Shown piece by piece: positions 1 through 64,000 of a stretch of 64,000 nt of DNA (the stretch's first letter is position 1; each line of letters starts with the position of its first letter). Both the position numbers and the translations under genes were made by a program. The notes beneath the pieces were generated by a model that did not search any database, was not told the DNA's origin, and saw nothing but the letters and a program-made list of their open reading frames with translations. This DNA comes from an uncultured Methylomirabilota bacterium. GTDB taxonomy: Bacteria; Methylomirabilota; Methylomirabilia; Methylomirabilales; 2-02-FULL-66-22. The stretch lies in assembly GCA_963705305.1 (NCBI GenBank), contig OY970067.1, forward strand, positions 4,352,001 through 4,416,000, in the 5' to 3' direction.

Positions 1-1555
1 GCCCAGACTCTCCAATACGCGCGCCACTCGTCCCCGGGGTCTGCTCGAGGGGCCGGTACTCGACGTGTGAGCGGTAGCCTTCCGAAGCCTTGAATGGGAC
101 GTACATCCTTTGCGTGTAAATATCTTCCAGGTGGACGCGCCCATGTCCGTCGTAGGAAATCTCGATGTTCTCCGGTGGCACGGTCGTCAGCGGCAAGGCG
201 GCGAGCGTGAATGCGTTTGCGATCTGCGGAATCTTCCGCCAGTCGAAGCCCATGATAGCGGTGGCAACAGCATCGAGAGCCACCGGATTTCCTGCTCCAA
301 GCAGTAAGCCTGCCGAGACCGGGTCGGGCGAGAGAGGACTTTCCCCCTCCCCACCGATGATGCCGTCAACGATCGCCAGGAAGCGCAGGTCCCGGCTCGG
401 AGCGTCGCCCATGACCAGATTTCTACGATCAAAGTAGAAAAAGGCACGATTGACATCTAACACGGTGCGCCAGAGGGTGTCATTGCCATGCCAGGCTCCT
501 CCGCCGATGGACTTTAATTCGCGCAGAGGCACTCCCATGAGGAACATGGCCAATGCCACTACCTTGGTCATGGCGTTGAGCCCGACCTTGACGACGCCCC
601 CATCGTGCTCCCAGGCCCGATGGGCCAGCGCCCAACGCAATTCGCAGAGAGCGCCGCGATAAGGGTACTCGTCACCTCCCGAGCGAGAACTCCCATAGCG
701 GAAATGAGGGAGGTAGTCCTTGTGGCCATTAACCCCGACCAGATTCTTCATCGCACAGGTTATGCCTGCCTTGCAATGCGTCTTGAGCTTAGGAAGATTG
801 ATGACTACGTCTGCTAACAGGAAATCGCGGGGAACGATGAAGCGATGGGATTCCTGCGTATGAGCTCGCTGGAGATTCTCCGCAGCATAATCGGTCACGC
901 CGAAGGGGACCGGTCCCGTTATCGGGTGCAGCAGGCTCTTCTTTCCGAGTTCGACCTCCAAGTAATCGGCGAGGGGAGAGTCAAAGCATCCACTGCGGAA
1001 GATGACCCCGCCGATCCGCCTAGCTGTCGCCAGACGGTAGTCGCGTACCTTGAGTTGGCAGCCAGGAAAAGCGCGGCCGAAATGCTCCTGGATTCCACCC
1101 GCACCAACCGTGTCAAGAAGTAGACTCCAATCGGTGGTCTGCAGCGGGCAATCGCCGAGGATAATCCGCCCCTGGCCGCGCAGAGCCTTTCCGGTGTAAT
1201 CGAGGACGGCGCGAATCACGCTGCCGTGAGTGACAAGGCTGTCAGCGTCGTCTTCCCTCCCAGTTGCATTGCGAAGTCGCCGATGGCTGACAAAGTTCGG
1301 CTTCAGCAGCACGGTGTTGCCTGGCTTGATGAGGTCGCCGAGGGGGTTCCACTCGGGGGTGCCAAAGCGGATCGTGTCAAATCCCAACACATGGAATAGG
1401 CGGCGGACTCCGCGATAAACAGGGTTGTCCTCGCTCCCCACAACGGCGCCTGGCCACTCCGGAAATTCCTCGGAAGGATGAAACGGCGATTGCCGCGCGT
1501 ATCTGCTCTTCTCCTTTACGATGGCAACGTGTCCGTTGGAAAGCATGTCACTCAT
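1..1555 (-). CDS. DUF362 domain protein (runs off the left edge)
   Basis: Manual translation of segments: MSDMLSNG...VLLKPNFV...VINLPKLKTHCKAGITCAMKNLVG...KDYLPH...IVDGIIGGEG..P...NPVALD. ATG overlaps the upstream stop (ATGA). Absent from the ORF track, consistent with no stop inside the window. Confidence 0.8.
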   Translation of the reverse strand, partial: MSDMLSNGHVAIVKEKSRYARQSPFHPSEEFPEWPGAVVGSEDNPVYRGVRRLFHVLGFDTIRFGTPEWNPLGDLIKPGNTVLLKPNFVSHRRLRNATGREDDADSLVTHGSVIRAVLDYTGKALRGQGRIILGDCPLQTTDWSLLLDTVGAGGIQEHFGRAFPGCQLKVRDYRLATARRIGGVIFRSGCFDSPLADYLEVELGKKSLLHPITGPVPFGVTDYAAENLQRAHTQESHRFIVPRDFLLADVVINLPKLKTHCKAGITCAMKNLVGVNGHKDYLPHFRYGSSRSGGDEYPYRGALCELRWALAHRAWEHDGGVVKVGLNAMTKVVALAMFLMGVPLRELKSIGGGAWHGNDTLWRTVLDVNRAFFYFDRRNLVMGDAPSRDLRFLAIVDGIIGGEGESPLSPDPVSAGLLLGAGNPVALDAVATAIMGFDWRKIPQIANAFTLAALPLTTVPPENIEISYDGHGRVHLEDIYTQRMYVPFKASEGYRSHVEYRPLEQTPGTSGARIGESG

Positions 1556-2976
1556 TTCTGTCGGTCCAAGCGTTCGGTCCGCGCCGACACTTTAGAGATC
1601 GTGAAACGGAACTTACCCGAGGGCAGCGGCGCGATGTCGGGAACGTATTCCAGCTGGACGTCGCAATCATTGCCCATGGCCGCCTTGGTGCCCGCGATGA
1701 TCTCCTCAACTTCCTGCTGCGGAAGACGGCGACCGTCGCTCACCAATAGGTATTGCACCTGGTGGAAATTCGTCTGAACGATCTGGAATTTGCGTACACA
1801 ATCGCGGAAGTACATCAAGTGAGTGAAATACTCGCCATCGACGAGCGTGCCGTCTGTGCGAACGAAGACATCAACGGTGCGACCGACGAGACGATCTAGT
1901 ATCTGGCCCCGCCGCCCACAGGGGCACGAACCTTCCGGGGCGAGTACTCCCCTGTCACCGATGCGGTATCGGATCAGCGGCATCGCATAATTGATCAGCG
2001 ACGTGACCACGATTTCGCCCTCGGTCCCCACCGGCACCGGCGACCCCGCCTCATCGAGAACTTCGACGTACGCAGACCAGGGCGCGACATGAAGGGCCCC
2101 CCTGTAGCTGCACTGGCACGCGACGTCACCAACCTCACGTGAACCGTAGCGGTTGAACACGCTGGCGCCGAAGGCCGCTTCGATCGTCTTGCGCATATTG
2201 GGCAACAGGATTCCCGCCGAGGTGATGATGCCCTTGGGGGCAGTGATCTTGAGGTCATGCTTTAGGGCGAAGCGGGCCAACTCAAACGCTGACTGGGCAT
2301 AGGCGACGACCAGTTTCGGCTTGAAGCGGTTGATGATGTCCACATATCGGACCATGTCTTCGCCGGACATACGGAACGCGTTCACGAACCTCGTGTTCGT
2401 CAGCCAGTTTTTCACGTGGTTCCTGAAGCCGATCGACCCCTTCAGGATATCCCTCTCTGAGCCCCAAAGGCGCAACTCCCGCTCGCCGATCTCCTTCCCA
2501 GCCCAGCGCGAAAAGGTGGCAGTCACCGCGAGCTGCTTGCCGGCGTACTCCGCATCCTGGATCAGCACCACAGGCTCGCCCGTGGAGCCCCCCGAGGTGT
2601 TTCTGAACCACTTGCGACTTTTCAAGTCACGCGAACACAGATTCGCGCCAAGTTTCCGAATCAGGTCCTTGCTGAGCAGAGGCATCTGACGCAACTGGTA
2701 AAACGGGTCCTTCACGCGGCCCCCTGGAGGAGCAAATGTTCCGAAATAGGGAACGTTGCGGAATGCATGCTCCAGAATGGCAATGAGCCGCTGCGTCAAT
2801 AAAAGCGGGTCAATTCCAGCCCGGTCATCGTCGGCGATTGCCCGATGGAAGGGCCCCACCACGTAACCGCGCAGGGCGTTCAGCCCGAAATACAACGGTC
2901 TTCTCCAGGACACTAGCACTCCCCGTTCCTGAGGTTCTCCAGCGGAGCAGCCAAAAAAAGCGAGAGGGCCGCGCAT
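1552..2976 (-). CDS. Phenylacetate-CoA ligase-like / CapK-type adenylate-forming protein
   Basis: Motifs NTSGGSTGEP, NRYGSREVG, AMPLIRYRIGD, SGKFR. Confidence 0.85.
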   Translation of the reverse strand: MRGPLAFFGCSAGEPQERGVLVSWRRPLYFGLNALRGYVVGPFHRAIADDDRAGIDPLLLTQRLIAILEHAFRNVPYFGTFAPPGGRVKDPFYQLRQMPLLSKDLIRKLGANLCSRDLKSRKWFRNTSGGSTGEPVVLIQDAEYAGKQLAVTATFSRWAGKEIGERELRLWGSERDILKGSIGFRNHVKNWLTNTRFVNAFRMSGEDMVRYVDIINRFKPKLVVAYAQSAFELARFALKHDLKITAPKGIITSAGILLPNMRKTIEAAFGASVFNRYGSREVGDVACQCSYRGALHVAPWSAYVEVLDEAGSPVPVGTEGEIVVTSLINYAMPLIRYRIGDRGVLAPEGSCPCGRRGQILDRLVGRTVDVFVRTDGTLVDGEYFTHLMYFRDCVRKFQIVQTNFHQVQYLLVSDGRRLPQQEVEEIIAGTKAAMGNDCDVQLEYVPDIAPLPSGKFRFTISKVSARTERLDRQK

Positions 2977-3176
2977 AAAACGACAAGGACTGCCTCTGGT
3001 CGGCGCTTGTTAGGAGAAAATCCGAAAGTTCCACTGAATTGAAGCCAAGAAAACTTCAGCCCCTCCACCATCCTAACCCCCTATTACTCGGACGAGGCCG
3101 CTCCGAGCTGAACCTTCTGTTGCGCCTACCCTATGCAAGTTATCCGTTGTTTGAAAAGCTGAGAGCTCAATCAACC

Positions 3177-4679
3177 CTAAACGGAACGGGCGGATTCATC
3201 GACAATTTCAAGATCAAGAGAAGCTCGAACCCCCTCGATAATCCCACCCGTCCGTTTCTTCCATCCATCGGCCACTCGGATCATCGCGATCGCCAACCAA
3301 ATTTCACGCTGCGTATCGTCAAGGCCGCTCAAGCCAAATGCCATTACTCCAACTACGACAGCGGTAATGAACAGCATCGACCGCCGGGTTTCATCAGGAA
3401 GTCGGACATCTATCGCCATTCGGTGTCCTCGGATGAATGCCGTCCCCCAAAGAAATACGATCAACATTAGCCCTACAATCCCTTCCTCCGCCATCACCTG
3501 GAGATAGGCATTGTGTGCGAACCCGATCGTGGTTTCCAAAACCCGAAAATTACCCGCACCAACGCCACCAAACGGATGATCGCTCCACATCTGCAAGGCG
3601 GCCTCTTGGACGTATCGTCTCTCGACGATGGACTCGTCCTGGGTTCTTCCCAGCAGGGATATGAGGGACACCGTACGCTCCCACGCGAGGTCCCTGAAAT
3701 GAAATGGATTCACCACTGCGAGACACAAAGCGACCATCAATGCAAACCCCACGTGCGATTGCCGGATGCGGAGGAGTCTCCCCAGGGAACGTGCATTTAT
3801 CCAAACAATGTATGCTAACGTTATAAAGGTAGCAACATACGCCCCACGCGAGAAAGAAAGCGCGATTGCCAACAAATTTACTCCTGCGATCAGACCTTGA
3901 AATAGTTTGCCTCCAGGGGGGCGAGTCAGCGACCAGTTTGCCATGGTCCCTGAGAGGATGAAGCAGGCCGCAGTGTTTGCCTCGTAAAAGAGCGCGCCGC
4001 CTCGCAACCGTGGGTCAGCAAGAATGGCCGCCGAAACGCCTTGCTCCGCGACAACCAGCCGGCCAACTGTCAGGTACTGAAAAATCACCATGACGGAACT
4101 AACCAGAGAGGCTAGAGACCAACCCAAAAGCATCTGCTCTCGCCAACGAGAGTTCCAATGCTTCGGAAACACCGCGAGGCTCCGAACATAGAAGTATAAT
4201 GCTACTGGGATGGCAAGCTTCGCGATCTTCAGAGCCGCCTCGACATGATCATACGCCCATGCAACTGAGAGAAGGCTCCACATCCCATACAAGAGAGCCA
4301 GTTGATCCAAAATATGCCACCGGAGACTGCCATTCGAGGATCGGAATGGGGCTGCGACAACCACACGACCGGAGATGGCCAGGAGTGCCCCAAAGAAAAC
4401 CAAATCCGGCACTCTTACATTCAGTGGTAGACTGGAGAGGATCGGGATAGGCAAGAGCCGGAATCCGAGAGAAAACGCCACAAGAAAAGGAAAAACCTGC
4501 TCATGAGCCACCAGCCCCAGGATCATTACCGCTATCAGCCCGAGCGGTATCAGTAACAACGACTGGGACTGAACCACTTCCTCGGTCACCCATCCAGCTC
4601 CAAGCAGGCAGAATCCTCGCCAGAGCCATCTCCTGGTGCCTTCCCTGCCGTCGATATGGTGTGCGAATAACCTCAACAT
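3177..4679 (-). CDS. O-antigen ligase/polymerase (Wzy_C) family membrane protein
   Basis: Many hydrophobic segments; SFSRGA, HPFGGVGAGNF and AHNAYLQVMAEEG motifs. Confidence 0.85.
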   Translation of the reverse strand: MLRLFAHHIDGREGTRRWLWRGFCLLGAGWVTEEVVQSQSLLLIPLGLIAVMILGLVAHEQVFPFLVAFSLGFRLLPIPILSSLPLNVRVPDLVFFGALLAISGRVVVAAPFRSSNGSLRWHILDQLALLYGMWSLLSVAWAYDHVEAALKIAKLAIPVALYFYVRSLAVFPKHWNSRWREQMLLGWSLASLVSSVMVIFQYLTVGRLVVAEQGVSAAILADPRLRGGALFYEANTAACFILSGTMANWSLTRPPGGKLFQGLIAGVNLLAIALSFSRGAYVATFITLAYIVWINARSLGRLLRIRQSHVGFALMVALCLAVVNPFHFRDLAWERTVSLISLLGRTQDESIVERRYVQEAALQMWSDHPFGGVGAGNFRVLETTIGFAHNAYLQVMAEEGIVGLMLIVFLWGTAFIRGHRMAIDVRLPDETRRSMLFITAVVVGVMAFGLSGLDDTQREIWLAIAMIRVADGWKKRTGGIIEGVRASLDLEIVDESARSV

Positions 4680-4955
4680 CTCCCTCGTTGAAACTCAGCG
4701 GTTTCCCAATGGATCCTGGGGATACCGAAACACCCCTGCCAGCCTCCGGGTTTGGATGTATGGTACCTCGCCTGTATTGCCATACTCTGAGCGGTAAGCC
4801 TCCCGAACAGTCGCGATCTCCTCAATTCGTGATGGTACAGCGGGGCACCGCGTCCTCTCCTTCTCGGCTAACGCGCTGACGTCCCCGCCGCCTACTACTA
4901 TATCCACTATCGACACTCACTAACAGAACACTCATACCTGCGCTCCACTGGCCTT

Positions 4956-5906
4956 CTACACCTGATTACGCGCTCTGACGATCATGCTCCGGACCCGCTT
5001 AAGCAGCAGCAATAGTCTGAAACCCAGAAATGTCTTACCGATCTCAACGTAGGCCCTACCCTGGAACGGACTGAATCTGATAGATCTAACCAGTTCCCCT
5101 CTTGCAGCTCCCATCTGGCCATTCCTGCGCAAGCGGTTTCCTGCAAAGTAAGCTATGGTCGATTCACATCGACGCCAATGCTTCAGGACGTAACCTCTCT
5201 TCCGTGGGTCTGCAAGCAAGTCGGAATATATCTTGCTCAGGCTATTCCTCATGTCTCGAGCGCTAAGGGAGTTGTGCCTACTGTCGGGGGTCACACGCAC
5301 CTTTACAAGCGCATCCGGAGCAAAATCATATACATAATGGAACGCGAGCCGAAGCCAAAGATCCCAATCTTCTGAAAACGCCGAATCAGCGCGAAATGGT
5401 AACTCTTCTTCGAAGCAGGTCCGCCGAAGAAGAACAGCGCTCGCCGATCCTGTCACAACATTGTCAGTCAGCAGTTGTTTTAAGATCCGTCCTCGGTGCC
5501 TCGCCCTCTGGATAGAAAGAATGTTGCCGCTAATGTCCACATTGTACGCACTACAATAAACAACGTGGACACCAGGATTCTTCAGAAGAGCGAGCTGTTT
5601 CTCGAGCTTTAGTGGAAGCCACTCATCGTCGGAGTCCAGAAACGCCACGTATTCTCCTGACGTAGCCTCAAGACCAATATTTCGCGCAAACCCGACACCC
5701 CTCCTGTTCCCGGATGGAACCCTAATGTACCTCATCCTTCCTGCGAAGGCTGAGAGACGCTCAGGTGTATCATCGGTTGATCCATCGTCAACGACAACGA
5801 TTTCCGTGTCGGCCTTCGTCTGGCTCAAAACGCTCTCTACGGCCCGCACCACGGCGCCACCGCGATTGTAGGTCGGTATGATCACACTCACCTGCGGCCG
5901 CACCAT
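4956..5906 (-). CDS. Glycosyltransferase family 2
   Basis: VSVIIPTYNR, VVDDGSTD, AFLDSDD, EDWDLW. Confidence 0.92.
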   Translation of the reverse strand: MVRPQVSVIIPTYNRGGAVVRAVESVLSQTKADTEIVVVDDGSTDDTPERLSAFAGRMRYIRVPSGNRRGVGFARNIGLEATSGEYVAFLDSDDEWLPLKLEKQLALLKNPGVHVVYCSAYNVDISGNILSIQRARHRGRILKQLLTDNVVTGSASAVLLRRTCFEEELPFRADSAFSEDWDLWLRLAFHYVYDFAPDALVKVRVTPDSRHNSLSARDMRNSLSKIYSDLLADPRKRGYVLKHWRRCESTIAYFAGNRLRRNGQMGAARGELVRSIRFSPFQGRAYVEIGKTFLGFRLLLLLKRVRSMIVRARNQV

Positions 5907-5949
5907 CGATTCCCCATTGCGTGGAGGGCATGCTACGCTTAGAGCTTAT

Positions 5950-6817
5950 CCGTGAATGACGATTATCTTTCGAAACACGGTGAGTGCACAGGCTAACCGC
6001 CGAAACGCCAAGTGACTGACGCTCAGCTTCTCCAAGCGCGCGAGCAACTTGCGGAACCGATTCACTCAGGAGAGCGTGCGCTTCACTCCCAGCTGGGGGA
6101 CATCCGTGTGTCCGCCATCACCCTGCCGTTGCTCGCCGAGACCTGGACCAAGCCGCCGCCCGCGAACGGGGAGGTGCGGGTCCGGGCCGATGCCGCGTTC
6201 TTCGACCGAAAGATCATCGACGCATTGGAGGCGCGACGTGCCTCACCGACGCCATCAAGCGGGGCCTAACGAACCTGCGCTACCAACGGGTCTCGAGCGA
6301 GGTCGCCGCGGCAGAGTTTCTCTACCAGCCTCAGGGCTGGCTCGGGGGCCGCCGGTTTGTTGTGATCCGGCAGCCAGTCTCCGAGAAGCCGTCCTGAAGT
6401 TCCACCTGTTCCAGGTGGGCCGCATCCGCTACCAGGACTTCGTCATCAACCTGTCCTTGCAACCGCTCAAGGGCCGAGCTCATTATCCGCGAACTCAAGG
6501 AAGCCTACGCCCGAGGCAAGCCCCTCACCCGCGACTTCGCGGCCAACCTTGCCTTCTTTCCCCTCATCCCGTTCGCCTACAACCGTTTGAACTAGTCCAC
6601 ACGGTACTGCGCGCCGCTTGACTTCGCCCGGACCAATTTGCCGCAGCTTCGCCAGTGTCTCTTCGTTGCCCACGCGCTGCTCGTTCGACTAGCGCCTCGG
6701 CCGACCCTGCGACCGGCCGCAAGCCACCCCTCTCAATGGGCTTTCTGGAAGGCCATCAAATGGATTGTCCCCTTCGGTCTCCCTGGAAAGAATGACAGTC
6801 TTCACGCCAGATTCAGG
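5950..6817 (+). pseudogene. Degraded IS1380-family transposase remnant
   Basis: Fragments across frames: VRVRADAAFF..., ELIIRELKEAY...AAN.AFF...AYN, LRQCLF..A.LVR; ends in ...GATTCAGG; stops and frameshifts present. Confidence 0.6.
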
Positions 6818-6874
6818 TTAATCTGGGCTGCTCCGCTCGGAACAGCGCGTTAATGACGCTTGCATTCGTGTTCA

Positions 6875-8389
6875 TCATCGCCACGCTGTCGCAATCTGCC
6901 ATAGGCCGACGAGCGCGCGCTTCTCCGTTTCACCGAACACCCCGATCCAGTAGCCAACAGCCACGTAGAACGACCCCAGTGTTGCGCCCGCCATGCCCAA
7001 CCCTATCCATGATGACGCCAGCGGACGGATCACAAACGCCAGTGCCGCCAGCACAATGCCTAAAGCAATTGGCTTGAGATATGCCACCCGGAAAAGCACC
7101 ACGGGCCGGATGCCGAGATAACGGCGCAACACAATGACAAGGTAAACAACATCAACACTGCACGTGAGCAGCAACGCCCACCCACCACCTTTCAATCCCC
7201 AAGGACGAATAAAGATGAAACAGAAAGTCGCTAACACCACCGCGCGGATCGTTGTATAGATCGTAAATTGCCGCATTTTCCCAAGCCCCACCATCACGTT
7301 GTTAGACAAGGAAGCTGTCAGCGTTCCGATATAACCTGCCAGAGCCAATAATCGTAAAACCCCCGCCGCTTGCGCTGCAATGCTCGGTGTCCAGATCGCC
7401 AAAAATGAGTCGCCGAGAACAAACAAGGGGATAAATATCAGTCCCGCTAACGCCGCGATAAATTGAGACGCGCGAATAAATATCTCGCGCAGTCGATCCA
7501 TCTGTCCCAGACTCTGCAACTCGCTCGCCATCGGAAAGATGAAACCAAGCATATAGGCAAGCATATAGCCGAACGAGTTCACCGCCAAAAAAGGTACGGA
7601 ATAAATGCCCGCCGCTGCCACACCTGCCGAAATGCCAATCAACGTTTGGTCAAGCCGGCTGACCAGACTACTCGTAATTCGATTCCATGTACCATACCCC
7701 ACATAGCCCCTCACTCGCCGCAGCGTTACCCAGTGTAGTCCCCGATGAAAGCGAAAATCAGGCAACAGACGGCGTGTTAACAAAAAATATGTGGGACCCG
7801 CAAGCGTAGTAAAAATCGTACGCGCCAGCACATAGCCGACCACACCGTACCCAGCGTACACCAAGCCGAGCCCAATCAGCGAGCCTGCGGTACTGAAGAC
7901 GACCGAAACGGAATATGTCAGATCGAAGCGTTGTAAGCCCATCGCAATGGCGCGTCCCCAGGACATTCCTACGCTGCCCAAGAACCCAATTCCCGCCAGC
8001 CGAAATACAATCACTGCATCGTCAACCAAATCAGCTGGCACCTGGAACACCGACCGCGCGATCCAGTGCGACAGAAGCATAATGCCTGACATGCCAGCCA
8101 ACCCAAGAACAGCGTACAACTGCAGTGTAGTGCTCAATAGATGGCTTTCTGCATCGGCATCTTCGCGCGCACGATCCTCAGCTAGAAGCTTGATAATCGG
8201 CAAGTCCAGGCCCATATCCACAAAAGCTAGATAGCCGATGATCACTGCCACTAGGCTTTGTAGGCCGTACGCTGATTCTCCTAGCGCACGCAGCAGAAGC
8301 GGCGTCGTTATCACGTTGACCAGCATCGGCACGAAAAAACCTGCCGTGCTGGAGACCGCATTAATTGAACACCGATCCAACCGGTTCAT
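6875..8389 (-). CDS. wzx: Polysaccharide flippase (Wzx/RfbX family)
   Basis: 504 aa multi-TM; TPLLLRALG...YG, D.GL, RLDQTLIG, AAGIYS. Confidence 0.85.
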   Translation of the reverse strand: MNRLDRCSINAVSSTAGFFVPMLVNVITTPLLLRALGESAYGLQSLVAVIIGYLAFVDMGLDLPIIKLLAEDRAREDADAESHLLSTTLQLYAVLGLAGMSGIMLLSHWIARSVFQVPADLVDDAVIVFRLAGIGFLGSVGMSWGRAIAMGLQRFDLTYSVSVVFSTAGSLIGLGLVYAGYGVVGYVLARTIFTTLAGPTYFLLTRRLLPDFRFHRGLHWVTLRRVRGYVGYGTWNRITSSLVSRLDQTLIGISAGVAAAGIYSVPFLAVNSFGYMLAYMLGFIFPMASELQSLGQMDRLREIFIRASQFIAALAGLIFIPLFVLGDSFLAIWTPSIAAQAAGVLRLLALAGYIGTLTASLSNNVMVGLGKMRQFTIYTTIRAVVLATFCFIFIRPWGLKGGGWALLLTCSVDVVYLVIVLRRYLGIRPVVLFRVAYLKPIALGIVLAALAFVIRPLASSWIGLGMAGATLGSFYVAVGYWIGVFGETEKRALVGLWQIATAWR

Positions 8390-8409
8390 GACGACTCTTG
8401 CAATATTCG

Positions 8410-9459
8410 CTAAAGGTCCAGAACCCGAATAATCGTATCCGCGAATGCTGGTGGTAGGAAGCGCGCAAAGCGATCGCTTAACAAGTACGTCTGTATAGCA
8501 TCCTGAAACGATGCATACTCTTTCTCAGTCATTCCGAGAAGATAGTCTTCGAGTTCTGCGTCCGACTTGAAGTCACGCCTATCAACAAATGCATCTGCAT
8601 CTACATAATCCACAATATTAGGTGCACCCAAGTAAATTGGAACGCAGCCTGCTCGCATGCTGTCAAAAAGCTTCTCAGTTATATATCCCGGCTCATCGCG
8701 GATATTTTCGTAGCACACACTGAACCGGTAATACGGCAGAATCTCCCACTTGTGCCGCACAATACCACGGTAAGAAGGGTACGCCTGCCATTTACATCCA
8801 AACAGCCGACCAGCCAGTTTCGCCCCTCGCTCCCATCCTACGCCGTATAGGTCAAAATCATTCGGCCGTCTCTCCTCAAAGTGCCGAATCGTGGCCCGAC
8901 GGGCCGAATATAATTCCCGGGGATGACGCGAGTACTTATTCATAGAAATGTTTACCAGCAGTTTCTTCTGAGAAAAGGCGGTCCTCGGTACTTCCGGGAA
9001 CTCACGCGTCTGAGGCCAGTGAATCTTTACAAATTTACGCCCGTCATTAAAGTCATCATGCCATGTAAAGATAATTGAAAATAACCGATGAAGCTTAGGG
9101 TCCCAATTCTCTGGACTGACCGCTGGTGCCTCCCACAAGAAAAGAGCCATCCGTTGCGACATCCCAGCGTGCAAGCACTCCCGGTACAAGTCTCGAACTA
9201 GCGGTTTGCCGCCATATCTCTTTTTAAGCCTACTGGCAAATCCGCGAACACCCGAATATGTATTGACGCTAATGGCGTCGTTGAAAAGAACCCATTCACA
9301 GTCCGCGAGTGGATGTTCATCAGCAGTTCTCAGAGAGTACCCAAGCTGCCCGAGGCGCTCACGTAGGTAGATAGCGGGATCGTTACATGCATCTCTCTCA
9401 TTAGGATCAAACAACCGGTTGTTGCTACCCGACAATGAATGAATTAGAATCGTTCGCAT
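8410..9459 (-). CDS. Glycosyltransferase family 10 (alpha-1,3-fucosyltransferase-like)
   Basis: YRFSVCYEN...GYITEKLFDS..AGCVPIYLGAPN signature. Confidence 0.88.
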   Translation of the reverse strand: MRTILIHSLSGSNNRLFDPNERDACNDPAIYLRERLGQLGYSLRTADEHPLADCEWVLFNDAISVNTYSGVRGFASRLKKRYGGKPLVRDLYRECLHAGMSQRMALFLWEAPAVSPENWDPKLHRLFSIIFTWHDDFNDGRKFVKIHWPQTREFPEVPRTAFSQKKLLVNISMNKYSRHPRELYSARRATIRHFEERRPNDFDLYGVGWERGAKLAGRLFGCKWQAYPSYRGIVRHKWEILPYYRFSVCYENIRDEPGYITEKLFDSMRAGCVPIYLGAPNIVDYVDADAFVDRRDFKSDAELEDYLLGMTEKEYASFQDAIQTYLLSDRFARFLPPAFADTIIRVLDL

Positions 9460-9465
9460 TCAGAG

Positions 9466-10498
9466 TCATACCTTCGCATCATGTTTTAGACGGTCGAAGA
9501 TGCGCTGAAATCGCTGTTCCATTCTGTGCTCTCTCAACGTGCGCTCGTATCCTCGTTGAGCGATCTCTTCCCGCTCCTCTTCATGCCTTAGATAGTAGCG
9601 GACCTTCTCAATCATCTGATCCACTGATTCATAGACAGCAATCTCTTCGCCAATTCGATAGTGGCGTTCCAATCCCTCAACGTAATATGACAGCTGGAAC
9701 CCACCGCACGAATTAATCTCAAAATGCCGTCCCTTGACCTGCTCACAAACCTTGCGATCAGGCCTACGCGAGGAATGTATCACATTCCACCAAATACGAA
9801 GGCTATCTTTGAGTGGCCGGCCAAGAGCTGTCATGTAGCGTACATCCCACGACACAGAGTTGGACAAATTTAGGTTGATCCGGCTCTGATTAAAGACCTC
9901 AATCATCCTCGGGGAAATAAGAGTCTTAGTGTTCCAACCCGCTCCCCAGGATTGCACACGCACTCCCGCCTTCCTCAACTTCTGAATACACCACGCTCGG
10001 TAAGGATGACGCTGCCCGACAAAGGTTACATCATATAACTTGGGGATGGATTTCTTGACGTAGTACTCAGTGTTGCAGCCAAACGGCGAGTAGATGACAT
10101 TGGCGTAACCCGCGTCCCTGAACTTATGAACGCCGTTGACGTTCTGAGGTAGTAATGTAGCAAAAGTGTCCAGCCCAGAAGCGGGAATACTCGACGCGCC
10201 ACATATCGTCAAATAAATAGCCGACCGTGATAGTGTGCTGATTAATTTCATCCACCACCTCCGGGATGAACTGATCAGTGTGAGGAACAAAAAGAACGAC
10301 GTTGGGGTGCTCGCGCTTGACAACTGCAAGGAGCGTCTGATTCATTTTAGATCGCCCCTGTGTGCTCAATACGGCGACGAAGTCGAAAGGAACAACTGCC
10401 CGCACGAGCTTTTCCAAGGGCTTTTGGAAGTTGTTGTACTCGTATGATTTGGTGGGGTCCAGCGGGCCAGCGACCAAAAGTACCTTCATGCTTTTCAT
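9466..10498 (-). pseudogene. CgeB/GT1_2-like glycosyltransferase split by a +1 frameshift (or a sequencing error)
   Basis: The N-half (10124-10498) and C-half join as ...ITTSDVNGVHK... if one base at ~10143 is removed; C-terminal R.FEI.SCGGFQL motif. Confidence 0.75.
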
Positions 10499-11763
10499 GA
10501 ATATTGGCGAATAAATCGATCAAATGTCTCGAATAGGCGATCCATATTCTGCCGCTCAGCGAATGGATGCAGTCCTACGTAAAACCCGCGCTTATGGACA
10601 ATATCGGAACCGGGCAGGCAATCCTCCTGTAGTTCCGGAAACAGCCGGCACACGGGTTGGCGAGCCAGATTGCCAGCAACAATGGGACGCGTCTCGACAC
10701 CTTGCATTTCAAGGTAGGTCAACAAATCGGCTTTCGAAAAGGCGCAATCGGCGGTCAACAGAATCGGCAGTGCAAACCATGAGCACTCAGACTTTGGGTG
10801 CACCTCCATCGTGCGCATCAGATCGGCATGGCGGCGCAGATACTGCTGAAAGTACACTGCATTTGCAAGTCGCTGAGCGTGAAAAATCGGTAGGCGCTTC
10901 ATCTGCTCTAGGCCGAAGCCCGCTTGCAGTTCAGTAGGACGCACGTTTAACCCCCAGTTCAGGAACATATATCGCGGGTCCAAGTCGTCCTGAGTCTCGA
11001 TCGCAGTATACTTGGCGTTCCGCGCCCAACCGTGCGCACGGAGCAATCGAAAGACATCGGACAATGTCCGATCTTGGCACGCAATCATTCCGCCTTCCAT
11101 CGTAGTGATGTGGTGAGAGAAAAAAAAGGAGAAACTACCTGCAATTCCAAATGTGCCAACCGCTTTGCCCCTGAACATGGCACCCAGCGACTCGCAGCAG
11201 TCTTCAATTAACACTAAATCGTACTTTCGGGTGAGACCCAGAACGCGATCCATGTCGCAAGGGTTGCCCATCAAATGGACCAGCGAGATCATGCGGGTTC
11301 TGGGGCCGATTTTTGACTCCAAGTCATTCAAATCCATATTTAGAGTCTGCGGATCTGTGTCTACAAGCCGCACCTTCAACCCGGCCATCATCGCTGACCA
11401 GACCTGCGTGGGCCATGTCACAGAAGGAACCAAAATCTCATCGCCTGGCGCAAGCACTCTTGTTTGCGGATTCACTAACGCAAGTGCAATTAGCAGGTCT
11501 GCCGACGAGCCACTGTTCACCATAATCGCTTCCGCGCTACCTGCTGCTTCAGCGAACTGGCGTTCAAACTCCACTGTCTTCTCCCACATCGTAGTCCGGA
11601 ATGAACACAGCGAATCCACAGCTGCCAGGATCTCTTCCACATCATAGGTTGCCATGCTGAGAGGATACCAATATTTCTGTGGTTTGTAAGTATTGATGCG
11701 TGATCCCTCATCAATCAATGCTTGCAACGGCTCTCGCAATCGATTCGTGTATTCCAAATTCAT
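10495..11763 (-). CDS. colD: DegT/DnrJ family, ColD-type GDP-4-keto-6-deoxymannose 3-dehydratase
   Basis: VNSGSSA, EDCCES, and SFFFSHHITTMEGG with His where aminotransferases have the PLP Lys; adjacent to an fcl-like gene. Confidence 0.75.
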   Translation of the reverse strand: MNLEYTNRLREPLQALIDEGSRINTYKPQKYWYPLSMATYDVEEILAAVDSLCSFRTTMWEKTVEFERQFAEAAGSAEAIMVNSGSSADLLIALALVNPQTRVLAPGDEILVPSVTWPTQVWSAMMAGLKVRLVDTDPQTLNMDLNDLESKIGPRTRMISLVHLMGNPCDMDRVLGLTRKYDLVLIEDCCESLGAMFRGKAVGTFGIAGSFSFFFSHHITTMEGGMIACQDRTLSDVFRLLRAHGWARNAKYTAIETQDDLDPRYMFLNWGLNVRPTELQAGFGLEQMKRLPIFHAQRLANAVYFQQYLRRHADLMRTMEVHPKSECSWFALPILLTADCAFSKADLLTYLEMQGVETRPIVAGNLARQPVCRLFPELQEDCLPGSDIVHKRGFYVGLHPFAERQNMDRLFETFDRFIRQYS

Positions 11764-11777
11764 TGCATACCCCGTGG

Positions 11778-12734
11778 TTAGGCAGGATAACGTCGTTCAA
11801 AGTCTGCAACGACAGTCCGTATGCCTTCCTCAAGTCCAATCTTGTGCCTCCAACCGAGTGCGTGCAATTTACTGACGTTTAGAAGCTTACGTGGCATGCC
11901 GTCTGGCTTGGTGCCGTCCCACTCCAGTCTCCCTGCGTAGCCCACAATCCGAGCAACCGTCTCTGCCAGCTTACGGATTCTGAAATCCTTTCCTGACCCA
12001 ACGTTAATAAAATCTGGCGAATCATATTGCTGCAACAAAAACAAGCAAGCATCTGCCAAATCATCCACATGCAAGAACTCTCGGTGAGGATTGCCTGTGC
12101 CCCACAAGGTCACACTTGGCGTGTTGCTTCGTCTGGCCTCCATAAGCCGGCGTACAAGGGCCGAGACGACATGCGAACGCTCGAACTCAAAGTGGTCACC
12201 CGGCCCATACACATTGCACGGCATCGGGCATATCACATTTAGCCCATACTGCTGACGTAGCGCCTGTGCCAGCCGAATTCCTGCGATTTTCGCAATTGCA
12301 TAGGATTCGTTCGTCGGCTCTAACGGACCATGCATAAAATAGTCCTCGCGCATGGGTTGCGGAGTCTCCCTGGGATAGATGCATGAACTCCCCAAGAAGA
12401 TTGCCTTGGTCACTTGGAAATGCTGGCATGCTTCCAGTACATTGTTCTGGATTTTCAGATTCTCCAGCAGGAAATCCACTGGTGCAGCTATGTTCGCGGC
12501 AATCCCGCCGACTTTGGCTGCTGCGAGGATGACAAATTGTGGGCGCGTACTTTCAAAAAGGGTCCGGACCGCACATCGTGAAGTCAAATCAACCTCTTCC
12601 CTAGAGCGCAGAATGAGGCCCTCAAAGCCATTTTGGGTGAACTTACGAGTAAGTGCGGAGCCGACCAACCCCCGATGACCAGCAATATAGATGCTCGATT
12701 CGAGATTCAGATTACGCATCGTCCTAGCCTCCAC
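11778..12734 (-). CDS. fcl: GDP-L-fucose synthase (Fcl/ColC-type epimerase-reductase)
   Basis: AGHRGLVGS, AAKVGGI, GSSCIYP, YAIAK, WGTG.P.REFLHVDD. Confidence 0.93.
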   Translation of the reverse strand: MEARTMRNLNLESSIYIAGHRGLVGSALTRKFTQNGFEGLILRSREEVDLTSRCAVRTLFESTRPQFVILAAAKVGGIAANIAAPVDFLLENLKIQNNVLEACQHFQVTKAIFLGSSCIYPRETPQPMREDYFMHGPLEPTNESYAIAKIAGIRLAQALRQQYGLNVICPMPCNVYGPGDHFEFERSHVVSALVRRLMEARRSNTPSVTLWGTGNPHREFLHVDDLADACLFLLQQYDSPDFINVGSGKDFRIRKLAETVARIVGYAGRLEWDGTKPDGMPRKLLNVSKLHALGWRHKIGLEEGIRTVVADFERRYPA

Positions 12735-13066
12735 ACAACTGCGGGAGGATGATATAGATGGCGGCCGCTATGCGGTCCTCGGATTTGTCCATTATCCACC
12801 GTCCACGGCATTCTGTCTGCTCCTAAGCCAATACGAGCTTCGAACCTTCAACCCGCTGCATCCATCCTACAAGGCATGCACCACTATGATCTACCCACTG
12901 TATCGCTCCCGGTTTCTTTCCCGCGATCACCCTCCTTCTGCCTCCCCATTGTACGCGAGCTGGGTGTCCAAAGAAACCGGGTCCGATCGACCACCGTGCT
13001 CCAATAGGGTCGTGGCCTATGTGGAGCCAATCTAACCCTCGCCCCGGGTCATCAGAACTCGCCCGT

Positions 13067-14137
13067 TCAGCCTCTGCCCTCCTCAAGCGGTTCTCGCCGC
13101 CGCTGCAAATGGCGTTCGTACGCTTGCAGCACTTGCCGTCCCATAAAGGCGCCTAATCCCAGCCAGCTGCTCATCAGAAAGCCAATCCCAGCCAGGAGGA
13201 GGGCCAGGCGACGCGGACGCTCCCGAGCAGTCACAAGATGCCGCCAACACAAGGCATTACGCAGCCGGACTTTTGCCTCTGCTACCTGACCTTGCGCTAG
13301 CAGATTCATCGCGCACAGCACCTGGTCAGCGCTGCGCTCCATCTGATACACTGCTAACGACTGCGGCTGTACGATTTGCCGCAGCTCAGGCTGAGCCAGA
13401 TAATAATCTAGCGTCACGAATAGATGCGCCAGATATGTTCTGCGCCTGTTGAGCTGGGCGCTTCCCTGGTGGACGCTGATCCGGTACCGATGTAAAGGCT
13501 CATCAATGATTCCGATCGGTCCCCATCGTGCCATCCGCAGATACAAATCAATGTCAGACGCAGATGCAAACTGTTCCCAACGGAAAACCCCAACGGCATC
13601 AATGACTTGACGCCGCGTCATCATCGTGGGTACAGGAGTAATGGTGCCGTATTTCAACACGGCATTGAAAAACAATGGAAAGTTGAAATATTCTTGCCCC
13701 CGCAATTCTTGCGGCAAGCGCGTACTACCCAATCGAATGGGGCGATCCAGTTCGTCAATCATTTGTATCATGGTAAAAACTGCACTGATTTGGTGGTGCG
13801 TTTGCAGGAACTCGACTTGCCGCCGCACCATCGTGGGCGTGTACAAATCATCAGCGTGATAGAGTGAAATGAGTGGGCCCCGCGCGAACGAAAGCACGCA
13901 GTTCCAATTGCTCTCTCCACATGCCTCCAGTTTGGGATTCAAGCAATACTTGACCCCGCGTCCGGCATATTCCTGCACGATCTGAGCCGTATCATCCGTC
14001 GAGCAATTGTCAGAAACAATCACTTCATAGTTCGGATAGTCCTGCGCCAGAATTGAATCCAACGTCCGCCGGATCGTTTGACTTCCATTGCGAACTGGAA
14101 CGCACACGGTGACTAAAGGCATAATCATTGAGTTCAC
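13067..14137 (-). CDS. Glycosyltransferase family 2
   Basis: VCVPVRN, SDNCSTD, HADD. Confidence 0.9.
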   Translation of the reverse strand: MNSMIMPLVTVCVPVRNGSQTIRRTLDSILAQDYPNYEVIVSDNCSTDDTAQIVQEYAGRGVKYCLNPKLEACGESNWNCVLSFARGPLISLYHADDLYTPTMVRRQVEFLQTHHQISAVFTMIQMIDELDRPIRLGSTRLPQELRGQEYFNFPLFFNAVLKYGTITPVPTMMTRRQVIDAVGVFRWEQFASASDIDLYLRMARWGPIGIIDEPLHRYRISVHQGSAQLNRRRTYLAHLFVTLDYYLAQPELRQIVQPQSLAVYQMERSADQVLCAMNLLAQGQVAEAKVRLRNALCWRHLVTARERPRRLALLLAGIGFLMSSWLGLGAFMGRQVLQAYERHLQRRREPLEEGRG

Positions 14138-14330
14138 CTAAACCCATTCTGAAAATATCTAACCGCAAGATACCAAGACTACCATGGCCGGAATGGGCGG
14201 AACGCCCAGGGACTGGAACTGCGTCAAATCCCCTGAGGGAGCTTTCCGGAGCTTGGAGTCAAAACCGTTGAACTCGATGAATTGTGGAACCCTGGCGTCA
14301 TGGCGGTTCAAGAGTTTTCCCGGTTCAGGG

Positions 14331-14640
14331 TTAGATCAGGGCCAAATTAATCAATCTATCCGGATCCAGGCCGGAAGCATGTCGCAGATACACCTGTGTG
14401 CTAACCCTATGAAAAACAGAGCCCGACAAGCTGACCCGCTTTAGGCAGGGGGTAGCCACGTCCAGCTGCTCCAGCATCGACGCAACTGCTTCGCCCAATC
14501 CCCCAGCGCGACCATGCTCCTCACCTGTCACTTATTGAGTGAATGAAGAACCGCCACGCCATTCTCGCAAACCAACGTCCAACCATTGCCTGCGCATCAC
14601 AACACACGCACCATCCCAAGCCGACTGCAACTGCGCCGCA
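14331..14640 (-). pseudogene. Transketolase C-terminal domain remnant
   Basis: EEHGRAGGLGEAVA motif in a short broken frame. Confidence 0.5.
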
Positions 14641-14649
14641 TATCTTCGC

Positions 14650-15168
14650 TCACAAAAAGCGCTTATAAATGTCATGAACCGCCAAGAGCTCTTTCGGGCA
14701 GCCGATGTGCCATTTCCACTGATCAGCCATTGGCCTTCCGGAGTTATAGCGGCGACTCTCGGGAAGTGGCGTTGTCAATGAGCATCGAAAGAGGAACGAA
14801 ATGAAGTGGCCGCGAATCTCATGGTCCGGACGAATGATCTCATTCAGCGCCAACGGGGCGGGCTCAATGAACACGTCCGCGCCGAGTTCACTCAAAGCCA
14901 CCGCTCTCGCTCGAGTCTCAAGGCGCTCCTTGAACCGGACAATGCCTCCGGGCAACTGCCAGCCCGCTCCATAATGGTCATCCTCCCGCCATGTCAGCAG
15001 ATTTCGCCCCTGTGAGTCCCTAATAAGCAAGTCCACATTCACCATCGGGGTCAATTTGCTAACAAGTAGGAAGACATCAAGGGGTAGGCCTCGCGTCGGA
15101 TTCTCTATCCGGCGCCACAGTTGATCTACCAGGAGTGGGATATCATTGGCCATGGCGTTGTCCCGCAT
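14650..15168 (-). CDS. NUDIX hydrolase, GDP-mannose mannosyl hydrolase-like
   Basis: TPMVNVDLLI, WQLPGGIVRFKERLE..A..VA.SELG; start chosen after an AAGGA RBS. Confidence 0.8.
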   Translation of the reverse strand: MRDNAMANDIPLLVDQLWRRIENPTRGLPLDVFLLVSKLTPMVNVDLLIRDSQGRNLLTWREDDHYGAGWQLPGGIVRFKERLETRARAVALSELGADVFIEPAPLALNEIIRPDHEIRGHFISFLFRCSLTTPLPESRRYNSGRPMADQWKWHIGCPKELLAVHDIYKRFL

Positions 15169-15191
15169 CGTCCTTGCATGCGCGTGCGTAA

Positions 15192-16554
15192 GGGATTGGT
15201 AAATAATAACATTTACATATGGCGATTTGGCAACAGGGGTGCCATGCCGACCGTTACCCCGTCGGGCGCGGCTCGAGGGTGTAGTTCCAATCGCCATGAA
15301 AGGCATGGGGGTTCAGGTGCAAGGCGCGCATCTCGGCAGCCGCGATCTTCTGTCCGGCTTCGTACTCCATGGTATCCAGGCGCGCTTTGACCTTGAGCCC
15401 ACTCTTGGTCGTGGTGCCCCCAATGAGATTGACGACGGCCTCGAAAGTGAGGAGCGGGCGGCCCCGCCAGTTCATGCTGATGAAGGAAAACAGGCGATGC
15501 TCCACCTTGTTCCACTTGCTGGTCCCAGGCGGGTAGTGGCACACGGTCACCGGGATCCCGAGCCGATCCGCGAGGGCTTGCAGGTGCGCCTTCCACGCGC
15601 GGAGCCGCGTCCCATTGCTGCCGCCGGCATCGGCGCAGATCAGCAGGCGCCGGGCCTGGGGGTACGCCTTCCGCCCCAGGAGGCGCCACCACCGGCGAAT
15701 GCTCTCGACGGCGAATTCCGCCGTCTCGTGCGTCATGCCCACGTTGACCATCGCTTCGTCGCGGGCCACGTCATACGTCCCGTAGGGGATCGCCTTGCCC
15801 ACGCCCGCTCCCGGGAAGTCGTGGACCGAGACGGCCTCGGGCTGCCCTGTCGGCTGCCAGCGGCGGCCGCGATTCTCAAAGGTTCCGACCAACTCCTTCT
15901 TCTTGGTGTCCACGCTGATGACCGGGTCGTGGCTCCGCACATAGCGCCGGATCTGGTCATTGAGGTACCGAAACTGGGCGTCCCGATCGGGGTGCTGGGT
16001 CCCTTCGAGGGTCTTCACGTTCGCCTGCAACGAGTAGCCCAGCTCGCGCAGACAGCGCGCGACCGTGACATGGGACACCGCGTACCCGTGGCGCCGGAGC
16101 TCCTCGGCGAGGGTACGGGTGGACTTGTTCGTCCACAGCAAGTAACTCATCGGATTGCCCGGGGTGCTGGCCTCCACCAACCGCGTCAGCACGCGCTTGA
16201 CCCGCGGGGCGGCCTCGTCGACCCGCTTGCGCCCCCCGCCCCCCGCGCGGATCCGCCCGGCCTCTGCTGGGGCCGGCAACCGGTCACTCGCCAACTCCGC
16301 GATGCCCTTCAGAATGGTGGGCCGCGACATCCCGGTCAGTCGGCACAGGCGACTGATCGCCCCCCGACCTTCTTCGAGGGCCTTCTGGGCCACAAACACC
16401 CGGGCCTGCGCCTCATTCAACGTGCCCAGCACACGCAGCCAGTGGCGTTCCATCTCCGGTACGGTCGCTGTCGCCGCCATCTTCGTATAGTCTCTCACGG
16501 GCGACAGTATACTCGCGGATTCCCACTTTGTAAACTTTATTATTTACCGGGCCC
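15192..16554 (-). mobile_element. ISAzo13-family insertion sequence, apparently complete
   Basis: Imperfect terminal IRs (GGG...GGTAAATAATAA.. TTTACA) at 15192-15217 and 16529-16554; 3-bp TAA target duplication at 15189-91 and 16555-57. Confidence 0.88.
15254..16498 (-). CDS. ISAzo13-family DDE transposase
   Basis: HPDRDAQF, ISVDTKKKELVG, ADAGGSNG, HYPPGTSKWNKVEHRLFS. Confidence 0.93.
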   Translation of the reverse strand: MRDYTKMAATATVPEMERHWLRVLGTLNEAQARVFVAQKALEEGRGAISRLCRLTGMSRPTILKGIAELASDRLPAPAEAGRIRAGGGGRKRVDEAAPRVKRVLTRLVEASTPGNPMSYLLWTNKSTRTLAEELRRHGYAVSHVTVARCLRELGYSLQANVKTLEGTQHPDRDAQFRYLNDQIRRYVRSHDPVISVDTKKKELVGTFENRGRRWQPTGQPEAVSVHDFPGAGVGKAIPYGTYDVARDEAMVNVGMTHETAEFAVESIRRWWRLLGRKAYPQARRLLICADAGGSNGTRLRAWKAHLQALADRLGIPVTVCHYPPGTSKWNKVEHRLFSFISMNWRGRPLLTFEAVVNLIGGTTTKSGLKVKARLDTMEYEAGQKIAAAEMRALHLNPHAFHGDWNYTLEPRPTG

Positions 16555-16580
16555 TAAGGGAAAGAAGCCCATTCGAGGCG

Positions 16581-17663
16581 CTAGAGCCCACGATTGTAAA
16601 TGAGCGCCCTGAGGTGCTCGTTCTTTCCGTATGGTGTATCAACCACTTCGATCATCAAGGGCGCATCCTTTGGGCAGGCCTTGATGATCCTCTGCCCGTG
16701 CATAATCTCCCTGCAGGACAGTTGACCTTTCTGCAGGGGGATTGCCAAGTACACATCCTCATCAGACAGGACATGATCAACATCCAAATCGCGCCGCGCA
16801 TACACGCCGCGGACAAGCAAGTCCAGGTACTTCGTTTCCTTATCAGGTACTAAACGGCGCTGCGATCCGGGCGCGCCGCACATTTCCTTTGCCTTTTGCC
16901 AGGCCTTAAACCAGCTATCAATTTGCTCGGGCAGCGAACAATATGGCGAAACCGGAATCCCGTCGTCGTTAATGTCGATGTGCCGCTCAAACATCCGGGC
17001 GCCCTTCGCGTAGGCAATCATGATTGAGGACGTCCAGTCGTGATACTCGTGCGTGGAGAAACCGATGGTGTTGTTCGGATACCGGTGCTTGAAGAAATCA
17101 ATCTGATTGAGTTCGAGCTCCGAATCCTCGGACGGGTAGATCGAGACACAATGGTTAATCGCCAGCGGTATGTTGCGATTCGAAAAGAAGGTCACAAGGT
17201 CGTCAATATCCTTCATGGGGGAGCCGCCGGTCGAGACGACGACGGGCTTGCGTGTCTTCGCGATCTTCTCAATCAGAAACCAATCGTTCAGATCCGAACT
17301 CGCAAGTTTAATGATGGGCAGACCAAGTTCTGCACAAATATCCACCGAAGCCTCGTCGAAGGGGGTCGCTATTGGAATGCAGCCACTCTCGCGGATGGCA
17401 TGGGTCAACCTGGCAAGGTCGTCGTGAGAAAGCTGAGTGTCAAGAGTCTTCTTGATGTACCGAATGTCCGTACGGCATCGAAATTCCTTATGGATGAAGG
17501 TGTCTGCGTCGCGAATCTGCAGCTTGATAGCTGCGCGCAGATTATTGAAGCGGACAACACGACTGTAGTCCGCGATGATCTTGAGGCCGCGTTCCAGCTT
17601 GCCCCAGTGGTTGTTAGCCAACTCGAGCACAAACAGGTCCTCGAAGATGTCCCGGTCAATCAT
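16581..17663 (-). CDS. N-acetylneuraminate synthase (NeuB/SpsE) family with C-terminal SAF-like domain
   Basis: [39 protein letters not shown]. Confidence 0.88.
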
Positions 17664-17934
17664 GGGCGTCAGCCTCCCAACGCGAAAATGCGGTTATACT
17701 CGGGCGGGGTGGCATAGATGACCATATCAACGCTGTCGAAGGCATAAGGCCTAGATGTGGTTAATAATTCAACCGCGATCTTTCATGCGCAGCCGCAGGA
17801 AGTACATACCGGACCATCTTGCCCCGCCTCGAAATGATCGCATGAATATCACGTCTCACATTCCCCGCGCTGTGCAGGATCACACTCGATCGATTTGCGG
17901 GACCTGTCGATGACTTAAGGAATCCTTCTCCTAT

Positions 17935-18603
17935 TCATGGCTTCCCAGCTGTGAACAGTTCAAGCAAATCGGAGAGTTTATCGCAAACCAACGCCACCGG
18001 GAACTCTGCTTGCCGATGCGCCTCACCGTATCCGCCGCCGACCGCGGCGAAGATGAGCCCCGAGGCCGCCGCAGCGCATGCGTCGTCTACCCCATCCCCG
18101 ACTAGCACACTGCATCTCGGGTCCAGCTGGTATTGACTAAGGAGCACATGCACCGCCTCCAACTTGGATGAGAAAGGAGGGGTTCGCGAGTCAGGTGAAA
18201 GAAACACCCGAAAGTACTGATCCAGTCCGCAATATGTGAGGATCCGTCGCGTTGCCAATCCTGGTTTGTTGGTCACTCCATAACAATTCACTCCACGCTT
18301 CACCAACAGCGACAGCGTTTCCACTACACCTGGATAGACGGTTGTCTTCCTCCATCCGTCGGTGTCGTAGTGCTCTCTGAACGCTCGCTCCAATTGGCCA
18401 ATCGTGTCCGAATCCGCCTCCGGCAATGCCTGGCAAAACATCTCGCGAACCGGTGGTCCGATGAGCGTACCAAAGGAGGGGCATGCCTGGCCCGGCAGGA
18501 CAGATTCCCAGGCTGTTTTGGCGGACCAATCAATTCCCGCCATGGAGTCCACTAGAGTCCCATCCAGGTCAAAAATGGCATTCGAAACAACTGCGATGGG
18601 CAT
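17935..18603 (-). CDS. HAD-family hydrolase (phosphoglycolate phosphatase-like)
   Basis: FDLDGTLVD, VTNK, VGD...D. Confidence 0.88.
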   Translation of the reverse strand: MPIAVVSNAIFDLDGTLVDSMAGIDWSAKTAWESVLPGQACPSFGTLIGPPVREMFCQALPEADSDTIGQLERAFREHYDTDGWRKTTVYPGVVETLSLLVKRGVNCYGVTNKPGLATRRILTYCGLDQYFRVFLSPDSRTPPFSSKLEAVHVLLSQYQLDPRCSVLVGDGVDDACAAAASGLIFAAVGGGYGEAHRQAEFPVALVCDKLSDLLELFTAGKP

Positions 18604-18619
18604 GTTGTCATCTCCTCCA

Positions 18620-20425
18620 CTAGGGCTCGTATGGAGGGATTAGCAGATTGTCGAGCAGTTCTTCCCGCGGCAGAAATGGATACAAGTCCTCGAGGGGGGC
18701 TGACACGATGCGGCCATCCGGCAACTGCCTCGAACTTAGCTTGGGCTCGAACTCCTGCTCTGGATCGAGCATCACTTCACACACGTAAGGACCAGGAGAA
18801 TCCAGCGCACGATCAACCGCGGACATGAACTCAGGCCCCTCAATTCGCACCGCCGGGAGCTCATAGGCTGTTGCCACCTTCATCATGTCGGGGAAGGAAA
18901 CCCCGCTCCTAGGGCTCTCCCCCACATATCGCTTGAAGAAATTGCTCTGCGTCAGGCGAATAGAAAGATAGCCGTCGTTGTTCAGGACAAAGAGTTTGAT
19001 CGGAAGCTGATGATGGGCCACGGTCTGAAGTTCCTGGATGTTCAGTTGGACACTCCCGTCTCCCGCGAGGCAAATGACCCGCCCCCCATCCCTGGCAACG
19101 GCAGCACCCACCGCCGCGGGCAGGTCGTGCCCCATCGACGCGCTGCCCGAGTTTGAGAAGAGCCGTTGCCCTCGCTTGATAGCAGCAACCTGGAAAGTCA
19201 CGATGCAGGCGGTGGCATTGCCGCAGACGACTATGTCGTCAGCGCGAAGGCGTCGGAACAGCAAGTCAATGAAGTGATAGGAGTTGATCAATCGTGAGGG
19301 TACTCGATGCTTGGGGAGAACAGCAGGATAGCGAGCGACGCGCTCCCTGCACCAGGCGAGCCAGGACGCATGGCGAGTCGCATCCCAGCCGACCACAGGC
19401 AGTTGCCGGCCCAACTCTTCGAGGAACACCCGGGCATCGCAATGGATCGCCATGTCGGGTCTGATCGTCGGCTTGTCCAGTTCCGCCGGATCCACATCCA
19501 CCTGGATCTTATACGCATGGCGCGCGAAAGCCTTCCAGTTGTAGCTCACTTGCCGGATGTTCAGCCGGCTGCCGATGATCAGCAGGGTGTCGGAATTCTG
19601 AACCGTAAAGTTACCTGCGCGTTCGCCAATCGTGCCCGGGCGACCGCAAAAGAGCGGGTCATCCGAAGCAATCAAATCATGAGTCCACGCTGTGGTAACC
19701 GGAATATCGAGCTGATGAACGACTGCTTCAAACACCTCCACTGCCTTCGCGTGCCGGACTCCACTACCTGCCATGATCACTGGCCGTGCCGATGCCTTGA
19801 GTCGTTCGAGAACTTGGCGACACTGTACGGCCACCACATCCGAGTCCCACCCTGACGGTTCCTCGGCGGGATCATAGCCCATCAACTCGTCAGGATCGAT
19901 GCGACTCGCCTGCACGTCAATTGGAATGTCCAGCCAGCATGGGCCGGGCCGTCCACTCGTGGCCAGATGTAATGCCTTTTCAAGATGGTACCGGATCGAC
20001 GAGGGGTCATGCACGAGGACGGCATATTTCGTGATGCCCTTCACCATACGTATGATATCCGCCTCTTGGTCGCCCATTTGGCGCAGATCCGGCAAGGTGT
20101 AGGATGCCATGCAGGTCTCCCGCTTCACCTGGCCAGAAACGACGAGTACCGGAATGGAGTCCGTCCAAGCCCCAAAGACTCCATTGAGCGCATTGATACC
20201 ACCGGGACCAGTGGTTACAACCGCCACGCCGATTCCGCCCGTTGTTCTCGCATACCCTTCGGCGGCCATGGTACTGGCCTGCTCGTGGTGATTGTGGATG
20301 CACCTGAGCAAAGGGCTATGGCCGAAAGAATCGTTCAGGTGCATCGCCCCGCCACCGGTCACCGTGAATACGTGACGCACACCATACTCGGCGAGGCGCC
20401 TCACCAGATAATCGGAGAGCTTCAT
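18620..20425 (-). CDS. ThDP-dependent acetolactate-synthase-like enzyme (YerE-like)
   Basis: VTGGGAMHLND, HHEQAS.MAAEGY, TTGPGG.NA, GDGS.QLNIQEL...NNDGY; true start at MKLSD rather than the ORF-track start. Confidence 0.85.
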   Translation of the reverse strand: MKLSDYLVRRLAEYGVRHVFTVTGGGAMHLNDSFGHSPLLRCIHNHHEQASTMAAEGYARTTGGIGVAVVTTGPGGINALNGVFGAWTDSIPVLVVSGQVKRETCMASYTLPDLRQMGDQEADIIRMVKGITKYAVLVHDPSSIRYHLEKALHLATSGRPGPCWLDIPIDVQASRIDPDELMGYDPAEEPSGWDSDVVAVQCRQVLERLKASARPVIMAGSGVRHAKAVEVFEAVVHQLDIPVTTAWTHDLIASDDPLFCGRPGTIGERAGNFTVQNSDTLLIIGSRLNIRQVSYNWKAFARHAYKIQVDVDPAELDKPTIRPDMAIHCDARVFLEELGRQLPVVGWDATRHASWLAWCRERVARYPAVLPKHRVPSRLINSYHFIDLLFRRLRADDIVVCGNATACIVTFQVAAIKRGQRLFSNSGSASMGHDLPAAVGAAVARDGGRVICLAGDGSVQLNIQELQTVAHHQLPIKLFVLNNDGYLSIRLTQSNFFKRYVGESPRSGVSFPDMMKVATAYELPAVRIEGPEFMSAVDRALDSPGPYVCEVMLDPEQEFEPKLSSRQLPDGRIVSAPLEDLYPFLPREELLDNLLIPPYEP

Positions 20426-20445
20426 CGAATGGCCCTTCATCACGG

Positions 20446-21660
20446 CTATGCAATCCTCAAGGAGACAATGGGGTTGGTCAGGGAGAGGGCTCGGATGCAA
20501 TCTGCGATCGCCTGATAATGCAGAATGGACGTGACGATGATCGGGACCTCGCTGGATTTCAGTTGATCCGGCGACAAGATCGGAATGCCTTTCAGTGTGC
20601 GGCCTTGATTGATCGGGTTGCCATCCACGAAGGCAATGATTTTCGCATTGCCCAGGCATGTTTCCGCCAACATCTTCATGGCCAGCTGTCCCGTTCCCCA
20701 CACCATCACTTCGCTCGACCGGGTCAAGACCTCTTGGAGGAATACGCCTATCTCTTCCATGATTCGTCGCGATTCCGCGATATATCGGAGCAGGGAGCCC
20801 TTTAGGTGTTCATCCTTCCGCAGCCCGCCAGGGGATACGGGCTCCTCCGTGGGGGCTCCGAACATGAATAGTGCCGGATACGGCATCCCAGGCGCCGATT
20901 GCAAGAGCTTGTTGCCCGCGTTCGCAGGACGGAATCCACCCCTCACCAGTAGGTTCTCCATGCACTGAAGCGAGAAGTGATTGATGTGCTCGGTGTTGAA
21001 ATCTTGGAAAGGGGCGAACACGTAATCCGCATACCGCATAGCGTCCGGGACCTCAACATAGATACTGGCCTGGGGTCTCAGGAACTGCCGGACGTAGGCG
21101 AAGGCCTCGCATAGATCCCGTACGTGTTCAAGAACGTGGGACAGGATGATACAGTCGATTGTACCGGGCTCCAGGGGGATGTGGGAAAGGGAGCCAATTG
21201 CAGCGTGAACGCCCGGCAACTCGTTCGTCCGAGCTACACACGCGGGCGATGGATCGAGACCGTAGAGGTTCGTGTAGCCCAATTCGCGTAAGGTGCGCAG
21301 CAGTCCGCCGCCAGCGCAACCGATGTCCACGACGTGTGCATCCGGGTTGCGAAGGGCATTGCCGACCAGGCGCCCCGTTTCCCGCAATCGGGCTGCATCT
21401 TCCGTCGAGTCCCCGCCACCAGTGGATGTCGCCTTATCCCCGTACTTCGAGAAACCCGTATAGAAGGCGTCATAGTCGCACTGGTTCGCCGACGTATCGG
21501 CGTAGGCAAAGCCACACGCAGGACAGCACACCACGTCATACCCGGCTTCCAGTGGGTGACCCGACGGAAGTACAAACTCCTGGGTGTGGATGACCTCGCC
21601 GGTGTGGCCATCACAGATTGGGCAAGGCCGCGCAACGGACTTGAGAGATGTCATGAGCAT
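20446..21660 (-). CDS. Class I SAM-dependent methyltransferase with N-terminal Zn-ribbon (sugar C-methyltransferase-like architecture)
   Basis: CPIC...CPAC, VDIGCAGG, SHVLEH, EHINHF, VWGTG C-terminal domain. Confidence 0.8.
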   Translation of the reverse strand: MLMTSLKSVARPCPICDGHTGEVIHTQEFVLPSGHPLEAGYDVVCCPACGFAYADTSANQCDYDAFYTGFSKYGDKATSTGGGDSTEDAARLRETGRLVGNALRNPDAHVVDIGCAGGGLLRTLRELGYTNLYGLDPSPACVARTNELPGVHAAIGSLSHIPLEPGTIDCIILSHVLEHVRDLCEAFAYVRQFLRPQASIYVEVPDAMRYADYVFAPFQDFNTEHINHFSLQCMENLLVRGGFRPANAGNKLLQSAPGMPYPALFMFGAPTEEPVSPGGLRKDEHLKGSLLRYIAESRRIMEEIGVFLQEVLTRSSEVMVWGTGQLAMKMLAETCLGNAKIIAFVDGNPINQGRTLKGIPILSPDQLKSSEVPIIVTSILHYQAIADCIRALSLTNPIVSLRIA

Positions 21661-21681
21661 CGTGTGATGCGCTGTGCCGAC

Positions 21682-22764
21682 TCAGCGATCCCCATACCAG
21701 CGCACTGTGCGACGGATTGCCTCATTCAGATTGATGCGCTGCTGTAACCCAAGTTCGCTCTGCGCACGCGAAACCGAGGGCACGTACCGCTCCGCGGGCT
21801 TTCCAGGGGACGCAGCCTTGGCAACCTTGACCGACACAGGGGACGCAAACGTCTCCGCCACGACGCGGGCCAATTCGGCGATTGAAACTGCCTCGGACGA
21901 CCCAACATTGTAAGGACGCGATGCCTCTCCGCGGAACAGGATAGTCCAAAGCCAGACAGCGAGATCTGCCATATAGAGATAGGAACGGTACGGTGTTCCA
22001 TCGTCTTTCACCCAAATCGGTCCCCCTTTGAGGCCGTCCTGGATGAAATTGCCAATGGCGAAGTGGGTATCGAGCGGGAGATAAGGTCCCACGAATGCAA
22101 AGCAGCGCGCGATCTTCACCTGGAGTCCGAACTGCTTGGCAAACACCACCGACAGCAGCTCCGCAAGGCGCTTTCCCTCCCCATATGCCGAACTTGGATT
22201 CGTGGAGTCCGGCCCGCCCAGATACTCCTCCGGCACATGCGACAGGTCCGGGGGCTGTTTGCCGTAGACGGCGCCCGAGCTGGTCAGCAAGAACTTTTTC
22301 GCGCCGCAGGACCGTGCGAACTCAAGAACTCGTCGCGTTCCCAAGACGATAGTATCGCACATCGTCAGCGGCGCTTCCTCATTCAATACGACGCTGGCCT
22401 CCGTGGCCGCGTGGATCACGTGCGAAAACGTGCCTCCTGGAAACTCAAACGACCGGATGTCCCCCACGTGAAATCGGATGGAATCATCAGAAGCCAAGTG
22501 GGGGGCCTTCTGGCGAAACGCATCCGGATTGCGCGTCAGCACCACGACTGATGCGCGGAGGTCCAGACTCGCGTTCGCCCACGCGAAGCTCTCCACCAGC
22601 CATGTGCCGAAGAATCCGGTGCCTCCGGTGATGAACAGCCGCTGCCCGCGCAGCTCCTCCCAGAGGCCTCTCGTCTGGGCGAGGATAAGCTCGAGATCTT
22701 CCACTAGAGGATGGTCATGGCGGGCGCTGAGGCTCCCGCCCGAAGAGAGGTTTGTGGTCCCCAT
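21682..22764 (-). CDS. NAD-dependent epimerase/dehydratase (extended SDR; YerF-like by context)
   Basis: TGGTGFFG, SSGAVYG, YGEGK; start overlaps the upstream stop (TGATG). Confidence 0.85.
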   Translation of the reverse strand: MGTTNLSSGGSLSARHDHPLVEDLELILAQTRGLWEELRGQRLFITGGTGFFGTWLVESFAWANASLDLRASVVVLTRNPDAFRQKAPHLASDDSIRFHVGDIRSFEFPGGTFSHVIHAATEASVVLNEEAPLTMCDTIVLGTRRVLEFARSCGAKKFLLTSSGAVYGKQPPDLSHVPEEYLGGPDSTNPSSAYGEGKRLAELLSVVFAKQFGLQVKIARCFAFVGPYLPLDTHFAIGNFIQDGLKGGPIWVKDDGTPYRSYLYMADLAVWLWTILFRGEASRPYNVGSSEAVSIAELARVVAETFASPVSVKVAKAASPGKPAERYVPSVSRAQSELGLQQRINLNEAIRRTVRWYGDR

Positions 22765-23531
22765 CACTCCCACGCATCGACCCGAATGGAACCCTGAGAG
22801 ACTCCCCGGGCGCGGAGATCTCGAGAGATTACAGACACCATTTGTGGAGGACCTGAAATGTAATAGTGCGATGCAAAGGGTTCTGGAACCTCGGACCAAA
22901 TAGAATCAACCGCGATACGGCCGGAGAGCTCGTATGGTACCAGGGCTCCGACGTATCCAGATGACGACCCGACGCAAGATGCCCCCCCTACTGCCGCGAT
23001 CCTATCTTCAACGAAAAAGCGCGCCTGAAGCTGGGGAGCTTTCTCCAGACACCGGCACACCAAGTCCTGGTAGATCAAGAGCCGTCTGCTGCGGGCACCA
23101 TAGATGAGAAAGACGCTCTGCGGATGAGAAGAATCCAGGTGCCCGAGAAACGCCGTGAATGCCGTGATCCCTGTCCCCCCCGCAAACATGACGACTTTCC
23201 GGCTGCCGTCTATCACGAACTCCCCGTACGGCAGCTTCACCCACACCCAGCGGTTGTCCGTAAGTTCTTGCTCCATTCGAGCCGTGAACCGGCCCCGCAC
23301 GGAATACGAGATTTGCAGGCGGTCCCTCTCGAGGGGGGAGTTTGCGATAGAGAAGACGCGCGATTCCGGCCAGAAGCTGCTCGGATCGTACTCGTCCAAC
23401 GCCAGATGGAGAAACTGGCCTGGTCGAAATCGCGGGGCAGCACGCTCGGGCGTAAGATCCACAGTATACACATGGTCGCTGTGATCGGTGATTTTATTTA
23501 CCAGGCAACGGAGTTTCTGTGGGGTGGCCAT
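22764..23531 (-). CDS. FNR-like FAD/NAD oxidoreductase (candidate E3/DdhD-type partner, no 2Fe-2S domain)
   Basis: F.PGQF, RVFSIAN, LPYGEF, AGGTGIT, ISGPPQMV. Confidence 0.8.
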   Translation of the reverse strand: MATPQKLRCLVNKITDHSDHVYTVDLTPERAAPRFRPGQFLHLALDEYDPSSFWPESRVFSIANSPLERDRLQISYSVRGRFTARMEQELTDNRWVWVKLPYGEFVIDGSRKVVMFAGGTGITAFTAFLGHLDSSHPQSVFLIYGARSRRLLIYQDLVCRCLEKAPQLQARFFVEDRIAAVGGASCVGSSSGYVGALVPYELSGRIAVDSIWSEVPEPFASHYYISGPPQMVSVISRDLRARGVSQGSIRVDAWE

Positions 23532-23569
23532 TGTTTTTTAGCTGAAAGCGGAGAGCAAAGAGCTGAGAG

Positions 23570-23665
23570 TCAGGGGCGCACAGATCGGGAAAAAGCAATG
23601 ATCATTCTGCAGAGCTCATCAAGATCCTGGAGAATTTCTAAATTTTCGAATCGAAATCTTACCAT
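23570..23665 (-). pseudogene. Internally deleted four-helix-bundle gene relic
   Basis: MVRFRFENLEI (family N-terminus) fused to LDELCRMIIAFSRS (family C-terminus); heptamer repeats on both sides. Confidence 0.5.
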
Positions 23666-23708
23666 TCTAAGATTCTTATTCTCTGCTCTTCGCTCTTCGC
23701 TTTCTACC

Positions 23709-25028
23709 TCACGCTCGTTCTCCCTGCATGAACCGCCCAAAAGCTCCCGCCGCGTACTCCAACTGGGCCTCATCCAAGCCGGGGTACACGCCGATGAAGA
23801 ACGAGTTCTTCATAATGAAATTAGTATTGTGGAGATTGCCCACGACCCGGTGCTCGATACCCTCGAAGGCGGGATGCCGAAGCAGGTTGCCGCTGAAGAG
23901 GTTTCGCGTCTCGATCCGATTGAACTCCAGGAATCGCGTGAGGTCATTCCGCGCAAAGCCCGAATCATTACGGACGGAGATGACAAATCCGAACCAGGAA
24001 GGGTCGGAGTGCTTCGTCGCCTCAGGCAGGATTAGCCGATCCTCGTATTGCCGCAAGATCGCCAGCAGGTGCTGAAAGTTAGCTTTGCGCTGCGCAACGA
24101 ACCTGTCCAGCTTCTGCAGTTGGGCGCACCCGATCGCCGCCTGCATGTCCGTGACCTTGAGGTTGTAGCCGATATGGCTGTACACGTATTTGTGATCATA
24201 GCCCAGGGGAAGAGTCCCGAACTGCTGCGTGAAGCGTTTCCCGCACGTATTGTTCTCGCCTCCGGAACAGTAGCAGTCGCGCCCCCAATCACGAATGGAC
24301 CTTGCGATCCGAGCCAAGTCCTCGTTATCTGTCACCACGCAGCCGCCCTCGCCCATGGTAATGTGGTGGGCCGGATAAAAAGAGACCGTTGCTAGATCTC
24401 CGAAGGTGCCTGTGAGCTGGTCCCGATACCGAGATCCCAGGGCGTCGCAGTTATCTTCGATTAGCCACAAATCGTGCGCCTTCGCCAGGGCCATGGCAGT
24501 GTCGAGGTTGAACGGAACGCCCAGCGTATGGGCCATCATGATGGCGCGCGTCCGCGGCCCCACCGCGGCAACCAGTTGCTCCGGAATCGCTGTATAATCT
24601 CCCAGGTTCACATCCACGAAAACCGGGACCAAGCGATTCTGAACGATCGGCGCCAGCGTGGTGGGGAATCCGGCGGCGACGGTAATCACCTCGTCCCCGG
24701 GCTTCAGCCGCCGCTCACCGAGCTTGGGCGATGTGAGGGTCGTCAGAGCCACGAGGTTCGCGGATGAGCCGGAGTTGACGAGCAATGCGTTGGAGAGGCT
24801 GAAGTATTCCGAAAATTCCGCCTCAAACCGCTCTGCATAGCGATTGGCGGTCAGGAAGAAATCCAGGCTGGCGTCAACCAGGTTGCAGAGCTCTTCCTCA
24901 TCGAAGACACGACCCGCATAGTGAACCAAGTCTCGCGATGGGTCAAAGATCCTTCCGGCAAACTTCGCCCGATAATACTCTCTCACCGACTTCAGGATCG
25001 TCTGCCTGAGGTTTTCGGCGGGCTCCAT
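23709..25028 (-). CDS. rfbH: CDP-4-keto-6-deoxyglucose 3-dehydratase (E1, RfbH/DdhC)
   Basis: SFYPAHHITMGEGG, DWGRDCYC..G..NTCGKRF, YDHKY.YSHIGYNLK. Confidence 0.93.
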   Translation of the reverse strand: MEPAENLRQTILKSVREYYRAKFAGRIFDPSRDLVHYAGRVFDEEELCNLVDASLDFFLTANRYAERFEAEFSEYFSLSNALLVNSGSSANLVALTTLTSPKLGERRLKPGDEVITVAAGFPTTLAPIVQNRLVPVFVDVNLGDYTAIPEQLVAAVGPRTRAIMMAHTLGVPFNLDTAMALAKAHDLWLIEDNCDALGSRYRDQLTGTFGDLATVSFYPAHHITMGEGGCVVTDNEDLARIARSIRDWGRDCYCSGGENNTCGKRFTQQFGTLPLGYDHKYVYSHIGYNLKVTDMQAAIGCAQLQKLDRFVAQRKANFQHLLAILRQYEDRLILPEATKHSDPSWFGFVISVRNDSGFARNDLTRFLEFNRIETRNLFSGNLLRHPAFEGIEHRVVGNLHNTNFIMKNSFFIGVYPGLDEAQLEYAAGAFGRFMQGERA

Positions 25029-25061
25029 ATCAGAACGTCTCCAAGTCAACACTCGTCAGCG

Positions 25062-26054
25062 TCAAACGCTCCGCGAGGGCTGGGTGGCTAGAAAGTCTCG
25101 ATACCACTGGATGGTCAGCTTCAGGCCTTCCTCGAGAGTGAAACAGGGCTGCCATCCCAATAGCCGGCGCGCCTTGGCCGCACTCAAGTACTGGTGACGG
25201 ATCTCATTGCTCGCCTCATTCCGGACATCCGGCGCGAGTTTCGATTCCATCAATGCCAGGATACGCTGCACCAAGTCAAGCACGCTCTCCTGGAACTCGT
25301 TGGAGAAATTGAATGCCTCCCCTCGCAGCTCTGGCCTAGCCGCCAACTGCTCGGCAAGCAGCATATATGCCGCCGCTCCGTCCTCCACGTAGAAGTAATC
25401 CCGCACAAAGCTCCCATCGGAACGAATCATCGGGCGCTGGCCTCGCAATACGGACCGAATCGTCCCCGGAATAATCCGGTTCCAATTCAAGTCGCCGCCA
25501 CCGTAGAAATTGCCGCAGCGGGTAATGGCCACCGGCACGCGGAATGTCTTCGCATAGGTGTGGGCGATGAGGTCCGCGCACGACTTGCTCACGTCATAGG
25601 GGTGTCGACCCTGTAAAGGGGTGGCCTCGTCATACGGGAGACGTTCCTGGTCTCCATAGGCCTTGTCGGAGGAGGCGACAACAATCTGTTTCGCCGACGG
25701 GCTGCGACGGCAGGCCTCAAGCAGATTCCATGTACCTTGAATATTGGATTCGAAGGTGGAAACAGGATTCCGATTGGCGATCCCCACGATTGTCTGGGCC
25801 GCGAGATGGATGACCGTATCTGCCTCATATTCCCCGAGGGCCCGCTCCAGCAGTTCCCGATCGCGCACGTCGCCCCGAATGACTTTGACCTGGTCGATGA
25901 GGTGTGCGCGTACTAACTCAGACTGCGGTACCCAATCCCGCACCAGACAGACGACATCGGCTCCGGCCTGCAGGAGACGCCGCACCAGCCATGTTCCCAC
26001 TAGGCCGGTTGCACCGGTCACCAACGTGGGCCGATCGAGCCAAAAGCCACTCAC
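25062..26054 (-). CDS. rfbG: CDP-glucose 4,6-dehydratase-like SDR (RfbG/DdhB)
   Basis: [34 protein letters not shown]; lies between rfbF and rfbH; GTG start overlaps the rfbF stop. Confidence 0.8.
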
Positions 26055-26821
26055 CGCCAGATCTTCCAAGGGGCTCTGCCCTGCTGCCACAGGCTTTCCA
26101 GCAGCCGCTTATCCCGCAGGGTGTCCATGCATTGCCAAAAGTTGTCGTGCCGATACGCCACCAACTGCCGCTCCTTTGCCAAACGTTCCAGACCATCTTT
26201 CTCAAGGATGCTCTGATCGCCGTCCAGATACCTAAATATCCTGGGCTCCAATACCATGAAGCCGCCGTTGATCCAGCCTTCTCCAACCTGGGGCTTTTCA
26301 GTAAACTCCGCGACCATATCACCCTCAAAGACGATGCCCCCAAATCGCGCCGGGGGACGCACCGCCGTGATTGTGGCAGCACATCCGTGGGCACGATGAA
26401 ATCTAACCAGATCCTGGAGGTTGATATCGCTCACCCCATCCCCATATGTTAGCATGAAGGTTTCATCCTTGAGCCATTTCTCCAATCTCTTGACTCGTCC
26501 TCCGGTTGCGGTGTCCTGGCCCGTGTCGATCAGGTGGATGGTCCAGTTGTCCTTTTCTCCTTTGTGCCGCTCAATCTCGTCGCGCGAGAAACGAACTGTC
26601 ATGTCCCCATTCAAATTGCAGTAGTCCATAACAAAGTGCTTTATCACATCTCCCTTGTAGCCCAAAGCCACGAAGAACTCTGTGAATCCGTAGTGCTCGT
26701 AATGTTTTAGGATATGCCAAAAAATGGGTCGGCCGCCGATCTCCACCATGGGTTTCGGCTTGACCTCTGTTTCCTCGGTCAGTCGAGTACCAAGACCGCC
26801 AGCCAAAATAACCACTTTCAT
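26051..26821 (-). CDS. rfbF: Glucose-1-phosphate cytidylyltransferase
   Basis: [42 protein letters not shown]. Confidence 0.95.
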
Positions 26822-26892
26822 TGCGACATCTCCCGTCGTTTGATCTCGTACCACTCGACCATCCGCCGTAGGCCATCTTCAAAAGGCGTTCA

Positions 26893-29624
<2,732 letters not shown>

Positions 29625-29670
29625 GTCAGGACACGTTATGCGTTACACGTTCAACGTTGAACGTGCCACG

Positions 29671-30714
29671 TCATTGGACGATGAATTGCGCATTTCGGTA
29701 CCGCGCATCTCCTGGATCCTTGATGAGCCCTGATTGAAGCGCATCGCGAACTTCAATCACGCCATCCTCCACGCTCAGCCTTGTCTTGAAGCCGAGCTGG
29801 CGCCTTACTTTTGCAAATGACACGGTAATATCACGCATATCCCCGCCGAAGCTCAGGTCTTTGTGGGTGACCTTGAGCCCATCCACGTGCTTCCTCACCA
29901 ACTCCGCGATCTCGTCCTTGGTGTAATTTCCCTCGTCGGATCCCAAATTGAACACCTGTCCGGAAATCTTCTGTTGTGGCGCGGACAAGCCAAGGACTAT
30001 TCCCTCAACGACGTCACGCACATGCACAAACGAACGTGAGTAGCCTCGCTGGTAGATGATCAGTTCCCGCTTCGTCATGGCTTCCAGGACGAACTGGTTG
30101 ACAATCAGATCAAATCGTGTGCGCGGCGAGATTCCGAAGAGCGTCGCAAAGCGAAAAACGAGTGGGGCGCAGCGCGATTTCTTAGCCTGGTCCAACAGGA
30201 ATTCCTCTGCCGCTATTTTGGTCTCCGCGTACAGCGATTGCGGGTACAATGGGGAGTCCTCGGTGACCGCCTGACCGTTCTTAGTCAGGCCGTAGTTACT
30301 GTAGGTCGAAGAGAAGATGAATCGCTCTGCGCCAGCGTTGTCAGCGACCTCGAACACGCGCTGCACAGACTCAACGTTGTACCGCCAAGCCACCTGTTTG
30401 CCAACAGCCTGACATGCCGGGAAGCCCACGATGGCAGCCAAATGCACGACTGCCTTGAACGTTGAACGGTCAACGTCGCGCGTTGCACGTTGCAAAACGT
30501 CGGAGTCGCACACGTCGCCCTTGATGAATCGGAAATTGGGATGATGCCAATAGCCCAACAGCGATTCTCCGCCGAACAGCAGGTCGTCCACCACGGTCAC
30601 ATGATGACCTTGGCTCAGGAGTACACCGGTCAGCAACGAGCCGATGTAACCCGCGCCGCCGGTGACAAGAACATGCATGCGAGCTGGGGAGCTCGGGGGC
30701 AGGGGTGAATTCAT
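29671..30714 (-). CDS. NAD-dependent epimerase/dehydratase
   Basis: TGGAGYIGS, HLAAIVG, YAETK, RFATLFGISPR.RFDL. Confidence 0.9.
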   Translation of the reverse strand: MNSPLPPSSPARMHVLVTGGAGYIGSLLTGVLLSQGHHVTVVDDLLFGGESLLGYWHHPNFRFIKGDVCDSDVLQRATRDVDRSTFKAVVHLAAIVGFPACQAVGKQVAWRYNVESVQRVFEVADNAGAERFIFSSTYSNYGLTKNGQAVTEDSPLYPQSLYAETKIAAEEFLLDQAKKSRCAPLVFRFATLFGISPRTRFDLIVNQFVLEAMTKRELIIYQRGYSRSFVHVRDVVEGIVLGLSAPQQKISGQVFNLGSDEGNYTKDEIAELVRKHVDGLKVTHKDLSFGGDMRDITVSFAKVRRQLGFKTRLSVEDGVIEVRDALQSGLIKDPGDARYRNAQFIVQ

Positions 30715-30743
30715 TCGTTATCCTCTTCAGCTCTCACGGTTGA

Positions 30744-31140
30744 CTACCGGAGGTGGGATCTTTCATTCTCTGAGTCTTGTAGGTCGGCAAGATCCGCGCC
30801 CACCATCATATGTACAAGTTCTTCGAATCCAACTCTCGGAGCCCAATCAAGAAGTCGCTTTGCCTTCGAGGCATCACCCAGGAGAAAGTCGACTTCAGTC
30901 GGGCGGAAGTAGCGCGGGCTGATTTCGATCAGGGAGCGTCCGTCCGGGCCAATCGCCTTCTCTTCAACCCCCGCCCCTTCCCACCGCAGCGGGAGGCCGG
31001 CGCGGGCGAATGCCAGCTCGCAGAACTCCCGCACGGAGTGGGCCTCGCCGATGGCGATGACGTAGTCGTCCGGCTCGGGTGCCTGGAGCATCATCCACAT
31101 GGCCTCGACATAATCGCCCGCGAATCCCCAATCCCGCTTG
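30744..31140 (-). pseudogene. gmd: Truncated 3' third of a second gmd copy
   Basis: [15 protein letters not shown]...[17 protein letters not shown]; diverged match to ~36420-36760; homology stops at 31140. Confidence 0.85.
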
Positions 31141-31163
31141 CGGCTCGGCCGCCTCGCCGATTT

Positions 31164-31192
31164 GGGGGACGTTGCGACATTATTGACTTTAT
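31164..31192. repeat. Conserved array site, type A
   Basis: GGGGGACGTTGCGACATTATTGACTTTAT. Confidence 0.9.
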
Positions 31193-31319
31193 TATGGGGC
31201 ACAGGGCAAAGGGCACAGAGCATAGCGCGAAGGGCACAGGGCCGGGGACAGAGGGCACGGACCACAGGACTACTGACGACTGACCACGGGACTACTGACT
31301 ACTGGCCATGTGGAACCTA

Positions 31320-31347
31320 GGGGACGTTGTAACCTTAATTACCTTTT
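31320..31347. repeat. Conserved array site, type B
   Basis: GGGGACGTTGTAACCTTAATTACCTTTT, preceded by GTGGAACCTA. Confidence 0.9.
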
Positions 31348-31481
31348 TGCGAAACCCGCGGGTCAAGTTCGAAATGCGAAATGAAGAACTCGTGTCTCAC
31401 GCCAAGATCGCCATTTCCAGTAGGCAGTAGGCAGAGGTCAGTAGTCCTGTATTCCACCCTCGCCCCTGCGACCTTTGCGTC

Positions 31482-31907
31482 TTAACGTGAGGAAAAGTTC
31501 GATCCGATCGCTGTCGTCGCACAGGATACAACGAACCGCGCGTCGTCGATGGCGCGTTGCGCATCCGCCCTCGTGTACTCCTCTGTGGGGATGAAATCGA
31601 TGTCCCCGTAGAAGGCGAACTCGCGCTCCTTCCGCAACCACCCCGAGATCTCCGCCAATCGCTCGACCTGGCCCGCCACCTCGCCGGGAAACCGGTCCCG
31701 GTACTCCAGCAGCATCTGCCCCACGTCGTGCCACTTGGGCGGCTCGACCCCGATGCCCCGGAGCATGCCCTTCAGCGCCAGCTCCACGACCTCCTGCGCC
31801 TCGCGCACCACATCTGAAAAGGCCTCGTCCTCCAGCAACACGGACAGGACCCTGAGGCGCTTCTGCGCCTTCGTGAGATAGCTCTTGGCCAGCGAGGTGT
31901 TCGTCAT
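31482..31907 (-). CDS. HEPN domain protein (pair 1)
   Basis: AQEVVELALKG.L...PPKWHDVG; coupled to the upstream MNT by an ATGA overlap. Confidence 0.85.
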   Translation of the reverse strand: MTNTSLAKSYLTKAQKRLRVLSVLLEDEAFSDVVREAQEVVELALKGMLRGIGVEPPKWHDVGQMLLEYRDRFPGEVAGQVERLAEISGWLRKEREFAFYGDIDFIPTEEYTRADAQRAIDDARFVVSCATTAIGSNFSSR

Positions 31908-32404
31908 AGCTCGAATACCTCGCCGGGCCGGTAATCCGGCTTCAGGTCCCAGAACCAGGCATTCCCCCGCCAGATGCGGCGCGCCCCCAGGCTCTCCAGC
32001 CGAGCCCGCAGCCGGCTGAAGGCCTGCCTCAAGAAGCCATCGCGATCAAACAGGATCCGCGCATCCTCGAGCATATCCAGGTACAGCAAGCTCCCCCGCT
32101 CTACCTCGGCGGGCGTCTTGAACACGGGGCTTACCGTTGTGGCCACACCGGCCACGCGGGCCTCCGCCAGCGCGGAGCCGAGGGCTTTCTCCACCATGGC
32201 AAACTCGGCCACGCGCGCCATCCTTCCGGCCGGCAGCCGTGCGGCCACGATCAGCACGTCCAGGTCCGAGTCCGGCCGCGGCGTCCCCCGCCCGACCGAT
32301 CCGAAGACCGCAAGGGCCACCAGGCGGTCGCCGTAGTGCTGCCGGCAGGCGGCAAGGAGGTCGCAGCAAAGCCGGTCAAATTGAGAGGCCAGCGAGATCA
32401 TCAC
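31904..32404 (-). CDS. Minimal nucleotidyltransferase (MNT) (pair 1)
   Basis: FGSVGRGTPRPDSDLD. Confidence 0.9.
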   Translation of the reverse strand: MMISLASQFDRLCCDLLAACRQHYGDRLVALAVFGSVGRGTPRPDSDLDVLIVAARLPAGRMARVAEFAMVEKALGSALAEARVAGVATTVSPVFKTPAEVERGSLLYLDMLEDARILFDRDGFLRQAFSRLRARLESLGARRIWRGNAWFWDLKPDYRPGEVFEL

Positions 32405-32426
32405 GCGTCCTCACCATCTGTGCTGA

Positions 32427-32494
32427 GGGGACGTTGTAACCTTAATTACCTTATTGCCAAGGGATGGGGGACGTTGCGACATTATTGACTTTAT
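32427..32494. repeat. Two adjacent array sites (type B 32427-32454, type A 32466-32494)
   Basis: GGGGACGTTGTAACCTTAATTACCTTAT then GGGGGACGTTGCGACATTATTGACTTTAT. Confidence 0.9.
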
Positions 32495-32548
32495 CGAGCA
32501 TTTCGAAGTTCGAAGTTCAGAATTGCCCCCCCCAGCCTTCCATCATGC

Positions 32549-32971
32549 CTACGGCCGCTCCAGCGCGCGCAGCACTTCCCTTTTGAACGCTTCGACCTCC
32601 GGCCACTTGCGCGTGGCCACCATGAAGACGATTTGATTGTCCACCACCCCGTACTCGTGCACGAGGATGTTGCGAAACCTTCTCATCGCGCGAATCGTGC
32701 CCGCGACCTCCGGTGAGATGATGTGCGCATCTTCCAATCTGGCGAACAGGTCCTCCTCCTCGCCGGGCAGGCCCAGGCGCAACCCGGCAACGAGCAGGTT
32801 GCATATATCCAGGACACACTCAACGGAGATCTGGAGGAGGCGCTCGACCGCGCGCCGCGTTGCAGGGTTCCCCATGTACCCAGAATAGTCTGCGGGGAGG
32901 ACCGCCTTGAGCTCGGCCTCGTAGCCGTGCAGCTCGTCCAGCTTTGCCAGGACGCGGTCACGATCCAGCAT
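32549..32971 (-). CDS. DUF86/HepT-type HEPN RNase (pair 2)
   Basis: MLDRDRVLAKL..., ERLLQ.SVE..LDI, RNILVHEY (Rx4HxY). Confidence 0.9.
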   Translation of the reverse strand: MLDRDRVLAKLDELHGYEAELKAVLPADYSGYMGNPATRRAVERLLQISVECVLDICNLLVAGLRLGLPGEEEDLFARLEDAHIISPEVAGTIRAMRRFRNILVHEYGVVDNQIVFMVATRKWPEVEAFKREVLRALERP

Positions 32972-33365
32972 GCGCCACCTGCTCGAGGTAGTAGCGATAC
33001 CTATGGCGGAAATCCTCAAACGCCTTCGCCGTCCGGTACGCCAACTCGTACAGGGCCTCCTCGTCCCGGCTGTACAGTACCCGGCCCTCCCGGAGAACGC
33101 GACGGCGAATGTAGAGCGGAAGCTGCTGGAAGACGCGAATGTCGAATCCTTCGGGTGTGGTCGCCAAGTACTCCAAACGCACCTCGGCTGCCGCAGCCCC
33201 CGTCCCACTGGTCCGGCATGGGTCGAGGACCAGGCAGACGTCCACATCCGAGCGGGGCCCCTGCTCTCCCCGGACACGGCTTCCGAAGAGCACCACCGCC
33301 AACAGGCGCGTGTCCGCTGCCGCTTTTTTGAGAAGGTTGTCGATCGAGGCGCTGTCAGACGTCAT
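32958..33365 (-). CDS. MNT/MntA-type nucleotidyltransferase (pair 2)
   Basis: FGSRVRGEQGPRSDVD. Confidence 0.9.
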   Translation of the reverse strand: MTSDSASIDNLLKKAAADTRLLAVVLFGSRVRGEQGPRSDVDVCLVLDPCRTSGTGAAAAEVRLEYLATTPEGFDIRVFQQLPLYIRRRVLREGRVLYSRDEEALYELAYRTAKAFEDFRHRYRYYLEQVAHAGS

Positions 33366-33489
33366 CTGGACCAGATAGGGGACCCGGCCGTTTCTGCGCT
33401 GTCAAGGCACATTCCTCCTCGCGATGCCGAGTCCTGAACGCATCTCACACCTGCTGCCTGCCGTCGTTCCCCCGGGACCGCTCCCGGAT

Positions 33490-33650
33490 GGTCTCTCACG
33501 CCCCACCGTAGTGGTCGCATCCGGCCTGCTCGCTGCCACCCGAGCGGCCTACCCGGCCTCGTCCGGGCTGCTGAGAGCGGGAGCGGCGCGCCAGGGTCCC
33601 CCGGCGGTCCCACCGGGCCGCCACGTTGCATGAATCGCGCTGCCAGCTCC
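33490..33650 (-). ncRNA. Putative bridge/seek RNA of the IS110 element
   Basis: Stem-TGCAACGT-hairpin-GGGGGAC-stem (target guides), then GGCCGGGT-hairpin...ACTAC (donor guides); RNA ends are approximate. Confidence 0.7.
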
Positions 33651-33683
33651 CCGGGGAAGACAGACGCTGTCCCGCCGGCCGGC

Positions 33684-34889
33684 TCAGCGGACCTGCCGCT
33701 GGAGCCCGCCCGTCCGGCGTGGGTCGTACGGGGTCCCGCTCCGCCACACGCCCCAGACGACCCGGAGCACTTTCGCCGCCAGTTCGACGATCGCCTTGAA
33801 GCCAGCGAAGCGGTCCCCCTGGCGCTTCGCTTTCAAGGCGGCGAGCCGGGCCCGCCCCGCGGCGGTCCGCGCCAGTCCCAGCGCCGCGTGGTACAGCGCC
33901 CAACGCAGAAGGCTGCGCCCGCACTTGGAGATTCGCGCCTGCCCCGCGAACTGCCCGGATTGCACCCGCACGATGTCCAGCCCCGCGAGCTTCCGGAGCT
34001 GGGAGAACTTCGTGAACCAGGCGATGTCCCCGATCTCGGCCAGGAGGATCGCGGCCACGGTCGGCCCGACCCCCGGGATCGTCCGGAGGAGCGCGTAGGC
34101 CGGGAGCCGCTCGGCGAGGGGCGTCAGGGCCTGCTCGACCGCGGCGGTGCGGGCCTGAACAGCATCGACCTGGGCCCCGAGGTCCGCACAGGCCGTGGCG
34201 AGCCCGACCGGCAGCCGTCCCTTCGCCACCGCTGGGCGCCCGGGGGCCGCCGGCTCCCAGGCCTGGAGCACCGCCGGCAGCTCCGCCCGCAGGCGGTTGG
34301 GCAGGGGCTCCCCCATCGGCCCGAGGGCCGGGCGGAGGGTCGTGCGCCAGCGCGCCTTGCAGGCCGCCAGCTCGCTCCGGGCCCGGCGGAGGCACTTGAC
34401 CAAGTGCCGCAACTCGACGCGGGGGCCATCGGGCCGGCTGTAGAACAGCACCTTCCCCTGTTCGAGGAGGTCGGCGCAGTTGGCGGCGTCCTTCCGGTCG
34501 CCCTTGTCCCAGGTCCCGTCCTGGGTCCGGCGGTTCCAGTAGGCCACGCTGCTGGAGAACAGGACGACGTCGGCGCCCTGCGTCTCCAGGAACACCGCGA
34601 GGGCCTGGTGGTAGGTCCCCGTGGGCTCGAGGCCACAGACCACCTCGCGGCACCCGGTGCTCCGCTGGGCCTGCTGGATCCGCGCCCAGAGCTGGGCGAA
34701 GCCCCGGGTGGTGTTCGGGATCGTGAGGGTGGGCACGACCACCCGGGTGTGGGCCTGCCGGAGGTGCACCACGTGTTCGACTTGGGCGACGTCGATCCCG
34801 ACCAGGAGGCGCTGGCGGTTGATGCGTAAGGTGGCCTTCAGCTCCCGGAACCGCTTGACACGCGTGGCATTGTCTCGCATCGTAGCCAT
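33684..34889 (-). CDS. IS110-family DEDD recombinase/transposase
   Basis: VGIDVA, GLEPTG.Y, KGDRKDA, TIPGVGP..AA..LAEIGD, QSG, ISKCG...LR. Confidence 0.93.
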   Translation of the reverse strand: MATMRDNATRVKRFRELKATLRINRQRLLVGIDVAQVEHVVHLRQAHTRVVVPTLTIPNTTRGFAQLWARIQQAQRSTGCREVVCGLEPTGTYHQALAVFLETQGADVVLFSSSVAYWNRRTQDGTWDKGDRKDAANCADLLEQGKVLFYSRPDGPRVELRHLVKCLRRARSELAACKARWRTTLRPALGPMGEPLPNRLRAELPAVLQAWEPAAPGRPAVAKGRLPVGLATACADLGAQVDAVQARTAAVEQALTPLAERLPAYALLRTIPGVGPTVAAILLAEIGDIAWFTKFSQLRKLAGLDIVRVQSGQFAGQARISKCGRSLLRWALYHAALGLARTAAGRARLAALKAKRQGDRFAGFKAIVELAAKVLRVVWGVWRSGTPYDPRRTGGLQRQVR

Positions 34890-35275
34890 GGGGTTCTTCC
34901 TCCTCTGTACGGGGTGAGTGGATGGCTCTCTGCACACCCCTACCAATAGCGAGGAAGAACCCCTTTTGGAACCTGCCATTTTCACCAGAAGGGGCCCAGA
35001 CTGTGGGAGTCTAGTCGCTGGTACCTGGTTCATGCGGGTAATACTACGCTGCGACATTATTGACCGTATTCTGGAGCATAGGGCGCAGGGCATGGCGAGG
35101 GCCTACGGCCCGAGAGAGGCGCGAGGCGGCCGGAGCGATCGCAAGCGCACCATTTCGAAGATCGAAATTGAAAGAGCTTGTCGTGGCGATCTTTGCGTGA
35201 GGCATCGGGCCCGTTCCTCATGCCACTTGGCACGAGAACCACGGAGGCGGCTGCGACGCCCAGGGCCCGACGCAT

Positions 35276-35533
35276 TCAGGCTGTCCTACGGGTAAGTGGG
35301 TATGCGTGGCGGACACCGATAAGCCGATCGATCGAAAGATCCTCATCGAGTGCCGGCCAGTGGATACCATACCCGACCGCTGAAATCTCGTAGTTCGCCC
35401 GTTGCTCTGGTGTCGCGTTGGCAAGCTGTGGAGAGTGCCGCGCGATGTCCACCTCGTAATCCTTCCCATCAACGCGGAGCCGCAGAATTGTCCCCTGCAA
35501 GCTGGCCACACTCACTTCGTGGGCCTTATCCAT
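35276..35533 (-). CDS. DUF2442 family protein (putative antitoxin)
   Basis: L.NATPEQR.NYEIS..GYGIHWPALDEDLSI. Confidence 0.85.
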   Translation of the reverse strand: MDKAHEVSVASLQGTILRLRVDGKDYEVDIARHSPQLANATPEQRANYEISAVGYGIHWPALDEDLSIDRLIGVRHAYPLTRRTA

Positions 35534-35783
35534 TTCGCTGCTCCTGAAATCGCTGCCATTCAGCGACAATGTATTCGAAGTGCGCAAAGATTATTCGCCT
35601 AACAGTTCGTTTATCGGCTGAACTCAAGTTGTACGCGTGCGCCTCGATCGCCTCATACCCGTCTGCGTCCAACCAATATTTCGCCTCAGCATTTCCTTTG
35701 CGGCAATGGACGTGCATCGGCTCATCCCGCTCATTCGCGTAAAAGAAAAACCGCCAGCCGAGGATGAGCAGGATTGTCGGCAC
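35526..35783 (-). CDS. DUF4160 family protein (putative toxin)
   Basis: PTIL...GWRFFFYANE..EPMHVH..KG.AEAK.WL. Confidence 0.85.
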   Translation of the reverse strand: MPTILLILGWRFFFYANERDEPMHVHCRKGNAEAKYWLDADGYEAIEAHAYNLSSADKRTVRRIIFAHFEYIVAEWQRFQEQRNG

Positions 35784-35844
35784 CTTACTCGCACGCAATT
35801 CGGTGATGGTTTACCACTTTATTGGCCACGGGGAAAGAAAAGGC

Positions 35845-35945
35845 CGCAGGAGCCCCTCTCGAATCAGCACCTCTGCCGCCCGGCGGGCTTCGTCTCCCCG
35901 CGCGAGTTCCCGCTGGATGGCGCCCCATCGGTCCCCGGGACTCAC
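35845..35945 (-). pseudogene. 5' stub of a HEPN gene (pair 3), truncated
   Basis: GTG overlaps the MNT stop; ELARGDEARRAAEVLIREGL resembles the first HEPN helix, then the similarity ends. Confidence 0.55.
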
Positions 35946-36277
35946 ACGGCCACCCCGTCACGCTCGATCTCGCGCGCCAGTCTGCGCCCACTCTGCCTGG
36001 GGGCCGCGAAGCCTTGCCGCGAAAGCACGAGAGGCGAGATGAGCACGTCGGTCTGCAGGAACACCTCGTAGGCCAGGTCGAAGATCCGCCGGCGAACCGG
36101 GAGGTCATCCGAGGCCACCACGACCAGCACATCCACATCCGAATCCGGTCCCCCCTCGCCGCGTGCCCGGGAGCCGAACACGGTGCCGGCCGCCTCCTGG
36201 TCGGATAGCTCACGGCGAACCCGCCCCACGAAACCCTGTACGGCCGCCCACTCTTCCCCGGTCAGCGACTGGCCCAT
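35942..36277 (-). CDS. MNT nucleotidyltransferase (pair 3)
   Basis: FGSRARGEGGPDSDVD...EIERDGV. Confidence 0.88.
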   Translation of the reverse strand: MGQSLTGEEWAAVQGFVGRVRRELSDQEAAGTVFGSRARGEGGPDSDVDVLVVVASDDLPVRRRIFDLAYEVFLQTDVLISPLVLSRQGFAAPRQSGRRLAREIERDGVAV

Positions 36278-36381
36278 AGCCTGTAGCCCCTCTTGCGCTC
36301 AAACGACCGGTGGCCCCTCGCTATTATAGCCATAATCCGGGGTGGGCGAAAGATCGGGAAGTAGGAAGCGAATTTTGGTCG

Positions 36382-37425
36382 CTAACATGCCACACGCTCA
36401 ACGGCGGCCGCATCCGCGTCGACCATCATCCACACCAGTTCTTCGAACCCAACTCGCGGGGCCCACCCAAGGACTCGTTTGGCCTTCGAGGCATCGCCCA
36501 AAAGAAAATCTACTTCTGTCGGGCGGAAGTAGCGCGGGTTGATTTCGATCAGGGTACGGCCGTCGGGGCCAACGGCCTTCTCCTCCACGCCCACCCCTTC
36601 CCACCGCAGCGGGATGCCGGCGCGGGCAAAGGCAAGCTCGCAGAACCCCCGCACGGAGTGCGCCTCGCCTGTGGCGATGACGTAGTCGTCCGGCTCGGGC
36701 GCCTGGAGCATCCTCCACATGGCCTCGACGTAGTCGCCCGCGAACCCCCAATCCCGCTTGGCGTCCAGGTTCCCGAGAGCCAGCCGGTCCTGGAGCCCCG
36801 CCTTGATCCGCGCCACCGAGCGGGTGATCTTCCGGGTGACGAATGCCTCGCCCCGCCGGGGGCTCTCGTGGTTGAAGAGGATCCCGTTGACCGCGAACAT
36901 CCCGTACGCCTCCCGATAGTTCCGGGTGATATAAAAGGCGTAGGCCTTGGCGGCGGCGTAGGGGCTGCGGGGGTAGAACGGCGTCGTCTCGCGCTGGGGC
37001 GTCTCCACCACCTTCCCGTACAGCTCTGACGAGGAGGCCTGGTAGAAGCGGGCGTTCAGATCCAGCTCGCGCATCGCCTCCAGCAGCCAGATCGTACTGA
37101 CCCCCGTCACCTCCGCGGTGTACTCGGGCACCTCGAAGGAGACCTTGACGTGGGACTGGGCCCCCAGATTGTAGATCTCGTCCGGCCGGACCAGCTTCAG
37201 CAGCCGGTTCAGCGACGAGGCGTCGTTCAGATCCCCGTACGCAAGATGCAACCGGACCTCGCGGATGGCGGGATCCTGGTACAGGTGGTCGATCCGCTCC
37301 CGGTTGAAGGACGAGGAGCGGCGCACCACCCCCCACACCTCGTACCCCTTGGCAAGCAGCAGCTCCGCCAGGTACGACCCGTCCTGCCCGGTGATGCCGG
37401 TGATCAACGCTCTCCTACCGCTCAT
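36382..37425 (-). CDS. gmd: GDP-mannose 4,6-dehydratase
   Basis: [46 protein letters not shown]. Confidence 0.96.
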
Positions 37426-37487
37426 TGGAAGATGCCCGCTCACTGGTTTATCCATCCTGCGTTACTCATTACACCGTGAAGGGGTCA

Positions 37488-37552
37488 GCCTCCGGCCCGG
37501 GTTCCACCCCGTAGGGGCTCCACCCCGGAGGGAGGGCCTACGGCCCGGAGGG
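37488..37552 (-). repeat. GC-rich palindromic REP/MITE-like element
   Basis: Reverse copy of CCCTCCGGGCCGTAGGCCCTCCCTCCGGGGTGGAGCCCCTACGGGGTGGAACCCGGGCCGGAGGC; also at ~48333, ~52788, ~54940, ~63736, partial at ~46685. Confidence 0.85.
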
Positions 37553-37756
37553 TGGTCAGTGGTCCTGCAATCCACCTTCCTATTCGACTTTCCATTGCGC
37601 CCCTTGCGTGAGAAAAGCCCGACTCCGGTCTCACGCCAAGATCGCAAAGCTCGCCAAGAAGGGCCCTCGTAAATCTCGAACACAACTGTGAACGTTGTTG
37701 ACTGTGTTGACTCGCGATTTGGAGGCAACGCCGTCGCCGTCCAACGACTGCACGAG

Positions 37757-38173
37757 TCAAAGGAGGCTGGCCACGGTGCCGGCGAAGGCCCGCAGGTCCT
37801 CCAGGCTCCGGTGCAGGACATCGTACACCTGCCCATAGTCGATCTTCCAGTACACGTGCACCAGGAGGTTGCGGAACCGCGCCATCTGCTGGAGGCGTCC
37901 GGCCAAGTCCGCCGGCAGGAGACCAGCGTCCTTCAGGATGGCGAAGCACTCCGCGTATTCCTCGGGGACCTTCTGCAGGCGTCGCGCGGAGACGTGGTAG
38001 CAGAGCGCCAGCGCGGCCTCGATCGCCACCAGAAGCCGATAGCATGCCAGATCCAGCGTGTCCTGGTCCGCCAGGAACCGCTCGCGCGGCAGACCGCGAA
38101 GTCGCTCCAGGCGCTGCACCGACTCCACGATCTCGGCGCAGCGCGCCCGCACGAGATCCGGACTGAGGTTCAT
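37757..38173 (-). CDS. DUF86/HepT-type HEPN RNase (pair 4)
   Basis: RFRNLLVHVY; ATGA overlap with the MNT. Confidence 0.9.
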   Translation of the reverse strand: MNLSPDLVRARCAEIVESVQRLERLRGLPRERFLADQDTLDLACYRLLVAIEAALALCYHVSARRLQKVPEEYAECFAILKDAGLLPADLAGRLQQMARFRNLLVHVYWKIDYGQVYDVLHRSLEDLRAFAGTVASLL

Positions 38174-38592
38174 GCGGCAAAGGACTCCACGGTTGCCTGC
38201 CGCAGCAGCGGCGCGATGTCCAGATAGCGCGAGGCGGTGCGTTCGACCACCTCTGCCAGAACGGCCTCGTCCCGGCACAGCACGAGCCTGCCCCGCAGGA
38301 CATGGTACAGGAACGACAGCGGGGCCGCGTTCACGACGCGGACATCCAGCAGAACCCGCAGGAGACGCTGCAGCCGCGCGCCCAGGTCCAGCTCGTAGTC
38401 CATCGGGCTCCTGCCGGCCAGCAGCTCTGGCCTCACCCACACCGCCACATCAACGTCGCGGAACGGGAGGGGCTCCACAAACGAGCCGTACAGGTAGGCG
38501 AAGGACACGCCAGGATCGTCCTCCAGCGCAGAAGCCAAGCGCTCTCGGATCTCTCTTCGCCGGTCCTCGTCCATGTGATGCAGCCGGGTCAT
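38170..38592 (-). CDS. MNT nucleotidyltransferase (pair 4)
   Basis: FAYLYGSF....FRDVDVAV, DVRVVNAAP. Confidence 0.88.
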   Translation of the reverse strand: MTRLHHMDEDRRREIRERLASALEDDPGVSFAYLYGSFVEPLPFRDVDVAVWVRPELLAGRSPMDYELDLGARLQRLLRVLLDVRVVNAAPLSFLYHVLRGRLVLCRDEAVLAEVVERTASRYLDIAPLLRQATVESFAA

Positions 38593-38765
38593 CTCAACTC
38601 CATACGTCGAGCGTCGATCGAATCCCCCGTTTGCACATTCTGCAGCTTGCGCCTTCCATGGCCATCCTCTATGCGTCCAGGTCCCGGTAACATCCGATTC
38701 ACTTGACCCTCACGCGTTGGCGCTCCATCTCACCCGCTCCCCGTTTCCCCGGCTCGCCTCAATCT

Positions 38766-38794
38766 GGGGGACGTTGTAACCTTAATTACCTTTT
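38766..38794. repeat. Conserved array site, type B
   Basis: GGGGGACGTTGTAACCTTAATTACCTTTT. Confidence 0.9.
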
Positions 38795-38934
38795 TGCGAA
38801 GCGCACGGGGCAAAGCGCAGAGGGCATGGCGCAAAAACCGGTGGTCAGAGGTCGGAACGTCGGTGGTCAGGAGTCAGCTTGCGTCTGAAGGCTGACACCT
38901 GATTCCTGGAACTGGCGATCTCTGGATAGAAACA

Positions 38935-39360
38935 TCAAATGAGAGACCTGATGGCTTGACAAAGCTTCCTGAAGGAGGGCTCAGACTCACGGAGGAATCG
39001 GTCGATGGATCGCCAGCGGACATCCTGATATTGATGCGCCAGGATGTTTCTCAGGCCCGCCCAGCGCGAAATATCCTCCCCGAATTCCGGCTCGAAATAT
39101 GGGAGCGAGCCGAGCTCCCTCAGTGCTTCCCTATAGGTGGATGGTATGGTCCGCCCGTCGCATACCAAAAGGACCTTGGCGATGTCGATGGCACAGTTCA
39201 CCAGATTTTCGATCCACCGCTCCAGATTCCTCCGCAGATCCCGATCCGACTGGTAGGCTTTCCAATCCATGCCCGCGAACCGAGGAAAATCTGCCAGCTC
39301 CGCTTCCAGAAAGTCCACGTACCGGATCAGGCGCTCCCGATCCTCAGGCAGCAGCGGCAT
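38935..39360 (-). CDS. DUF86/HepT-type HEPN RNase (pair 5)
   Basis: ERWIEN.VN..IDIAK, LRNILAHQY. Confidence 0.9.
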   Translation of the reverse strand: MPLLPEDRERLIRYVDFLEAELADFPRFAGMDWKAYQSDRDLRRNLERWIENLVNCAIDIAKVLLVCDGRTIPSTYREALRELGSLPYFEPEFGEDISRWAGLRNILAHQYQDVRWRSIDRFLRESEPSFRKLCQAIRSLI

Positions 39361-39787
39361 GCTTCCGCAGCTCCTTGAGCCTCCAGAAGCTCTCGGACCA
39401 CTCGCGGAAATCCGCGGCTTCGGAGCTGGTGCGCACCAGGAAGTCAAGATACAGTCCGCGATCCTTGATTACGAGCGAAACGCCCCGCAGAGCCGCCTCG
39501 GCCACCCTCGCGGGCGCCCGATTGAGGACGATCAGGTCCACCTCTCGTCCAACGATCTCCTCGATGCCGGCGCAGAGTGCCTCTTCTCTTTCCGGATCCT
39601 CAAAAAGCCCCTCCTCTCTCTCAGCGGAGGGAGATCGGAGGTACACGGCGACATCGAGATCCGACTCCACGCCCTCGCGATCCTTCACCCAAGAGCCAAA
39701 CAGGAACGCCATGGCTACGTCTTCCTGCCGTTCGAGCAGGCGACTAAGCTCTGAAATGGCCCGGGACTTTTCGTTCGAGGAAATCAT
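39344..39787 (-). CDS. MNT nucleotidyltransferase (pair 5)
   Basis: FLFGSWVKDREGVESDLD, VDLIVLNRAP. Confidence 0.9.
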   Translation of the reverse strand: MISSNEKSRAISELSRLLERQEDVAMAFLFGSWVKDREGVESDLDVAVYLRSPSAEREEGLFEDPEREEALCAGIEEIVGREVDLIVLNRAPARVAEAALRGVSLVIKDRGLYLDFLVRTSSEAADFREWSESFWRLKELRKHAAAA

Positions 39788-39811
39788 GATTTGGGGGACC
39801 CGTGGAACCTA

Positions 39812-39839
39812 GGGGACGTTGTAACATTAATTACTTTAT
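39812..39839. repeat. Conserved array site, A/B hybrid
   Basis: GGGGACGTTGTAACATTAATTACTTTAT; an extra GGGGGAC at 39793. Confidence 0.88.
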
Positions 39840-39896
39840 GCCGAACGGCACAGAGCAGAGAGCAGAAGGAGATTCGAAATTCGAAATTGAATACCT

Positions 39897-40346
39897 TCAC
39901 GGTTCGTCACTCGAGAGGATTCCCATCTCATCGCGTGCCTGGAAGAACTCCCGAACGGCGCTGACGATCCGGCCCGCCGCCGCCAGCGCCCGCTCCGCTG
40001 TTTGCCGGTCATAGAATTGGTGAGGGTACCCCGCGGGCAGCCCGTTCGGATAGCGGGATGGAATGTAATGCAGGTCCAGCTCACGTGCGAAATCCAGCAG
40101 GCCTGTCACCACATCCGCCATCTTGGCCGCCTCCTGAACCATTTCCACCAGCGAATGGCTCAAGAGCGCCTCCCTTCTCGCCCCTTGATAGTACAGGAAG
40201 GACTTCAAGGCCTTTTCCCCGGCCTGCTGCGCAAGGAAACAGGCCGTATCGTGGAAGCCTCCCTCGATATTCCAGGCCACCGCCTTCAGGTCGAAGGTCG
40301 CCTGGTGAAACCAGCGCCGGGCCTCGGCCTGTGCCTTACCGGCCAT
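39897..40346 (-). CDS. HEPN domain protein (pair 6)
   Basis: ACFLAQQAGEKALK, SHSL, LDLHYIPSRYP. Confidence 0.9.
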   Translation of the reverse strand: MAGKAQAEARRWFHQATFDLKAVAWNIEGGFHDTACFLAQQAGEKALKSFLYYQGARREALLSHSLVEMVQEAAKMADVVTGLLDFARELDLHYIPSRYPNGLPAGYPHQFYDRQTAERALAAAGRIVSAVREFFQARDEMGILSSDEP

Positions 40347-40671
40347 GGACCAGGACCCCCTCTTCCTGGATCATCTCCACAAACGCGTTCCCTTCCTCGC
40401 GCATCCGCCCGAACTCCTCCGGGGTGTACACGAGAATGTCCACGCCTCCCACCCCCGCCGGCAGGAGGCCTGCGACCTTCCGCAATCGCTCGAAGAAGGA
40501 ATCCAACGTCCGCTTGACAATCACGAGATCGAGGTCGCTCAGGATATCCGCCTCTCCCCGCGCGTAGGATCCGAACACGTAGATCCGATCGGCACCATAC
40601 GGCGTGAGGGCCTCGAGGAGACGGGCGACCTTCGGAGTATTGCGGATGTCGTTCACGCTCTCAGGACACAT
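40336..40671 (-). CDS. MNT nucleotidyltransferase (pair 6)
   Basis: FGSYARGEADILSDLD, DILVYTPEE. Confidence 0.9.
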   Translation of the reverse strand: MCPESVNDIRNTPKVARLLEALTPYGADRIYVFGSYARGEADILSDLDLVIVKRTLDSFFERLRKVAGLLPAGVGGVDILVYTPEEFGRMREEGNAFVEMIQEEGVLVHGR

Positions 40672-40687
40672 CGTTCATCATGGCTTT

Positions 40688-40716
40688 GGGGGACGTAGCG
40701 ACATTATTGACTTTAT
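40688..40716. repeat. Conserved array site, type A
   Basis: GGGGGACGTAGCGACATTATTGACTTTAT; the following ~40 bp are also near-identical to 31193-31232. Confidence 0.9.
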
Positions 40717-40882
40717 TGTGGGGCACAGGGCAGAGGGCACAGAGCATAGCGCGAAGGGCGAAGGGAAAGTCGGAATTGGAATTTCGAAGTTCGAAATGAA
40801 GAACTCTTGCCTCGCGCCAAGATCGCCAAGACAAGCATCCCAGAGGTTCGGGCCCCTGATCCGATATGTGGGACATGGAGGC

Positions 40883-41266
40883 TCACCGCTCGCGCGACTC
40901 CAGTCGCGTGACCCGCTCGTTCAAGGAGGCGTAGTTGCCTTCCAGCTCCTGGAGCCGTTGTTCGAGCTGAGCGTAGGAGAAGCGGATGGCCGCACGCGTC
41001 TCGGCGAACCCCTCCTCCACCTTCCGCTCCAGCCGGTCGAGTCGTTGATTCGTCTCGGCGAGGCCCTCAGCGAGCTGGCGCACGTCATCACGCACTGCCT
41101 CGACGAGGACCCCCATGTGCCGGCGGGTTTCCTCCTGCTGCGCCCGGACCTCTTCCTTTGCGGCCACCTGTTCGAACCGGCGATCCACCTGTTCGAACCG
41201 GCTGTCCACTTCGTCGAACTTCCGCCCGATGAACTCGGTCAGCCGGCTGTACTCATCATTCGTCAT
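40883..41266 (-). CDS. Small coiled-coil hypothetical protein
   Basis: Heptad repeats (FEQVDRRFEQV, LEQRLQELE); GGGAG RBS. Confidence 0.7.
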   Translation of the reverse strand: MTNDEYSRLTEFIGRKFDEVDSRFEQVDRRFEQVAAKEEVRAQQEETRRHMGVLVEAVRDDVRQLAEGLAETNQRLDRLERKVEEGFAETRAAIRFSYAQLEQRLQELEGNYASLNERVTRLESRER

Positions 41267-41387
41267 CGGCTACTCCCGATCGCACAGGGCATGGGGCAGA
41301 GGGCAAAGGGCATAGCGCGAAGGGCAGAGAGCGCGGACCACGGGACCACTGACCACCGACTCCCGGCACTTAGGGGATTACCCCGCA

Positions 41388-41801
41388 CTAGATCCATCCC
41401 ATCACGGCCGTCTTGAACCGGGTGAAATCACCGAGGTGCTCCCGGAGGGTGCCCAGGACCATGCCGGGGTCTATCCGGGCATACTCGTGAACGATCAGGT
41501 TGCGGAATCCGCTCATCCGAATCATGGCATCCCGTTGGGTTGAGTCCAGGAGGCCAGCCTCCGCCAGGACGGTGAAGGATTCGGCATGGGTCGCAGGCAC
41601 CCGCAGTCTTCGGTCCGCAATGACGTGGTTGGCGATGTCAAGGCAGACCTCGATGGCCAACTGGAGGGTCCGCTCTACAATGCGCTGGGTCCTCCAATCC
41701 TTGCGGTACTCCTCGACCGTGACATTCCGGTACTCCGATGCCTGATCCACGTACTGATCCAGGTCCGCCAGCTTCCGGAGGATCAGGTCCCGGTCAACCA
41801 C
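41388..41801 (-). CDS. DUF86/HepT-type HEPN RNase (pair 7)
   Basis: VDRDLILRKL, ERTLQLAIE..LDIA, GFRNLIVHEY. Confidence 0.9.
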   Translation of the reverse strand: MVDRDLILRKLADLDQYVDQASEYRNVTVEEYRKDWRTQRIVERTLQLAIEVCLDIANHVIADRRLRVPATHAESFTVLAEAGLLDSTQRDAMIRMSGFRNLIVHEYARIDPGMVLGTLREHLGDFTRFKTAVMGWI

Positions 41802-42216
41802 CGGCGAACCTCCGGGCCAGGAGCCGGTGCTCAAACGCGCGGAAGTCGAAAAACTCGCGCAGTGCCAGGGACTCGAACCGGTGGCGGCAGAATGGATTGC
41901 GGTCGCAGATGACCTCGCGGTTCAGGAGGATCCGTCCTACCAGCGCCGATGGCGCCGTGTTCAGGACGACCAAGTCCACCTCGTCCGTCCCCAGATGCGC
42001 GGTGATCGCCCCGACGATCTCGAACCGCTGCTCCGCTGCGTCCACTGCCGGATCAAGGTACACCGCCACGTCGACATCGCTGAGCGGGCCGACCCGGCCG
42101 CGGGCCGCGCCCCCAAAGAGGTACCCGAACACGACACCGGGGCACGTCTCCAGCACCCGGCCGAGGGTGCTCAGCCGCTCGCGGATGTTTGCAGGCAGAG
42201 GCTTCTCTCGGATCAT
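41794..42216 (-). CDS. MNT nucleotidyltransferase (pair 7)
   Basis: YLFGGAARGRVGPLSDVD (GG variant of GS), VDLVVLNTAP. Confidence 0.88.
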   Translation of the reverse strand: MIREKPLPANIRERLSTLGRVLETCPGVVFGYLFGGAARGRVGPLSDVDVAVYLDPAVDAAEQRFEIVGAITAHLGTDEVDLVVLNTAPSALVGRILLNREVICDRNPFCRHRFESLALREFFDFRAFEHRLLARRFAGG

Positions 42217-42450
42217 GATACCCTTGCGGCGCAGGGCAGAGGGCAAAGAGCAAAGACCAGGGATCAGGGGTCAGGAATCAGTGGTCAGAGGTCAGGATGT
42301 CAGGCGTCAGCCTCCAGACAGGGTTGCTCTACTTTGCGTGCTTTGCGTGAGGAGAGCTCGGACCTAGTCTCACGCTCAGATCGCTAAGCTCGCCAAGAAG
42401 GCCCCTTTTCACTTTCGAAGTTCGAATTTCGCATTTCGAATTTGCTCTCG

Positions 42451-43194
42451 CTACTTGTTATGTTCCTCCTCACCCCGCCCCTGATTCTGCGGGTGCTGCG
42501 CTTCGTGGCCCTGCGGCCTCTGCTCGTGCTGCTGCCCGCGGACGCTCTCCTGCGGCTGTCTCGGCGGCTGACCCTGAGGCGGCCTCTGCTGCTCTCGCTG
42601 CTGGACCTGGGGCGGCCGCTGGTGCTGCTGCGGCTCGGGCCGCACCTGAGGCTGCCGGACCTCGGGCTGCGGCTGGTACTGGCGCTGCCGCTGCTGTTGC
42701 ACGGCCTTCCGCTCTTGCGGCGATGGAGGACGATAGCCCTGGACGCCCCATGTCCCCTGCTTTTCCCAATGCTGCGTCGTATGCCAGTTCTTCCAGTTCT
42801 GCTGAAGCTGCCCGTACGGAATCCGCTCGTAATTCCAGCGGTGTCCCTCCCAGGCATGGTCCCTGTAGAAGGCCCGCCAATTGGGGTCGACGCCATAATA
42901 GAAGCTGGGGACACGCTTGTAGTAATGCCAGCCCCGGTCGTAGTAGTGCGAGCGGTACCACCGGCCATCCCACATACGCCACCACCACCCGTTCCAGAAG
43001 AACACGTCCGCGGCGATCTCGGGGACAACGTACACATCGTTCGCCCCGGGAAGCACGATGACGCTCGGGGGCGCCGCAAACGTGATGGCCGGCGGCAGGG
43101 GGATATTCACGGTGACCGACACCTGCGCACCGGCGGACAGCGGAACAGTAACTGCCACCGCCAAGAGCAATGCTCCAAACACAACCTTGTTCAT
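42451..43194 (-). CDS. Secreted Trp/Tyr-rich protein with Gln/Pro-rich tail
   Basis: Signal peptide ending AGA-Q, VFFWNGWWWR..DGRWY, low-complexity C-terminus. Confidence 0.7.
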   Translation of the reverse strand: MNKVVFGALLLAVAVTVPLSAGAQVSVTVNIPLPPAITFAAPPSVIVLPGANDVYVVPEIAADVFFWNGWWWRMWDGRWYRSHYYDRGWHYYKRVPSFYYGVDPNWRAFYRDHAWEGHRWNYERIPYGQLQQNWKNWHTTQHWEKQGTWGVQGYRPPSPQERKAVQQQRQRQYQPQPEVRQPQVRPEPQQHQRPPQVQQREQQRPPQGQPPRQPQESVRGQQHEQRPQGHEAQHPQNQGRGEEEHNK

Positions 43195-43579
43195 GCTGGT
43201 GACTCCCTTGTCATTGGCAACCTAGGAACATAGGCGAGGAACACTGCCTCACGCCAAGATCGCCAAGCACGCCAAGAAGAACCTTCCTACTATTCGAATT
43301 CCCGGACCGAATCTGGTCTCACGCAAAGATCGCCAAGATCGCAAAGGAGAACCCTTCAGTTTCGAAATTCGAACTTCGAAATTCGAATTTTCCCCGGCAA
43401 CCTTTGCGGCTTTGCGTGAAAAATTCGGGCCGTGTCCCACGCCGGCCTCGCCGCACCGCGTCGATGGGGGTCAGGCCTTGATAATTTGCTTTCTCGATTG
43501 CGTTCCGCGAGCGGGTGAGAGCCAGCCAATACGGCTCAAGAGATCGGGTAGGCCACGGAACACAGAGGGAAATCCGCAT

Positions 43580-43978
43580 CTAGGAAGAACCGAGCCGTCC
43601 CTGGATCGATGCGAGCAGACGATCCATCACCGTCCGATACTCGGACAGTTTTCGATGAATGGACGCGGCGACGGCCTCGATGTACGTGTGGGCAGTCAGG
43701 TTCCGGTCGTCCGTCATCTCCAGACACAACTCCGCATCATCGACCGTCAGGAGACCGGTCTTTAAGGCTTCCCGAAAGCACTGCTTGGGGGAATTGCAGA
43801 CGACGCCTTCCCGCACTTCGAGGTACGCCTTGAGCGCCTACCAGACGCTCTCGAACGTGTATTCGAAGCGCTGGATCGAGGCGTCGCGAACAATCACGCT
43901 GAACGGCAATCCCAGCGCCTCGGCCAGCGAGGCCAGCGCCTTCTGGGCGGCAGTCAGCCTGACCGCTAATTGCTCCAC
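43580..43978 (-). pseudogene. HI0074-type (NTase substrate-binding) HEPN gene with an internal TAG (pair 8)
   Basis: RDASIQRFEYTFESVW*ALK...SPK.CFREA...DRNLTAHTY; stop at 43838-40. Confidence 0.82.
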
Positions 43979-44268
43979 AGAAGGTTCCCCTGCTCTGTCG
44001 CTCGCCGACGGAGGTCGTCCGAGGCCGTACGCAGCTCTACCAGGTCGACCGTGAGCGGAATATTCGACTCTTCGAGCATTTCGCGGGCAAGACCGAGCCG
44101 CCGGGCGATGTCCGCCGGCGCATCCACGGCGAGGTCAAAATCCGAGGCGGCATGCGGCCGGCCGCCGGCCCTGGATCCGAACAGGTACACGCGGCACTTC
44201 GTGTCCCCCAGACTCCCCCGGAGGATCCGAAGGATCTCTGCGAGGTACCGATCCTGGCGGGAACTCAT
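43966..44268 (-). CDS. MNT nucleotidyltransferase (pair 8)
   Basis: YLFGSRAGGRPHAASDFDLA, LEES.IP..VDLV. Confidence 0.9.
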   Translation of the reverse strand: MSSRQDRYLAEILRILRGSLGDTKCRVYLFGSRAGGRPHAASDFDLAVDAPADIARRLGLAREMLEESNIPLTVDLVELRTASDDLRRRATEQGNLLWSN

Positions 44269-44480
44269 TTGGGGCACAGGGAGCATAGCGCACGGAGAAT
44301 GGCGCATAGAGTAAAGCCAGGGGGAGAGCTTGGCTCCCTGCTCTGTGCGCTGGGCCCTGTGCGCACCTCTCAGCCCCCGGGCAGGCTTGCGCCCTCTCAG
44401 TTACATAAAGGACATGTAAAGAGGGGGAATCCAGCTAGATTCGAAATTTGAAATCCGAATTTCGAAATCCGAATTTCGAA

Positions 44481-45077
44481 TTAAGATGTAGCTTTCAAAG
44501 TTACGATCTGCTCGCGTGAAGCGCCGCGCGCCACCAGCTCCTGGATCTTGGCCTGCCACCCTTCCTCGGGCTCGAAGGTCGCCACGACGATCCGGTCGAA
44601 CTCCCCCGGGATCAGCTCTTCCAGTCCTCGCACCCGGCGGCCCAGGAACTCCCCGCCCGCCTCGGTCTCAAAAACCTCTCCCAGTTCCAGCCCGCTTTCC
44701 TTGAGGCAGAGATAGGCAACTTCGGCCGCCTCTCCCGTCCCGTAGAAGGCTACTCGCCGGCTCCCGTCATCCCCCAGGGGGGCTAGGGCCCGGCGAAGCT
44801 GCTGGCGAGCCTCCCGATAGCGCTCGAAAGTCCGTGTCATGTAGATATACGTGAGGCGGGACTTTTCCGCCATTCCCTTGGGAGTGAGCAAGTAGTTGAG
44901 GCGATTCGGCCGGACACGCATGATTCGGATAAAGCCTTTCATCGCCAGGCGCCGTAGGTACAGGTTGGCCAGGCTTACCGCCATGCCCAAGTCACCGGCA
45001 AGGTCCCGCTGGGTCAGCCGATTATTCTCGGCGACGGCCTGCAAGATCTCGAGATCCCGGCTGCTCTGCTCCCGCAT
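44481..45077 (-). CDS. EPS-locus-associated MarR-type winged-helix regulator with Rossmann-like C-terminus
   Basis: TQRDLA..LG...LAN.YL.RL..KG, YLLTPKG.AEKSRL, VAFYGTGE.AE. Confidence 0.82.
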   Translation of the reverse strand: MREQSSRDLEILQAVAENNRLTQRDLAGDLGMAVSLANLYLRRLAMKGFIRIMRVRPNRLNYLLTPKGMAEKSRLTYIYMTRTFERYREARQQLRRALAPLGDDGSRRVAFYGTGEAAEVAYLCLKESGLELGEVFETEAGGEFLGRRVRGLEELIPGEFDRIVVATFEPEEGWQAKIQELVARGASREQIVTLKATS

Positions 45078-45373
45078 TCCGGCACCCTGAGAAAAAAGAA
45101 CCGGTGAATCGGAGAGACGGTGTAACGGTGAGGCGGCAAATCCCCCTGAGAAACGTGATGGTCGTTACCTCATGACTTTCTCCCCCTCCCCTGAGATCCG
45201 TGTGGGGGCTGAGGGGCCGAAATCAAAGCGATAGAACAGCGACTCAGAGAAGCGGTGAAATCGAGAAGGGACCTCCCAATGTGCGGCCTAGTCGGGCCTG
45301 TTCAAGTCTTGAACGCGAGAGGCAAAACCGCCTGTCGTCACAGCGAGAGGATCAAGAGGCGTTCGGAAAGCGA

Positions 45374-45403
45374 ACGATACATCAACCCCCAAAATCGTGT
45401 CAA
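45374..45403 (-). promoter_or_regulatory. Candidate sigma70 promoter of the polysaccharide operon
   Basis: TTGACA-N18-TATCGT, ~300 bp upstream of the regulator gene. Confidence 0.45.
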
Positions 45404-46091
45404 GAAAAAATGCCGCAGAGGCGCACCGTTGCGCTCGGGCGAGGGGGTGAGGGGGTGGCAAGGCGAGGACGCGAACCGGAGAACCGGAGGGACGGGGGAA
45501 CGGGGAGAGAGCGCAGAGGCGTGGAGGCGCAGGGGGCGAAGAGGCGAAAAGGCAAGGAGGCGCTAAGGGATGAAGTGCTGAGAAGTTCATCGGTTGGCAG
45601 GCTTACGCCCTCTCACTTACAGGGAGCATTTCAGGGCTGCCCCCGCAAGGCAGGGAGGCCGTTCACAGGCTGGTGCATTCGCACACAGAAAGGGAGGGAG
45701 ACGCGTAGCTTGCATCTTCCTTCCCGGCGCGGGGTTGTATACCATAATAAGGAGCAGGGGGCAATTTCGACTTTCGCTAATCGAAATTCCCGCCCCAGGC
45801 CTTCCTCACGCAAAGGTCGCCAAGGGGAGAGGCGGAGTATCGGGGAAACGGAGCCACGGAGAGAAAGCACGGGCAGCGGTTCTCCGGTTCACCGACACCC
45901 CGGTGCTCCGGTTCCCCGTCTCCCGGTGCGGCGATCTTGGCGATCTTAGCGCGAGGACAGGATCGGAGCTTTCCTCACGCAAAGCACGCAAAGGTCGCAA
46001 AGTAGAACAGGGGAAGGTTCGGATCCGGATTCCGAAACAAGAGAAGGCATTTCTTGGCGTGCTTTGCGATCTTAGCGTGAGAACGAAACCA

Positions 46092-46620
46092 CTAGGAGAG
46101 GGCGCGGAAGGCGAGGATGCCGATCAGCTCGGACACCTCCTCGTCAATGGTCTTGCCGGCGTCGGTGCGATAGATGATGTCGGCACACCCGCGGTACAAA
46201 TGTCCCGAGGCGGACCAGATTCTCCGCAGATCCTCTTCCAGGTTCCAGGGAGACGCTCGGATTGACGCGCGGCCGGTCGGCCTGGCGAACCCGGTCGGCC
46301 AGAACCCCAAGCTCTGCATCCAGCAGGACCATAATGCCGGTCCCCCGCAGGGCGTCGGTATTCCAGGCGTACCGGACGGTGCCCCCTCCCAACGCTGCCA
46401 CCACCCGCTCCATCTCGGCAAAGCGCTTGACGATCGAGTATTCCAGCTCGCGGAACGCCAGCCAGCCCTGCTCCCGCACCAGCTCGTGGAAGCTGCGACC
46501 CAGCGCGGAGTCCATCTCGCGGTCGAGATCGTAGAACGGCCGGCCGAGCCGCTGAGCCAGCCGCTTGCCCACGGCAGTCTTGCCGGAACCGATCATCCCG
46601 CTGAAGTAGATGTTGCGCAT
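46092..46620 (-). pseudogene. aroK: Shikimate kinase, frameshifted by a 7-bp tandem duplication
   Basis: GMIGSGKT, DLD, FRELE, ALGGG, ADRP; TTCCAGG twice at 46236-46249. Confidence 0.8.
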
Positions 46621-46808
46621 GGCGGGAGAAGAGCTCTAAATCTGCCCACACGCAAAGATCGCCTGCGCCAGTATGCAGTAGGCAGCCTCCGGCCTGTAGG
46701 GCCTACGGCCCGGAGGGTGGTCCGTGGTCCTGTATTCCACCTTCCCCCCAGCTCCCGAGCGCAGCGGTGCGGCTCCGCGCCTTTTCGCCTCAGCGCCTCT
46801 GCGCCCCC

Positions 46809-47732
46809 TCACTCCCGTGCCGCGTCTCTTGCCGCCTCGATCTGAGGCGGGAACGTGTAGGTTGCCACGGAACAGCCCGGCGCCAGGATGAACCGGCCGG
46901 GGCCGGCCTGGGACAGCGCGGCCCGCACCTGGTCGCGGATCGCGTTGGCCGAAATGTATTGGAACTTGACGTGGTCGAGGCCGCCCATCAGGGTCAGGGG
47001 GGTGCGCTTGCGCATCTCGGCGATGGTCGGCCCGCCGTTCAGGTCGGCCCAGGAGAGAACCTGGACAGGGTAGTCGAGGAGCTGGTCGAGGTAGAGTTTC
47101 CCGCCGTGGGCATGGAGTACATGGAACTCACCCTTACCCTTGATCGCCTCGAGGAGGTGGAGATCGAACGGACGCATGAACCGGGCGTACTGCTCGCGCG
47201 TGACGCTCTCCTCCGTGGCCGGCACCGACAGGAAGATGCCGGCAGTCCCCCGCTCCAAACTGGCCAGCGCATACTTGATCAGGTTCCCGTTCACAATGTG
47301 CAGGGCCGCCTCCAGCTCTCGCGGGTGGTCCCGCATCAAAGGCTCCATGGTCTCCTTCACGATATTCCGCCGCAGCGTGTTCCACGCGTTGAACACCGTG
47401 TCGAGGAACAGGGCCTTGCCCCTGAGCGCCTTGGCGATCAGCTCGATGGCCTGGAGCTGCTTCCCCATGGGCGCCTTCGTCACGTCGAAGGGCTCCAGCC
47501 GCTTCAGGTCCTCCGGTGTGGCGATGACGTCCGCCCCGGCCGGCATGGGGTAGTCGTAGTCGTTCATCACCTTCAAGAAGTCCAGGTCGTAGTGCTCGAA
47601 AAACTCCAGGTGAACCTCCGCCGTCCGCTGCGGCGAGGCGTGCTGGTTGCCGAAGTGGTACCAGATGGTGAAGGGGGCGCGGTCGACCGGCCGGCCGGCG
47701 AGGGTGGCGCGAACTCTCTCAACCTTATTCAT
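46809..47732 (-). CDS. Uroporphyrinogen decarboxylase family protein
   Basis: ERV.A.LAG..VDR.P...W.HF, DFLKVM, LHAHG, FILAPGCS. Confidence 0.82.
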   Translation of the reverse strand: MNKVERVRATLAGRPVDRAPFTIWYHFGNQHASPQRTAEVHLEFFEHYDLDFLKVMNDYDYPMPAGADVIATPEDLKRLEPFDVTKAPMGKQLQAIELIAKALRGKALFLDTVFNAWNTLRRNIVKETMEPLMRDHPRELEAALHIVNGNLIKYALASLERGTAGIFLSVPATEESVTREQYARFMRPFDLHLLEAIKGKGEFHVLHAHGGKLYLDQLLDYPVQVLSWADLNGGPTIAEMRKRTPLTLMGGLDHVKFQYISANAIRDQVRAALSQAGPGRFILAPGCSVATYTFPPQIEAARDAARE

Positions 47733-47901
47733 AGGGATCTCCCTTCGGGAAACGCCGAGGCGAAAAGGCGCAGAGGCGCAGAGGCAGGGGTGCGGGTGTG
47801 AGGGGGAGAGGGGGCGACACGGAGACCGCGTGGGGCCAACGGAACAAGGCGCTCCTGAGCCGAAGCAAACGAGGAAGCCTTGTGGCAGTGAGCGTTCATA
47901 C

Positions 47902-48294
47902 CTATCTCGAACGGATGATCCAATCCTCTGGGTGCGCGATCATTACGACGAGCTTTCCGATTATCTGATCATACTCTTTCATGAGGGCATCAGCGTCGGC
48001 AGGTAACAAGTAACCACACGCTTTGGCGAAACTTATCCAGGTTTGGGTCTCCGCGCCCTCAGCCTCAGAATCGCAGAGTTTACTGACAAAGGCGGCTTGA
48101 TAGCGTCGCTTTCTCCACCCCTCAGCAATGTTCGAACAGACGGAGCGAGACGCTCGCCTGATCTGATCGGTCAGAGAGAACATTTCCTCTCTTGGGAATT
48201 TCTTCGAAAGCTCAAAAATCCGCATTGCGGCCTTGAATGCCTGCTGATAAACGACCAAGTCTTCATGACTTTCGATCCTTCGGCGAACCACCAT
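47902..48294 (-). CDS. Four-helix-bundle protein (23S rRNA IVP family)
   Basis: HEDLVVYQ, FPREEMFSLTDQIRRASRSVCSNIAEGWRKR, EGAETQTW. Confidence 0.9.
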   Translation of the reverse strand: MVVRRRIESHEDLVVYQQAFKAAMRIFELSKKFPREEMFSLTDQIRRASRSVCSNIAEGWRKRRYQAAFVSKLCDSEAEGAETQTWISFAKACGYLLPADADALMKEYDQIIGKLVVMIAHPEDWIIRSR

Positions 48295-48429
48295 CCCCCC
48301 CTCTCCCCCTCGCCTTGCCGCCCCCGCACCCCCCCTCCGGGCCGTAGGCCCTCCCTCCGGGGTGGAGCCCCTACGGGGTGGAACCCGGGCCGGAGGCAGC
48401 TCCCCTGCCCCCCTTCGCCGCTTGCAACG

Positions 48430-49632
48430 TCAGGCGGAGGCGGTCTCCTGCCGGCGGACGCGGTCGAGATACTCGAGGAAGAAGGCGAGGAAGATCATCA
48501 GGAACACGCTCAGGGATCCGGCGATGGCCATGCTCAACACCGTCTTCGGCTTGGACTTTCTCTCGGCGGGAACCGCCTTGTCCAAAAGCTGCACCGTCGG
48601 CATGTCCCGCGCCTCGGCGATCTTGGCCTGCTCGTACTGGGCGGTGAGAAGGTTATCGAGCGTCTCCTGCGTCTTTAGATCGCGCGTCAGGCGGATCAGC
48701 TCCATCCCCAGCGCGGGAACCTTGGTGAAGGGAACGTGAAACTCCCGCTCATCCTGCCCGGGGTTCGATCCACCGGCCGGCAGCTCCAGGCCCTTGCCGT
48801 ATTCCATCTGGTCGAGCTGCCGCTTCATCTCCTGGATCTGGCGGGTCAATTGCTGGACCTGCGGGTTGCTCTCGGTGGCGTAGGTCCGGAGAGTATGCAG
48901 CTGGACCTCGGCCGCGGCTATCCCTGCCCTGGCCTGCGCGGCAGCCTCGATGGCCGTCCTGGCCTGCTCTTGAAGGACGATGGCCTTGTTCTTTTCCTGG
49001 AATCGCCGGAGATTCTCCTCGGCCTGGCGAAGGGCTTTCTCCGTTCCGTCCAGGCGCTCTGCGACGAACGCCCGCTGGCGGCTGGCATCGGTCGTTCCCA
49101 GCTTGGCGAACATGCGATCGAGGTTCGTGACATACGAATTGGCGATATCGGCCGCCAGCTTGGGATCCTTGTCCTCGACCTTGACGTTGATCACGCCCTC
49201 CTTGGTGACAGAAATATCCGTGGCATCCTGGAGTCCCTTGATCGCCTGTTCGGTGTACTTGGCCTTGTAATAGTCCTTGAGGTTGAACTTGTCGACTAGA
49301 TCGGCGGCCATCGTGCGGCTCTTGAGGATCGCGACGAAGGTGTCGCGGTTGGAGCCGCCACCAGGCAAGAGGCCCCCAAGAACTTGCCCCGCGCCAGAAG
49401 CCATCAGGGCCGCAGCGATGTTGGAGCCCCCGCCGCCGGACTCCTTGGGCGCCAGGATTCCCGCCTGGGACTCGTAAATCTTGGTGGCAATGAAATAGTT
49501 GTAGAATCCCGTGACGAACACGGCGACGAAGGTCACGCCTAAGATCATCCACTGATGCTTCCTGAGGACCCGCCAGTAATCCAGCAGATTGATCTCGTCG
49601 TCTTCCCATTGCTCTTGAGTCTCTGGAGCCAT
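48430..49632 (-). CDS. Wzz/GumC polysaccharide chain-length determinant
   Basis: DEINLLDYW, two TM segments, coiled coil, LD.A.PAE.KSKP (GNVR-like). Confidence 0.88.
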   Translation of the reverse strand: MAPETQEQWEDDEINLLDYWRVLRKHQWMILGVTFVAVFVTGFYNYFIATKIYESQAGILAPKESGGGGSNIAAALMASGAGQVLGGLLPGGGSNRDTFVAILKSRTMAADLVDKFNLKDYYKAKYTEQAIKGLQDATDISVTKEGVINVKVEDKDPKLAADIANSYVTNLDRMFAKLGTTDASRQRAFVAERLDGTEKALRQAEENLRRFQEKNKAIVLQEQARTAIEAAAQARAGIAAAEVQLHTLRTYATESNPQVQQLTRQIQEMKRQLDQMEYGKGLELPAGGSNPGQDEREFHVPFTKVPALGMELIRLTRDLKTQETLDNLLTAQYEQAKIAEARDMPTVQLLDKAVPAERKSKPKTVLSMAIAGSLSVFLMIFLAFFLEYLDRVRRQETASA

Positions 49633-49880
49633 GGCCTCGCCTCTCTCGAAACCGCCTGCACCGTGTGGGGCCGTCGAAGAATCAGGGACACCGAAGGGTC
49701 AACCGAATTGTGGCTGGAGAGCATATCAGAGAAAGTCCGGGGGCCGCAATGAGAGAATGAGGGGGTGAGGAGGAGCAGGGGTGCAGGGGTGCAGGGGAGA
49801 AACGGGGAGTCGGGGAGAAGAGCGCAGGGGCGCACCGCTGCGCTCGGGCGCTGGGGTGAGGGGGGGCTGGGGGCGCGAGA

Positions 49881-50315
49881 TCAGGGCCGAAGGTGCTGCT
49901 TGATCGTCGCGATGACCTCGTTGTAGCCCTCTTCGCTGAGGTAGGTTCCCGGGGACGGATGGACGGCGAACGGATCGCCCCAATTGTGGCCGCCCTTCTG
50001 CTTCGGGACCACGTGCCAGTGGAGATGGGAAACCAGGTCGCCGTAAATCGCGTAGTTGATCTTGGCGGCCCCGAACCCTCGCTGGATCGCCGCGGCGGCC
50101 TTTGCGACATCTCGCGAAAAGGCGCATAGGGTCTCGCGATCCAGCCGGAACAGTTCGGTTTCATGCGCGTTCAGGGCGACGATGCATCTCCCCCGGTAGG
50201 TCTGCTCCCGAAACAGGTACAGCGTCGAGGTCTCCAGCCGGCCGATCTCGATCATGAGGCGGTGCAGGCGCTCGTCTTTGGCGCAGTAGAAGCAGTCTTC
50301 CCCGCTCGGACTCAT
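49881..50315 (-). CDS. HIT family protein
   Basis: CFYC, KINYA..GD.V.HLHWHVVP. Confidence 0.9.
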   Translation of the reverse strand: MSPSGEDCFYCAKDERLHRLMIEIGRLETSTLYLFREQTYRGRCIVALNAHETELFRLDRETLCAFSRDVAKAAAAIQRGFGAAKINYAIYGDLVSHLHWHVVPKQKGGHNWGDPFAVHPSPGTYLSEEGYNEVIATIKQHLRP

Positions 50316-50397
50316 TGCTTGCCACCTCCTCTCCGGGCAGACGCCCGGGCATAGGGCAAAGGGCTGACGGCTGACTGCTGATCGCTGACTGCTGTTT

Positions 50398-50910
50398 TCA
50401 CAGCCGGATGACCAACTCGTCGATGCCGAGGTCTTTCAGTTCCGCGAAATCCTGCCGCTTGAAGTCCTTCCCCTTCTTAACCAGCACGAGCTTCACCTGG
50501 TCGCCCAGCGGAATGGGGGGCCAGTGCCAATTCCCCTTGGGCAGCGCGACCCCGAGCTTGCCGTTCAAGTAAAAGGCCTTGATGCGGGACACATCGGGTT
50601 TATCGCCGGAAAGATCGATCGGGGCCATGACGAAAATGCATTCGCCTTCAACCGGCACGAAGATCTCCGAAGTCTCCGGGTGCCTCTCGAAGTACCTGAT
50701 GGCCCGCGCATTCTTGTTGCAGACGAGCAGCCCGCAATCGACCTGCTGATCCTCTTCGGGCCCGAGGTCCGCAGTCTTGGTCCAGTATTTCAGCACTTCC
50801 CTGGACACCTTTGGATCCCCCTTCTCCCTGCCCAGGATCTGCCCATAGGGGGCAAACTCTTCGTCGCTGACTTCGTCCAACGGGACGATCTTGATCTCGA
50901 GTCGGTTCAT
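50398..50910 (-). CDS. Ureidoglycolate lyase (AllA)-like cupin
   Basis: FAPYGQI, FERHP.TSE.F.P, G.WH. Confidence 0.75.
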   Translation of the reverse strand: MNRLEIKIVPLDEVSDEEFAPYGQILGREKGDPKVSREVLKYWTKTADLGPEEDQQVDCGLLVCNKNARAIRYFERHPETSEIFVPVEGECIFVMAPIDLSGDKPDVSRIKAFYLNGKLGVALPKGNWHWPPIPLGDQVKLVLVKKGKDFKRQDFAELKDLGIDELVIRL

Positions 50911-51273
50911 TTGTCCTCCCCGTGCGCCTCCATTCCAGCGCCGTGTTCCGATCTGGAAACTTAGAGCTTGACGGCTCCTTGACGGCGGTTATATCTTCGC
51001 CCCATCACAAACGTCAAGCCAATTCATCCGAAATGTTTCACCGCCACGGCCGCAAGGATCGCAAAGCATCGCCACGCTTCTTGGACGGCGGGGACGCCGG
51101 CCCTGCCAGAATCGCCCTCCCCGGCCAGAAATTTCAGGGCGATACGGAGGCCATCGGAAGCCGGACTGACCGAGCGCAGGACGCCATGCGCGACACGGAG
51201 GCGGCACGGAGTGACCTGGCACGTTTCAGGTCTTTTTCACCGGTTGCACGGGACCTCAGAAAGGGGGGCGGCT

Positions 51274-52530
51274 ATGCGAAGAGCTCTTTGGGTGGCGCTG
51301 GGCTGTCTGGTCGCGCTGTCGGTTTTGGTCGGGCCGGCAGGCAATGCCAATGCCCAGGAGAAGAAGATCGTTTACTGGACCAACTGGGACCAGAATCCCC
51401 AGTTCAACGAGTGGTACGCGACGATCGGAAAGGAATTCGCCAAGAAGTCCGGCTACGAGGTCCAGCTGGTGACGATCCCGTACGAGGGGTACCAGGCCAA
51501 GTACCTGGCCGCCTTCATGGGGGGGGCCGGCGCGCCCGACTTCTTCATGGGGACGGTCGCCCAGTGGTGCGGGCAATACGACTTCTGCGATAAGATGCCG
51601 GCCGACCTGGCGAAGACCTGGGATGAGAATCTCCCCGCCTACATGGTGGACTGGGGGAAGTGGAAGGGCGTGAGCTACGGTATCCCGCTCGAGCACGGGA
51701 ACTTCCAGCAGATGTACATCAACGTCGACATGTTCAAGAAGGCCGGCCTGAATCCCGACAAGCCGCCCAAGACGTTCGACGAATGGCTGGACGCGATGAA
51801 GAAGATCACCCACGGCGACGAGCAGGTCGGCTTTGCCCTGCGGTCCAAGGGCGCCCCCGTGGGCATCACGGACAAGTTTCTGCCCTTTGCCCATGCATGG
51901 GGCGCCCGCATGCTGAGCCCGAACCTGGACAAGGCCACCGGGTACGCCAACAGCCCGGAGATGGTGGCCGCCCTCCAGTTCTACGGGGACCTCATCAACA
52001 AGTACAAGGTGGCCAGCCTGGCGCTGGGCAGCCCCGAGGAGGCCTTTGGCCAGCAGCGGGCCGCCGTGATCTTCCGAGAGTCCTGGCTCTTCGGCTGGGT
52101 GAAGAAGAACTACCCGGCCGTCAACTTCAAGATCTACCCGCTGCCGTGCGAGAAGACCTGTCCGGGCGCAGGGAACCTGTTCCCCTGGGTGAACATGGTG
52201 TACAAGAACAGCCCGAACAAGAAGGTGGTCTGGGACTACCTGCGGTTCATCAGCAATGCCAAAGACGACCTGGCCCAGCACCAGCTGCAGGGGATCCTGC
52301 CGGTCTGGAAGGTGAACCAGAATACCGACTACGTGAAGTCGCGGCCCGATTACATCTCGACCAAGGAGATGCTCGCCCAGCCGGTGCCCCCGAACTACTA
52401 CTGCCCGAAGCTGAACGAGCTGGCCACGGCCTTCGGCGAGGCGATCCAGGGCGTGCTCTTCGGCAAGGGACAGCCGAAGCAGATGCTGGACCAGGCCGCG
52501 GCAAAGATGGATCAGATCCTCAAAGATTAG
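51274..52530 (+). CDS. Carbohydrate ABC transporter substrate-binding protein
   Basis: Signal peptide, APD, YGIP, MYIN.DMFKKAGL...PPKT.DE. Confidence 0.9.
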   Translation: MRRALWVALGCLVALSVLVGPAGNANAQEKKIVYWTNWDQNPQFNEWYATIGKEFAKKSGYEVQLVTIPYEGYQAKYLAAFMGGAGAPDFFMGTVAQWCGQYDFCDKMPADLAKTWDENLPAYMVDWGKWKGVSYGIPLEHGNFQQMYINVDMFKKAGLNPDKPPKTFDEWLDAMKKITHGDEQVGFALRSKGAPVGITDKFLPFAHAWGARMLSPNLDKATGYANSPEMVAALQFYGDLINKYKVASLALGSPEEAFGQQRAAVIFRESWLFGWVKKNYPAVNFKIYPLPCEKTCPGAGNLFPWVNMVYKNSPNKKVVWDYLRFISNAKDDLAQHQLQGILPVWKVNQNTDYVKSRPDYISTKEMLAQPVPPNYYCPKLNELATAFGEAIQGVLFGKGQPKQMLDQAAAKMDQILKD

Positions 52531-53018
52531 CCTGGATTCAGAGGGGGAGATAGGGGGAGGGGGCGAGAGGGAGACTTCGAACCCGCCTCCAACCCCCATC
52601 CCCCAACCCCATTAATTGGGGCAAAACCAGGATATCTCACGCAAAGCACGCAAAGGGCGCCATCGGTGAGGGGGAGCTGGGGTGAGGGGGGGAGGGGGAC
52701 GACAGAGAGCACAGAGCATGGGGCATAGCGCGAAGGGTGAAAGGTGCCGCGGAGAAGGTGGAATGCGGGACCCCTGACTACTGACCACCCTCCGGGCCGT
52801 AGGCCCTCCCTCCGGGGTGGAGCCCCTCCGGGGTGGAACCCGGGCCGGAGGCTGCCTACTGCATACTGGAAATGGCGAGCCTGGCGATCTTTGCGTGAGA
52901 CCGGGTTCGAATTTCTCTCGAAGAGGTACAGGAGGGCCGGGGGGCTGGGGAGCGAAGAAGGGGAAGTGACGCGAGGAGACGAGGAAGCGGCGCTCCGAGC
53001 GGGAAAGATGCCGGAGCT

Positions 53019-53927
53019 GTGAACATGTGGCGGCGGATGATCTTCCCGAGAAACTACACGGACCGCCAGCGGCGGGCGGGGTTCCTGTTCGTCCTGCCTG
53101 CCGTGCTGTTTTTCAGCTTTGTGTACCTCCTGCCCCTCGTGCAATCCGTGATCGGCTCGTTCTACCGGACACTCCCGGGCGGGGCCAGCCGCTACGTCGG
53201 CGCCCAGCAATACCAGAAAGTCCTGACCGACGACGCCTTTTGGTCGGCCGTTCGCAACACCCTGAGCCTCCTCGTGATGTCCGTCCCCATCACCGTGGTC
53301 CTGGCCCTCCTGGTGGCGTTGGGACTGAACCGGATCGGAAGACTCCGCTGGCGGAGCGCGTGGGCGTTGATGTACTTCCTGCCCTTCGCCTCTTCCCTTG
53401 TCGCCGCATCGCTGGTCTGGCAGTGGATATACGACCCGGCCTACGGCGTCCTCAATTACTTCCTGTCCTTCGCCGGCATCCCGCCGCAGAAGTTTCTCCA
53501 GAGCATCAGCCAGGTGCGTCCGTCCATCGCGGCGATCAACATCTGGCTTCGCCTCGGGTTTGACACCATGATCTTCCTGGCGGGGCTGCAATCCATCCCC
53601 GGCGAGTTCTACGAGGCGGCGGCGATCGACGGCGCCAGTGGCATGCAGCGGCTGCGCCGAATCACTATCCCCCTGCTCAACCCACAGATCCTCATGGTCT
53701 GCATTCTGGAGCTGATCTTCAACTTTCAGATCTTCGATCAGGCGTATGCCACGACGCAAGGCGGGCCGGCCGGGAGCAGCGAGACCATCATCATGCTGCT
53801 GTACGACACCGCCTTCAAGTTCTTCCGGCTGGGCGAGGCGTCGGTCATCGCCGTGTTCGTGTTCGTCACCCTGCTTGTCGTGACACTGCTGCAATGGCGA
53901 CTCTTTCGCAAACCGGTCGAGTACTAG
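53019..53927 (+). CDS. Carbohydrate ABC transporter permease
   Basis: FLAGLQSIP.E.YEAAAIDGA (EAA loop). Confidence 0.92.
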   Translation: MNMWRRMIFPRNYTDRQRRAGFLFVLPAVLFFSFVYLLPLVQSVIGSFYRTLPGGASRYVGAQQYQKVLTDDAFWSAVRNTLSLLVMSVPITVVLALLVALGLNRIGRLRWRSAWALMYFLPFASSLVAASLVWQWIYDPAYGVLNYFLSFAGIPPQKFLQSISQVRPSIAAINIWLRLGFDTMIFLAGLQSIPGEFYEAAAIDGASGMQRLRRITIPLLNPQILMVCILELIFNFQIFDQAYATTQGGPAGSSETIIMLLYDTAFKFFRLGEASVIAVFVFVTLLVVTLLQWRLFRKPVEY

Positions 53928-54796
53928 GGACCCGCGCCGGCGGCGGCCCGGCGGGGAAGCCTGCCCTGCTGGCGCACGCGCTGCGCCTGCGGTGGATTGG
54001 CGCGCTCCTCGTCGCGTGCGGCGCCCTCACGGTGTTCTTCCCCTTTTTCTGGATGGCCGTCACCTCGCTCAAGACCGCGCCGGAGATCCAGCGCCTGCCG
54101 CTCAAGATCTTCCCCGATCACTGGACCTACCTGAAGAACTACTGGGAGGTCTTTCAGCGCGAGCCCTTCGGGCGCTACCTCCTCAACAGCGCCCTGGTGG
54201 CCTCCATCTCCGCCGTGAGCAGCCTGGTGGTCTCATCCCTGGCCGGATACGGCTTTGCCAAGTTCCGATTCCCCGGCCGCGAGCTCTTTTCCCTCGGCAT
54301 CGTCAGCATCCTGATGGTCCCGTTCCAGTCCGTGGTGGTGCCCCTCTACATGTGGATGAACCGCTTGGGGCTGCTGGATACCTACCTGGGCATCGTCGCC
54401 CCCGACCTGGTCAGCGTCTTCGGCGTCTTCCTCATGCGCCAGGCCATCGAGGTCATCCCCAATGACTACATCGACGCCGCGCGGATCGACGGCTGCGGCG
54501 AGCTGCGCATCTTCCTCAGGGTCATCCTGCCCTCGGTGAAGCCGGCCCTGGCCACCCTGCTGATCATCAAGTTCATGTGGAGCTGGAACGGCTTTTTCTG
54601 GCCCTTGATCGTCATCAATTCCCCCTCGATGAAGGTGGTCACCATGGGGCTGATGAGCTTCACCAACATCTACTTCATCGAGAACAACCTGGTCACTGCC
54701 GCAGCCGTGCTCAGCATCCTGCCCATCCTGGTGATCTTCCTGGTACTGCAGAAATGGGTAGTCCAGGCGGTGGTGATGAGCGGACTGAAGGGGTGA
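53894..54796 (+). CDS. Carbohydrate ABC transporter permease
   Basis: FLMRQ....IP....DAARIDG, WN.FFWP. Confidence 0.92.
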   Translation: MATLSQTGRVLGTRAGGGPAGKPALLAHALRLRWIGALLVACGALTVFFPFFWMAVTSLKTAPEIQRLPLKIFPDHWTYLKNYWEVFQREPFGRYLLNSALVASISAVSSLVVSSLAGYGFAKFRFPGRELFSLGIVSILMVPFQSVVVPLYMWMNRLGLLDTYLGIVAPDLVSVFGVFLMRQAIEVIPNDYIDAARIDGCGELRIFLRVILPSVKPALATLLIIKFMWSWNGFFWPLIVINSPSMKVVTMGLMSFTNIYFIENNLVTAAAVLSILPILVIFLVLQKWVVQAVVMSGLKG

Positions 54797-55107
54797 GGGG
54801 GCGAGGGGGAGAGCGGGAGAACGGGGAACCGGAGAATCGGGGAGCTGGAGAAAGAGCGCTGACGCGCACGAGCGCAGAGGCGAAGAGGCGCGGGGGCGCT
54901 AGGGCGAACGTGAAATACAGGACCACTGACCGCTGACTTCCCTCCGGGCCGTAGGCCCTCCCTCCGGGGTGGAGCCCCTCCGGGGTGGAACCCCTACGGG
55001 GTGGAACCCGGGCCGGAGGCTGACTCCTGGCCCCTGCCTACTGCTTACTGCCTACTGGCAATGGCGATCTTTGCGATGCAAGGTACAAACTTAAACCGGA
55101 AAGGTGA

Positions 55108-56793
55108 ATGATGAATTCGCGTGAGACATCGGTGGCTGCGTTCGGTCAGCCGGGTATGGCCCGCTCTCGGGCCCTCATCAAGGCCATGGGGTTCGACGAC
55201 GAGGACATCCGGCGTCCCCGGATCGGCGTGGCCAACACCTGGAGCGAGACCAGCCCCGGCCACTCGCACCTCAAGGGCGTGGCGGAGGCGGTCAAAGCCG
55301 GCATCTGGCAGGCGGGCGGGACGCCGTACGAGTTCGGCGGATTCGGCCAGTGCCCCATGGACGTGGGCCGCTCGGGGGTCCGCTTCGACACGCCGACGCG
55401 GGACATCATCGCCGCCGACGTCGAGACCTGCGCCCAGATCCACTGCTTTGACGGTCTGGTCCTGATCAGCAGCTGCGACAAGAACGTGCCAGGCCACCTG
55501 CTGGCCGCCGCTCGTCTGGATCTTCCCGCCATCATCCTGACGGGCGGACCCATGCTCGCCGGCCGCTATCGGGGGAAAGACACCATCATCACCGACCTGG
55601 ACACCGAGGCCTGGGCCTGCGGCGTCGGCCGGCCCCGCCTCGGGCCCGAGGACCTGGCAGAGATCGAGAATGCCGCCTGCCCCACCGCCGGCTCTTGCGC
55701 ACTGCTGGGCACCGCCAACACGATGCAGTGCCTTTCGGAGGCGGTCGGCCTGGCCCTTCCGGGATCGGCAACCGCGCCGGCGGTCTCGGCCGAGCGTCTC
55801 TGGTTTGCCAGGCAGGCCGGCCGGCAGATCATGGCGCTGGTGCAGGAAGACCTCCGCCCAAGCCGGATCCTCACCCAGCAGGCCCTGGAGAACATGATCC
55901 GCGTCCTGCACGCCATCGGCGGCTCCACCAACGCTGTGGTCCACATCCTGGCCTTGGCCCAGGAGCTCGACCTGGGGGACGTGATCACGCTGGAGACGGT
56001 GGAGGCGCTCTCGAAACAGGTGGACTGCTTCGTGGCCGTCCGGCCCAGCGGTCCCTACACGATGCAGGACTTCGATGAGGCGGGAGGCATTCCGGCCGTC
56101 ATGAAATCGCTGGGGAGCCGGCTGCACCTCGATTGCCGTACCGTCAGCGGGCGAACGGTGGAGGCGAATCTCCAGGCCGCCCGCGTCCAGCGGCCCGAGG
56201 TGATCCGCCCGCTGGACCAGCCGGTCTTCCGGGGAGGCCTGGCCATCCTGCGGGGAAGCCTGGCCGCGTCGGCGGTTGTCCGGCCCACCGTCGTCCCCGA
56301 GCAGATGATGAAGCACACCGGCCCGGCCCGCACATTCGACTCGCTGGAATCCTGCCTCGAAGGTTTGCGCTCGGGGCAAGTCAAGCCGGGCGACGTCATC
56401 ATCCTGCGCTACGAGGGGCCTCGCGGCGGCCCCGGCCTGACCGAGGTGTTCAAGGTCCTGGGGTTCATGGGGGCCCTGGGCCTCGACAAGTCCTGCGCCT
56501 TCGTGACGGACGGGAAGATCTCGGGATTCGCCAAGGGGCCGTTCATCTGCCAGGTCTCCCCCGAGGCCGCCCTGGGCGGGCCGATCGCGCTGGTCCGGGA
56601 CGGAGACCGGATCGAGGTGGACATCCCCGGCCGCCGGTTGGACCTGCTGGTGCCGCCCGCCGAGTTGGAAAGGCGGCGCGCCGCCTGGACCTGCCCTCCG
56701 CCGCGCGTCTCTCGGGGCTTCCTCAGCCTGTACGCCCGCCTGGCCGAGCCGACGGAGCGCGGCGCCGGCCTGCCGGTCCGTAACGCCGGCTAG
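55108..56793 (+). CDS. Dihydroxy-acid dehydratase (IlvD/Edd) family, possibly a sugar-acid dehydratase
   Basis: CDKNVPG, GSC..LGTANTM, GGSTN, YEGPRGGPG, TDG..SG, SPEAA.GG. Confidence 0.9.
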   Translation: MMNSRETSVAAFGQPGMARSRALIKAMGFDDEDIRRPRIGVANTWSETSPGHSHLKGVAEAVKAGIWQAGGTPYEFGGFGQCPMDVGRSGVRFDTPTRDIIAADVETCAQIHCFDGLVLISSCDKNVPGHLLAAARLDLPAIILTGGPMLAGRYRGKDTIITDLDTEAWACGVGRPRLGPEDLAEIENAACPTAGSCALLGTANTMQCLSEAVGLALPGSATAPAVSAERLWFARQAGRQIMALVQEDLRPSRILTQQALENMIRVLHAIGGSTNAVVHILALAQELDLGDVITLETVEALSKQVDCFVAVRPSGPYTMQDFDEAGGIPAVMKSLGSRLHLDCRTVSGRTVEANLQAARVQRPEVIRPLDQPVFRGGLAILRGSLAASAVVRPTVVPEQMMKHTGPARTFDSLESCLEGLRSGQVKPGDVIILRYEGPRGGPGLTEVFKVLGFMGALGLDKSCAFVTDGKISGFAKGPFICQVSPEAALGGPIALVRDGDRIEVDIPGRRLDLLVPPAELERRRAAWTCPPPRVSRGFLSLYARLAEPTERGAGLPVRNAG

Positions 56794-56836
56794 CGCAGAC
56801 CGCGCCACCGACGGTAAAGGGAGCAAGCGGGGACGG

Positions 56837-58108
56837 TCAGGGCGAGAGGAACGGGTCGGACCAGATGCCCTCGCCGGGCGTGAACGATTCCAGCGAGCGG
56901 CGCAGCCGCTGGAGGAAGCGGCCGGCGACGGCCCCGTCCACGGCGCGGTGGTCGTAGGAAAGGCAGAGATAGCCCATCCAGCGGATGGCGATGACATCTT
57001 CGCCGGCCTGGGACAGGACGACCGGCCGCTTGGCGATCGTGCCCACCCCCAAGATTCCCACCTCGGGCTGATTGAGCACCGGCGTGCCGATCAGGTTTCC
57101 GTCCGCCCCGAAATTGTTCACCGTGAAGGTGCCGCCGGTCAGCTCGTCCGGAAGAAGCCTTCCCGCCTGGGCCCTCCTCGTCATCTGCGCGATGGTCACC
57201 GCGATATCGGTGAGGCTGCGGGACCGCGGGCTGCGCAGGACGGGCACCACCAGGCCGTCTTCCAGGGCAATGGCAATCCCCAGGTGGACGGCCTTGCGCA
57301 CGTAGATCCCCTCCTCGCTCCAGCGGGCGTTCAAGGTGGGAAATTCCGGCAAGAGGTGGGCCGCCGCCTTGACGATGAACGGCAGGAAGGTCAAAGGGAC
57401 GCCCCTGGCCTCCCGAAAGGCGGCCTTCTTGGCGTCCCGGAACCGCGCCACCGCCGTGAAATCCGCTTCCGAGACGGACGTGACGTGCGGGGCCCCGCGG
57501 AGGCTGCGCACCATGTGTTCCGCGATGCTCTGCCGCATCTTCGTCATGGGAAGAAGCTCTTCCCCCTCCACCTCCACTACCGGCGCTGCGGCGTCGCTGC
57601 CGACGGCAATGCCGGGTCCGGCAAAGGTCAACTTTCGATCACGGGCCTGCGCATACGCTTCGACGTCCCTCCGGGTGACGCGGCCTCCCTGCCCCGTCCC
57701 CGTGACGTCGTCCAGGTTAACCCCCAGGTCGGCGGCCAGCCGGCGGACCGCCGGCGAATGGAACGGGCCCTCGCGCTGCTCGGGAGCAGCCGCGACCGGC
57801 CCAGGCGCCGGCGGCTCTGCAACGGTGACAGGCGGCTCCGACCCCAGGTCCACACCGGTTCCCGAGGCAAACCCCTCCACGATCACGGCCAGTGTAAAGC
57901 CCACCGGAGCCACCTCGCCGGCCTTCACGCGCACCTGGGAGAGCACCCCGCCGGCCGGCGCCGGGATCTCGGCCTCCACCTTTTCGGTGGAGATGGCCAG
58001 AATGGGCTCATCCTTCTCGACGCGATCGCCCTCTTGCTTCAGCCACTCAATGACGGTTCCCTCGGCCACGCTTTCGCCGAGCTGCGGCATGATGATGGGG
58101 ACGGCCAT
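56837..58108 (-). CDS. 2-oxoacid dehydrogenase E2 (dihydrolipoamide acyltransferase)
   Basis: Lipoyl domain (STEKV), SPAVRRLA...GTG.GGRVT, YDHRAVDG. Confidence 0.93.
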   Translation of the reverse strand: MAVPIIMPQLGESVAEGTVIEWLKQEGDRVEKDEPILAISTEKVEAEIPAPAGGVLSQVRVKAGEVAPVGFTLAVIVEGFASGTGVDLGSEPPVTVAEPPAPGPVAAAPEQREGPFHSPAVRRLAADLGVNLDDVTGTGQGGRVTRRDVEAYAQARDRKLTFAGPGIAVGSDAAAPVVEVEGEELLPMTKMRQSIAEHMVRSLRGAPHVTSVSEADFTAVARFRDAKKAAFREARGVPLTFLPFIVKAAAHLLPEFPTLNARWSEEGIYVRKAVHLGIAIALEDGLVVPVLRSPRSRSLTDIAVTIAQMTRRAQAGRLLPDELTGGTFTVNNFGADGNLIGTPVLNQPEVGILGVGTIAKRPVVLSQAGEDVIAIRWMGYLCLSYDHRAVDGAVAGRFLQRLRRSLESFTPGEGIWSDPFLSP

Positions 58109-58129
58109 GGGGGCGCTCCGTAAGTCGCG

Positions 58130-58270
58130 GTTCTAGGTTCGAAGTTCGAGGTTCTAGGTTTGAAAACCGCCAACATAGAACTGCAGCACCTAGAACTGTT
58201 CTTTACCGCAGCACTTAGAACCGTTCGCTACCGCCGAACCGCGAACCTCCGCACCTAGAACCGTTTCCAA
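58130..58270. repeat. Inverted arrays of heptamers (GGTTCTA/GGTTCGA ... TAGAACC)
   Basis: Tandem 7-mers followed by their reverse complements; related arrays at 59263-59510. Confidence 0.75.
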
Positions 58271-58272
58271 CC

Positions 58273-59247
58273 TCAGAACGCGGCCAGCTCTTCCGCCGCG
58301 GCCGCGATACGATCGGCGTCGGGGAAAAAGGCCTCCTCCAGCGGCGCCGAAAACGGCACCGGGGTGTCGGGGGCCGTGACCCGCGTGATCGGCCCATCCA
58401 GCCGGTCGAATGCCGATTCGGCGACGATCGCGGCGACCTCGCCGCCGATGCCACCCGTACGCGTGGCCTCGTGGACGATCAGAACCTTGCCGGTCCTTCG
58501 AGCCGAGGCAACGATGGCCTCGCGATCCAGCGGCAGGAGCGTCCGGAGATCCAGGATCTCCACGGAGATGCCTTTCCGGGCCAGGCGCGTGGCCGCGTCG
58601 AAGGACTGGTGGACCATGGCCCCGTACGTGATGATGCTGAGGTCGGCCCCCTCGCGCTTCACCTCGGCCTTGCCGATGGGCACCAGGAAGTCGTCGTCGA
58701 GCACGCGCCCCTTGATGCGCCGGTACAGGTATTTGTGCTCGAAGAATATGACCGGATCCGGATCACGGATGGCAGCCTTCAGCAGTCCCTTGGCATCCGC
58801 GGGGGTAGAGGGCGCCAGGACCTTCAGGCCCGGCACATGCACGAACCAAGCCTCCGGGCTCTGCGAGTGAAAGGGTCCGGCGTGCACCCGGCCCCCGGAA
58901 GGCCCGCGGATGACCAGGGGGACGCTGGAGCCGGTCCGGTAATGGAACTTGGCGGCCATGTTGACGATCTGGTCAAAAGCGCAGGCGATGAAATCGATGA
59001 ACTGCATCTCCACCACGGGACGCAGCCCCATGAGCGCGGCGCCCGTAGCGGCGCCCACGATGGCCGACTCCGCGATGGGCGTATCGATCACCCGGTCTTC
59101 CCCGAATTTCTCCAGAAAGCCTTGGGTGATCTTGAATGCGCCCCCGTACGCACCGATATCCTCGCCGATCAAAAACACCCGCTCGTCCCGCTCCATCTCT
59201 TCCCAGAGCGCCTGCCGGATCGCTTCGATGTAAGTGATTTCAGCCAT
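58273..59247 (-). CDS. 2-oxoacid dehydrogenase E1 beta subunit
   Basis: GEDIG.YGG.F, DTPIAE, EMQF.DF, HSQ, DLRTL.PLD. Confidence 0.93.
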   Translation of the reverse strand: MAEITYIEAIRQALWEEMERDERVFLIGEDIGAYGGAFKITQGFLEKFGEDRVIDTPIAESAIVGAATGAALMGLRPVVEMQFIDFIACAFDQIVNMAAKFHYRTGSSVPLVIRGPSGGRVHAGPFHSQSPEAWFVHVPGLKVLAPSTPADAKGLLKAAIRDPDPVIFFEHKYLYRRIKGRVLDDDFLVPIGKAEVKREGADLSIITYGAMVHQSFDAATRLARKGISVEILDLRTLLPLDREAIVASARRTGKVLIVHEATRTGGIGGEVAAIVAESAFDRLDGPITRVTAPDTPVPFSAPLEEAFFPDADRIAAAAEELAAF

Positions 59248-59508
59248 AGGAAATGAATAGCCGTTCGAGGTTCTAGGCTCGAGGTTCGTGCGTAGCGGTT
59301 CTAGGTTCGAGGTTCTAGGTTAAAACCGCCGCACCGTCAACTGCAGCACCTAGAACCGTTCTTAACCGCAGCATGTCGAGCCGTCACTAACAACGGTCCA
59401 CTAGTTCGAGGTTCGAGGTTCTAGGTTTGAGAACTGACAACCTCGAACCGCCGCACCTAGAACTGTTCTCTACCGCAGCACCTCGAACCGCAGCACTTCC
59501 AACCGTTC

Positions 59509-60480
59509 CTAGGTTGAATAGACCCCTTCCTCCACATCCTTCCCGTCGGGAAAGGGGCTGGCCTCGGCCCAGGTCACGGCAGCCTCCAGCTCGGAGGCAA
59601 TGCGGCGGGCCATCTCGCCTTCCCGCACCGCATCCAGCACCCCCCACTCCATCAGGCGCGACTTGAACTGCTGGACGGGGTCCCTGGCGCCCCAGGCCTC
59701 GAGGAGGTCACGGGGCACATATGATGCGTCGTCGTGCTCCGAGTGGCCGCGCATCCGCATGGTCTTGCACTCGATCAGGCTGGGCCCCTCGCCGCAGCGA
59801 GCCCGCGCCACCGCCTCGCTCGCCGCCTTATACACGGCCAGGACGTCGTTTCCATCCACGATGGATCCCGGAATGCCGTAGCCGGGAGCCCGGGCTGCGA
59901 TGTCGGCGACGCGGGCCTGCTTGGCGAGCGGCGTCGAGTAGGCGTACTGGTTGTTGTTGCAGACGAACACCACTGGAACCTGAAGGACCGCGGCCAGGTT
60001 CACCCCTTCGTGAAAGTCGCCCCGGCTGGCGGCCCCCTCGCCGAACCAGGTCATCGCCACCCGCCCCTTGCCCTCGCGTTTGAGCGCCAGCGCGACGCCG
60101 GCCGCCACCGGGATGCCGTTGGCCATCGGGCTGATGAAGGCGATATCGTTCCGGCGCATGTCCCCGTAGTGGACGTTGCCGTCCCGCCCGCGGGTCGGAC
60201 CGCCCAGCCGTCCCAAATATTGGGCCACCACCTCGCGCGGCTGGATGCCGCGCAGCAGGTGCGCGCCCAGATCGCGGTGGGAAGGGACGATGACGTCGCC
60301 CTCCCCCAGCGCGAAGGCGGCCCCGATGGAGACGGCCTCCTGTCCCGTGCACAGGTACACCCCGCCGAAGATCTTTCCCTGACGGTACAGGATGGCAAGG
60401 CGCTCTTCGAGGAATCGCGTGAGGCGAAGATGGTAATAGATGTCGAGAAGCTGATCGCTGGTCAGCCCAGACTCGTCCAC
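59509..60480 (-). CDS. 2-oxoacid dehydrogenase E1 alpha subunit
   Basis: GQEA, HRD, FGEGA...GDFHEG.N....NNQYA.ST, R..GHS..D. Confidence 0.93.
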   Translation of the reverse strand: MDESGLTSDQLLDIYYHLRLTRFLEERLAILYRQGKIFGGVYLCTGQEAVSIGAAFALGEGDVIVPSHRDLGAHLLRGIQPREVVAQYLGRLGGPTRGRDGNVHYGDMRRNDIAFISPMANGIPVAAGVALALKREGKGRVAMTWFGEGAASRGDFHEGVNLAAVLQVPVVFVCNNNQYAYSTPLAKQARVADIAARAPGYGIPGSIVDGNDVLAVYKAASEAVARARCGEGPSLIECKTMRMRGHSEHDDASYVPRDLLEAWGARDPVQQFKSRLMEWGVLDAVREGEMARRIASELEAAVTWAEASPFPDGKDVEEGVYST

Positions 60481-60632
60481 GAGCGCCCCCCTCCCGGGCC
60501 CCTAGTTTTCCTGTTTCAGTCCGCACAAATTGTGCAATAAGTTGGCCGCCCCCGGCGGCGGCCACCTATATTGCGAACCACTGGAGCGGCAACCAGGCGC
60601 CCGCGGACCCCCCGTAGTCCGCCGCCGGCTTC

Positions 60633-61625
60633 TTACCCGCCGATGGCGGACATGGATCGTTCCGGCTTGATGAAATCAGGCTGGTTGATCTTGTGCCCCG
60701 CTTCCTTCTTCCAGACGGCGGCGATGATGAAGTCCGCCAACTCCTCGTCGGTCGCCCCGGAGCGCAGGAGCCCCTTGAGGTCGTGCTCGTGAAGGGAGAA
60801 CAGACAGGTGCGCAATTGGCCGTCGGCGGTGATGCGGACGCGGTTGCAGTGGTCGCAGAACGGCTGGCTGACCGAAGCGATGATTCCCACGGATCCGCGC
60901 CCGTCGGCAAAGCGGTAGACGGAGGCCGGCTCGCTTCCGTTGTCGTTCTTGGGCAGGACGGGGAAGGCCTCGTGGACGCGGGCCAGGATCTCGGCCCCCG
61001 TCACCACGCTCCCCATGTTCCACTCGCCCTGAGCATCCAGGGGCATGAACTCGATGAAGCGCACCTGGTAGTCCTGCTCGCGGCCCAGGCGGACGAATTC
61101 CACGATCTCGTCGTCGTTGTAGCCGCGCATGATCACGCAGTTCAGCTTGATGGGCGAAAGCCCCGCCCGGCGGGCCTCGCGCAGGCCGTCCAGGATCTTG
61201 AAGACCAGCTGGCCGTCCCGGCGGACCATGCGCTCGAACCGCTCGGGGCTCAGCGAATCCAGGCTGACGTTGATGCGCTTCAGTCCCGCCCCCGCCAGAC
61301 GGCCGACCCGCTCTAGGAGGAAGAAGCCGTTCGTGGTCATGGAGAGATCCAGCTCGGGCTTCAGACGGATCAGCCCCTCGATCAGGCGGTCGATGTCCTT
61401 CCGCATCAGCGGCTCGCCGCCGGTCAGCCGGACGGTCTGAATTCCCAGGTCGATGAAGATGCGCGCCAGGCGGAGGATCTCCTCATAGGTCAGGACCTCG
61501 CGCTTGGGCAGCCAGGGCAGCCCCTCGGCGGGCATGCAGTAGACACAGCGGAAGTTGCAGCGGTCGGTGAGGGAGATCCGCAGGTCATCGATGCTTCGGC
61601 CAAAGGTGTCCTTCAGACGCGACAC
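60633..61625 (-). CDS. moaA: GTP 3',8-cyclase MoaA
   Basis: CNFRCVYC, TGGEP, FCDHCNR.R......C, C-terminal IGG. Confidence 0.96.
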   Translation of the reverse strand: MSRLKDTFGRSIDDLRISLTDRCNFRCVYCMPAEGLPWLPKREVLTYEEILRLARIFIDLGIQTVRLTGGEPLMRKDIDRLIEGLIRLKPELDLSMTTNGFFLLERVGRLAGAGLKRINVSLDSLSPERFERMVRRDGQLVFKILDGLREARRAGLSPIKLNCVIMRGYNDDEIVEFVRLGREQDYQVRFIEFMPLDAQGEWNMGSVVTGAEILARVHEAFPVLPKNDNGSEPASVYRFADGRGSVGIIASVSQPFCDHCNRVRITADGQLRTCLFSLHEHDLKGLLRSGATDEELADFIIAAVWKKEAGHKINQPDFIKPERSMSAIGG

Positions 61626-61628
61626 GAC

Positions 61629-62156
61629 TCAGCTTCCCGCTGGAGTCGCCCCTGCGGCGGCAACGGCCGGCGCTTCCACCGGCGGCGCCTCCACCAGGGC
61701 GGGGGTCATGGGGCTGGGATAGAACTTCTCCGCATGCAGGGAGGTCTGGTCGAAGACCAACCCCGTCCGATTGAAGGCGCCGATCTCGAAATTGCCCGTC
61801 CACATGGTGATGGCGTCGAAGGGGCACACCTCCACGCACAGGTTACAGTACATGCAGAGGTTGTGGTCGATGACGAACTCGATCGGATGCCGCTCTTTCC
61901 CCTTCCCCGCCCCCACGATCGCAATGCAGCGCGTCGGGCAAATCTTGGCGCAGGCGTCACAGGCCGTGCACTTCAGCTTGCCCGAGCCCAAATCCACCGT
62001 GAGCACGTGGCGGTTCAGGGAGCGGAGCGGAAGCGTCCGCCTCACCGTCGGGTACTGCACCGTCAAGGCCGGCGTGAACAGGTGGCGCGCCGTCACCTTC
62101 ATGGCGGCCAGCACCGTCAGGAACCCACGCCACACCGCTCGCAGATACGCAAACAT
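61629..62156 (-). CDS. nuoI: NADH-quinone oxidoreductase subunit I-like 2x[4Fe-4S] protein
   Basis: TVQYP, CTACDACAKICP, CMYCNLCVEVCP.DAI. Confidence 0.85.
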   Translation of the reverse strand: MFAYLRAVWRGFLTVLAAMKVTARHLFTPALTVQYPTVRRTLPLRSLNRHVLTVDLGSGKLKCTACDACAKICPTRCIAIVGAGKGKERHPIEFVIDHNLCMYCNLCVEVCPFDAITMWTGNFEIGAFNRTGLVFDQTSLHAEKFYPSPMTPALVEAPPVEAPAVAAAGATPAGS

Positions 62157-62192
62157 GATCCCCCCACCACAAAGGATTTGCGTCTCGCCCGA

Positions 62193-62732
62193 TCAGGCCC
62201 CGCTTCCCGCCGGCAGCATCTCGGGAACCGTCACGGCCGGAAGCTTCCTCTTGGCAATGGTCTCCTGGGCGATCTTCTCCTGCAACTTCAGGACGCCGAA
62301 CAGCAGGGCCTCGGGACGCGGCGGACAGCCCGGAACATAGACGTCCACCGGGACGATGCGGTCCACCCCCTTGACCACGTGGTAGGCATCCCAGTAAAAG
62401 GGCCCCCCCGAGATGGCACAGGCCCCCATGGCGATGACCCACTTGGGATCCGCCATCTGCTCGTAGAGCGTTTTGATCCGGGGCGCCATCTTTTCCGTCA
62501 CGGTGCCGGCCACGATCATCAGATCAGACTGGCGCGGGGACGGCCGGAACACCCCGGCCCCGAACCGATCCATGTCGAATCTGGCGGCCCCCGTGCACAT
62601 CATCTCGATGGCGCAGCACGCCAGTCCGAAGGTCATCGGCCAGGGGGAATTTCGCCGGGCCCAGTTGAAGATCCAGTCCACCGACGTGGTCAGGACCCCC
62701 GGCTCGAATTTACCGTCCAGCACACCCATCAA
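62193..62732 (-). CDS. nuoB: NADH-quinone oxidoreductase subunit B
   Basis: [33 protein letters not shown]. Confidence 0.94.
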
Positions 62733-62946
62733 TCCACCCCTTTCCCGTGTCCCCTCGCGGCCCAGCCCCGCTCGCCTCCCGGCCGGCGGCCATCCTCAGG
62801 CCAATCGGCGGCGGATCATATCGCAATCCGGCCGCATCGGCAACCCCTTGCCGGCTTATTTTTCCTCACCCGTACGCCCGGACTTCGGTCCCGAAGTCCA
62901 GCAGAGATCTCGGCTAGCGGTGCCGGGGCCGGATCGGATGACCGCG

Positions 62947-63441
62947 CTATGGCCCCAGGGTACCCCGCACATACGCCGGCACAGAGTCTCGGCCGGACAG
63001 GTTCCCGCACGCCATGCATGCCGCCCTGGACGGCGCCTCGCGGCAATCCAGACAGGACTCCAGAATCCCCAGCGCCTCCTCCATCTCGCGCTGCAATCCC
63101 AGGTAACGCTGGACGCGAGCATCGATCTCGACCATTTCTTGATTCAGGGTCGCCACGATGCTCTGCGCGGCCTCCGCCCCCGTGGACGCGCGGCAGCGTT
63201 CGTCTATGATGCCGCGAATAGTCGAGAGCGGCACGGCCAGGCTGCGAAGGTCTCGGATGAATCGAATCCGGTCGCAGACTTCCTCGCCGTACAGATGCAC
63301 GCCGCCCGCCGTCCGATGGCTGGCCTGAATCAAGCCAAGGCTCTGGTAATACCGGACGGTCCGCAGGGTCACCCCCACCCGCTTGGCGACCTCGCCGACC
63401 TTCAGCAGGCAGGCCTTCCCCTCTTTTGAAAGCGCATTCAT
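62947..63441 (-). CDS. MerR-family transcriptional regulator with C-terminal Cys cluster
   Basis: VGEVAK..GVT.RTVRYY...GLI...RT.GG...Y; CLDC...CMAC tail. Confidence 0.88.
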   Translation of the reverse strand: MNALSKEGKACLLKVGEVAKRVGVTLRTVRYYQSLGLIQASHRTAGGVHLYGEEVCDRIRFIRDLRSLAVPLSTIRGIIDERCRASTGAEAAQSIVATLNQEMVEIDARVQRYLGLQREMEEALGILESCLDCREAPSRAACMACGNLSGRDSVPAYVRGTLGP

Positions 63442-63449
63442 CAATTCAG

Positions 63450-63478
63450 AAGCTAGCAAAACATGACGTTACTGTCAA
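63450..63478 (-). promoter_or_regulatory. Candidate sigma70 promoter of merR-nuoB-nuoI-moaA
   Basis: TTGACA-N17-TAGCTT ending 9 bp before ATG 63441. Confidence 0.45.
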
Positions 63479-63647
63479 GGTTATAACTCGAACAGCAATT
63501 TCAATGGGTTACCCATCCACCCTTGGATCAAAAAAGACCACTATCTCACGCAAAGCACGCAAAGGTCGCGAGATGGAACGAAGAGGCGCACAGGCGCTGG
63601 GGAGCACCGCTGCGCTCGGGCGAGGGGGGGAGGGGGGGAGCAGGGGC

Positions 63648-63823
63648 GACAGAGAGCACAGAGCATGGGGCATAGCGCGAAGGGTGAAAGGTGCCGCGGA
63701 GAAGGTGGAATGCGGGACCCCTGACTACTGACCACCCTCCGGGCCGTAGGCCCTCCCTCCGGGCCGTAGGCCCTCCCTCCGGGGTGGAACCCGGGCCGGA
63801 GGCTGCCTACTGCCTACTGGAAA
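63648..63823 (+). repeat. ~170-bp composite repeat near-identical to 52699-52872
   Basis: Shared GACAGAGAGCACAGAGCATGGGGCATAGCGCGAAGGGTGAAAGGTGCCGCGGAGAAGGTGGAATGCGGGACCCCTGACTACTGACCACCCTCCGG... Confidence 0.88.
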
Positions 63824-64000
63824 TCGCCGGCTCACCGATCCCCCGGCGCCTCCGAATCACGCGGCCAGCCTGGCCCGCGCGAAGGTTGTCATCGCCTCCG
63901 AAAGAAGCTCGCCGGGGAAGTCCCGGTACTTAGGTGAAAAATGAAAGACGGCCAGGTGGCGGGCCTGGGCGGCGGCGGCCAGCCGCCCCGCTTGCGCGGC

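Follow-up and report, generated by a model that had tools for sequence, protein, structure and literature searches.

The 28-bp site repeated in the MNT/HEPN gene array of this uncultured Methylomirabilota bacterium is not a new recombination site but the terminal inverted repeat (TIR) of a TIRtron, one of a little-studied family of small mobile elements. The window, a stretch of 64,000 nucleotides, possesses eight orphan copies of 28-30 bp, four each of families A and B. The first-pass annotation had described a site recurring in a single orientation, and this was borne out at seven positions and in one split copy (33378-33383 / 35046-35069). In all eight copies the GGGG is on the plus strand, and the genes are on the minus strand. 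The copies and the insertion which splits one of them are as follows.

31165..31192, plus strand: orphan TIR of variant A, GGGGACGTTGCGACATTATTGACTTTAT, equal to the right end of the A-type TIRtron, terminus towards the 5'-truncated gmd copy
31320..31347, plus strand: orphan TIR of variant B, GGGGACGTTGTAACCTTAATTACCTTTT
32427..32454, plus strand: orphan TIR B, 22 nt upstream of the MNT start at 32404
32467..32494, plus strand: orphan TIR A, in tandem with a B copy 12 nt off
33378..33383, plus strand: split A-type TIR, outer stub GGGGAC, 12 nt upstream of the MNT start at 33365
33384..35045, minus strand: IS110-family insertion sequence inside the split TIR terminus
35046..35069, plus strand: split A-type TIR, inner part, ACGCTGCGACATTATTGACCGTAT
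38767..38794, plus strand: orphan TIR B, 174 nt upstream of the MNT start at 38592
39812..39839, plus strand: orphan TIR B with three mismatches, 24 nt upstream of the MNT start at 39787
40689..40716, plus strand: orphan TIR A with one mismatch, 17 nt upstream of the MNT start at 40671

The GTCCCC end was found close to MNT starts as had been claimed, 22, 12, 24 and 17 nt before 32404, 33365, 39787 and 40671, respectively. What had been taken for a variant site, GTGCCCC before 44268, is where a heptamer-repeat array ends. No hairpin is formed by the sites, and they are neither attC-like nor dif-like. Across the genome, a 23-nt degenerate pattern with at most two mismatches gave 31 matches, against none for the reversed control, and the exact 10-mer GGGGACGTTG is present 123 times, whereas nine control 10-mers gave 7-54. 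Sites of families A and B also adjoin ordinary metabolic genes. In a second island (4.3207-4.3401 Mb), 13 of 13 copies are in the opposite orientation to those of the window and the Pfam-positive genes, in a scan of plus-strand ORFs only, are on the plus strand. As both islands share one replichore and have opposite orientations, TIR orientation tracks the genes and not replication.

The first-pass annotation had postulated a recombinase acting in trans and had suggested a search for an HUH/Y1 gene lying between copies of the site. This search was positive, and the site does belong to a mobile-DNA enzyme encoded elsewhere. An intact A-type element of 1,076 bp (G000 1466802-1467877), situated 2.9 Mb from the window, is composed of inverted A-type sites around the gene of a 343-aa RAYT-like protein with intact HUH and Tyr motifs. 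The orphan A copies are identical to the end of this element, and all ten orphan A matches reported by BLAST span only 23-30 nt of it. Full-length elements have inverted GGGGACGT-led repeats 1,043-1,114 bp apart with ORFs of 327-346 aa inside, and tandem partial termini border several of them. The TIRYT gene search revealed 13 full-length matches in the genome, the query included (45-67 % identity to query), and 11 further fragments. At least eight GGGGACGT-started TIR families are present in the genome, and each of the 13 transposase genes has its own family. The TIR is composed of a conserved terminus, (T[A/G])GGGGACGT[T/A]G, and two family-specific boxes of ~9 bp in direct repeat.

The HUH and Y...NP motifs are kept in all 12 aligned proteins, the A-type protein included. 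PF01797 (Y1_Tnp) was matched above cutoff by the D-type and B-type proteins along with a weak Bac_DnaA_C match, the A-type protein showed no Pfam match at E 0.001, and NF047646 (REP-associated tyrosine transposase) scored 48-51 bits, under its cutoff of 80. A B-type transposase was not found in this genome and the family-B element was found only in relatives; therefore B copies cannot be mobile here now. The GGGGACGT terminus matches the published GGGGWSAS consensus in six of eight positions only. The missing B-type transposase, this incomplete consensus match and the A-type protein without Pfam match were also counted against the explanation favoured below.

In the published accounts, TIRtrons and their TIRYT transposases show GGGG-led TIRs and dispersed TIR families (PMC3733652, Di Nocera, De Gregorio & Rocco 2013), and TIRYT forms subclass 2.1 of TnpA-Y1 class 2 with a DnaA_C-like domain (PMC6006769, Quentin et al. 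2018). Those accounts and the present elements have in common a RAYT-like HUH/Y1 gene (~330 aa, HTH at the C-terminus), non-palindromic GGGG-led TIRs, dispersed TIR-only families, some of them clustered, and the presence in one genome of several divergent paralogues, every one with a TIR of its own. Here, in contrast, the orphans are strictly co-oriented with the genes of toxin-antitoxin islands and lie flush against start codons, with heptamer arrays as caps, and the TIR is built of a common terminus plus two ~9-bp boxes; none of these four features was found in the passages of PMC3733652 and PMC6006769 consulted.

The genes around the sites were analyzed by Pfam search. The window contains eight MNT genes, all on the minus strand, each followed by a HEPN-class partner (two PF05168, four PF01934, one NTase_sub_bind and one stub), and Rx4HxY is present in all four PF01934 (DUF86) HepT partners. 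The first-pass description of the gene content was borne out, and the DUF4160/DUF2442 pair, the coiled-coil gene, the secreted-type gene and gmd which it listed are all present.

30744..31142, minus strand: second gmd, 5'-truncated 3' fragment, Pfam profile positions 219-332 of 332
31482..32404, minus strand: MNT/HEPN pair (MNT 31904-32404, PF05168 HEPN 31482-31907)
32549..33365, minus strand: MNT/HepT pair with Rx4HxY (MNT 32958-33365, HepT 32549-32971)
35276..35798, minus strand: DUF4160 (35526-35798) / DUF2442 (35276-35587) pair
35942..36277, minus strand: MNT with only a stub as downstream partner
36382..37455, minus strand: intact gmd (GDP-mannose 4,6-dehydratase)
37757..38592, minus strand: MNT/HepT pair with Rx4HxY (MNT 38170-38592, HepT 37757-38173)
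38935..39787, minus strand: MNT/HepT pair with Rx4HxY (MNT 39344-39787, HepT 38935-39360)
39897..40671, minus strand: MNT/HEPN pair (MNT 40336-40671, PF05168 HEPN 39897-40346)
40883..41266, minus strand: coiled-coil protein gene, without upstream TIR
41388..42246, minus strand: MNT/HepT pair with Rx4HxY (MNT 41794-42246, HepT 41388-41834), without upstream TIR
42451..43194, minus strand: gene with signal-peptide-like N-terminus, no Pfam family
43580..44307, minus strand: MNT (43966-44307) with HI0074-type NTase_sub_bind partner, without upstream TIR
44481..45077, minus strand: winged-helix (HTH_24/MarR-like) regulator, head of the array

In MntA/HepT (MNT/HEPN) type VII toxin-antitoxin systems, the gene of a minimal nucleotidyltransferase precedes that of a HEPN RNase carrying Rx4HxY, the stop and start codons overlapping. 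The pairs of the window are themselves ordinary, except for the stub partner and the HI0074-type partner, which is disrupted by an in-frame TAG (43838-43840). The TIR precedes five of the eight MNT genes and the truncated gmd copy, so the proposed association of site and MNT gene is true for five modules but fails for the other three. The gmd fragment shows 87 % identity to 36412-36760 and ends abruptly ~20-30 nt from the terminus of TIR A. An 'empty' junction (31192-31320) between this A copy (31165) and the B copy at 31320 contains heptamer arrays only.

The window was said to contain no recombinase, but the copy at 33378/35048 is split by an IS110-family element with a transposase gene at 33684-34889 (401 aa, PF01548 and PF02371). 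The genome has two further identical copies of this IS and one of 82 %. All four copies are situated within TIR termini, as are nine of nine in relatives (13/13 examined). IS110 recombinases are guided by a bridge RNA, and IS110/IS1111 elements insert into other repeats, among them Tn21-type transposon ends, attC sites and REPs. The DEDD-type transposase, the lack of inverted ends and the one fixed position in a repeated sequence of host or mobile DNA are shared with these cases; unlike them, the present element inserts into the conserved terminus of TIRYT repeats, a target of which we found no description in the literature consulted.

Comparable MNT/HEPN arrays with heptamer spacers, adjoining the same kind of regulator and sugar genes, occur without the site in three relatives (at G020:C6, G016:C16 and G010:C21); the site therefore does not build the array. 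In G006:C37 no array is present from gmd to the next conserved gene, and the orthologous junction in G016 has decayed termini only. Metagenome loci L011 and L013-L015 and G020:C5 have a TIR terminus towards a small gene pair with heptamers on the inner side, the same architecture carrying a different TIR variant. The earlier view of a gene-capture array organised by the site was not upheld, given these arrays without it, the three modules which lack it, and its being one of at least eight genome-wide TIR families with A/B copies also beside metabolic genes. In addition, no cassette was found in two places outside one duplication, and the sole precise indel is explicable by homologous recombination. 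What survives of the proposed gene shuffling is this one indel at two direct sites. In a near-identical 15-kb duplication (99.9 % identity), the copies differ by one MNT/HepT cassette between two direct TIRs, and thus rearrangement does occur at the sites. The indel has a flanking repeat of 55 identical nt, which suffices for ordinary homologous recombination; a RecA-type or a transposase-mediated route may have been taken.

The explanation we consider probable is that ends of TIRtrons were dispersed in a REP-like manner into a pre-existing toxin-antitoxin island, where they then acted as direct repeats. The C-terminal DnaA_C-like helix-turn-helix of TIRYT would read the two ~9-bp family-specific boxes, and single ends would be dispersed in trans into junctions of the existing island, such islands being found across the genus and existing also without TIRs. 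The TIRs and adjoining heptamer arrays would then provide mobile direct repeats for the deletion, duplication or exchange of cassettes, and the TIRs are a specific landing pad for the IS110-family element. Against dispersal, we know of no mechanism for copying a single non-palindromic 28-bp end and of no demonstration of TIRYT activity. Co-orientation with genes (21/21, two islands) and a terminus flush with the next start codon are unpredicted by random dispersal and better fit a cassette-linked or regulatory role. Among the listed TIR pairs, 12 of 27 have a common inner flank (19-400 nt) with homology ending 0-4 nt outside the terminus, which would be expected of a joining point and speaks against dispersal; two share the outer flank only (4325319 B / 4326676 A, and 4383320 / 4391812).

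These flanks also favour a Y1-driven cassette platform, a concrete form of the first-pass proposal, which we regard as unlikely. There the mobile unit would be a gene pair with spacer and TIR; since all TIRs of the array are on one strand, TIRYT could cut single-stranded DNA at two neighbouring termini, releasing a circle with one site for re-insertion at another. Integron cassettes moving at attC and the 'peel and paste' of IS608 are analogues. The co-orientation in both islands (8/8 and 13/13), the cassette with one TIR present or absent in the duplication, the 'empty' junction, the recurrence of the architecture with another TIR variant and the intact A-type enzyme agree with this reading. 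However, the relatives' arrays and three of eight modules lack the site, no cassette is repeated outside the duplication, the 55 identical nt suffice for RecA, tandem A and B sites are unexpected after site-specific exchange, B has no enzyme in this genome, and we know of no Y1 enzyme acting on non-hairpin ends.

It is improbable that the orphan TIR is retained as an outward promoter, operator or short leader of the downstream toxin-antitoxin operon. Its gene-tied orientation, its terminus 12-24 nt from four MNT starts, three of four without an intervening Shine-Dalgarno (by eye), and its terminus just upstream of the Shine-Dalgarno of metabolic genes in three cases elsewhere (by eye) hint at such a role. 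Yet sigma-70-type matches at TIRs are nil (two sites in the 15 kb scanned, both away from TIRs, with 2.0 in shuffles), and in our reading the conserved TTG in the terminus is suited to be the -35 of a promoter directed inward, towards the transposase, and not outward, with an extended -10 (TGCTAnnnT) just within the element. By a crude classifier, the outer-flank genes of 85 sites of all families read away in 33, towards in 27 and are absent in 25; the G016 junction retains only decayed termini, and the family-specific part varies between families as transposase binding predicts. That each orphan is the remnant of a whole TIRtron, from which random deletions removed the transposase gene and the second end, is very improbable. 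Other families do show 11 gene fragments and several short inverted TIR pairs 263-800 bp apart, and tandem partial termini lie beside several full-length elements, but all ten orphan A matches end at 23-30 nt, none of the 24 TIRYT matches is in the window, random deletion predicts ragged lengths and both orientations, and, comparing junctions with and without it, the site resembles a clean ~30-bp insert between heptamer array end and gene start.

Integron arrays and attC clusters without integrase similarly contain small co-oriented gene units which are for the most part poor in promoters and in many cases toxin-antitoxin pairs, with one repeated site after each unit and the next gene start a few bases on. 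However, attC sites are folded and 55-141 bp long while the present site is unstructured, 28 bp long and tied to an HUH/Y1 enzyme, and the window, searched with Pfam, has neither a tyrosine-recombinase integrase nor an attI. The pdif modules of Acinetobacter plasmids are small units, toxin-antitoxin pairs among them, set between 28-bp sites, and their recombinase is encoded elsewhere. Bracketing and a trans-acting recombinase are common to both, but each pdif site consists of two inverted arms that bind Xer, with a spacer in between, and the orientation of pdif sites alternates, whereas here the internal repeats are direct and the orientation single. REP/RAYT systems and REPINs (PMC2817692, PMC3116915) share a domesticated-looking low-copy Y1 enzyme with cognate short extragenic repeats, one family per paralogue; REPs are palindromic, rich in GC and marked by a conserved tetranucleotide on the 5' side, and they are mobile as an inverted doublet, while TIR sites are unfolded singlets in one orientation. 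The 28-bp repeat more probably marks sites of DNA reshuffling than a new capture system of the integron kind.

The genome of this uncultured Methylomirabilota bacterium consists of a single contig of 5.65 Mb with 66 % G+C. Pfam analysis of the array agreed with the gene content given in the first-pass annotation: eight MNT genes lie on the minus strand and each is followed by a HEPN-class gene. MNT matches (PF01909/PF18765) were found in all eight genes, and the GS/GG...DxD motif (family motif GSx10DxD) in seven of the eight proteins. The HEPN-class partners comprise two PF05168 HEPN, four PF01934 HepT, one NTase_sub_bind (HI0074-type) and one stub. Rx4HxY is present in all four HepT genes and in the HI0074-type gene; for the two PF05168 HEPN proteins, a regular-expression search detected the motif in HEPN6 and none in HEPN1. 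With an MNT gene followed by a HepT/HEPN gene, the pairs conform to MntA/HepT type VII systems and are predicted toxin-antitoxin pairs. The array also contains DUF4160/DUF2442, a coiled-coil gene, a gene with a signal-peptide-like N-terminus, an intact gmd (GDP-mannose 4,6-dehydratase) and an HTH regulator. The HI0074-type partner is likely a pseudogene, as it carries an in-frame stop codon. Two genes for PF05635 '23S rRNA intervening sequence protein' (four-helix bundle) were observed at 29220-29624 and 47902-48294, among the sugar-nucleotide and Wzz genes flanking the array, and a homologue occupies the same place in the related genome G006. Other features of the array are as follows.

Features of the array (window positions; heptamers are 7-nt tandem repeats in spacers)
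30744-31142, 3' part of another gmd gene, matching 36412-36760 at 87 % identity over 349 nt, at the low-coordinate end of the array
31194-31300, 32499-32528, 38798-38853, 39847-39899, 40718-40809 and 41270-41353, heptamer arrays
42224-42279, 42408-42454, 43355-43401, 44271-44326 and 44437-44480, further heptamer arrays
33384-35045, IS110-family element of 1.66 kb, splitting a site copy between 33378 and 35048
37588-37680, 42327-42419, 43248-43337, 31365-31413 and 40780-40836, hairpin spacer module
43838-43840, in-frame TAG in the HI0074-type partner of the last MNT gene, the frame being otherwise continuous

The repeated site proposed to delimit the modules was recovered, as exact GGGGACGTTG or a one-mismatch form, at 31165, 31320, 32427, 32467, 38767, 39812 and 40689, always on the plus strand. 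It occurs as variant A, GGGGACGTTGCGACATTATTGACTTTAT, and variant B, GGGGACGTTGTAACCTTAATTACCTTTT. Its presence at every MNT module did not hold, as it lies upstream of only five of the eight MNT genes, and the supposed GTGCCCC variant before 44268 proved to be the end of a heptamer array. A 23-nt degenerate pattern of the site gave 31 copies in the genome at up to two mismatches, against 0 for the reversed control. Search of genome contigs with the exact pattern returned one record, a motif-bearing relative of the same genus is labelled a Candidatus Methylomirabilia bacterium, and a metagenome search for the site yielded five loci. Of 20 other genomes in the genus, five carry the A/B pattern at up to two mismatches, with 1-4 copies each; none of 20 genomes from six other families of the order does. 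Further A/B copies in this genome adjoin metabolic genes, named by eye from their translations as xylose-isomerase-like, RidA-like, adenosine-deaminase-like and dehydrogenase.

Known classes of recombination sites and repeats were compared with the site. An attC site folds as an imperfect single-stranded hairpin of 55-141 nt, while dif/pdif sites consist of two inverted Xer-binding arms of about 11 bp around a spacer of about 6 bp. The non-integron reading of the site stood up against both, since it showed neither fold nor dyad. For all seven sites and either strand, the predicted DNA-fold minimum free energy lay between 0 and -1.0 kcal/mol, weaker than the shuffle means. An attC site was rejected for lack of a hairpin fold at all seven sites, and a dif/pdif site because the internal repeats are direct, not inverted, and form no dyad. 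No inverted partner of the site was found within the junctions, and no integrase-type domain among 42 ORFs of 27-49.6 kb by Pfam. REP/REPIN sequences are GC-rich palindromes with a conserved 5' tetranucleotide and inverted doublets, whereas the window sites are 61-89 % A+T (positions 11-28, A and B copies), unstructured singlets in one orientation. As the sites do not fold, they are neither attC-like nor REP-like. A CRISPR repeat was also rejected, as there is no regular array and the spacers are genes.

The 10-mer GGGGACGTTG occurs 123 times in the genome, compared with 7-54 times for nine control 10-mers, and about 85 of the 123 occurrences continue into an AT-rich stretch of about 18 nt, of which there are at least eight families. 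Between inverted GGGGACGTTG-type pairs, spaced at 1,043-1,114 bp, lie ORFs of 327-346 aa which start with MPR(G/Q)PRLDAPG..HHVM.RG. Search with one of these proteins revealed 13 full-length copies (45-67 % identity to the query, itself one of them) and 11 fragments. On reading the flanks, GGGGACGT-type or near repeats were seen beside all 13 full-length genes; a script recovered the end repeats upstream of 12 of 12 elements and downstream of 10 of 12. All 12 aligned proteins keep the HUH and Y...NP motifs and share a conserved C-terminal block. The D-type and B-type proteins scored above the cutoff of 23 bits for PF01797 Y1_Tnp (27.7 and 31.7 bits, respectively); the A-type protein gave no Pfam match at E 0.001, and a Pfam search with a 60-aa N-terminal protein piece was blank. 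Scores with the NCBIfam RAYT model NF047646 were 48-51 bits, below its cutoff of 80, and the B-type protein of metagenome locus L012 gave a weak Bac_DnaA_C match (E 6e-4, 20 bits), below the cutoff of 31.5.

These properties match TIRtrons, elements which encode a RAYT-like HUH/Y1 transposase (TIRYT) between terminal inverted repeats (TIRs) and were described by Di Nocera et al. 2013 (PMC3733652), with subclass 2.1 treated by Quentin et al. 2018 (PMC6006769). In the sections of both papers on these elements, GGGGWSAS is the motif reported for most TIRYT TIRs, and GGGGACGT fits it at six of eight positions. According to the account of subclass 2.1 in the latter, a C-terminal HTH (Bac_DnaA_C / HTH_23 / HTH_28-like) typifies this subclass, which is present in about 15 % of strains. 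The same sections of both papers give binding, cutting or movement of a TIR by the transposase as never shown for any TIRYT. Since the inverted ends, the ORF size and the HUH/Y1 protein features match published TIRtrons, the site is assigned as a TIRtron end. Judged by sequence, it is the end of a known putative transposon-like family, present here as orphans, single TIRs of 28-30 bp lacking a transposase gene. The expectation of an HUH/Y1 gene flanked by the same site was borne out by an element at 1466802-1467877 with variant A at its ends and the A-type TIRYT gene at 1466837-1467832; variant A is identical over 28 nt to the right end of this element. Among the 13 full-length copies and the fragments, with their flanks, no B-type transposase gene was found in this genome, and the complete B-type element was seen only in relatives, a metagenome contig and a related MAG (L012 604-1681, L001).

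The TIRs are composed of two parts. The first, common to the families, is a 10-nt terminus at the outer end, (T[A/G])GGGGACGT[T/A]G. The second consists of two family-specific units in direct repeat, about 9 bp apart: GACATTATT/GACTTTAT in family A, AACCTTAAT/TACCTTTT in family B and TAGACTTAA/TAGACTTAT in another family. The elements at 1466802-1467877, 4273689-4274755 and 5462777-5463890 are examples of this anatomy. By eye, TGCTAnnnT or a near variant was seen just inside the gene-proximal TIR of most elements, 17 nt past the TTG in the terminus, and is read as an inward transposase promoter. In the part of PMC6006769 on this domain, DnaA_C is described as binding 9-mers in DnaA; the 9-bp periodicity of the TIR units therefore fits a DnaA_C-like domain, and the analogy suggests that this C-terminal domain may read the two 9-bp boxes. 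Some full-length elements (481051-482031, 502081-503061, 738535-739458, 2525704-2526684) are flanked outside by tandem copies of the terminal 12-14 nt or so, each made of a few flank bases and GGGGACG, which may record an insertion into an older terminus or beside it. A doubled terminus of similar kind is situated before the MNT gene at 39787 and at the orthologous junction of the related genome G016.

The statement that no recombinase is present in the window had to be corrected, as the split copy 33378/35048 holds an IS110-family element. Its transposase (33684-34889) matches PF01548 (DEDD_Tnp_IS110, 4.6e-17) and PF02371 (Transposase_20, 8.9e-22); together with site-specific insertion and the absence of terminal inverted repeats, both domains place it in the IS110 family. 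Two identical copies and one of 82 % identity were found elsewhere in the genome (2109477-2111154, 5100672-5102349 and 2414143-2415804). All four copies sit at one point of a GGGGACG-type terminus (...ACGT, IS, (GT)CCCC), the three identical ones with one left-flank base change relative to the canonical terminus. All nine related copies from five other genomes of the genus (L019-L027) occupy the same point, in TIRs of several families, giving 13 of 13 insertions (four own and nine from relatives) over six genomes. The single insertion point in every copy indicates that this IS110 lineage targets the conserved end of the site.

Taken together, the orphans probably colonised a pre-existing toxin-antitoxin island, where they now act as portable rearrangement repeats and as an IS110 target. 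Three related genomes (G020:C6, G016:C16, G010:C21) have arrays free of the site, composed of homologous MNT/HEPN pairs and spacers rich in heptamers, together with a regulator of the same kind. Where a junction lacks the site, the heptamer array reaches the start codon; where the site is present, it resembles a clean insertion of roughly 30 bp. In G016, one orthologous junction retains decayed termini only, and about 1 kb in G006:C37 corresponds to 8.7 kb in this genome; with about 70-80 % identity in conserved genes, the relatives are too diverged for a base-by-base comparison of cassette order or for comparison of empty and filled sites. Another toxin-antitoxin island (4.3207-4.3401 Mb), in which plus-strand ORFs were scanned, contains MazF, HTH_37, DUF433/DUF5615 and MNT/HepT on the plus strand, and no cassette is common to both islands. 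This second island harbours a segmental duplication of about 15 kb (4318659-4323895 and 4333480-4340183) with three blocks of 99.8-99.9 % identity. Between the blocks lie non-homologous segments, whose starting points are a TIR A and a position 4 nt past a TIR B terminus. The two copies differ by one MNT/HepT cassette between two direct A copies, and the version with a single A copy is a clean chimera of both flanks. The indel is bordered by 55 identical nt (TIR and heptamers), so ordinary homologous recombination suffices. Junction repeats of the two islands measure 50-116 nt. In the window, the truncated gmd copy ends 20-30 nt from a TIR A terminus, showing that genes can also be destroyed through events at the sites. 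Recombination in gmd may have brought in or duplicated the 5.2 kb that separate this fragment from the intact gene.

A cassette mechanism driven by the transposase best explains the polarity of the sites, and is considered unlikely overall. The orphans are co-oriented with respect to the genes at 8 of 8 positions in the window and, in the opposite sense, at 13 of 13 in the second island. The two islands share one replichore (skew lowest near 1.8 Mb, highest near 4.12 Mb); orientation therefore follows the genes and not replication, and replication-strand bias was rejected as its cause. Twelve of the 27 TIR pairs listed have the inner flank in common, with homology stopping 0-4 nt past the terminus, while one A/B pair has only the outer flank in common, over 149 nt. 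Four metagenome loci with another TIR variant have the terminus facing a small gene pair, with heptamers inside (DUF433/DUF5615, DUF7718/DUF5647, MNT). The same architecture was seen in G020:C5, where RadC follows one site at a distance of 208 nt and an antitoxin/Fic pair immediately follows another. Reads were available as Logan contigs from three DNA runs of one study, of which X1 gives short contigs over the region, 2-7 deep. One X1 contig joins 31446 to 37553 and two join spacer to spacer, all within similar spacer repeats; they may stem from other loci or strains, and nothing was concluded from them. Quite unlikely is a peel-and-paste platform, in which co-oriented orphan TIRs, with a TIRYT acting in trans, would allow units of a defence or toxin-antitoxin pair, a heptamer spacer and one TIR to be excised as circles and re-inserted at other termini.

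A regulatory role of the site is improbable. An Rfam E-value search of 29-47 kb gave nothing at the sites, its one match (sR14, E 0.24) being at chance level, and a promoter and terminator scan was likewise blank there. In a GC3-based gene-start classification of all TIR families, the superfamily showed no strong bias, the classifier being crude and its random control mostly intragenic positions. Random decay of whole elements is likewise improbable; ten orphan A copies reported by BLAST match only the terminal 23-30 nt of the 1466802-1467877 element.

The spacers of the array are largely tandem arrays phased at 7 nt, with units like GGGCACA, TTCGAAA and GGTCAGT. Short tandem heptamer repeats are known in cyanobacteria, and the window heptamers recall them. 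Arrays of period 7 cluster at 4.25-4.45 Mb of the genome; 10 of 96 TIRs have one adjoining on the inner side and 4 of 96 on the outer side, against about 1 % of random positions. In the toxin-antitoxin islands of relatives, the heptamer arrays have different units and TIRs are absent. A separate, possibly REP-like family is represented at 37480-37580, upstream of gmd, by a GC-rich repeat of about 70-100 nt with internal palindromes; at least 12 more copies of it exist, most of them at 4.288-4.417 Mb. The hairpin spacer module (arms GCGTGAG / CTCACGC), found with CTTGGCG-type repeats after several cassettes and copied in many accessory regions of the genome, may be a terminator.

TIRYT/TIRtron elements are common, yet no activity has ever been shown, and this genome offers a convenient natural experiment. 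Its 13 paralogues with 13 distinguishable ends suggest a specificity code of a common terminus and two 9-bp boxes, an answer, open to direct testing, to a question which the 2018 survey did not settle. If the peel-and-paste platform were real, it would be an analogue of the integron run by an HUH enzyme, and each of the 13 TIRYT/TIR families would have its own orthogonal specificity, recognised through two 9-bp boxes. The orphan ends are strictly polar at toxin-antitoxin module boundaries, a recent gain or loss of a cassette took place exactly between two of them, and the TIR terminus has become the special target of a whole IS110 lineage. Should the transposase prove to join termini, this would be a second, integrase-free route to cassette arrays; if it does not, the array would reflect ordinary repeat-seeded rearrangement in an accessory island.

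Follow-up and report, generated by a model that had tools for sequence, protein, structure and literature searches.

A probable RNA-guided insertion sequence of the IS110 family homing into the core of a genome-wide repeat

Known systems

Several insertion sequences are said to choose repeated sequences as their targets: IS4321 and IS5075 reportedly target the ends of Tn21, and REP-targeting insertion sequences were reportedly described by Tobes and Pareja in 2006. Published models for the layout of a bridge RNA are IS621 (PMC11208160; handshake guides, PMC11208158) and the seekRNA elements (PMC11187229). With IS621, the element described here shares a DEDD RuvC-like domain and a Tnp domain with a catalytic Ser, a 2-nt core, the lack of terminal inverted repeats and of target duplication, and a repeat (REP in IS621) as natural target. 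In the IS621 RNA, as in the one predicted here, the target loop comes first and the donor loop second; both are hairpin-capped internal loops with the left guide 5' and the right guide 3'. They differ in that the IS621 RNA lies in the left end of the element and the present one downstream of the gene, in the size of the recombinase (about 326 aa in IS621 and 401 aa here, with only the C-terminal domain aligning significantly, E ~4e-13), and in the core, which is CT in IS621 and GT here; the handshake positions are without clear conservation in the present element.

IS110-group elements with a downstream non-coding region, and the ISEc21 seekRNA, resemble the element in other respects (PMC11187229). 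They share a bottom-strand match lying 5' of the top-strand match, the absence of long subterminal inverted repeats and the size class of 395-455 aa; a circle-junction promoter like theirs is predicted for the present element. ISPpu9 and ISPpu10 likewise home into the core of a multi-copy element in one orientation, and the sRNA Ssr9 downstream of ISPpu9 was reported as dispensable for transposition (PMC12288879), whereas the downstream RNA found here carries the putative guides. The present element also differs from the REP/TIR-targeting insertion sequences in its target, a repeat that apparently forms the GGGGACGTTGC-type terminus of relics of RAYT-like Y1 transposons in a Methylomirabilota-like genome. 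It is a clear natural example of a mechanism described in 2024, and the mechanism itself is not new. Its interest lies in the IS110-type guide order and 3' RNA of a natural element from an environmental lineage.

The element and its insertion site

The window is the whole stretch of DNA that was analysed, 64,000 nucleotides from an uncultured Methylomirabilota bacterium. The element and its surroundings comprise the following features.

33384 to 35047, minus strand: whole IS110-family element, 1664 bp including the left copy of the GT core; likeness between copies ends at these bases
35048 to 35052, minus strand: left half of the target, GCAGC, where the repeat consensus has GCAAC; the AT-rich module GTCAATAATGTC lies ahead of it
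33375 to 33383, minus strand: right flank, with a GT core copy (33382-33383), the right target CCCC (33378-33381) and TAT (33375-33377)
34890 to 35045, minus strand: left non-coding end, upstream of the recombinase gene
33684 to 34889, minus strand: recombinase gene, 401 aa plus stop; when aligned with IS621, its D33, E88, D131, D134 and S311 fall on the catalytic DEDD and Ser residues

Within the genome, 33384-35047 has three full-length copies at 100% identity and one copy at 82%. Likeness ends exactly at ...GCA(G/A)C | GTAGTATT...ACGGCCGG | GTCCCCTAT in all four, the right-hand flank GTCCCCTAT being common to them, and the insertion site reads GCA(A/G)C|GT|CCCCTAT in each. Because GT is present at both junctions (4/4 copies), the core is an ambiguous 2-nt GT. 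The ends are not inverted repeats and there is no target duplication, as is typical of IS110, and insertion is sequence-specific and in a single orientation, at GCARC|GT|CCCC in every genomic copy. An earlier note on this DNA had placed an IS110 element exactly in a site of the surrounding array, and the shared boundaries and site of the four copies bear this out. The sites of the other copies, both in the genome and in relatives, are of the GGGGAC|GTTG type that it expected. Removing the element in silico leaves ...GTCAATAATGTC-GCAGC-GT-CCCC-TATC, which equals the 'type A' site of the neighbours (31175, 32477, 40699) apart from the second base ahead of the core, where it has G and they have A. 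The type A site expected from the deletion is thus restored save for position -2.

The recombinase belongs to the IS110 family, as had been read from the sequence. It matches PF01548, the N-terminal DEDD RuvC-like domain (E 3.4e-17, residues 30-186), PF02371, the C-terminal Tnp domain (E 7.8e-22), and NF033542, 'IS110 family RNA-guided transposase' (210.1 bits, cut-off 140). The IS621 and ISCro4 transposases are its only PDB matches (~4e-13), and its QSG motif (S311) is aligned to ESG of IS621. The family comprises 660 proteins at E <= 1e-20, the best 120 relatives having 398-421 aa; no named ISfinder relative was found, and the database names are just 'IS110 family transposase'. Together with the RNA and guides described below, the locus is very probably an active or recently active IS110-family insertion sequence which is guided by a bridge RNA and homes into the core of a repeat.

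The predicted bridge RNA

The predicted RNA sits in a 300-nt non-coding region 3' of the recombinase gene and would be expressed from there.

33466 to 33662, minus strand: predicted bridge RNA, about 197 nt, made up of a closing stem and two loops, one for binding the target and one for binding the donor
33603 to 33622, minus strand: hairpin capping the target loop, GGCGGCCC-GGU-GGGACCGCC (helix 3)
33523 to 33548, minus strand: hairpin capping the donor loop (helix 6)

The region is about 95% conserved in a copy that is 82% alike overall, and the predicted RNA has a conserved two-loop fold. Of 45 pairs in the alignment fold, 96.7% of cells are paired, compared with 91.8% after shuffling. Eleven of the 45 pairs have changed on both sides in a compensatory manner, where 3.1 are expected; none of 500 shuffles reached this number and slid controls gave at most 4. 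The covariation across homologues that had been suggested as a check of the fold is thus found. Compensatory changes affect 5 of the 9 pairs of helix 6, and helix 3 has 93.5% of its cells paired and one compensatory change from G-C to A-U. The basal stem of the target loop, GCAGCGCG/CGCGCCGC, is invariant in the alignment, so covariation is unable to choose between two possible registers, of which the stem drawn earlier is one. The folding energy of the single sequence is unexceptional (-117.7 kcal/mol, z -1.35), and 21 of 200 shuffles fold equally well.

The RNA model, R1, finds the bridge RNA in relatives. When the whole genome was searched with the RNA alignment by nhmmer, the four known copies were recovered, together with one match at E 0.001 (5519213-5519274) and one at E 2.3. 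At permissive thresholds, no Rfam 15 family covers the RNA within 32500-36000. The sole Rfam match in this interval, mir-4900 (E 0.29) on the left-end hairpin, was rejected as spurious.

Guides and their match to target and ends

Two pairs of putative guides flank the capping hairpins.

33623 to 33630, minus strand: left target guide UGCAACGU, in the same sense as left target plus core
33596 to 33602, minus strand: right target guide GGGGGAC, complementary to the core together with the right target
33549 to 33558, minus strand: left donor guide GGCCGGGU(AG), identical with the right end followed by the core, the bracketed AG being the 2 nt with which the left end begins
33508 to 33512, minus strand: right donor guide ACUAC, complementary to the core together with nt 1-3 of the left end

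The four motifs are present where they had been reported, GCAACGT from 33629, GGGGAC from 33601, GGCCGGGT from 33558 and ACTAC from 33512. The target guides fit the repeat consensus better than the site that the window copy occupies. TGCAACGT matches the flank of this copy, CGCAGCGT, at 6 of 8 positions, and those of the two other identical copies and of the 82% copy at 7 of 8. The match claimed for left target plus core is therefore true of the consensus GCAAC and imperfect at the copy's own GCAGC. The right target had been given as GTCCCCC; the actual flank is GTCCCCT, and so the last (seventh) position of the guide would form a G-T wobble. The guides specify only a core of 11-13 nt, GCAAC-GT-CCCC(C), which is common to all classes of the repeat, and the genomic copies occupy two different site classes. 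What holds of the earlier idea of an RNA programmed for the array sites is that the guides read the repeat core; they do not read the 'type A' site as such.

The donor guides GGCCGGGT and ACTAC match the element's joined ends, and the 10-nt sequence GGCCGGGTAG, starting at 33558, equals its end-to-end junction. The left donor guide varies at its first core position (GT, TT, CT), although the right junctions all read GG|GT. The ends are invariant, and the role of these segments as donor guides is suggested by their match with the junction.

Covariation of guides and flanks in relatives

A pattern scan of metagenomes gave 80 loci with DNA. R1 recognised the RNA at 24 of these, and the remaining 56 were discarded as fortuitous matches to the 15-base pattern. 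L057, L130, L037, L031 and L098 were left out of the counts because the left-guide pattern failed or the RNA was partial, and L012 was entered by hand from the alignment. The relatives are labelled Methylomirabilota/NC10. A second IS110-family element with three copies (G000 355639, 961484 and 2107597) has other ends and flanks and was unusable for this comparison.

In these sequences the target guides change together with the flanks, as the earlier note had required of true guides. Among 17 distinct pairs, left guide and left flank match at 79 of 102 positions, against 65.4 after permutation (reached by 5 of 50,000 permutations). The contiguous match of the right guide amounts to 107, against 94.8 permuted (165 of 50,000). 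Both permutation figures overstate independence, since the relatives are kin. At position -3, the guide:flank combinations are T:T in five pairs, A:A in 11 and A:T in one (Fisher 0.001). Of the 20 relatives for which a left flank is available, 19 show N4-6|GT, the exception being L014 with GG. In 19 of the 20, at least 4 of 6 flank positions correspond to the guide that the copy itself carries; L013 has 3. All 34 right flanks begin with GT, and 33 of them read GTCCC.

Several relatives have been retargeted. L029 and L132 combine the left guide ACCTACGT with the site ACCTAC|GT, L041 and L103 combine CCCTACGT with CCCTAC|GT, and L080 has GCTACGT and the site GCTAC|GT. In L023 both halves are switched: its left guide AGCTTCGT and right guide GGGCAC correspond to the site AGCTTC|GT|GCCC, and its right flank, GTGCCC, is the one departing from GTCCC. 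The guide variants found in nature among the relatives include ACCTACGU, and AGCUUCGU with GGGGCAC. An exception to the covariation is L012, whose left guide CTAAC sits in a CCTAC site. Where the right guide predicts G at the fourth right-target position (10 distinct pairs), the flank has G in 3, C in 5, A in one and T in one. Natural retargeting among close relatives has thus reached four or more different half-sites on the left and two on the right. A series of this kind is useful for finding out which positions of a guide matter, and it offers orthologues for programmable recombination.

The base at position -2

The three identical copies all occupy rare variants of the repeat in which -2 is G, against A in the guide. 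Among 86 empty repeat-like sites, a class crudely defined by an A+T share of 50% or more over the 13 nt upstream, A is present in 79 and G in 7 (Fisher 0.0038 against 3/3 G in the copies). Three causes were considered and rejected. A second RNA with a GCAGC guide did not emerge from the nhmmer search of the genome, which gave the known copies and the two weaker matches mentioned above. IS621-like handshake guides were also discarded: ACUAC is invariably followed by G, for which C(-1) would be a possible partner, and the base after that is G here, C in the 82% copy and A in most relatives, and does not track the -2 base of the flank. A shifted crossover point does not fit the right junction.

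The copies might follow a rule of retention or selection beyond the published model, expressed in a G(-2) that mismatches the left guide and in a TAT that no guide reads, but this is unlikely. If it were true, positions next to the core would be read by a handshake-like step or by protein contact and not by simple guide pairing; alternatively, perfectly matched insertions would be lost again and only 'locked', mismatched ones would persist. With locking, the variants GCAAC, CCTAC, GCTAC and GCTTC/GTGCCC would form a natural series on the directionality of bridge recombination.

A related explanation accepts a functional bridge-RNA element and takes its copies for immobilised leftovers, in which the G(-2) mismatch would block RNA-guided excision or turnover. 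The excess of G over the empty sites speaks for it, but the sample consists of just three insertions judged against that crude class of sites, and the 82% copy occupies a perfectly matching GCAAC site. Furthermore, copy-out transposition that keeps the donor copy, as reported in the preprint 10.1101/2025.10.25.684509, would remove the need for a G(-2) bias. This explanation is regarded as quite improbable, and an active or recently active element is the preferred reading.

Subgroup of the element

The non-coding region is 300 nt long downstream of the gene and about 158 nt upstream, which is the usual arrangement in IS1111 (PMC11187229, PMC11208160) and could indicate an IS1111-type element with a seekRNA. 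This assignment is very unlikely, as PMC11187229 also notes IS110-type elements with a downstream non-coding region and the other characters point away from IS1111. IS1111 elements have subterminal inverted repeats of 7-17 bp (PMC11187229). Here, no complementary word linking the 60 nt at one end with the 60 nt at the other is longer than 5 nt, and none of the 25 longest inverted pairs of the element links its ends. The transposases have 330-350 aa in IS1111 and 395-455 aa in the IS110 subgroup (PMC11187229), and the recombinase, with 401 aa, falls within the latter range. In IS1111 the top-strand match is 5' of the bottom-strand match, and IS110 has the reverse order (PMC11187229), which is the order seen here, with the bottom-strand match at 33623-33630 and the top-strand match at 33596-33602. 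The element thus appears to be of IS110 type with a 3' RNA.

Chance matches

That the matches are no guides at all, and stem from a captured or rearranged piece of repeat or from chance in GC-rich DNA while the protein picks the target, is scarcely credible: ACTAC has just 5 nt, GGGGAC on its own occurs in 33% of shuffles of the 3' region and the guide mismatches its own flank at -2, but the target halves are split, with one inverted, on opposite sides of a conserved hairpin, unlike a captured repeat, and guides and flanks change together in relatives, including both halves in L023. To gauge the layout further, the 286 nt of non-coding sequence on the 3' side were shuffled 20,000 times with dinucleotides preserved. 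The 7-mer of left target plus core followed by GGGGAC within 60 nt occurred in 82 of the shuffles and GGCCGGGT followed by ACTAC within 80 nt in 3; none had both layouts.

The target repeat

The guides are directed at the conserved core of a repeat found throughout the genome, copies of which also border genes for RAYT-like tyrosine transposases. Five outward-facing pairs of the repeat lie 1033-1058 bp apart, and a RAYT-like frame is among the two longest in 3 of 6 pairs examined. One such frame, when profiled, matched PF01797 (27.7 bits, cut-off 23) and NF047646 (E 1.6e-13; 50.8 bits, under the cut-off of 80). The repeat, that of RAYT-like Y1 transposon relics, is thus probably a REP/TIR-like target of the kind known for other IS110 elements. 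By eye, the repeat unit GTCAATAATGTCGCAACGTCCCC has no obvious palindrome. Its conserved core of 11-13 nt is so stable that another mobile element could become tuned to it.

Proposed mechanism and junction promoter

The bridge RNA of about 197 nt, derived from the 300-nt region 3' of the gene, would guide the DEDD/Ser recombinase. In the target loop, GCAACGU would pair with the bottom strand left of the core and GGGGGAC with the top strand from the core rightwards; in the donor loop, GGCCGGGU and ACUAC would read the joined ends of the element. The element would be excised as a circle, and the RNA would bring junction and target together, with strands exchanged at the shared GT. Because GCAAC-GT-CCCC is the conserved core of a multi-copy repeat, the element would home into that repeat wherever it is present, including the array of toxin-antitoxin cassettes. 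Circle formation and promoter activity are inferred, and the chemistry is suggested by analogy with IS621.

33400 to 33405, minus strand: TTGACA of the right end; joining of the ends would place it 17 nt ahead of TAGTAT, which consists of the core T and the left end

The circle junction would thus form a TTGACA-17-TAGTAT promoter. Most relatives have kept both of its parts, TTGACA as well as the GTAGTAT end, and there are a few variants. In the linear element, a consensus scan gave no sigma-70-type promoter or terminator. None of the public RNA runs is listed as containing the stretch. Contigs of four public runs match 32900-35500 only in short pieces; one of these bridges the left junction, and one loose end equals the flank of the 82% copy. 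Neither an empty site nor a circle junction was seen in these pieces, which have no bearing on expression or mobility. The left end carries a perfect 13-bp hairpin (34951-34963 with 34890-34902) over the ribosome-binding site GAGGAGG.

The element, its recombinase and its insertion site

The sequence under study is an IS110-family insertion sequence that encodes a predicted bridge RNA.

Features of the element (minus strand)
33384-35047: IS110-family element, 1664 bp, bounded by the common end points of four genomic copies
33684-34889: recombinase open reading frame, 401 aa, with Pfam and NCBIfam matches and sequence matches to solved structures
33466-33662: predicted bridge RNA block, within 300 nt 3' of the recombinase stop codon
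33623-33630: left target guide UGCAACGU, matching the repeat consensus GCAAC-GT
33596-33602: right target guide GGGGGAC, complementing core plus right target
33551-33558: putative left donor guide GGCCGGGU, continuing as AG, the 10 nt equalling the joined element ends
33508-33512: putative right donor guide ACUAC, in the second loop

In its own genome (5.65 Mb), a search detected three full-length copies that are 100% identical (the window copy included), one full-length copy at 82%, and short fragments. In all four copies similarity stops at identical bases, ...GCA(G/A)C - GTAGTATT ... AAACGGCCGG - GTCCCCTAT, and the GT at both junctions defines a 2-nt core. Comparison of both junctions in the four copies revealed no target duplication beyond this GT, and the element ends carry no terminal inverted repeats. 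Removal of the element leaves GTCAATAATGTC-GCAGC-GT-CCCC-TATC. The proposal that deleting the element restores a type A site with a 2-nt GT core stands, but not as exact identity with the neighbouring sites at 31175, 32477 and 40699, from which the emptied site differs at the second base to the left of the core (-2), where it has G in place of A.

The recombinase contains PF01548 (E 3.4e-17) and PF02371 (E 7.8e-22) and scores 210 bits against NCBIfam NF033542 'IS110 family RNA-guided transposase' (cut-off 140). The only solved structures matched in a sequence search were the IS621 and ISCro4 transposases (~4e-13), and these alignments place D33, E88, D131, D134 and S311 at the catalytic DEDD and Ser motifs; the IS110 assignment of the earlier note thus holds. 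Metagenomic relatives form more than 100 clusters (398-421 aa, 86-90% identity, mostly on short contigs), and those with names are called solely 'IS110 family transposase', in bins labelled Methylomirabilis/NC10. Near-identical elements on short contigs (loci L016, L019 and L020 of genome_contigs) carry the bin labels Anaeromyxobacteraceae, Anaerolineae and Phycisphaerae, reflecting either horizontal spread or, more likely, mis-binning of 1.8-4-kb contigs.

At the left end, a perfect 13-bp hairpin (34890-34902 with 34951-34963, minus strand) pairs GGGGUUCUUCCUC with GAGGAAGAACCCC, the ribosome-binding region immediately ahead of the ATG start codon of the recombinase. It probably acts as a brake on translation, and it gave rise to a spurious Rfam mir-4900 match.

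The long non-coding region downstream of the gene is an IS1111-like feature. Between the element ends no subterminal inverted repeat was found (longest complementary word 5 nt), and the RNA carries its bottom-strand match on the 5' side of its top-strand match. According to PMC11187229, lack of such a repeat, the 401-aa size class and a bottom-strand match placed first are IS110-group traits, and IS110-type elements with a downstream non-coding region exist. Judged from sequence, the absent repeat, the 401-aa length and the match order point to the IS110 group.

The predicted bridge RNA and its guides

The RNA block is conserved at ~95% between copies of only 82% overall identity. Its consensus fold, derived from an alignment with nine relatives from public genomes and reduced to 45 pairs, comprises a closing stem followed by two internal loops, each capped by a hairpin. 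Among 11 sequences, paired cells amount to 96.7% against 91.8% in shuffles, and 11 pairs changed on both sides against 3.1 expected (reached by 0 of 500 shuffles); slid controls gave at most four. Covariation across homologous IS110 elements, which the earlier note had proposed as a check, is thus present. It is best supported in the second hairpin, where 5 of 9 pairs are compensatory, and in the stem under the donor loop. Under the first loop, a 4-bp stem is invariant, so that covariation does not choose between the register first proposed and that of RNAalifold. Folded singly, the sequence has an unremarkable energy (z -1.35), and no Rfam family matched the RNA.

All four guide motifs lie exactly where they had first been placed. 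When the region was shuffled 20,000 times with dinucleotides preserved, the target pair appeared in the right order in 82 shuffles, the donor pair in 3 and both together in none. The left guide spells the repeat consensus GCAAC-GT, but agrees with its own flank, CGCAGC-GT, at only 6 of 8 positions, and with the flank TGCAGC-GT of the two other identical copies at 7 of 8. The core plus right target was given as GTCCCCC; the actual flank is GTCCCCT, so that the seventh pair would be a G-T wobble. Since the element ends are invariant, the role of the donor guides is read by analogy: their sequence fits the ends, which they may read. In the left donor guide, the base that should read the first nucleotide of the core varies (GGCCGG-GT, -TT, -CT; bridge RNA alignments A4 and A5); every right junction is nonetheless GG-GT, and this variation is not predicted by the published model.

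The target repeat

There are 94 genomic occurrences of the motif GCA[AG]CGTCCCC. The looser NCA[AG]CGTCCCC gives 187 sites, 86 of them with an AT-rich module directly upstream, whose classes include GTCAATAATGTC, GGTAATTAAGGTT, GGAGAATAAGGAA and GACAGATAAT. Five outward-facing inverted pairs are spaced 1033-1058 bp apart. In 3 of 6 examined pairs, one of the two longest frames is RAYT-like; one such frame reaches PF01797 at 27.7 bits (cut-off 23) and NF047646 'REP-associated tyrosine transposase' at E 1.6e-13, under the cut-off. We read the repeat as the GGGGACGT-type termini of Y1-transposon relics. The element thus homes into a conserved core within this REP/TIR-like repeat, a habit shared with other IS110-family elements.

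All four copies sit at a GCA(A/G)C-GT core, as the earlier note anticipated. Programming for the array sites holds insofar as the guides match the core; they read the core alone and are not specific to one site class, and the copies occupy two repeat classes. The array itself consists of small two-gene cassettes (31165-40699, minus strand), with two site classes, GTCAATAATGTC-GCAAC and GGTAATTAAGGTT-ACAAC.

Features of the array
31175, 31330, 32437, 32477, the occupied site, 38777, 39822, 40699: repeat sites, single orientation (minus)
31907-32404: nucleotidyltransferase
32552-33365: MNT/HepT toxin-antitoxin cassette, 18 nt downstream of the insertion
35279-35798: DUF4160/DUF2442 cassette, upstream of the insertion

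Directly after many repeat copies elsewhere on the same contig (e.g., 503096, 481008, 3156923, 770534), the right half is duplicated as a short tandem, the unit being ACGTCCCC with a variable 4-8-mer (ACGTCCCCTATT twice, for example). The pattern resembles a footprint left by some process of insertion or excision at this site.

Natural retargeting in relatives

A covariance model of the bridge RNA (R1), built from its alignment, matches 6 of 151 genomes of the phylum, namely the window's own, four of the seven others of the genus and one of another family. It also matches 24 of 80 metagenome loci fetched by a 15-base pattern. Guides and element ends were read from these loci. Right ends are all ACGGCCGG-GT except for a single changed base in L033 and L038, and recognisable left ends are GT-AGTAT (GG in L014).

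Guides and sites of related loci
L023: guides AGCTTCGT and GGGCAC; site AGCTTC-GT-GCCC
L029, L132: guide ACCTACGT; site ACCTAC-GT
L041, L103: guide CCCTACGT; site CCCTAC-GT
L080: guide GCTACGT; site GCTAC-GT
L014, L015, L042: guide CGGGAC; site GTCCCG

The complete switch of guides and flanks in L023 is the clearest single case. Over 17 distinct pairs, left guide and left flank agree at 79 of 102 non-core positions against 65.4 when permuted (reached by 5 of 50,000 flank permutations), and for the right guide (28 distinct pairs) contiguous matches sum to 107 against 94.8 (165 of 50,000), although these relatives are kin and the permutation figures overstate independence. At position -3, all 5 pairs with T in the guide also have T in the flank, and 11 of the 12 with guide A have A in the flank (Fisher 0.001). 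Guides and flanks thus covary as proposed, with exceptions: L012, with guide CTAAC, sits in a CCTAC site, and right guides predicting G at the fourth right-target position (10 distinct pairs) meet G in 3 pairs, C in 5, A in 1 and T in 1.

In another genome (G124), unrelated DNA follows the bridge RNA where the right end should be (L036, L039), and several copies are 5'-truncated (L043, L045, L047); the family is often decayed or rearranged there.

Proposed mechanism

By analogy with IS621 (PMC11208160, PMC11208158), the element would leave as a circle whose joined ends form TTGACA-17-TAGTAT; the TTGACA and TAGTAT parts are read from the sequence, and both are kept in most relatives. The bridge RNA would bind the recombinase. 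Its first loop would pair with the bottom strand to the left of the core and, from the core towards the right, with the top strand; its second loop would read the joined ends likewise, and strand exchange would take place at GT. Among public sequencing runs, none of RNA contained the stretch, and the short contigs of four runs placed on 32900-35500 showed neither an empty site nor a circle junction. The original observation, an element inserted in an array site with a bridge RNA matching it, is confirmed, and its interpretation as RNA-guided homing into the repeat is supported. Rather than a new kind of system, the element is a clear new example of a mechanism that was published in 2024; the natural retargeting series is useful.

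Flank bias and other IS110 sequences

G stands at -2 in each of the three identical copies, against 79 A and 7 G in 86 empty repeat-like sites (Fisher 0.0038), and TAT follows the right target CCCC in 4 of 4 copies against 9 of 86 empty sites. A whole-genome search found no second RNA with a GCAGC guide. Handshake positions were ruled out as the cause, as they show no correspondence with the base at -2. Insertions with mismatched flanks may be preferentially retained, a reading based on three insertions.

An orphan right end of a related element (~45 nt, 4098738-4098782 of the same contig, minus strand), TTGACA plus ACGGCCGG, abuts GTCCCC and adjoins another IS110-family gene (4097416) and a repeat site (4097056). 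A second, unrelated IS110-family element is present in three near-identical copies (99.9%) around 355639, 961484 and 2107597, and its ends and flanks differ (...GGGC-GAATCTGATGC...); one copy lies ~1.5 kb from copy B of the studied element.
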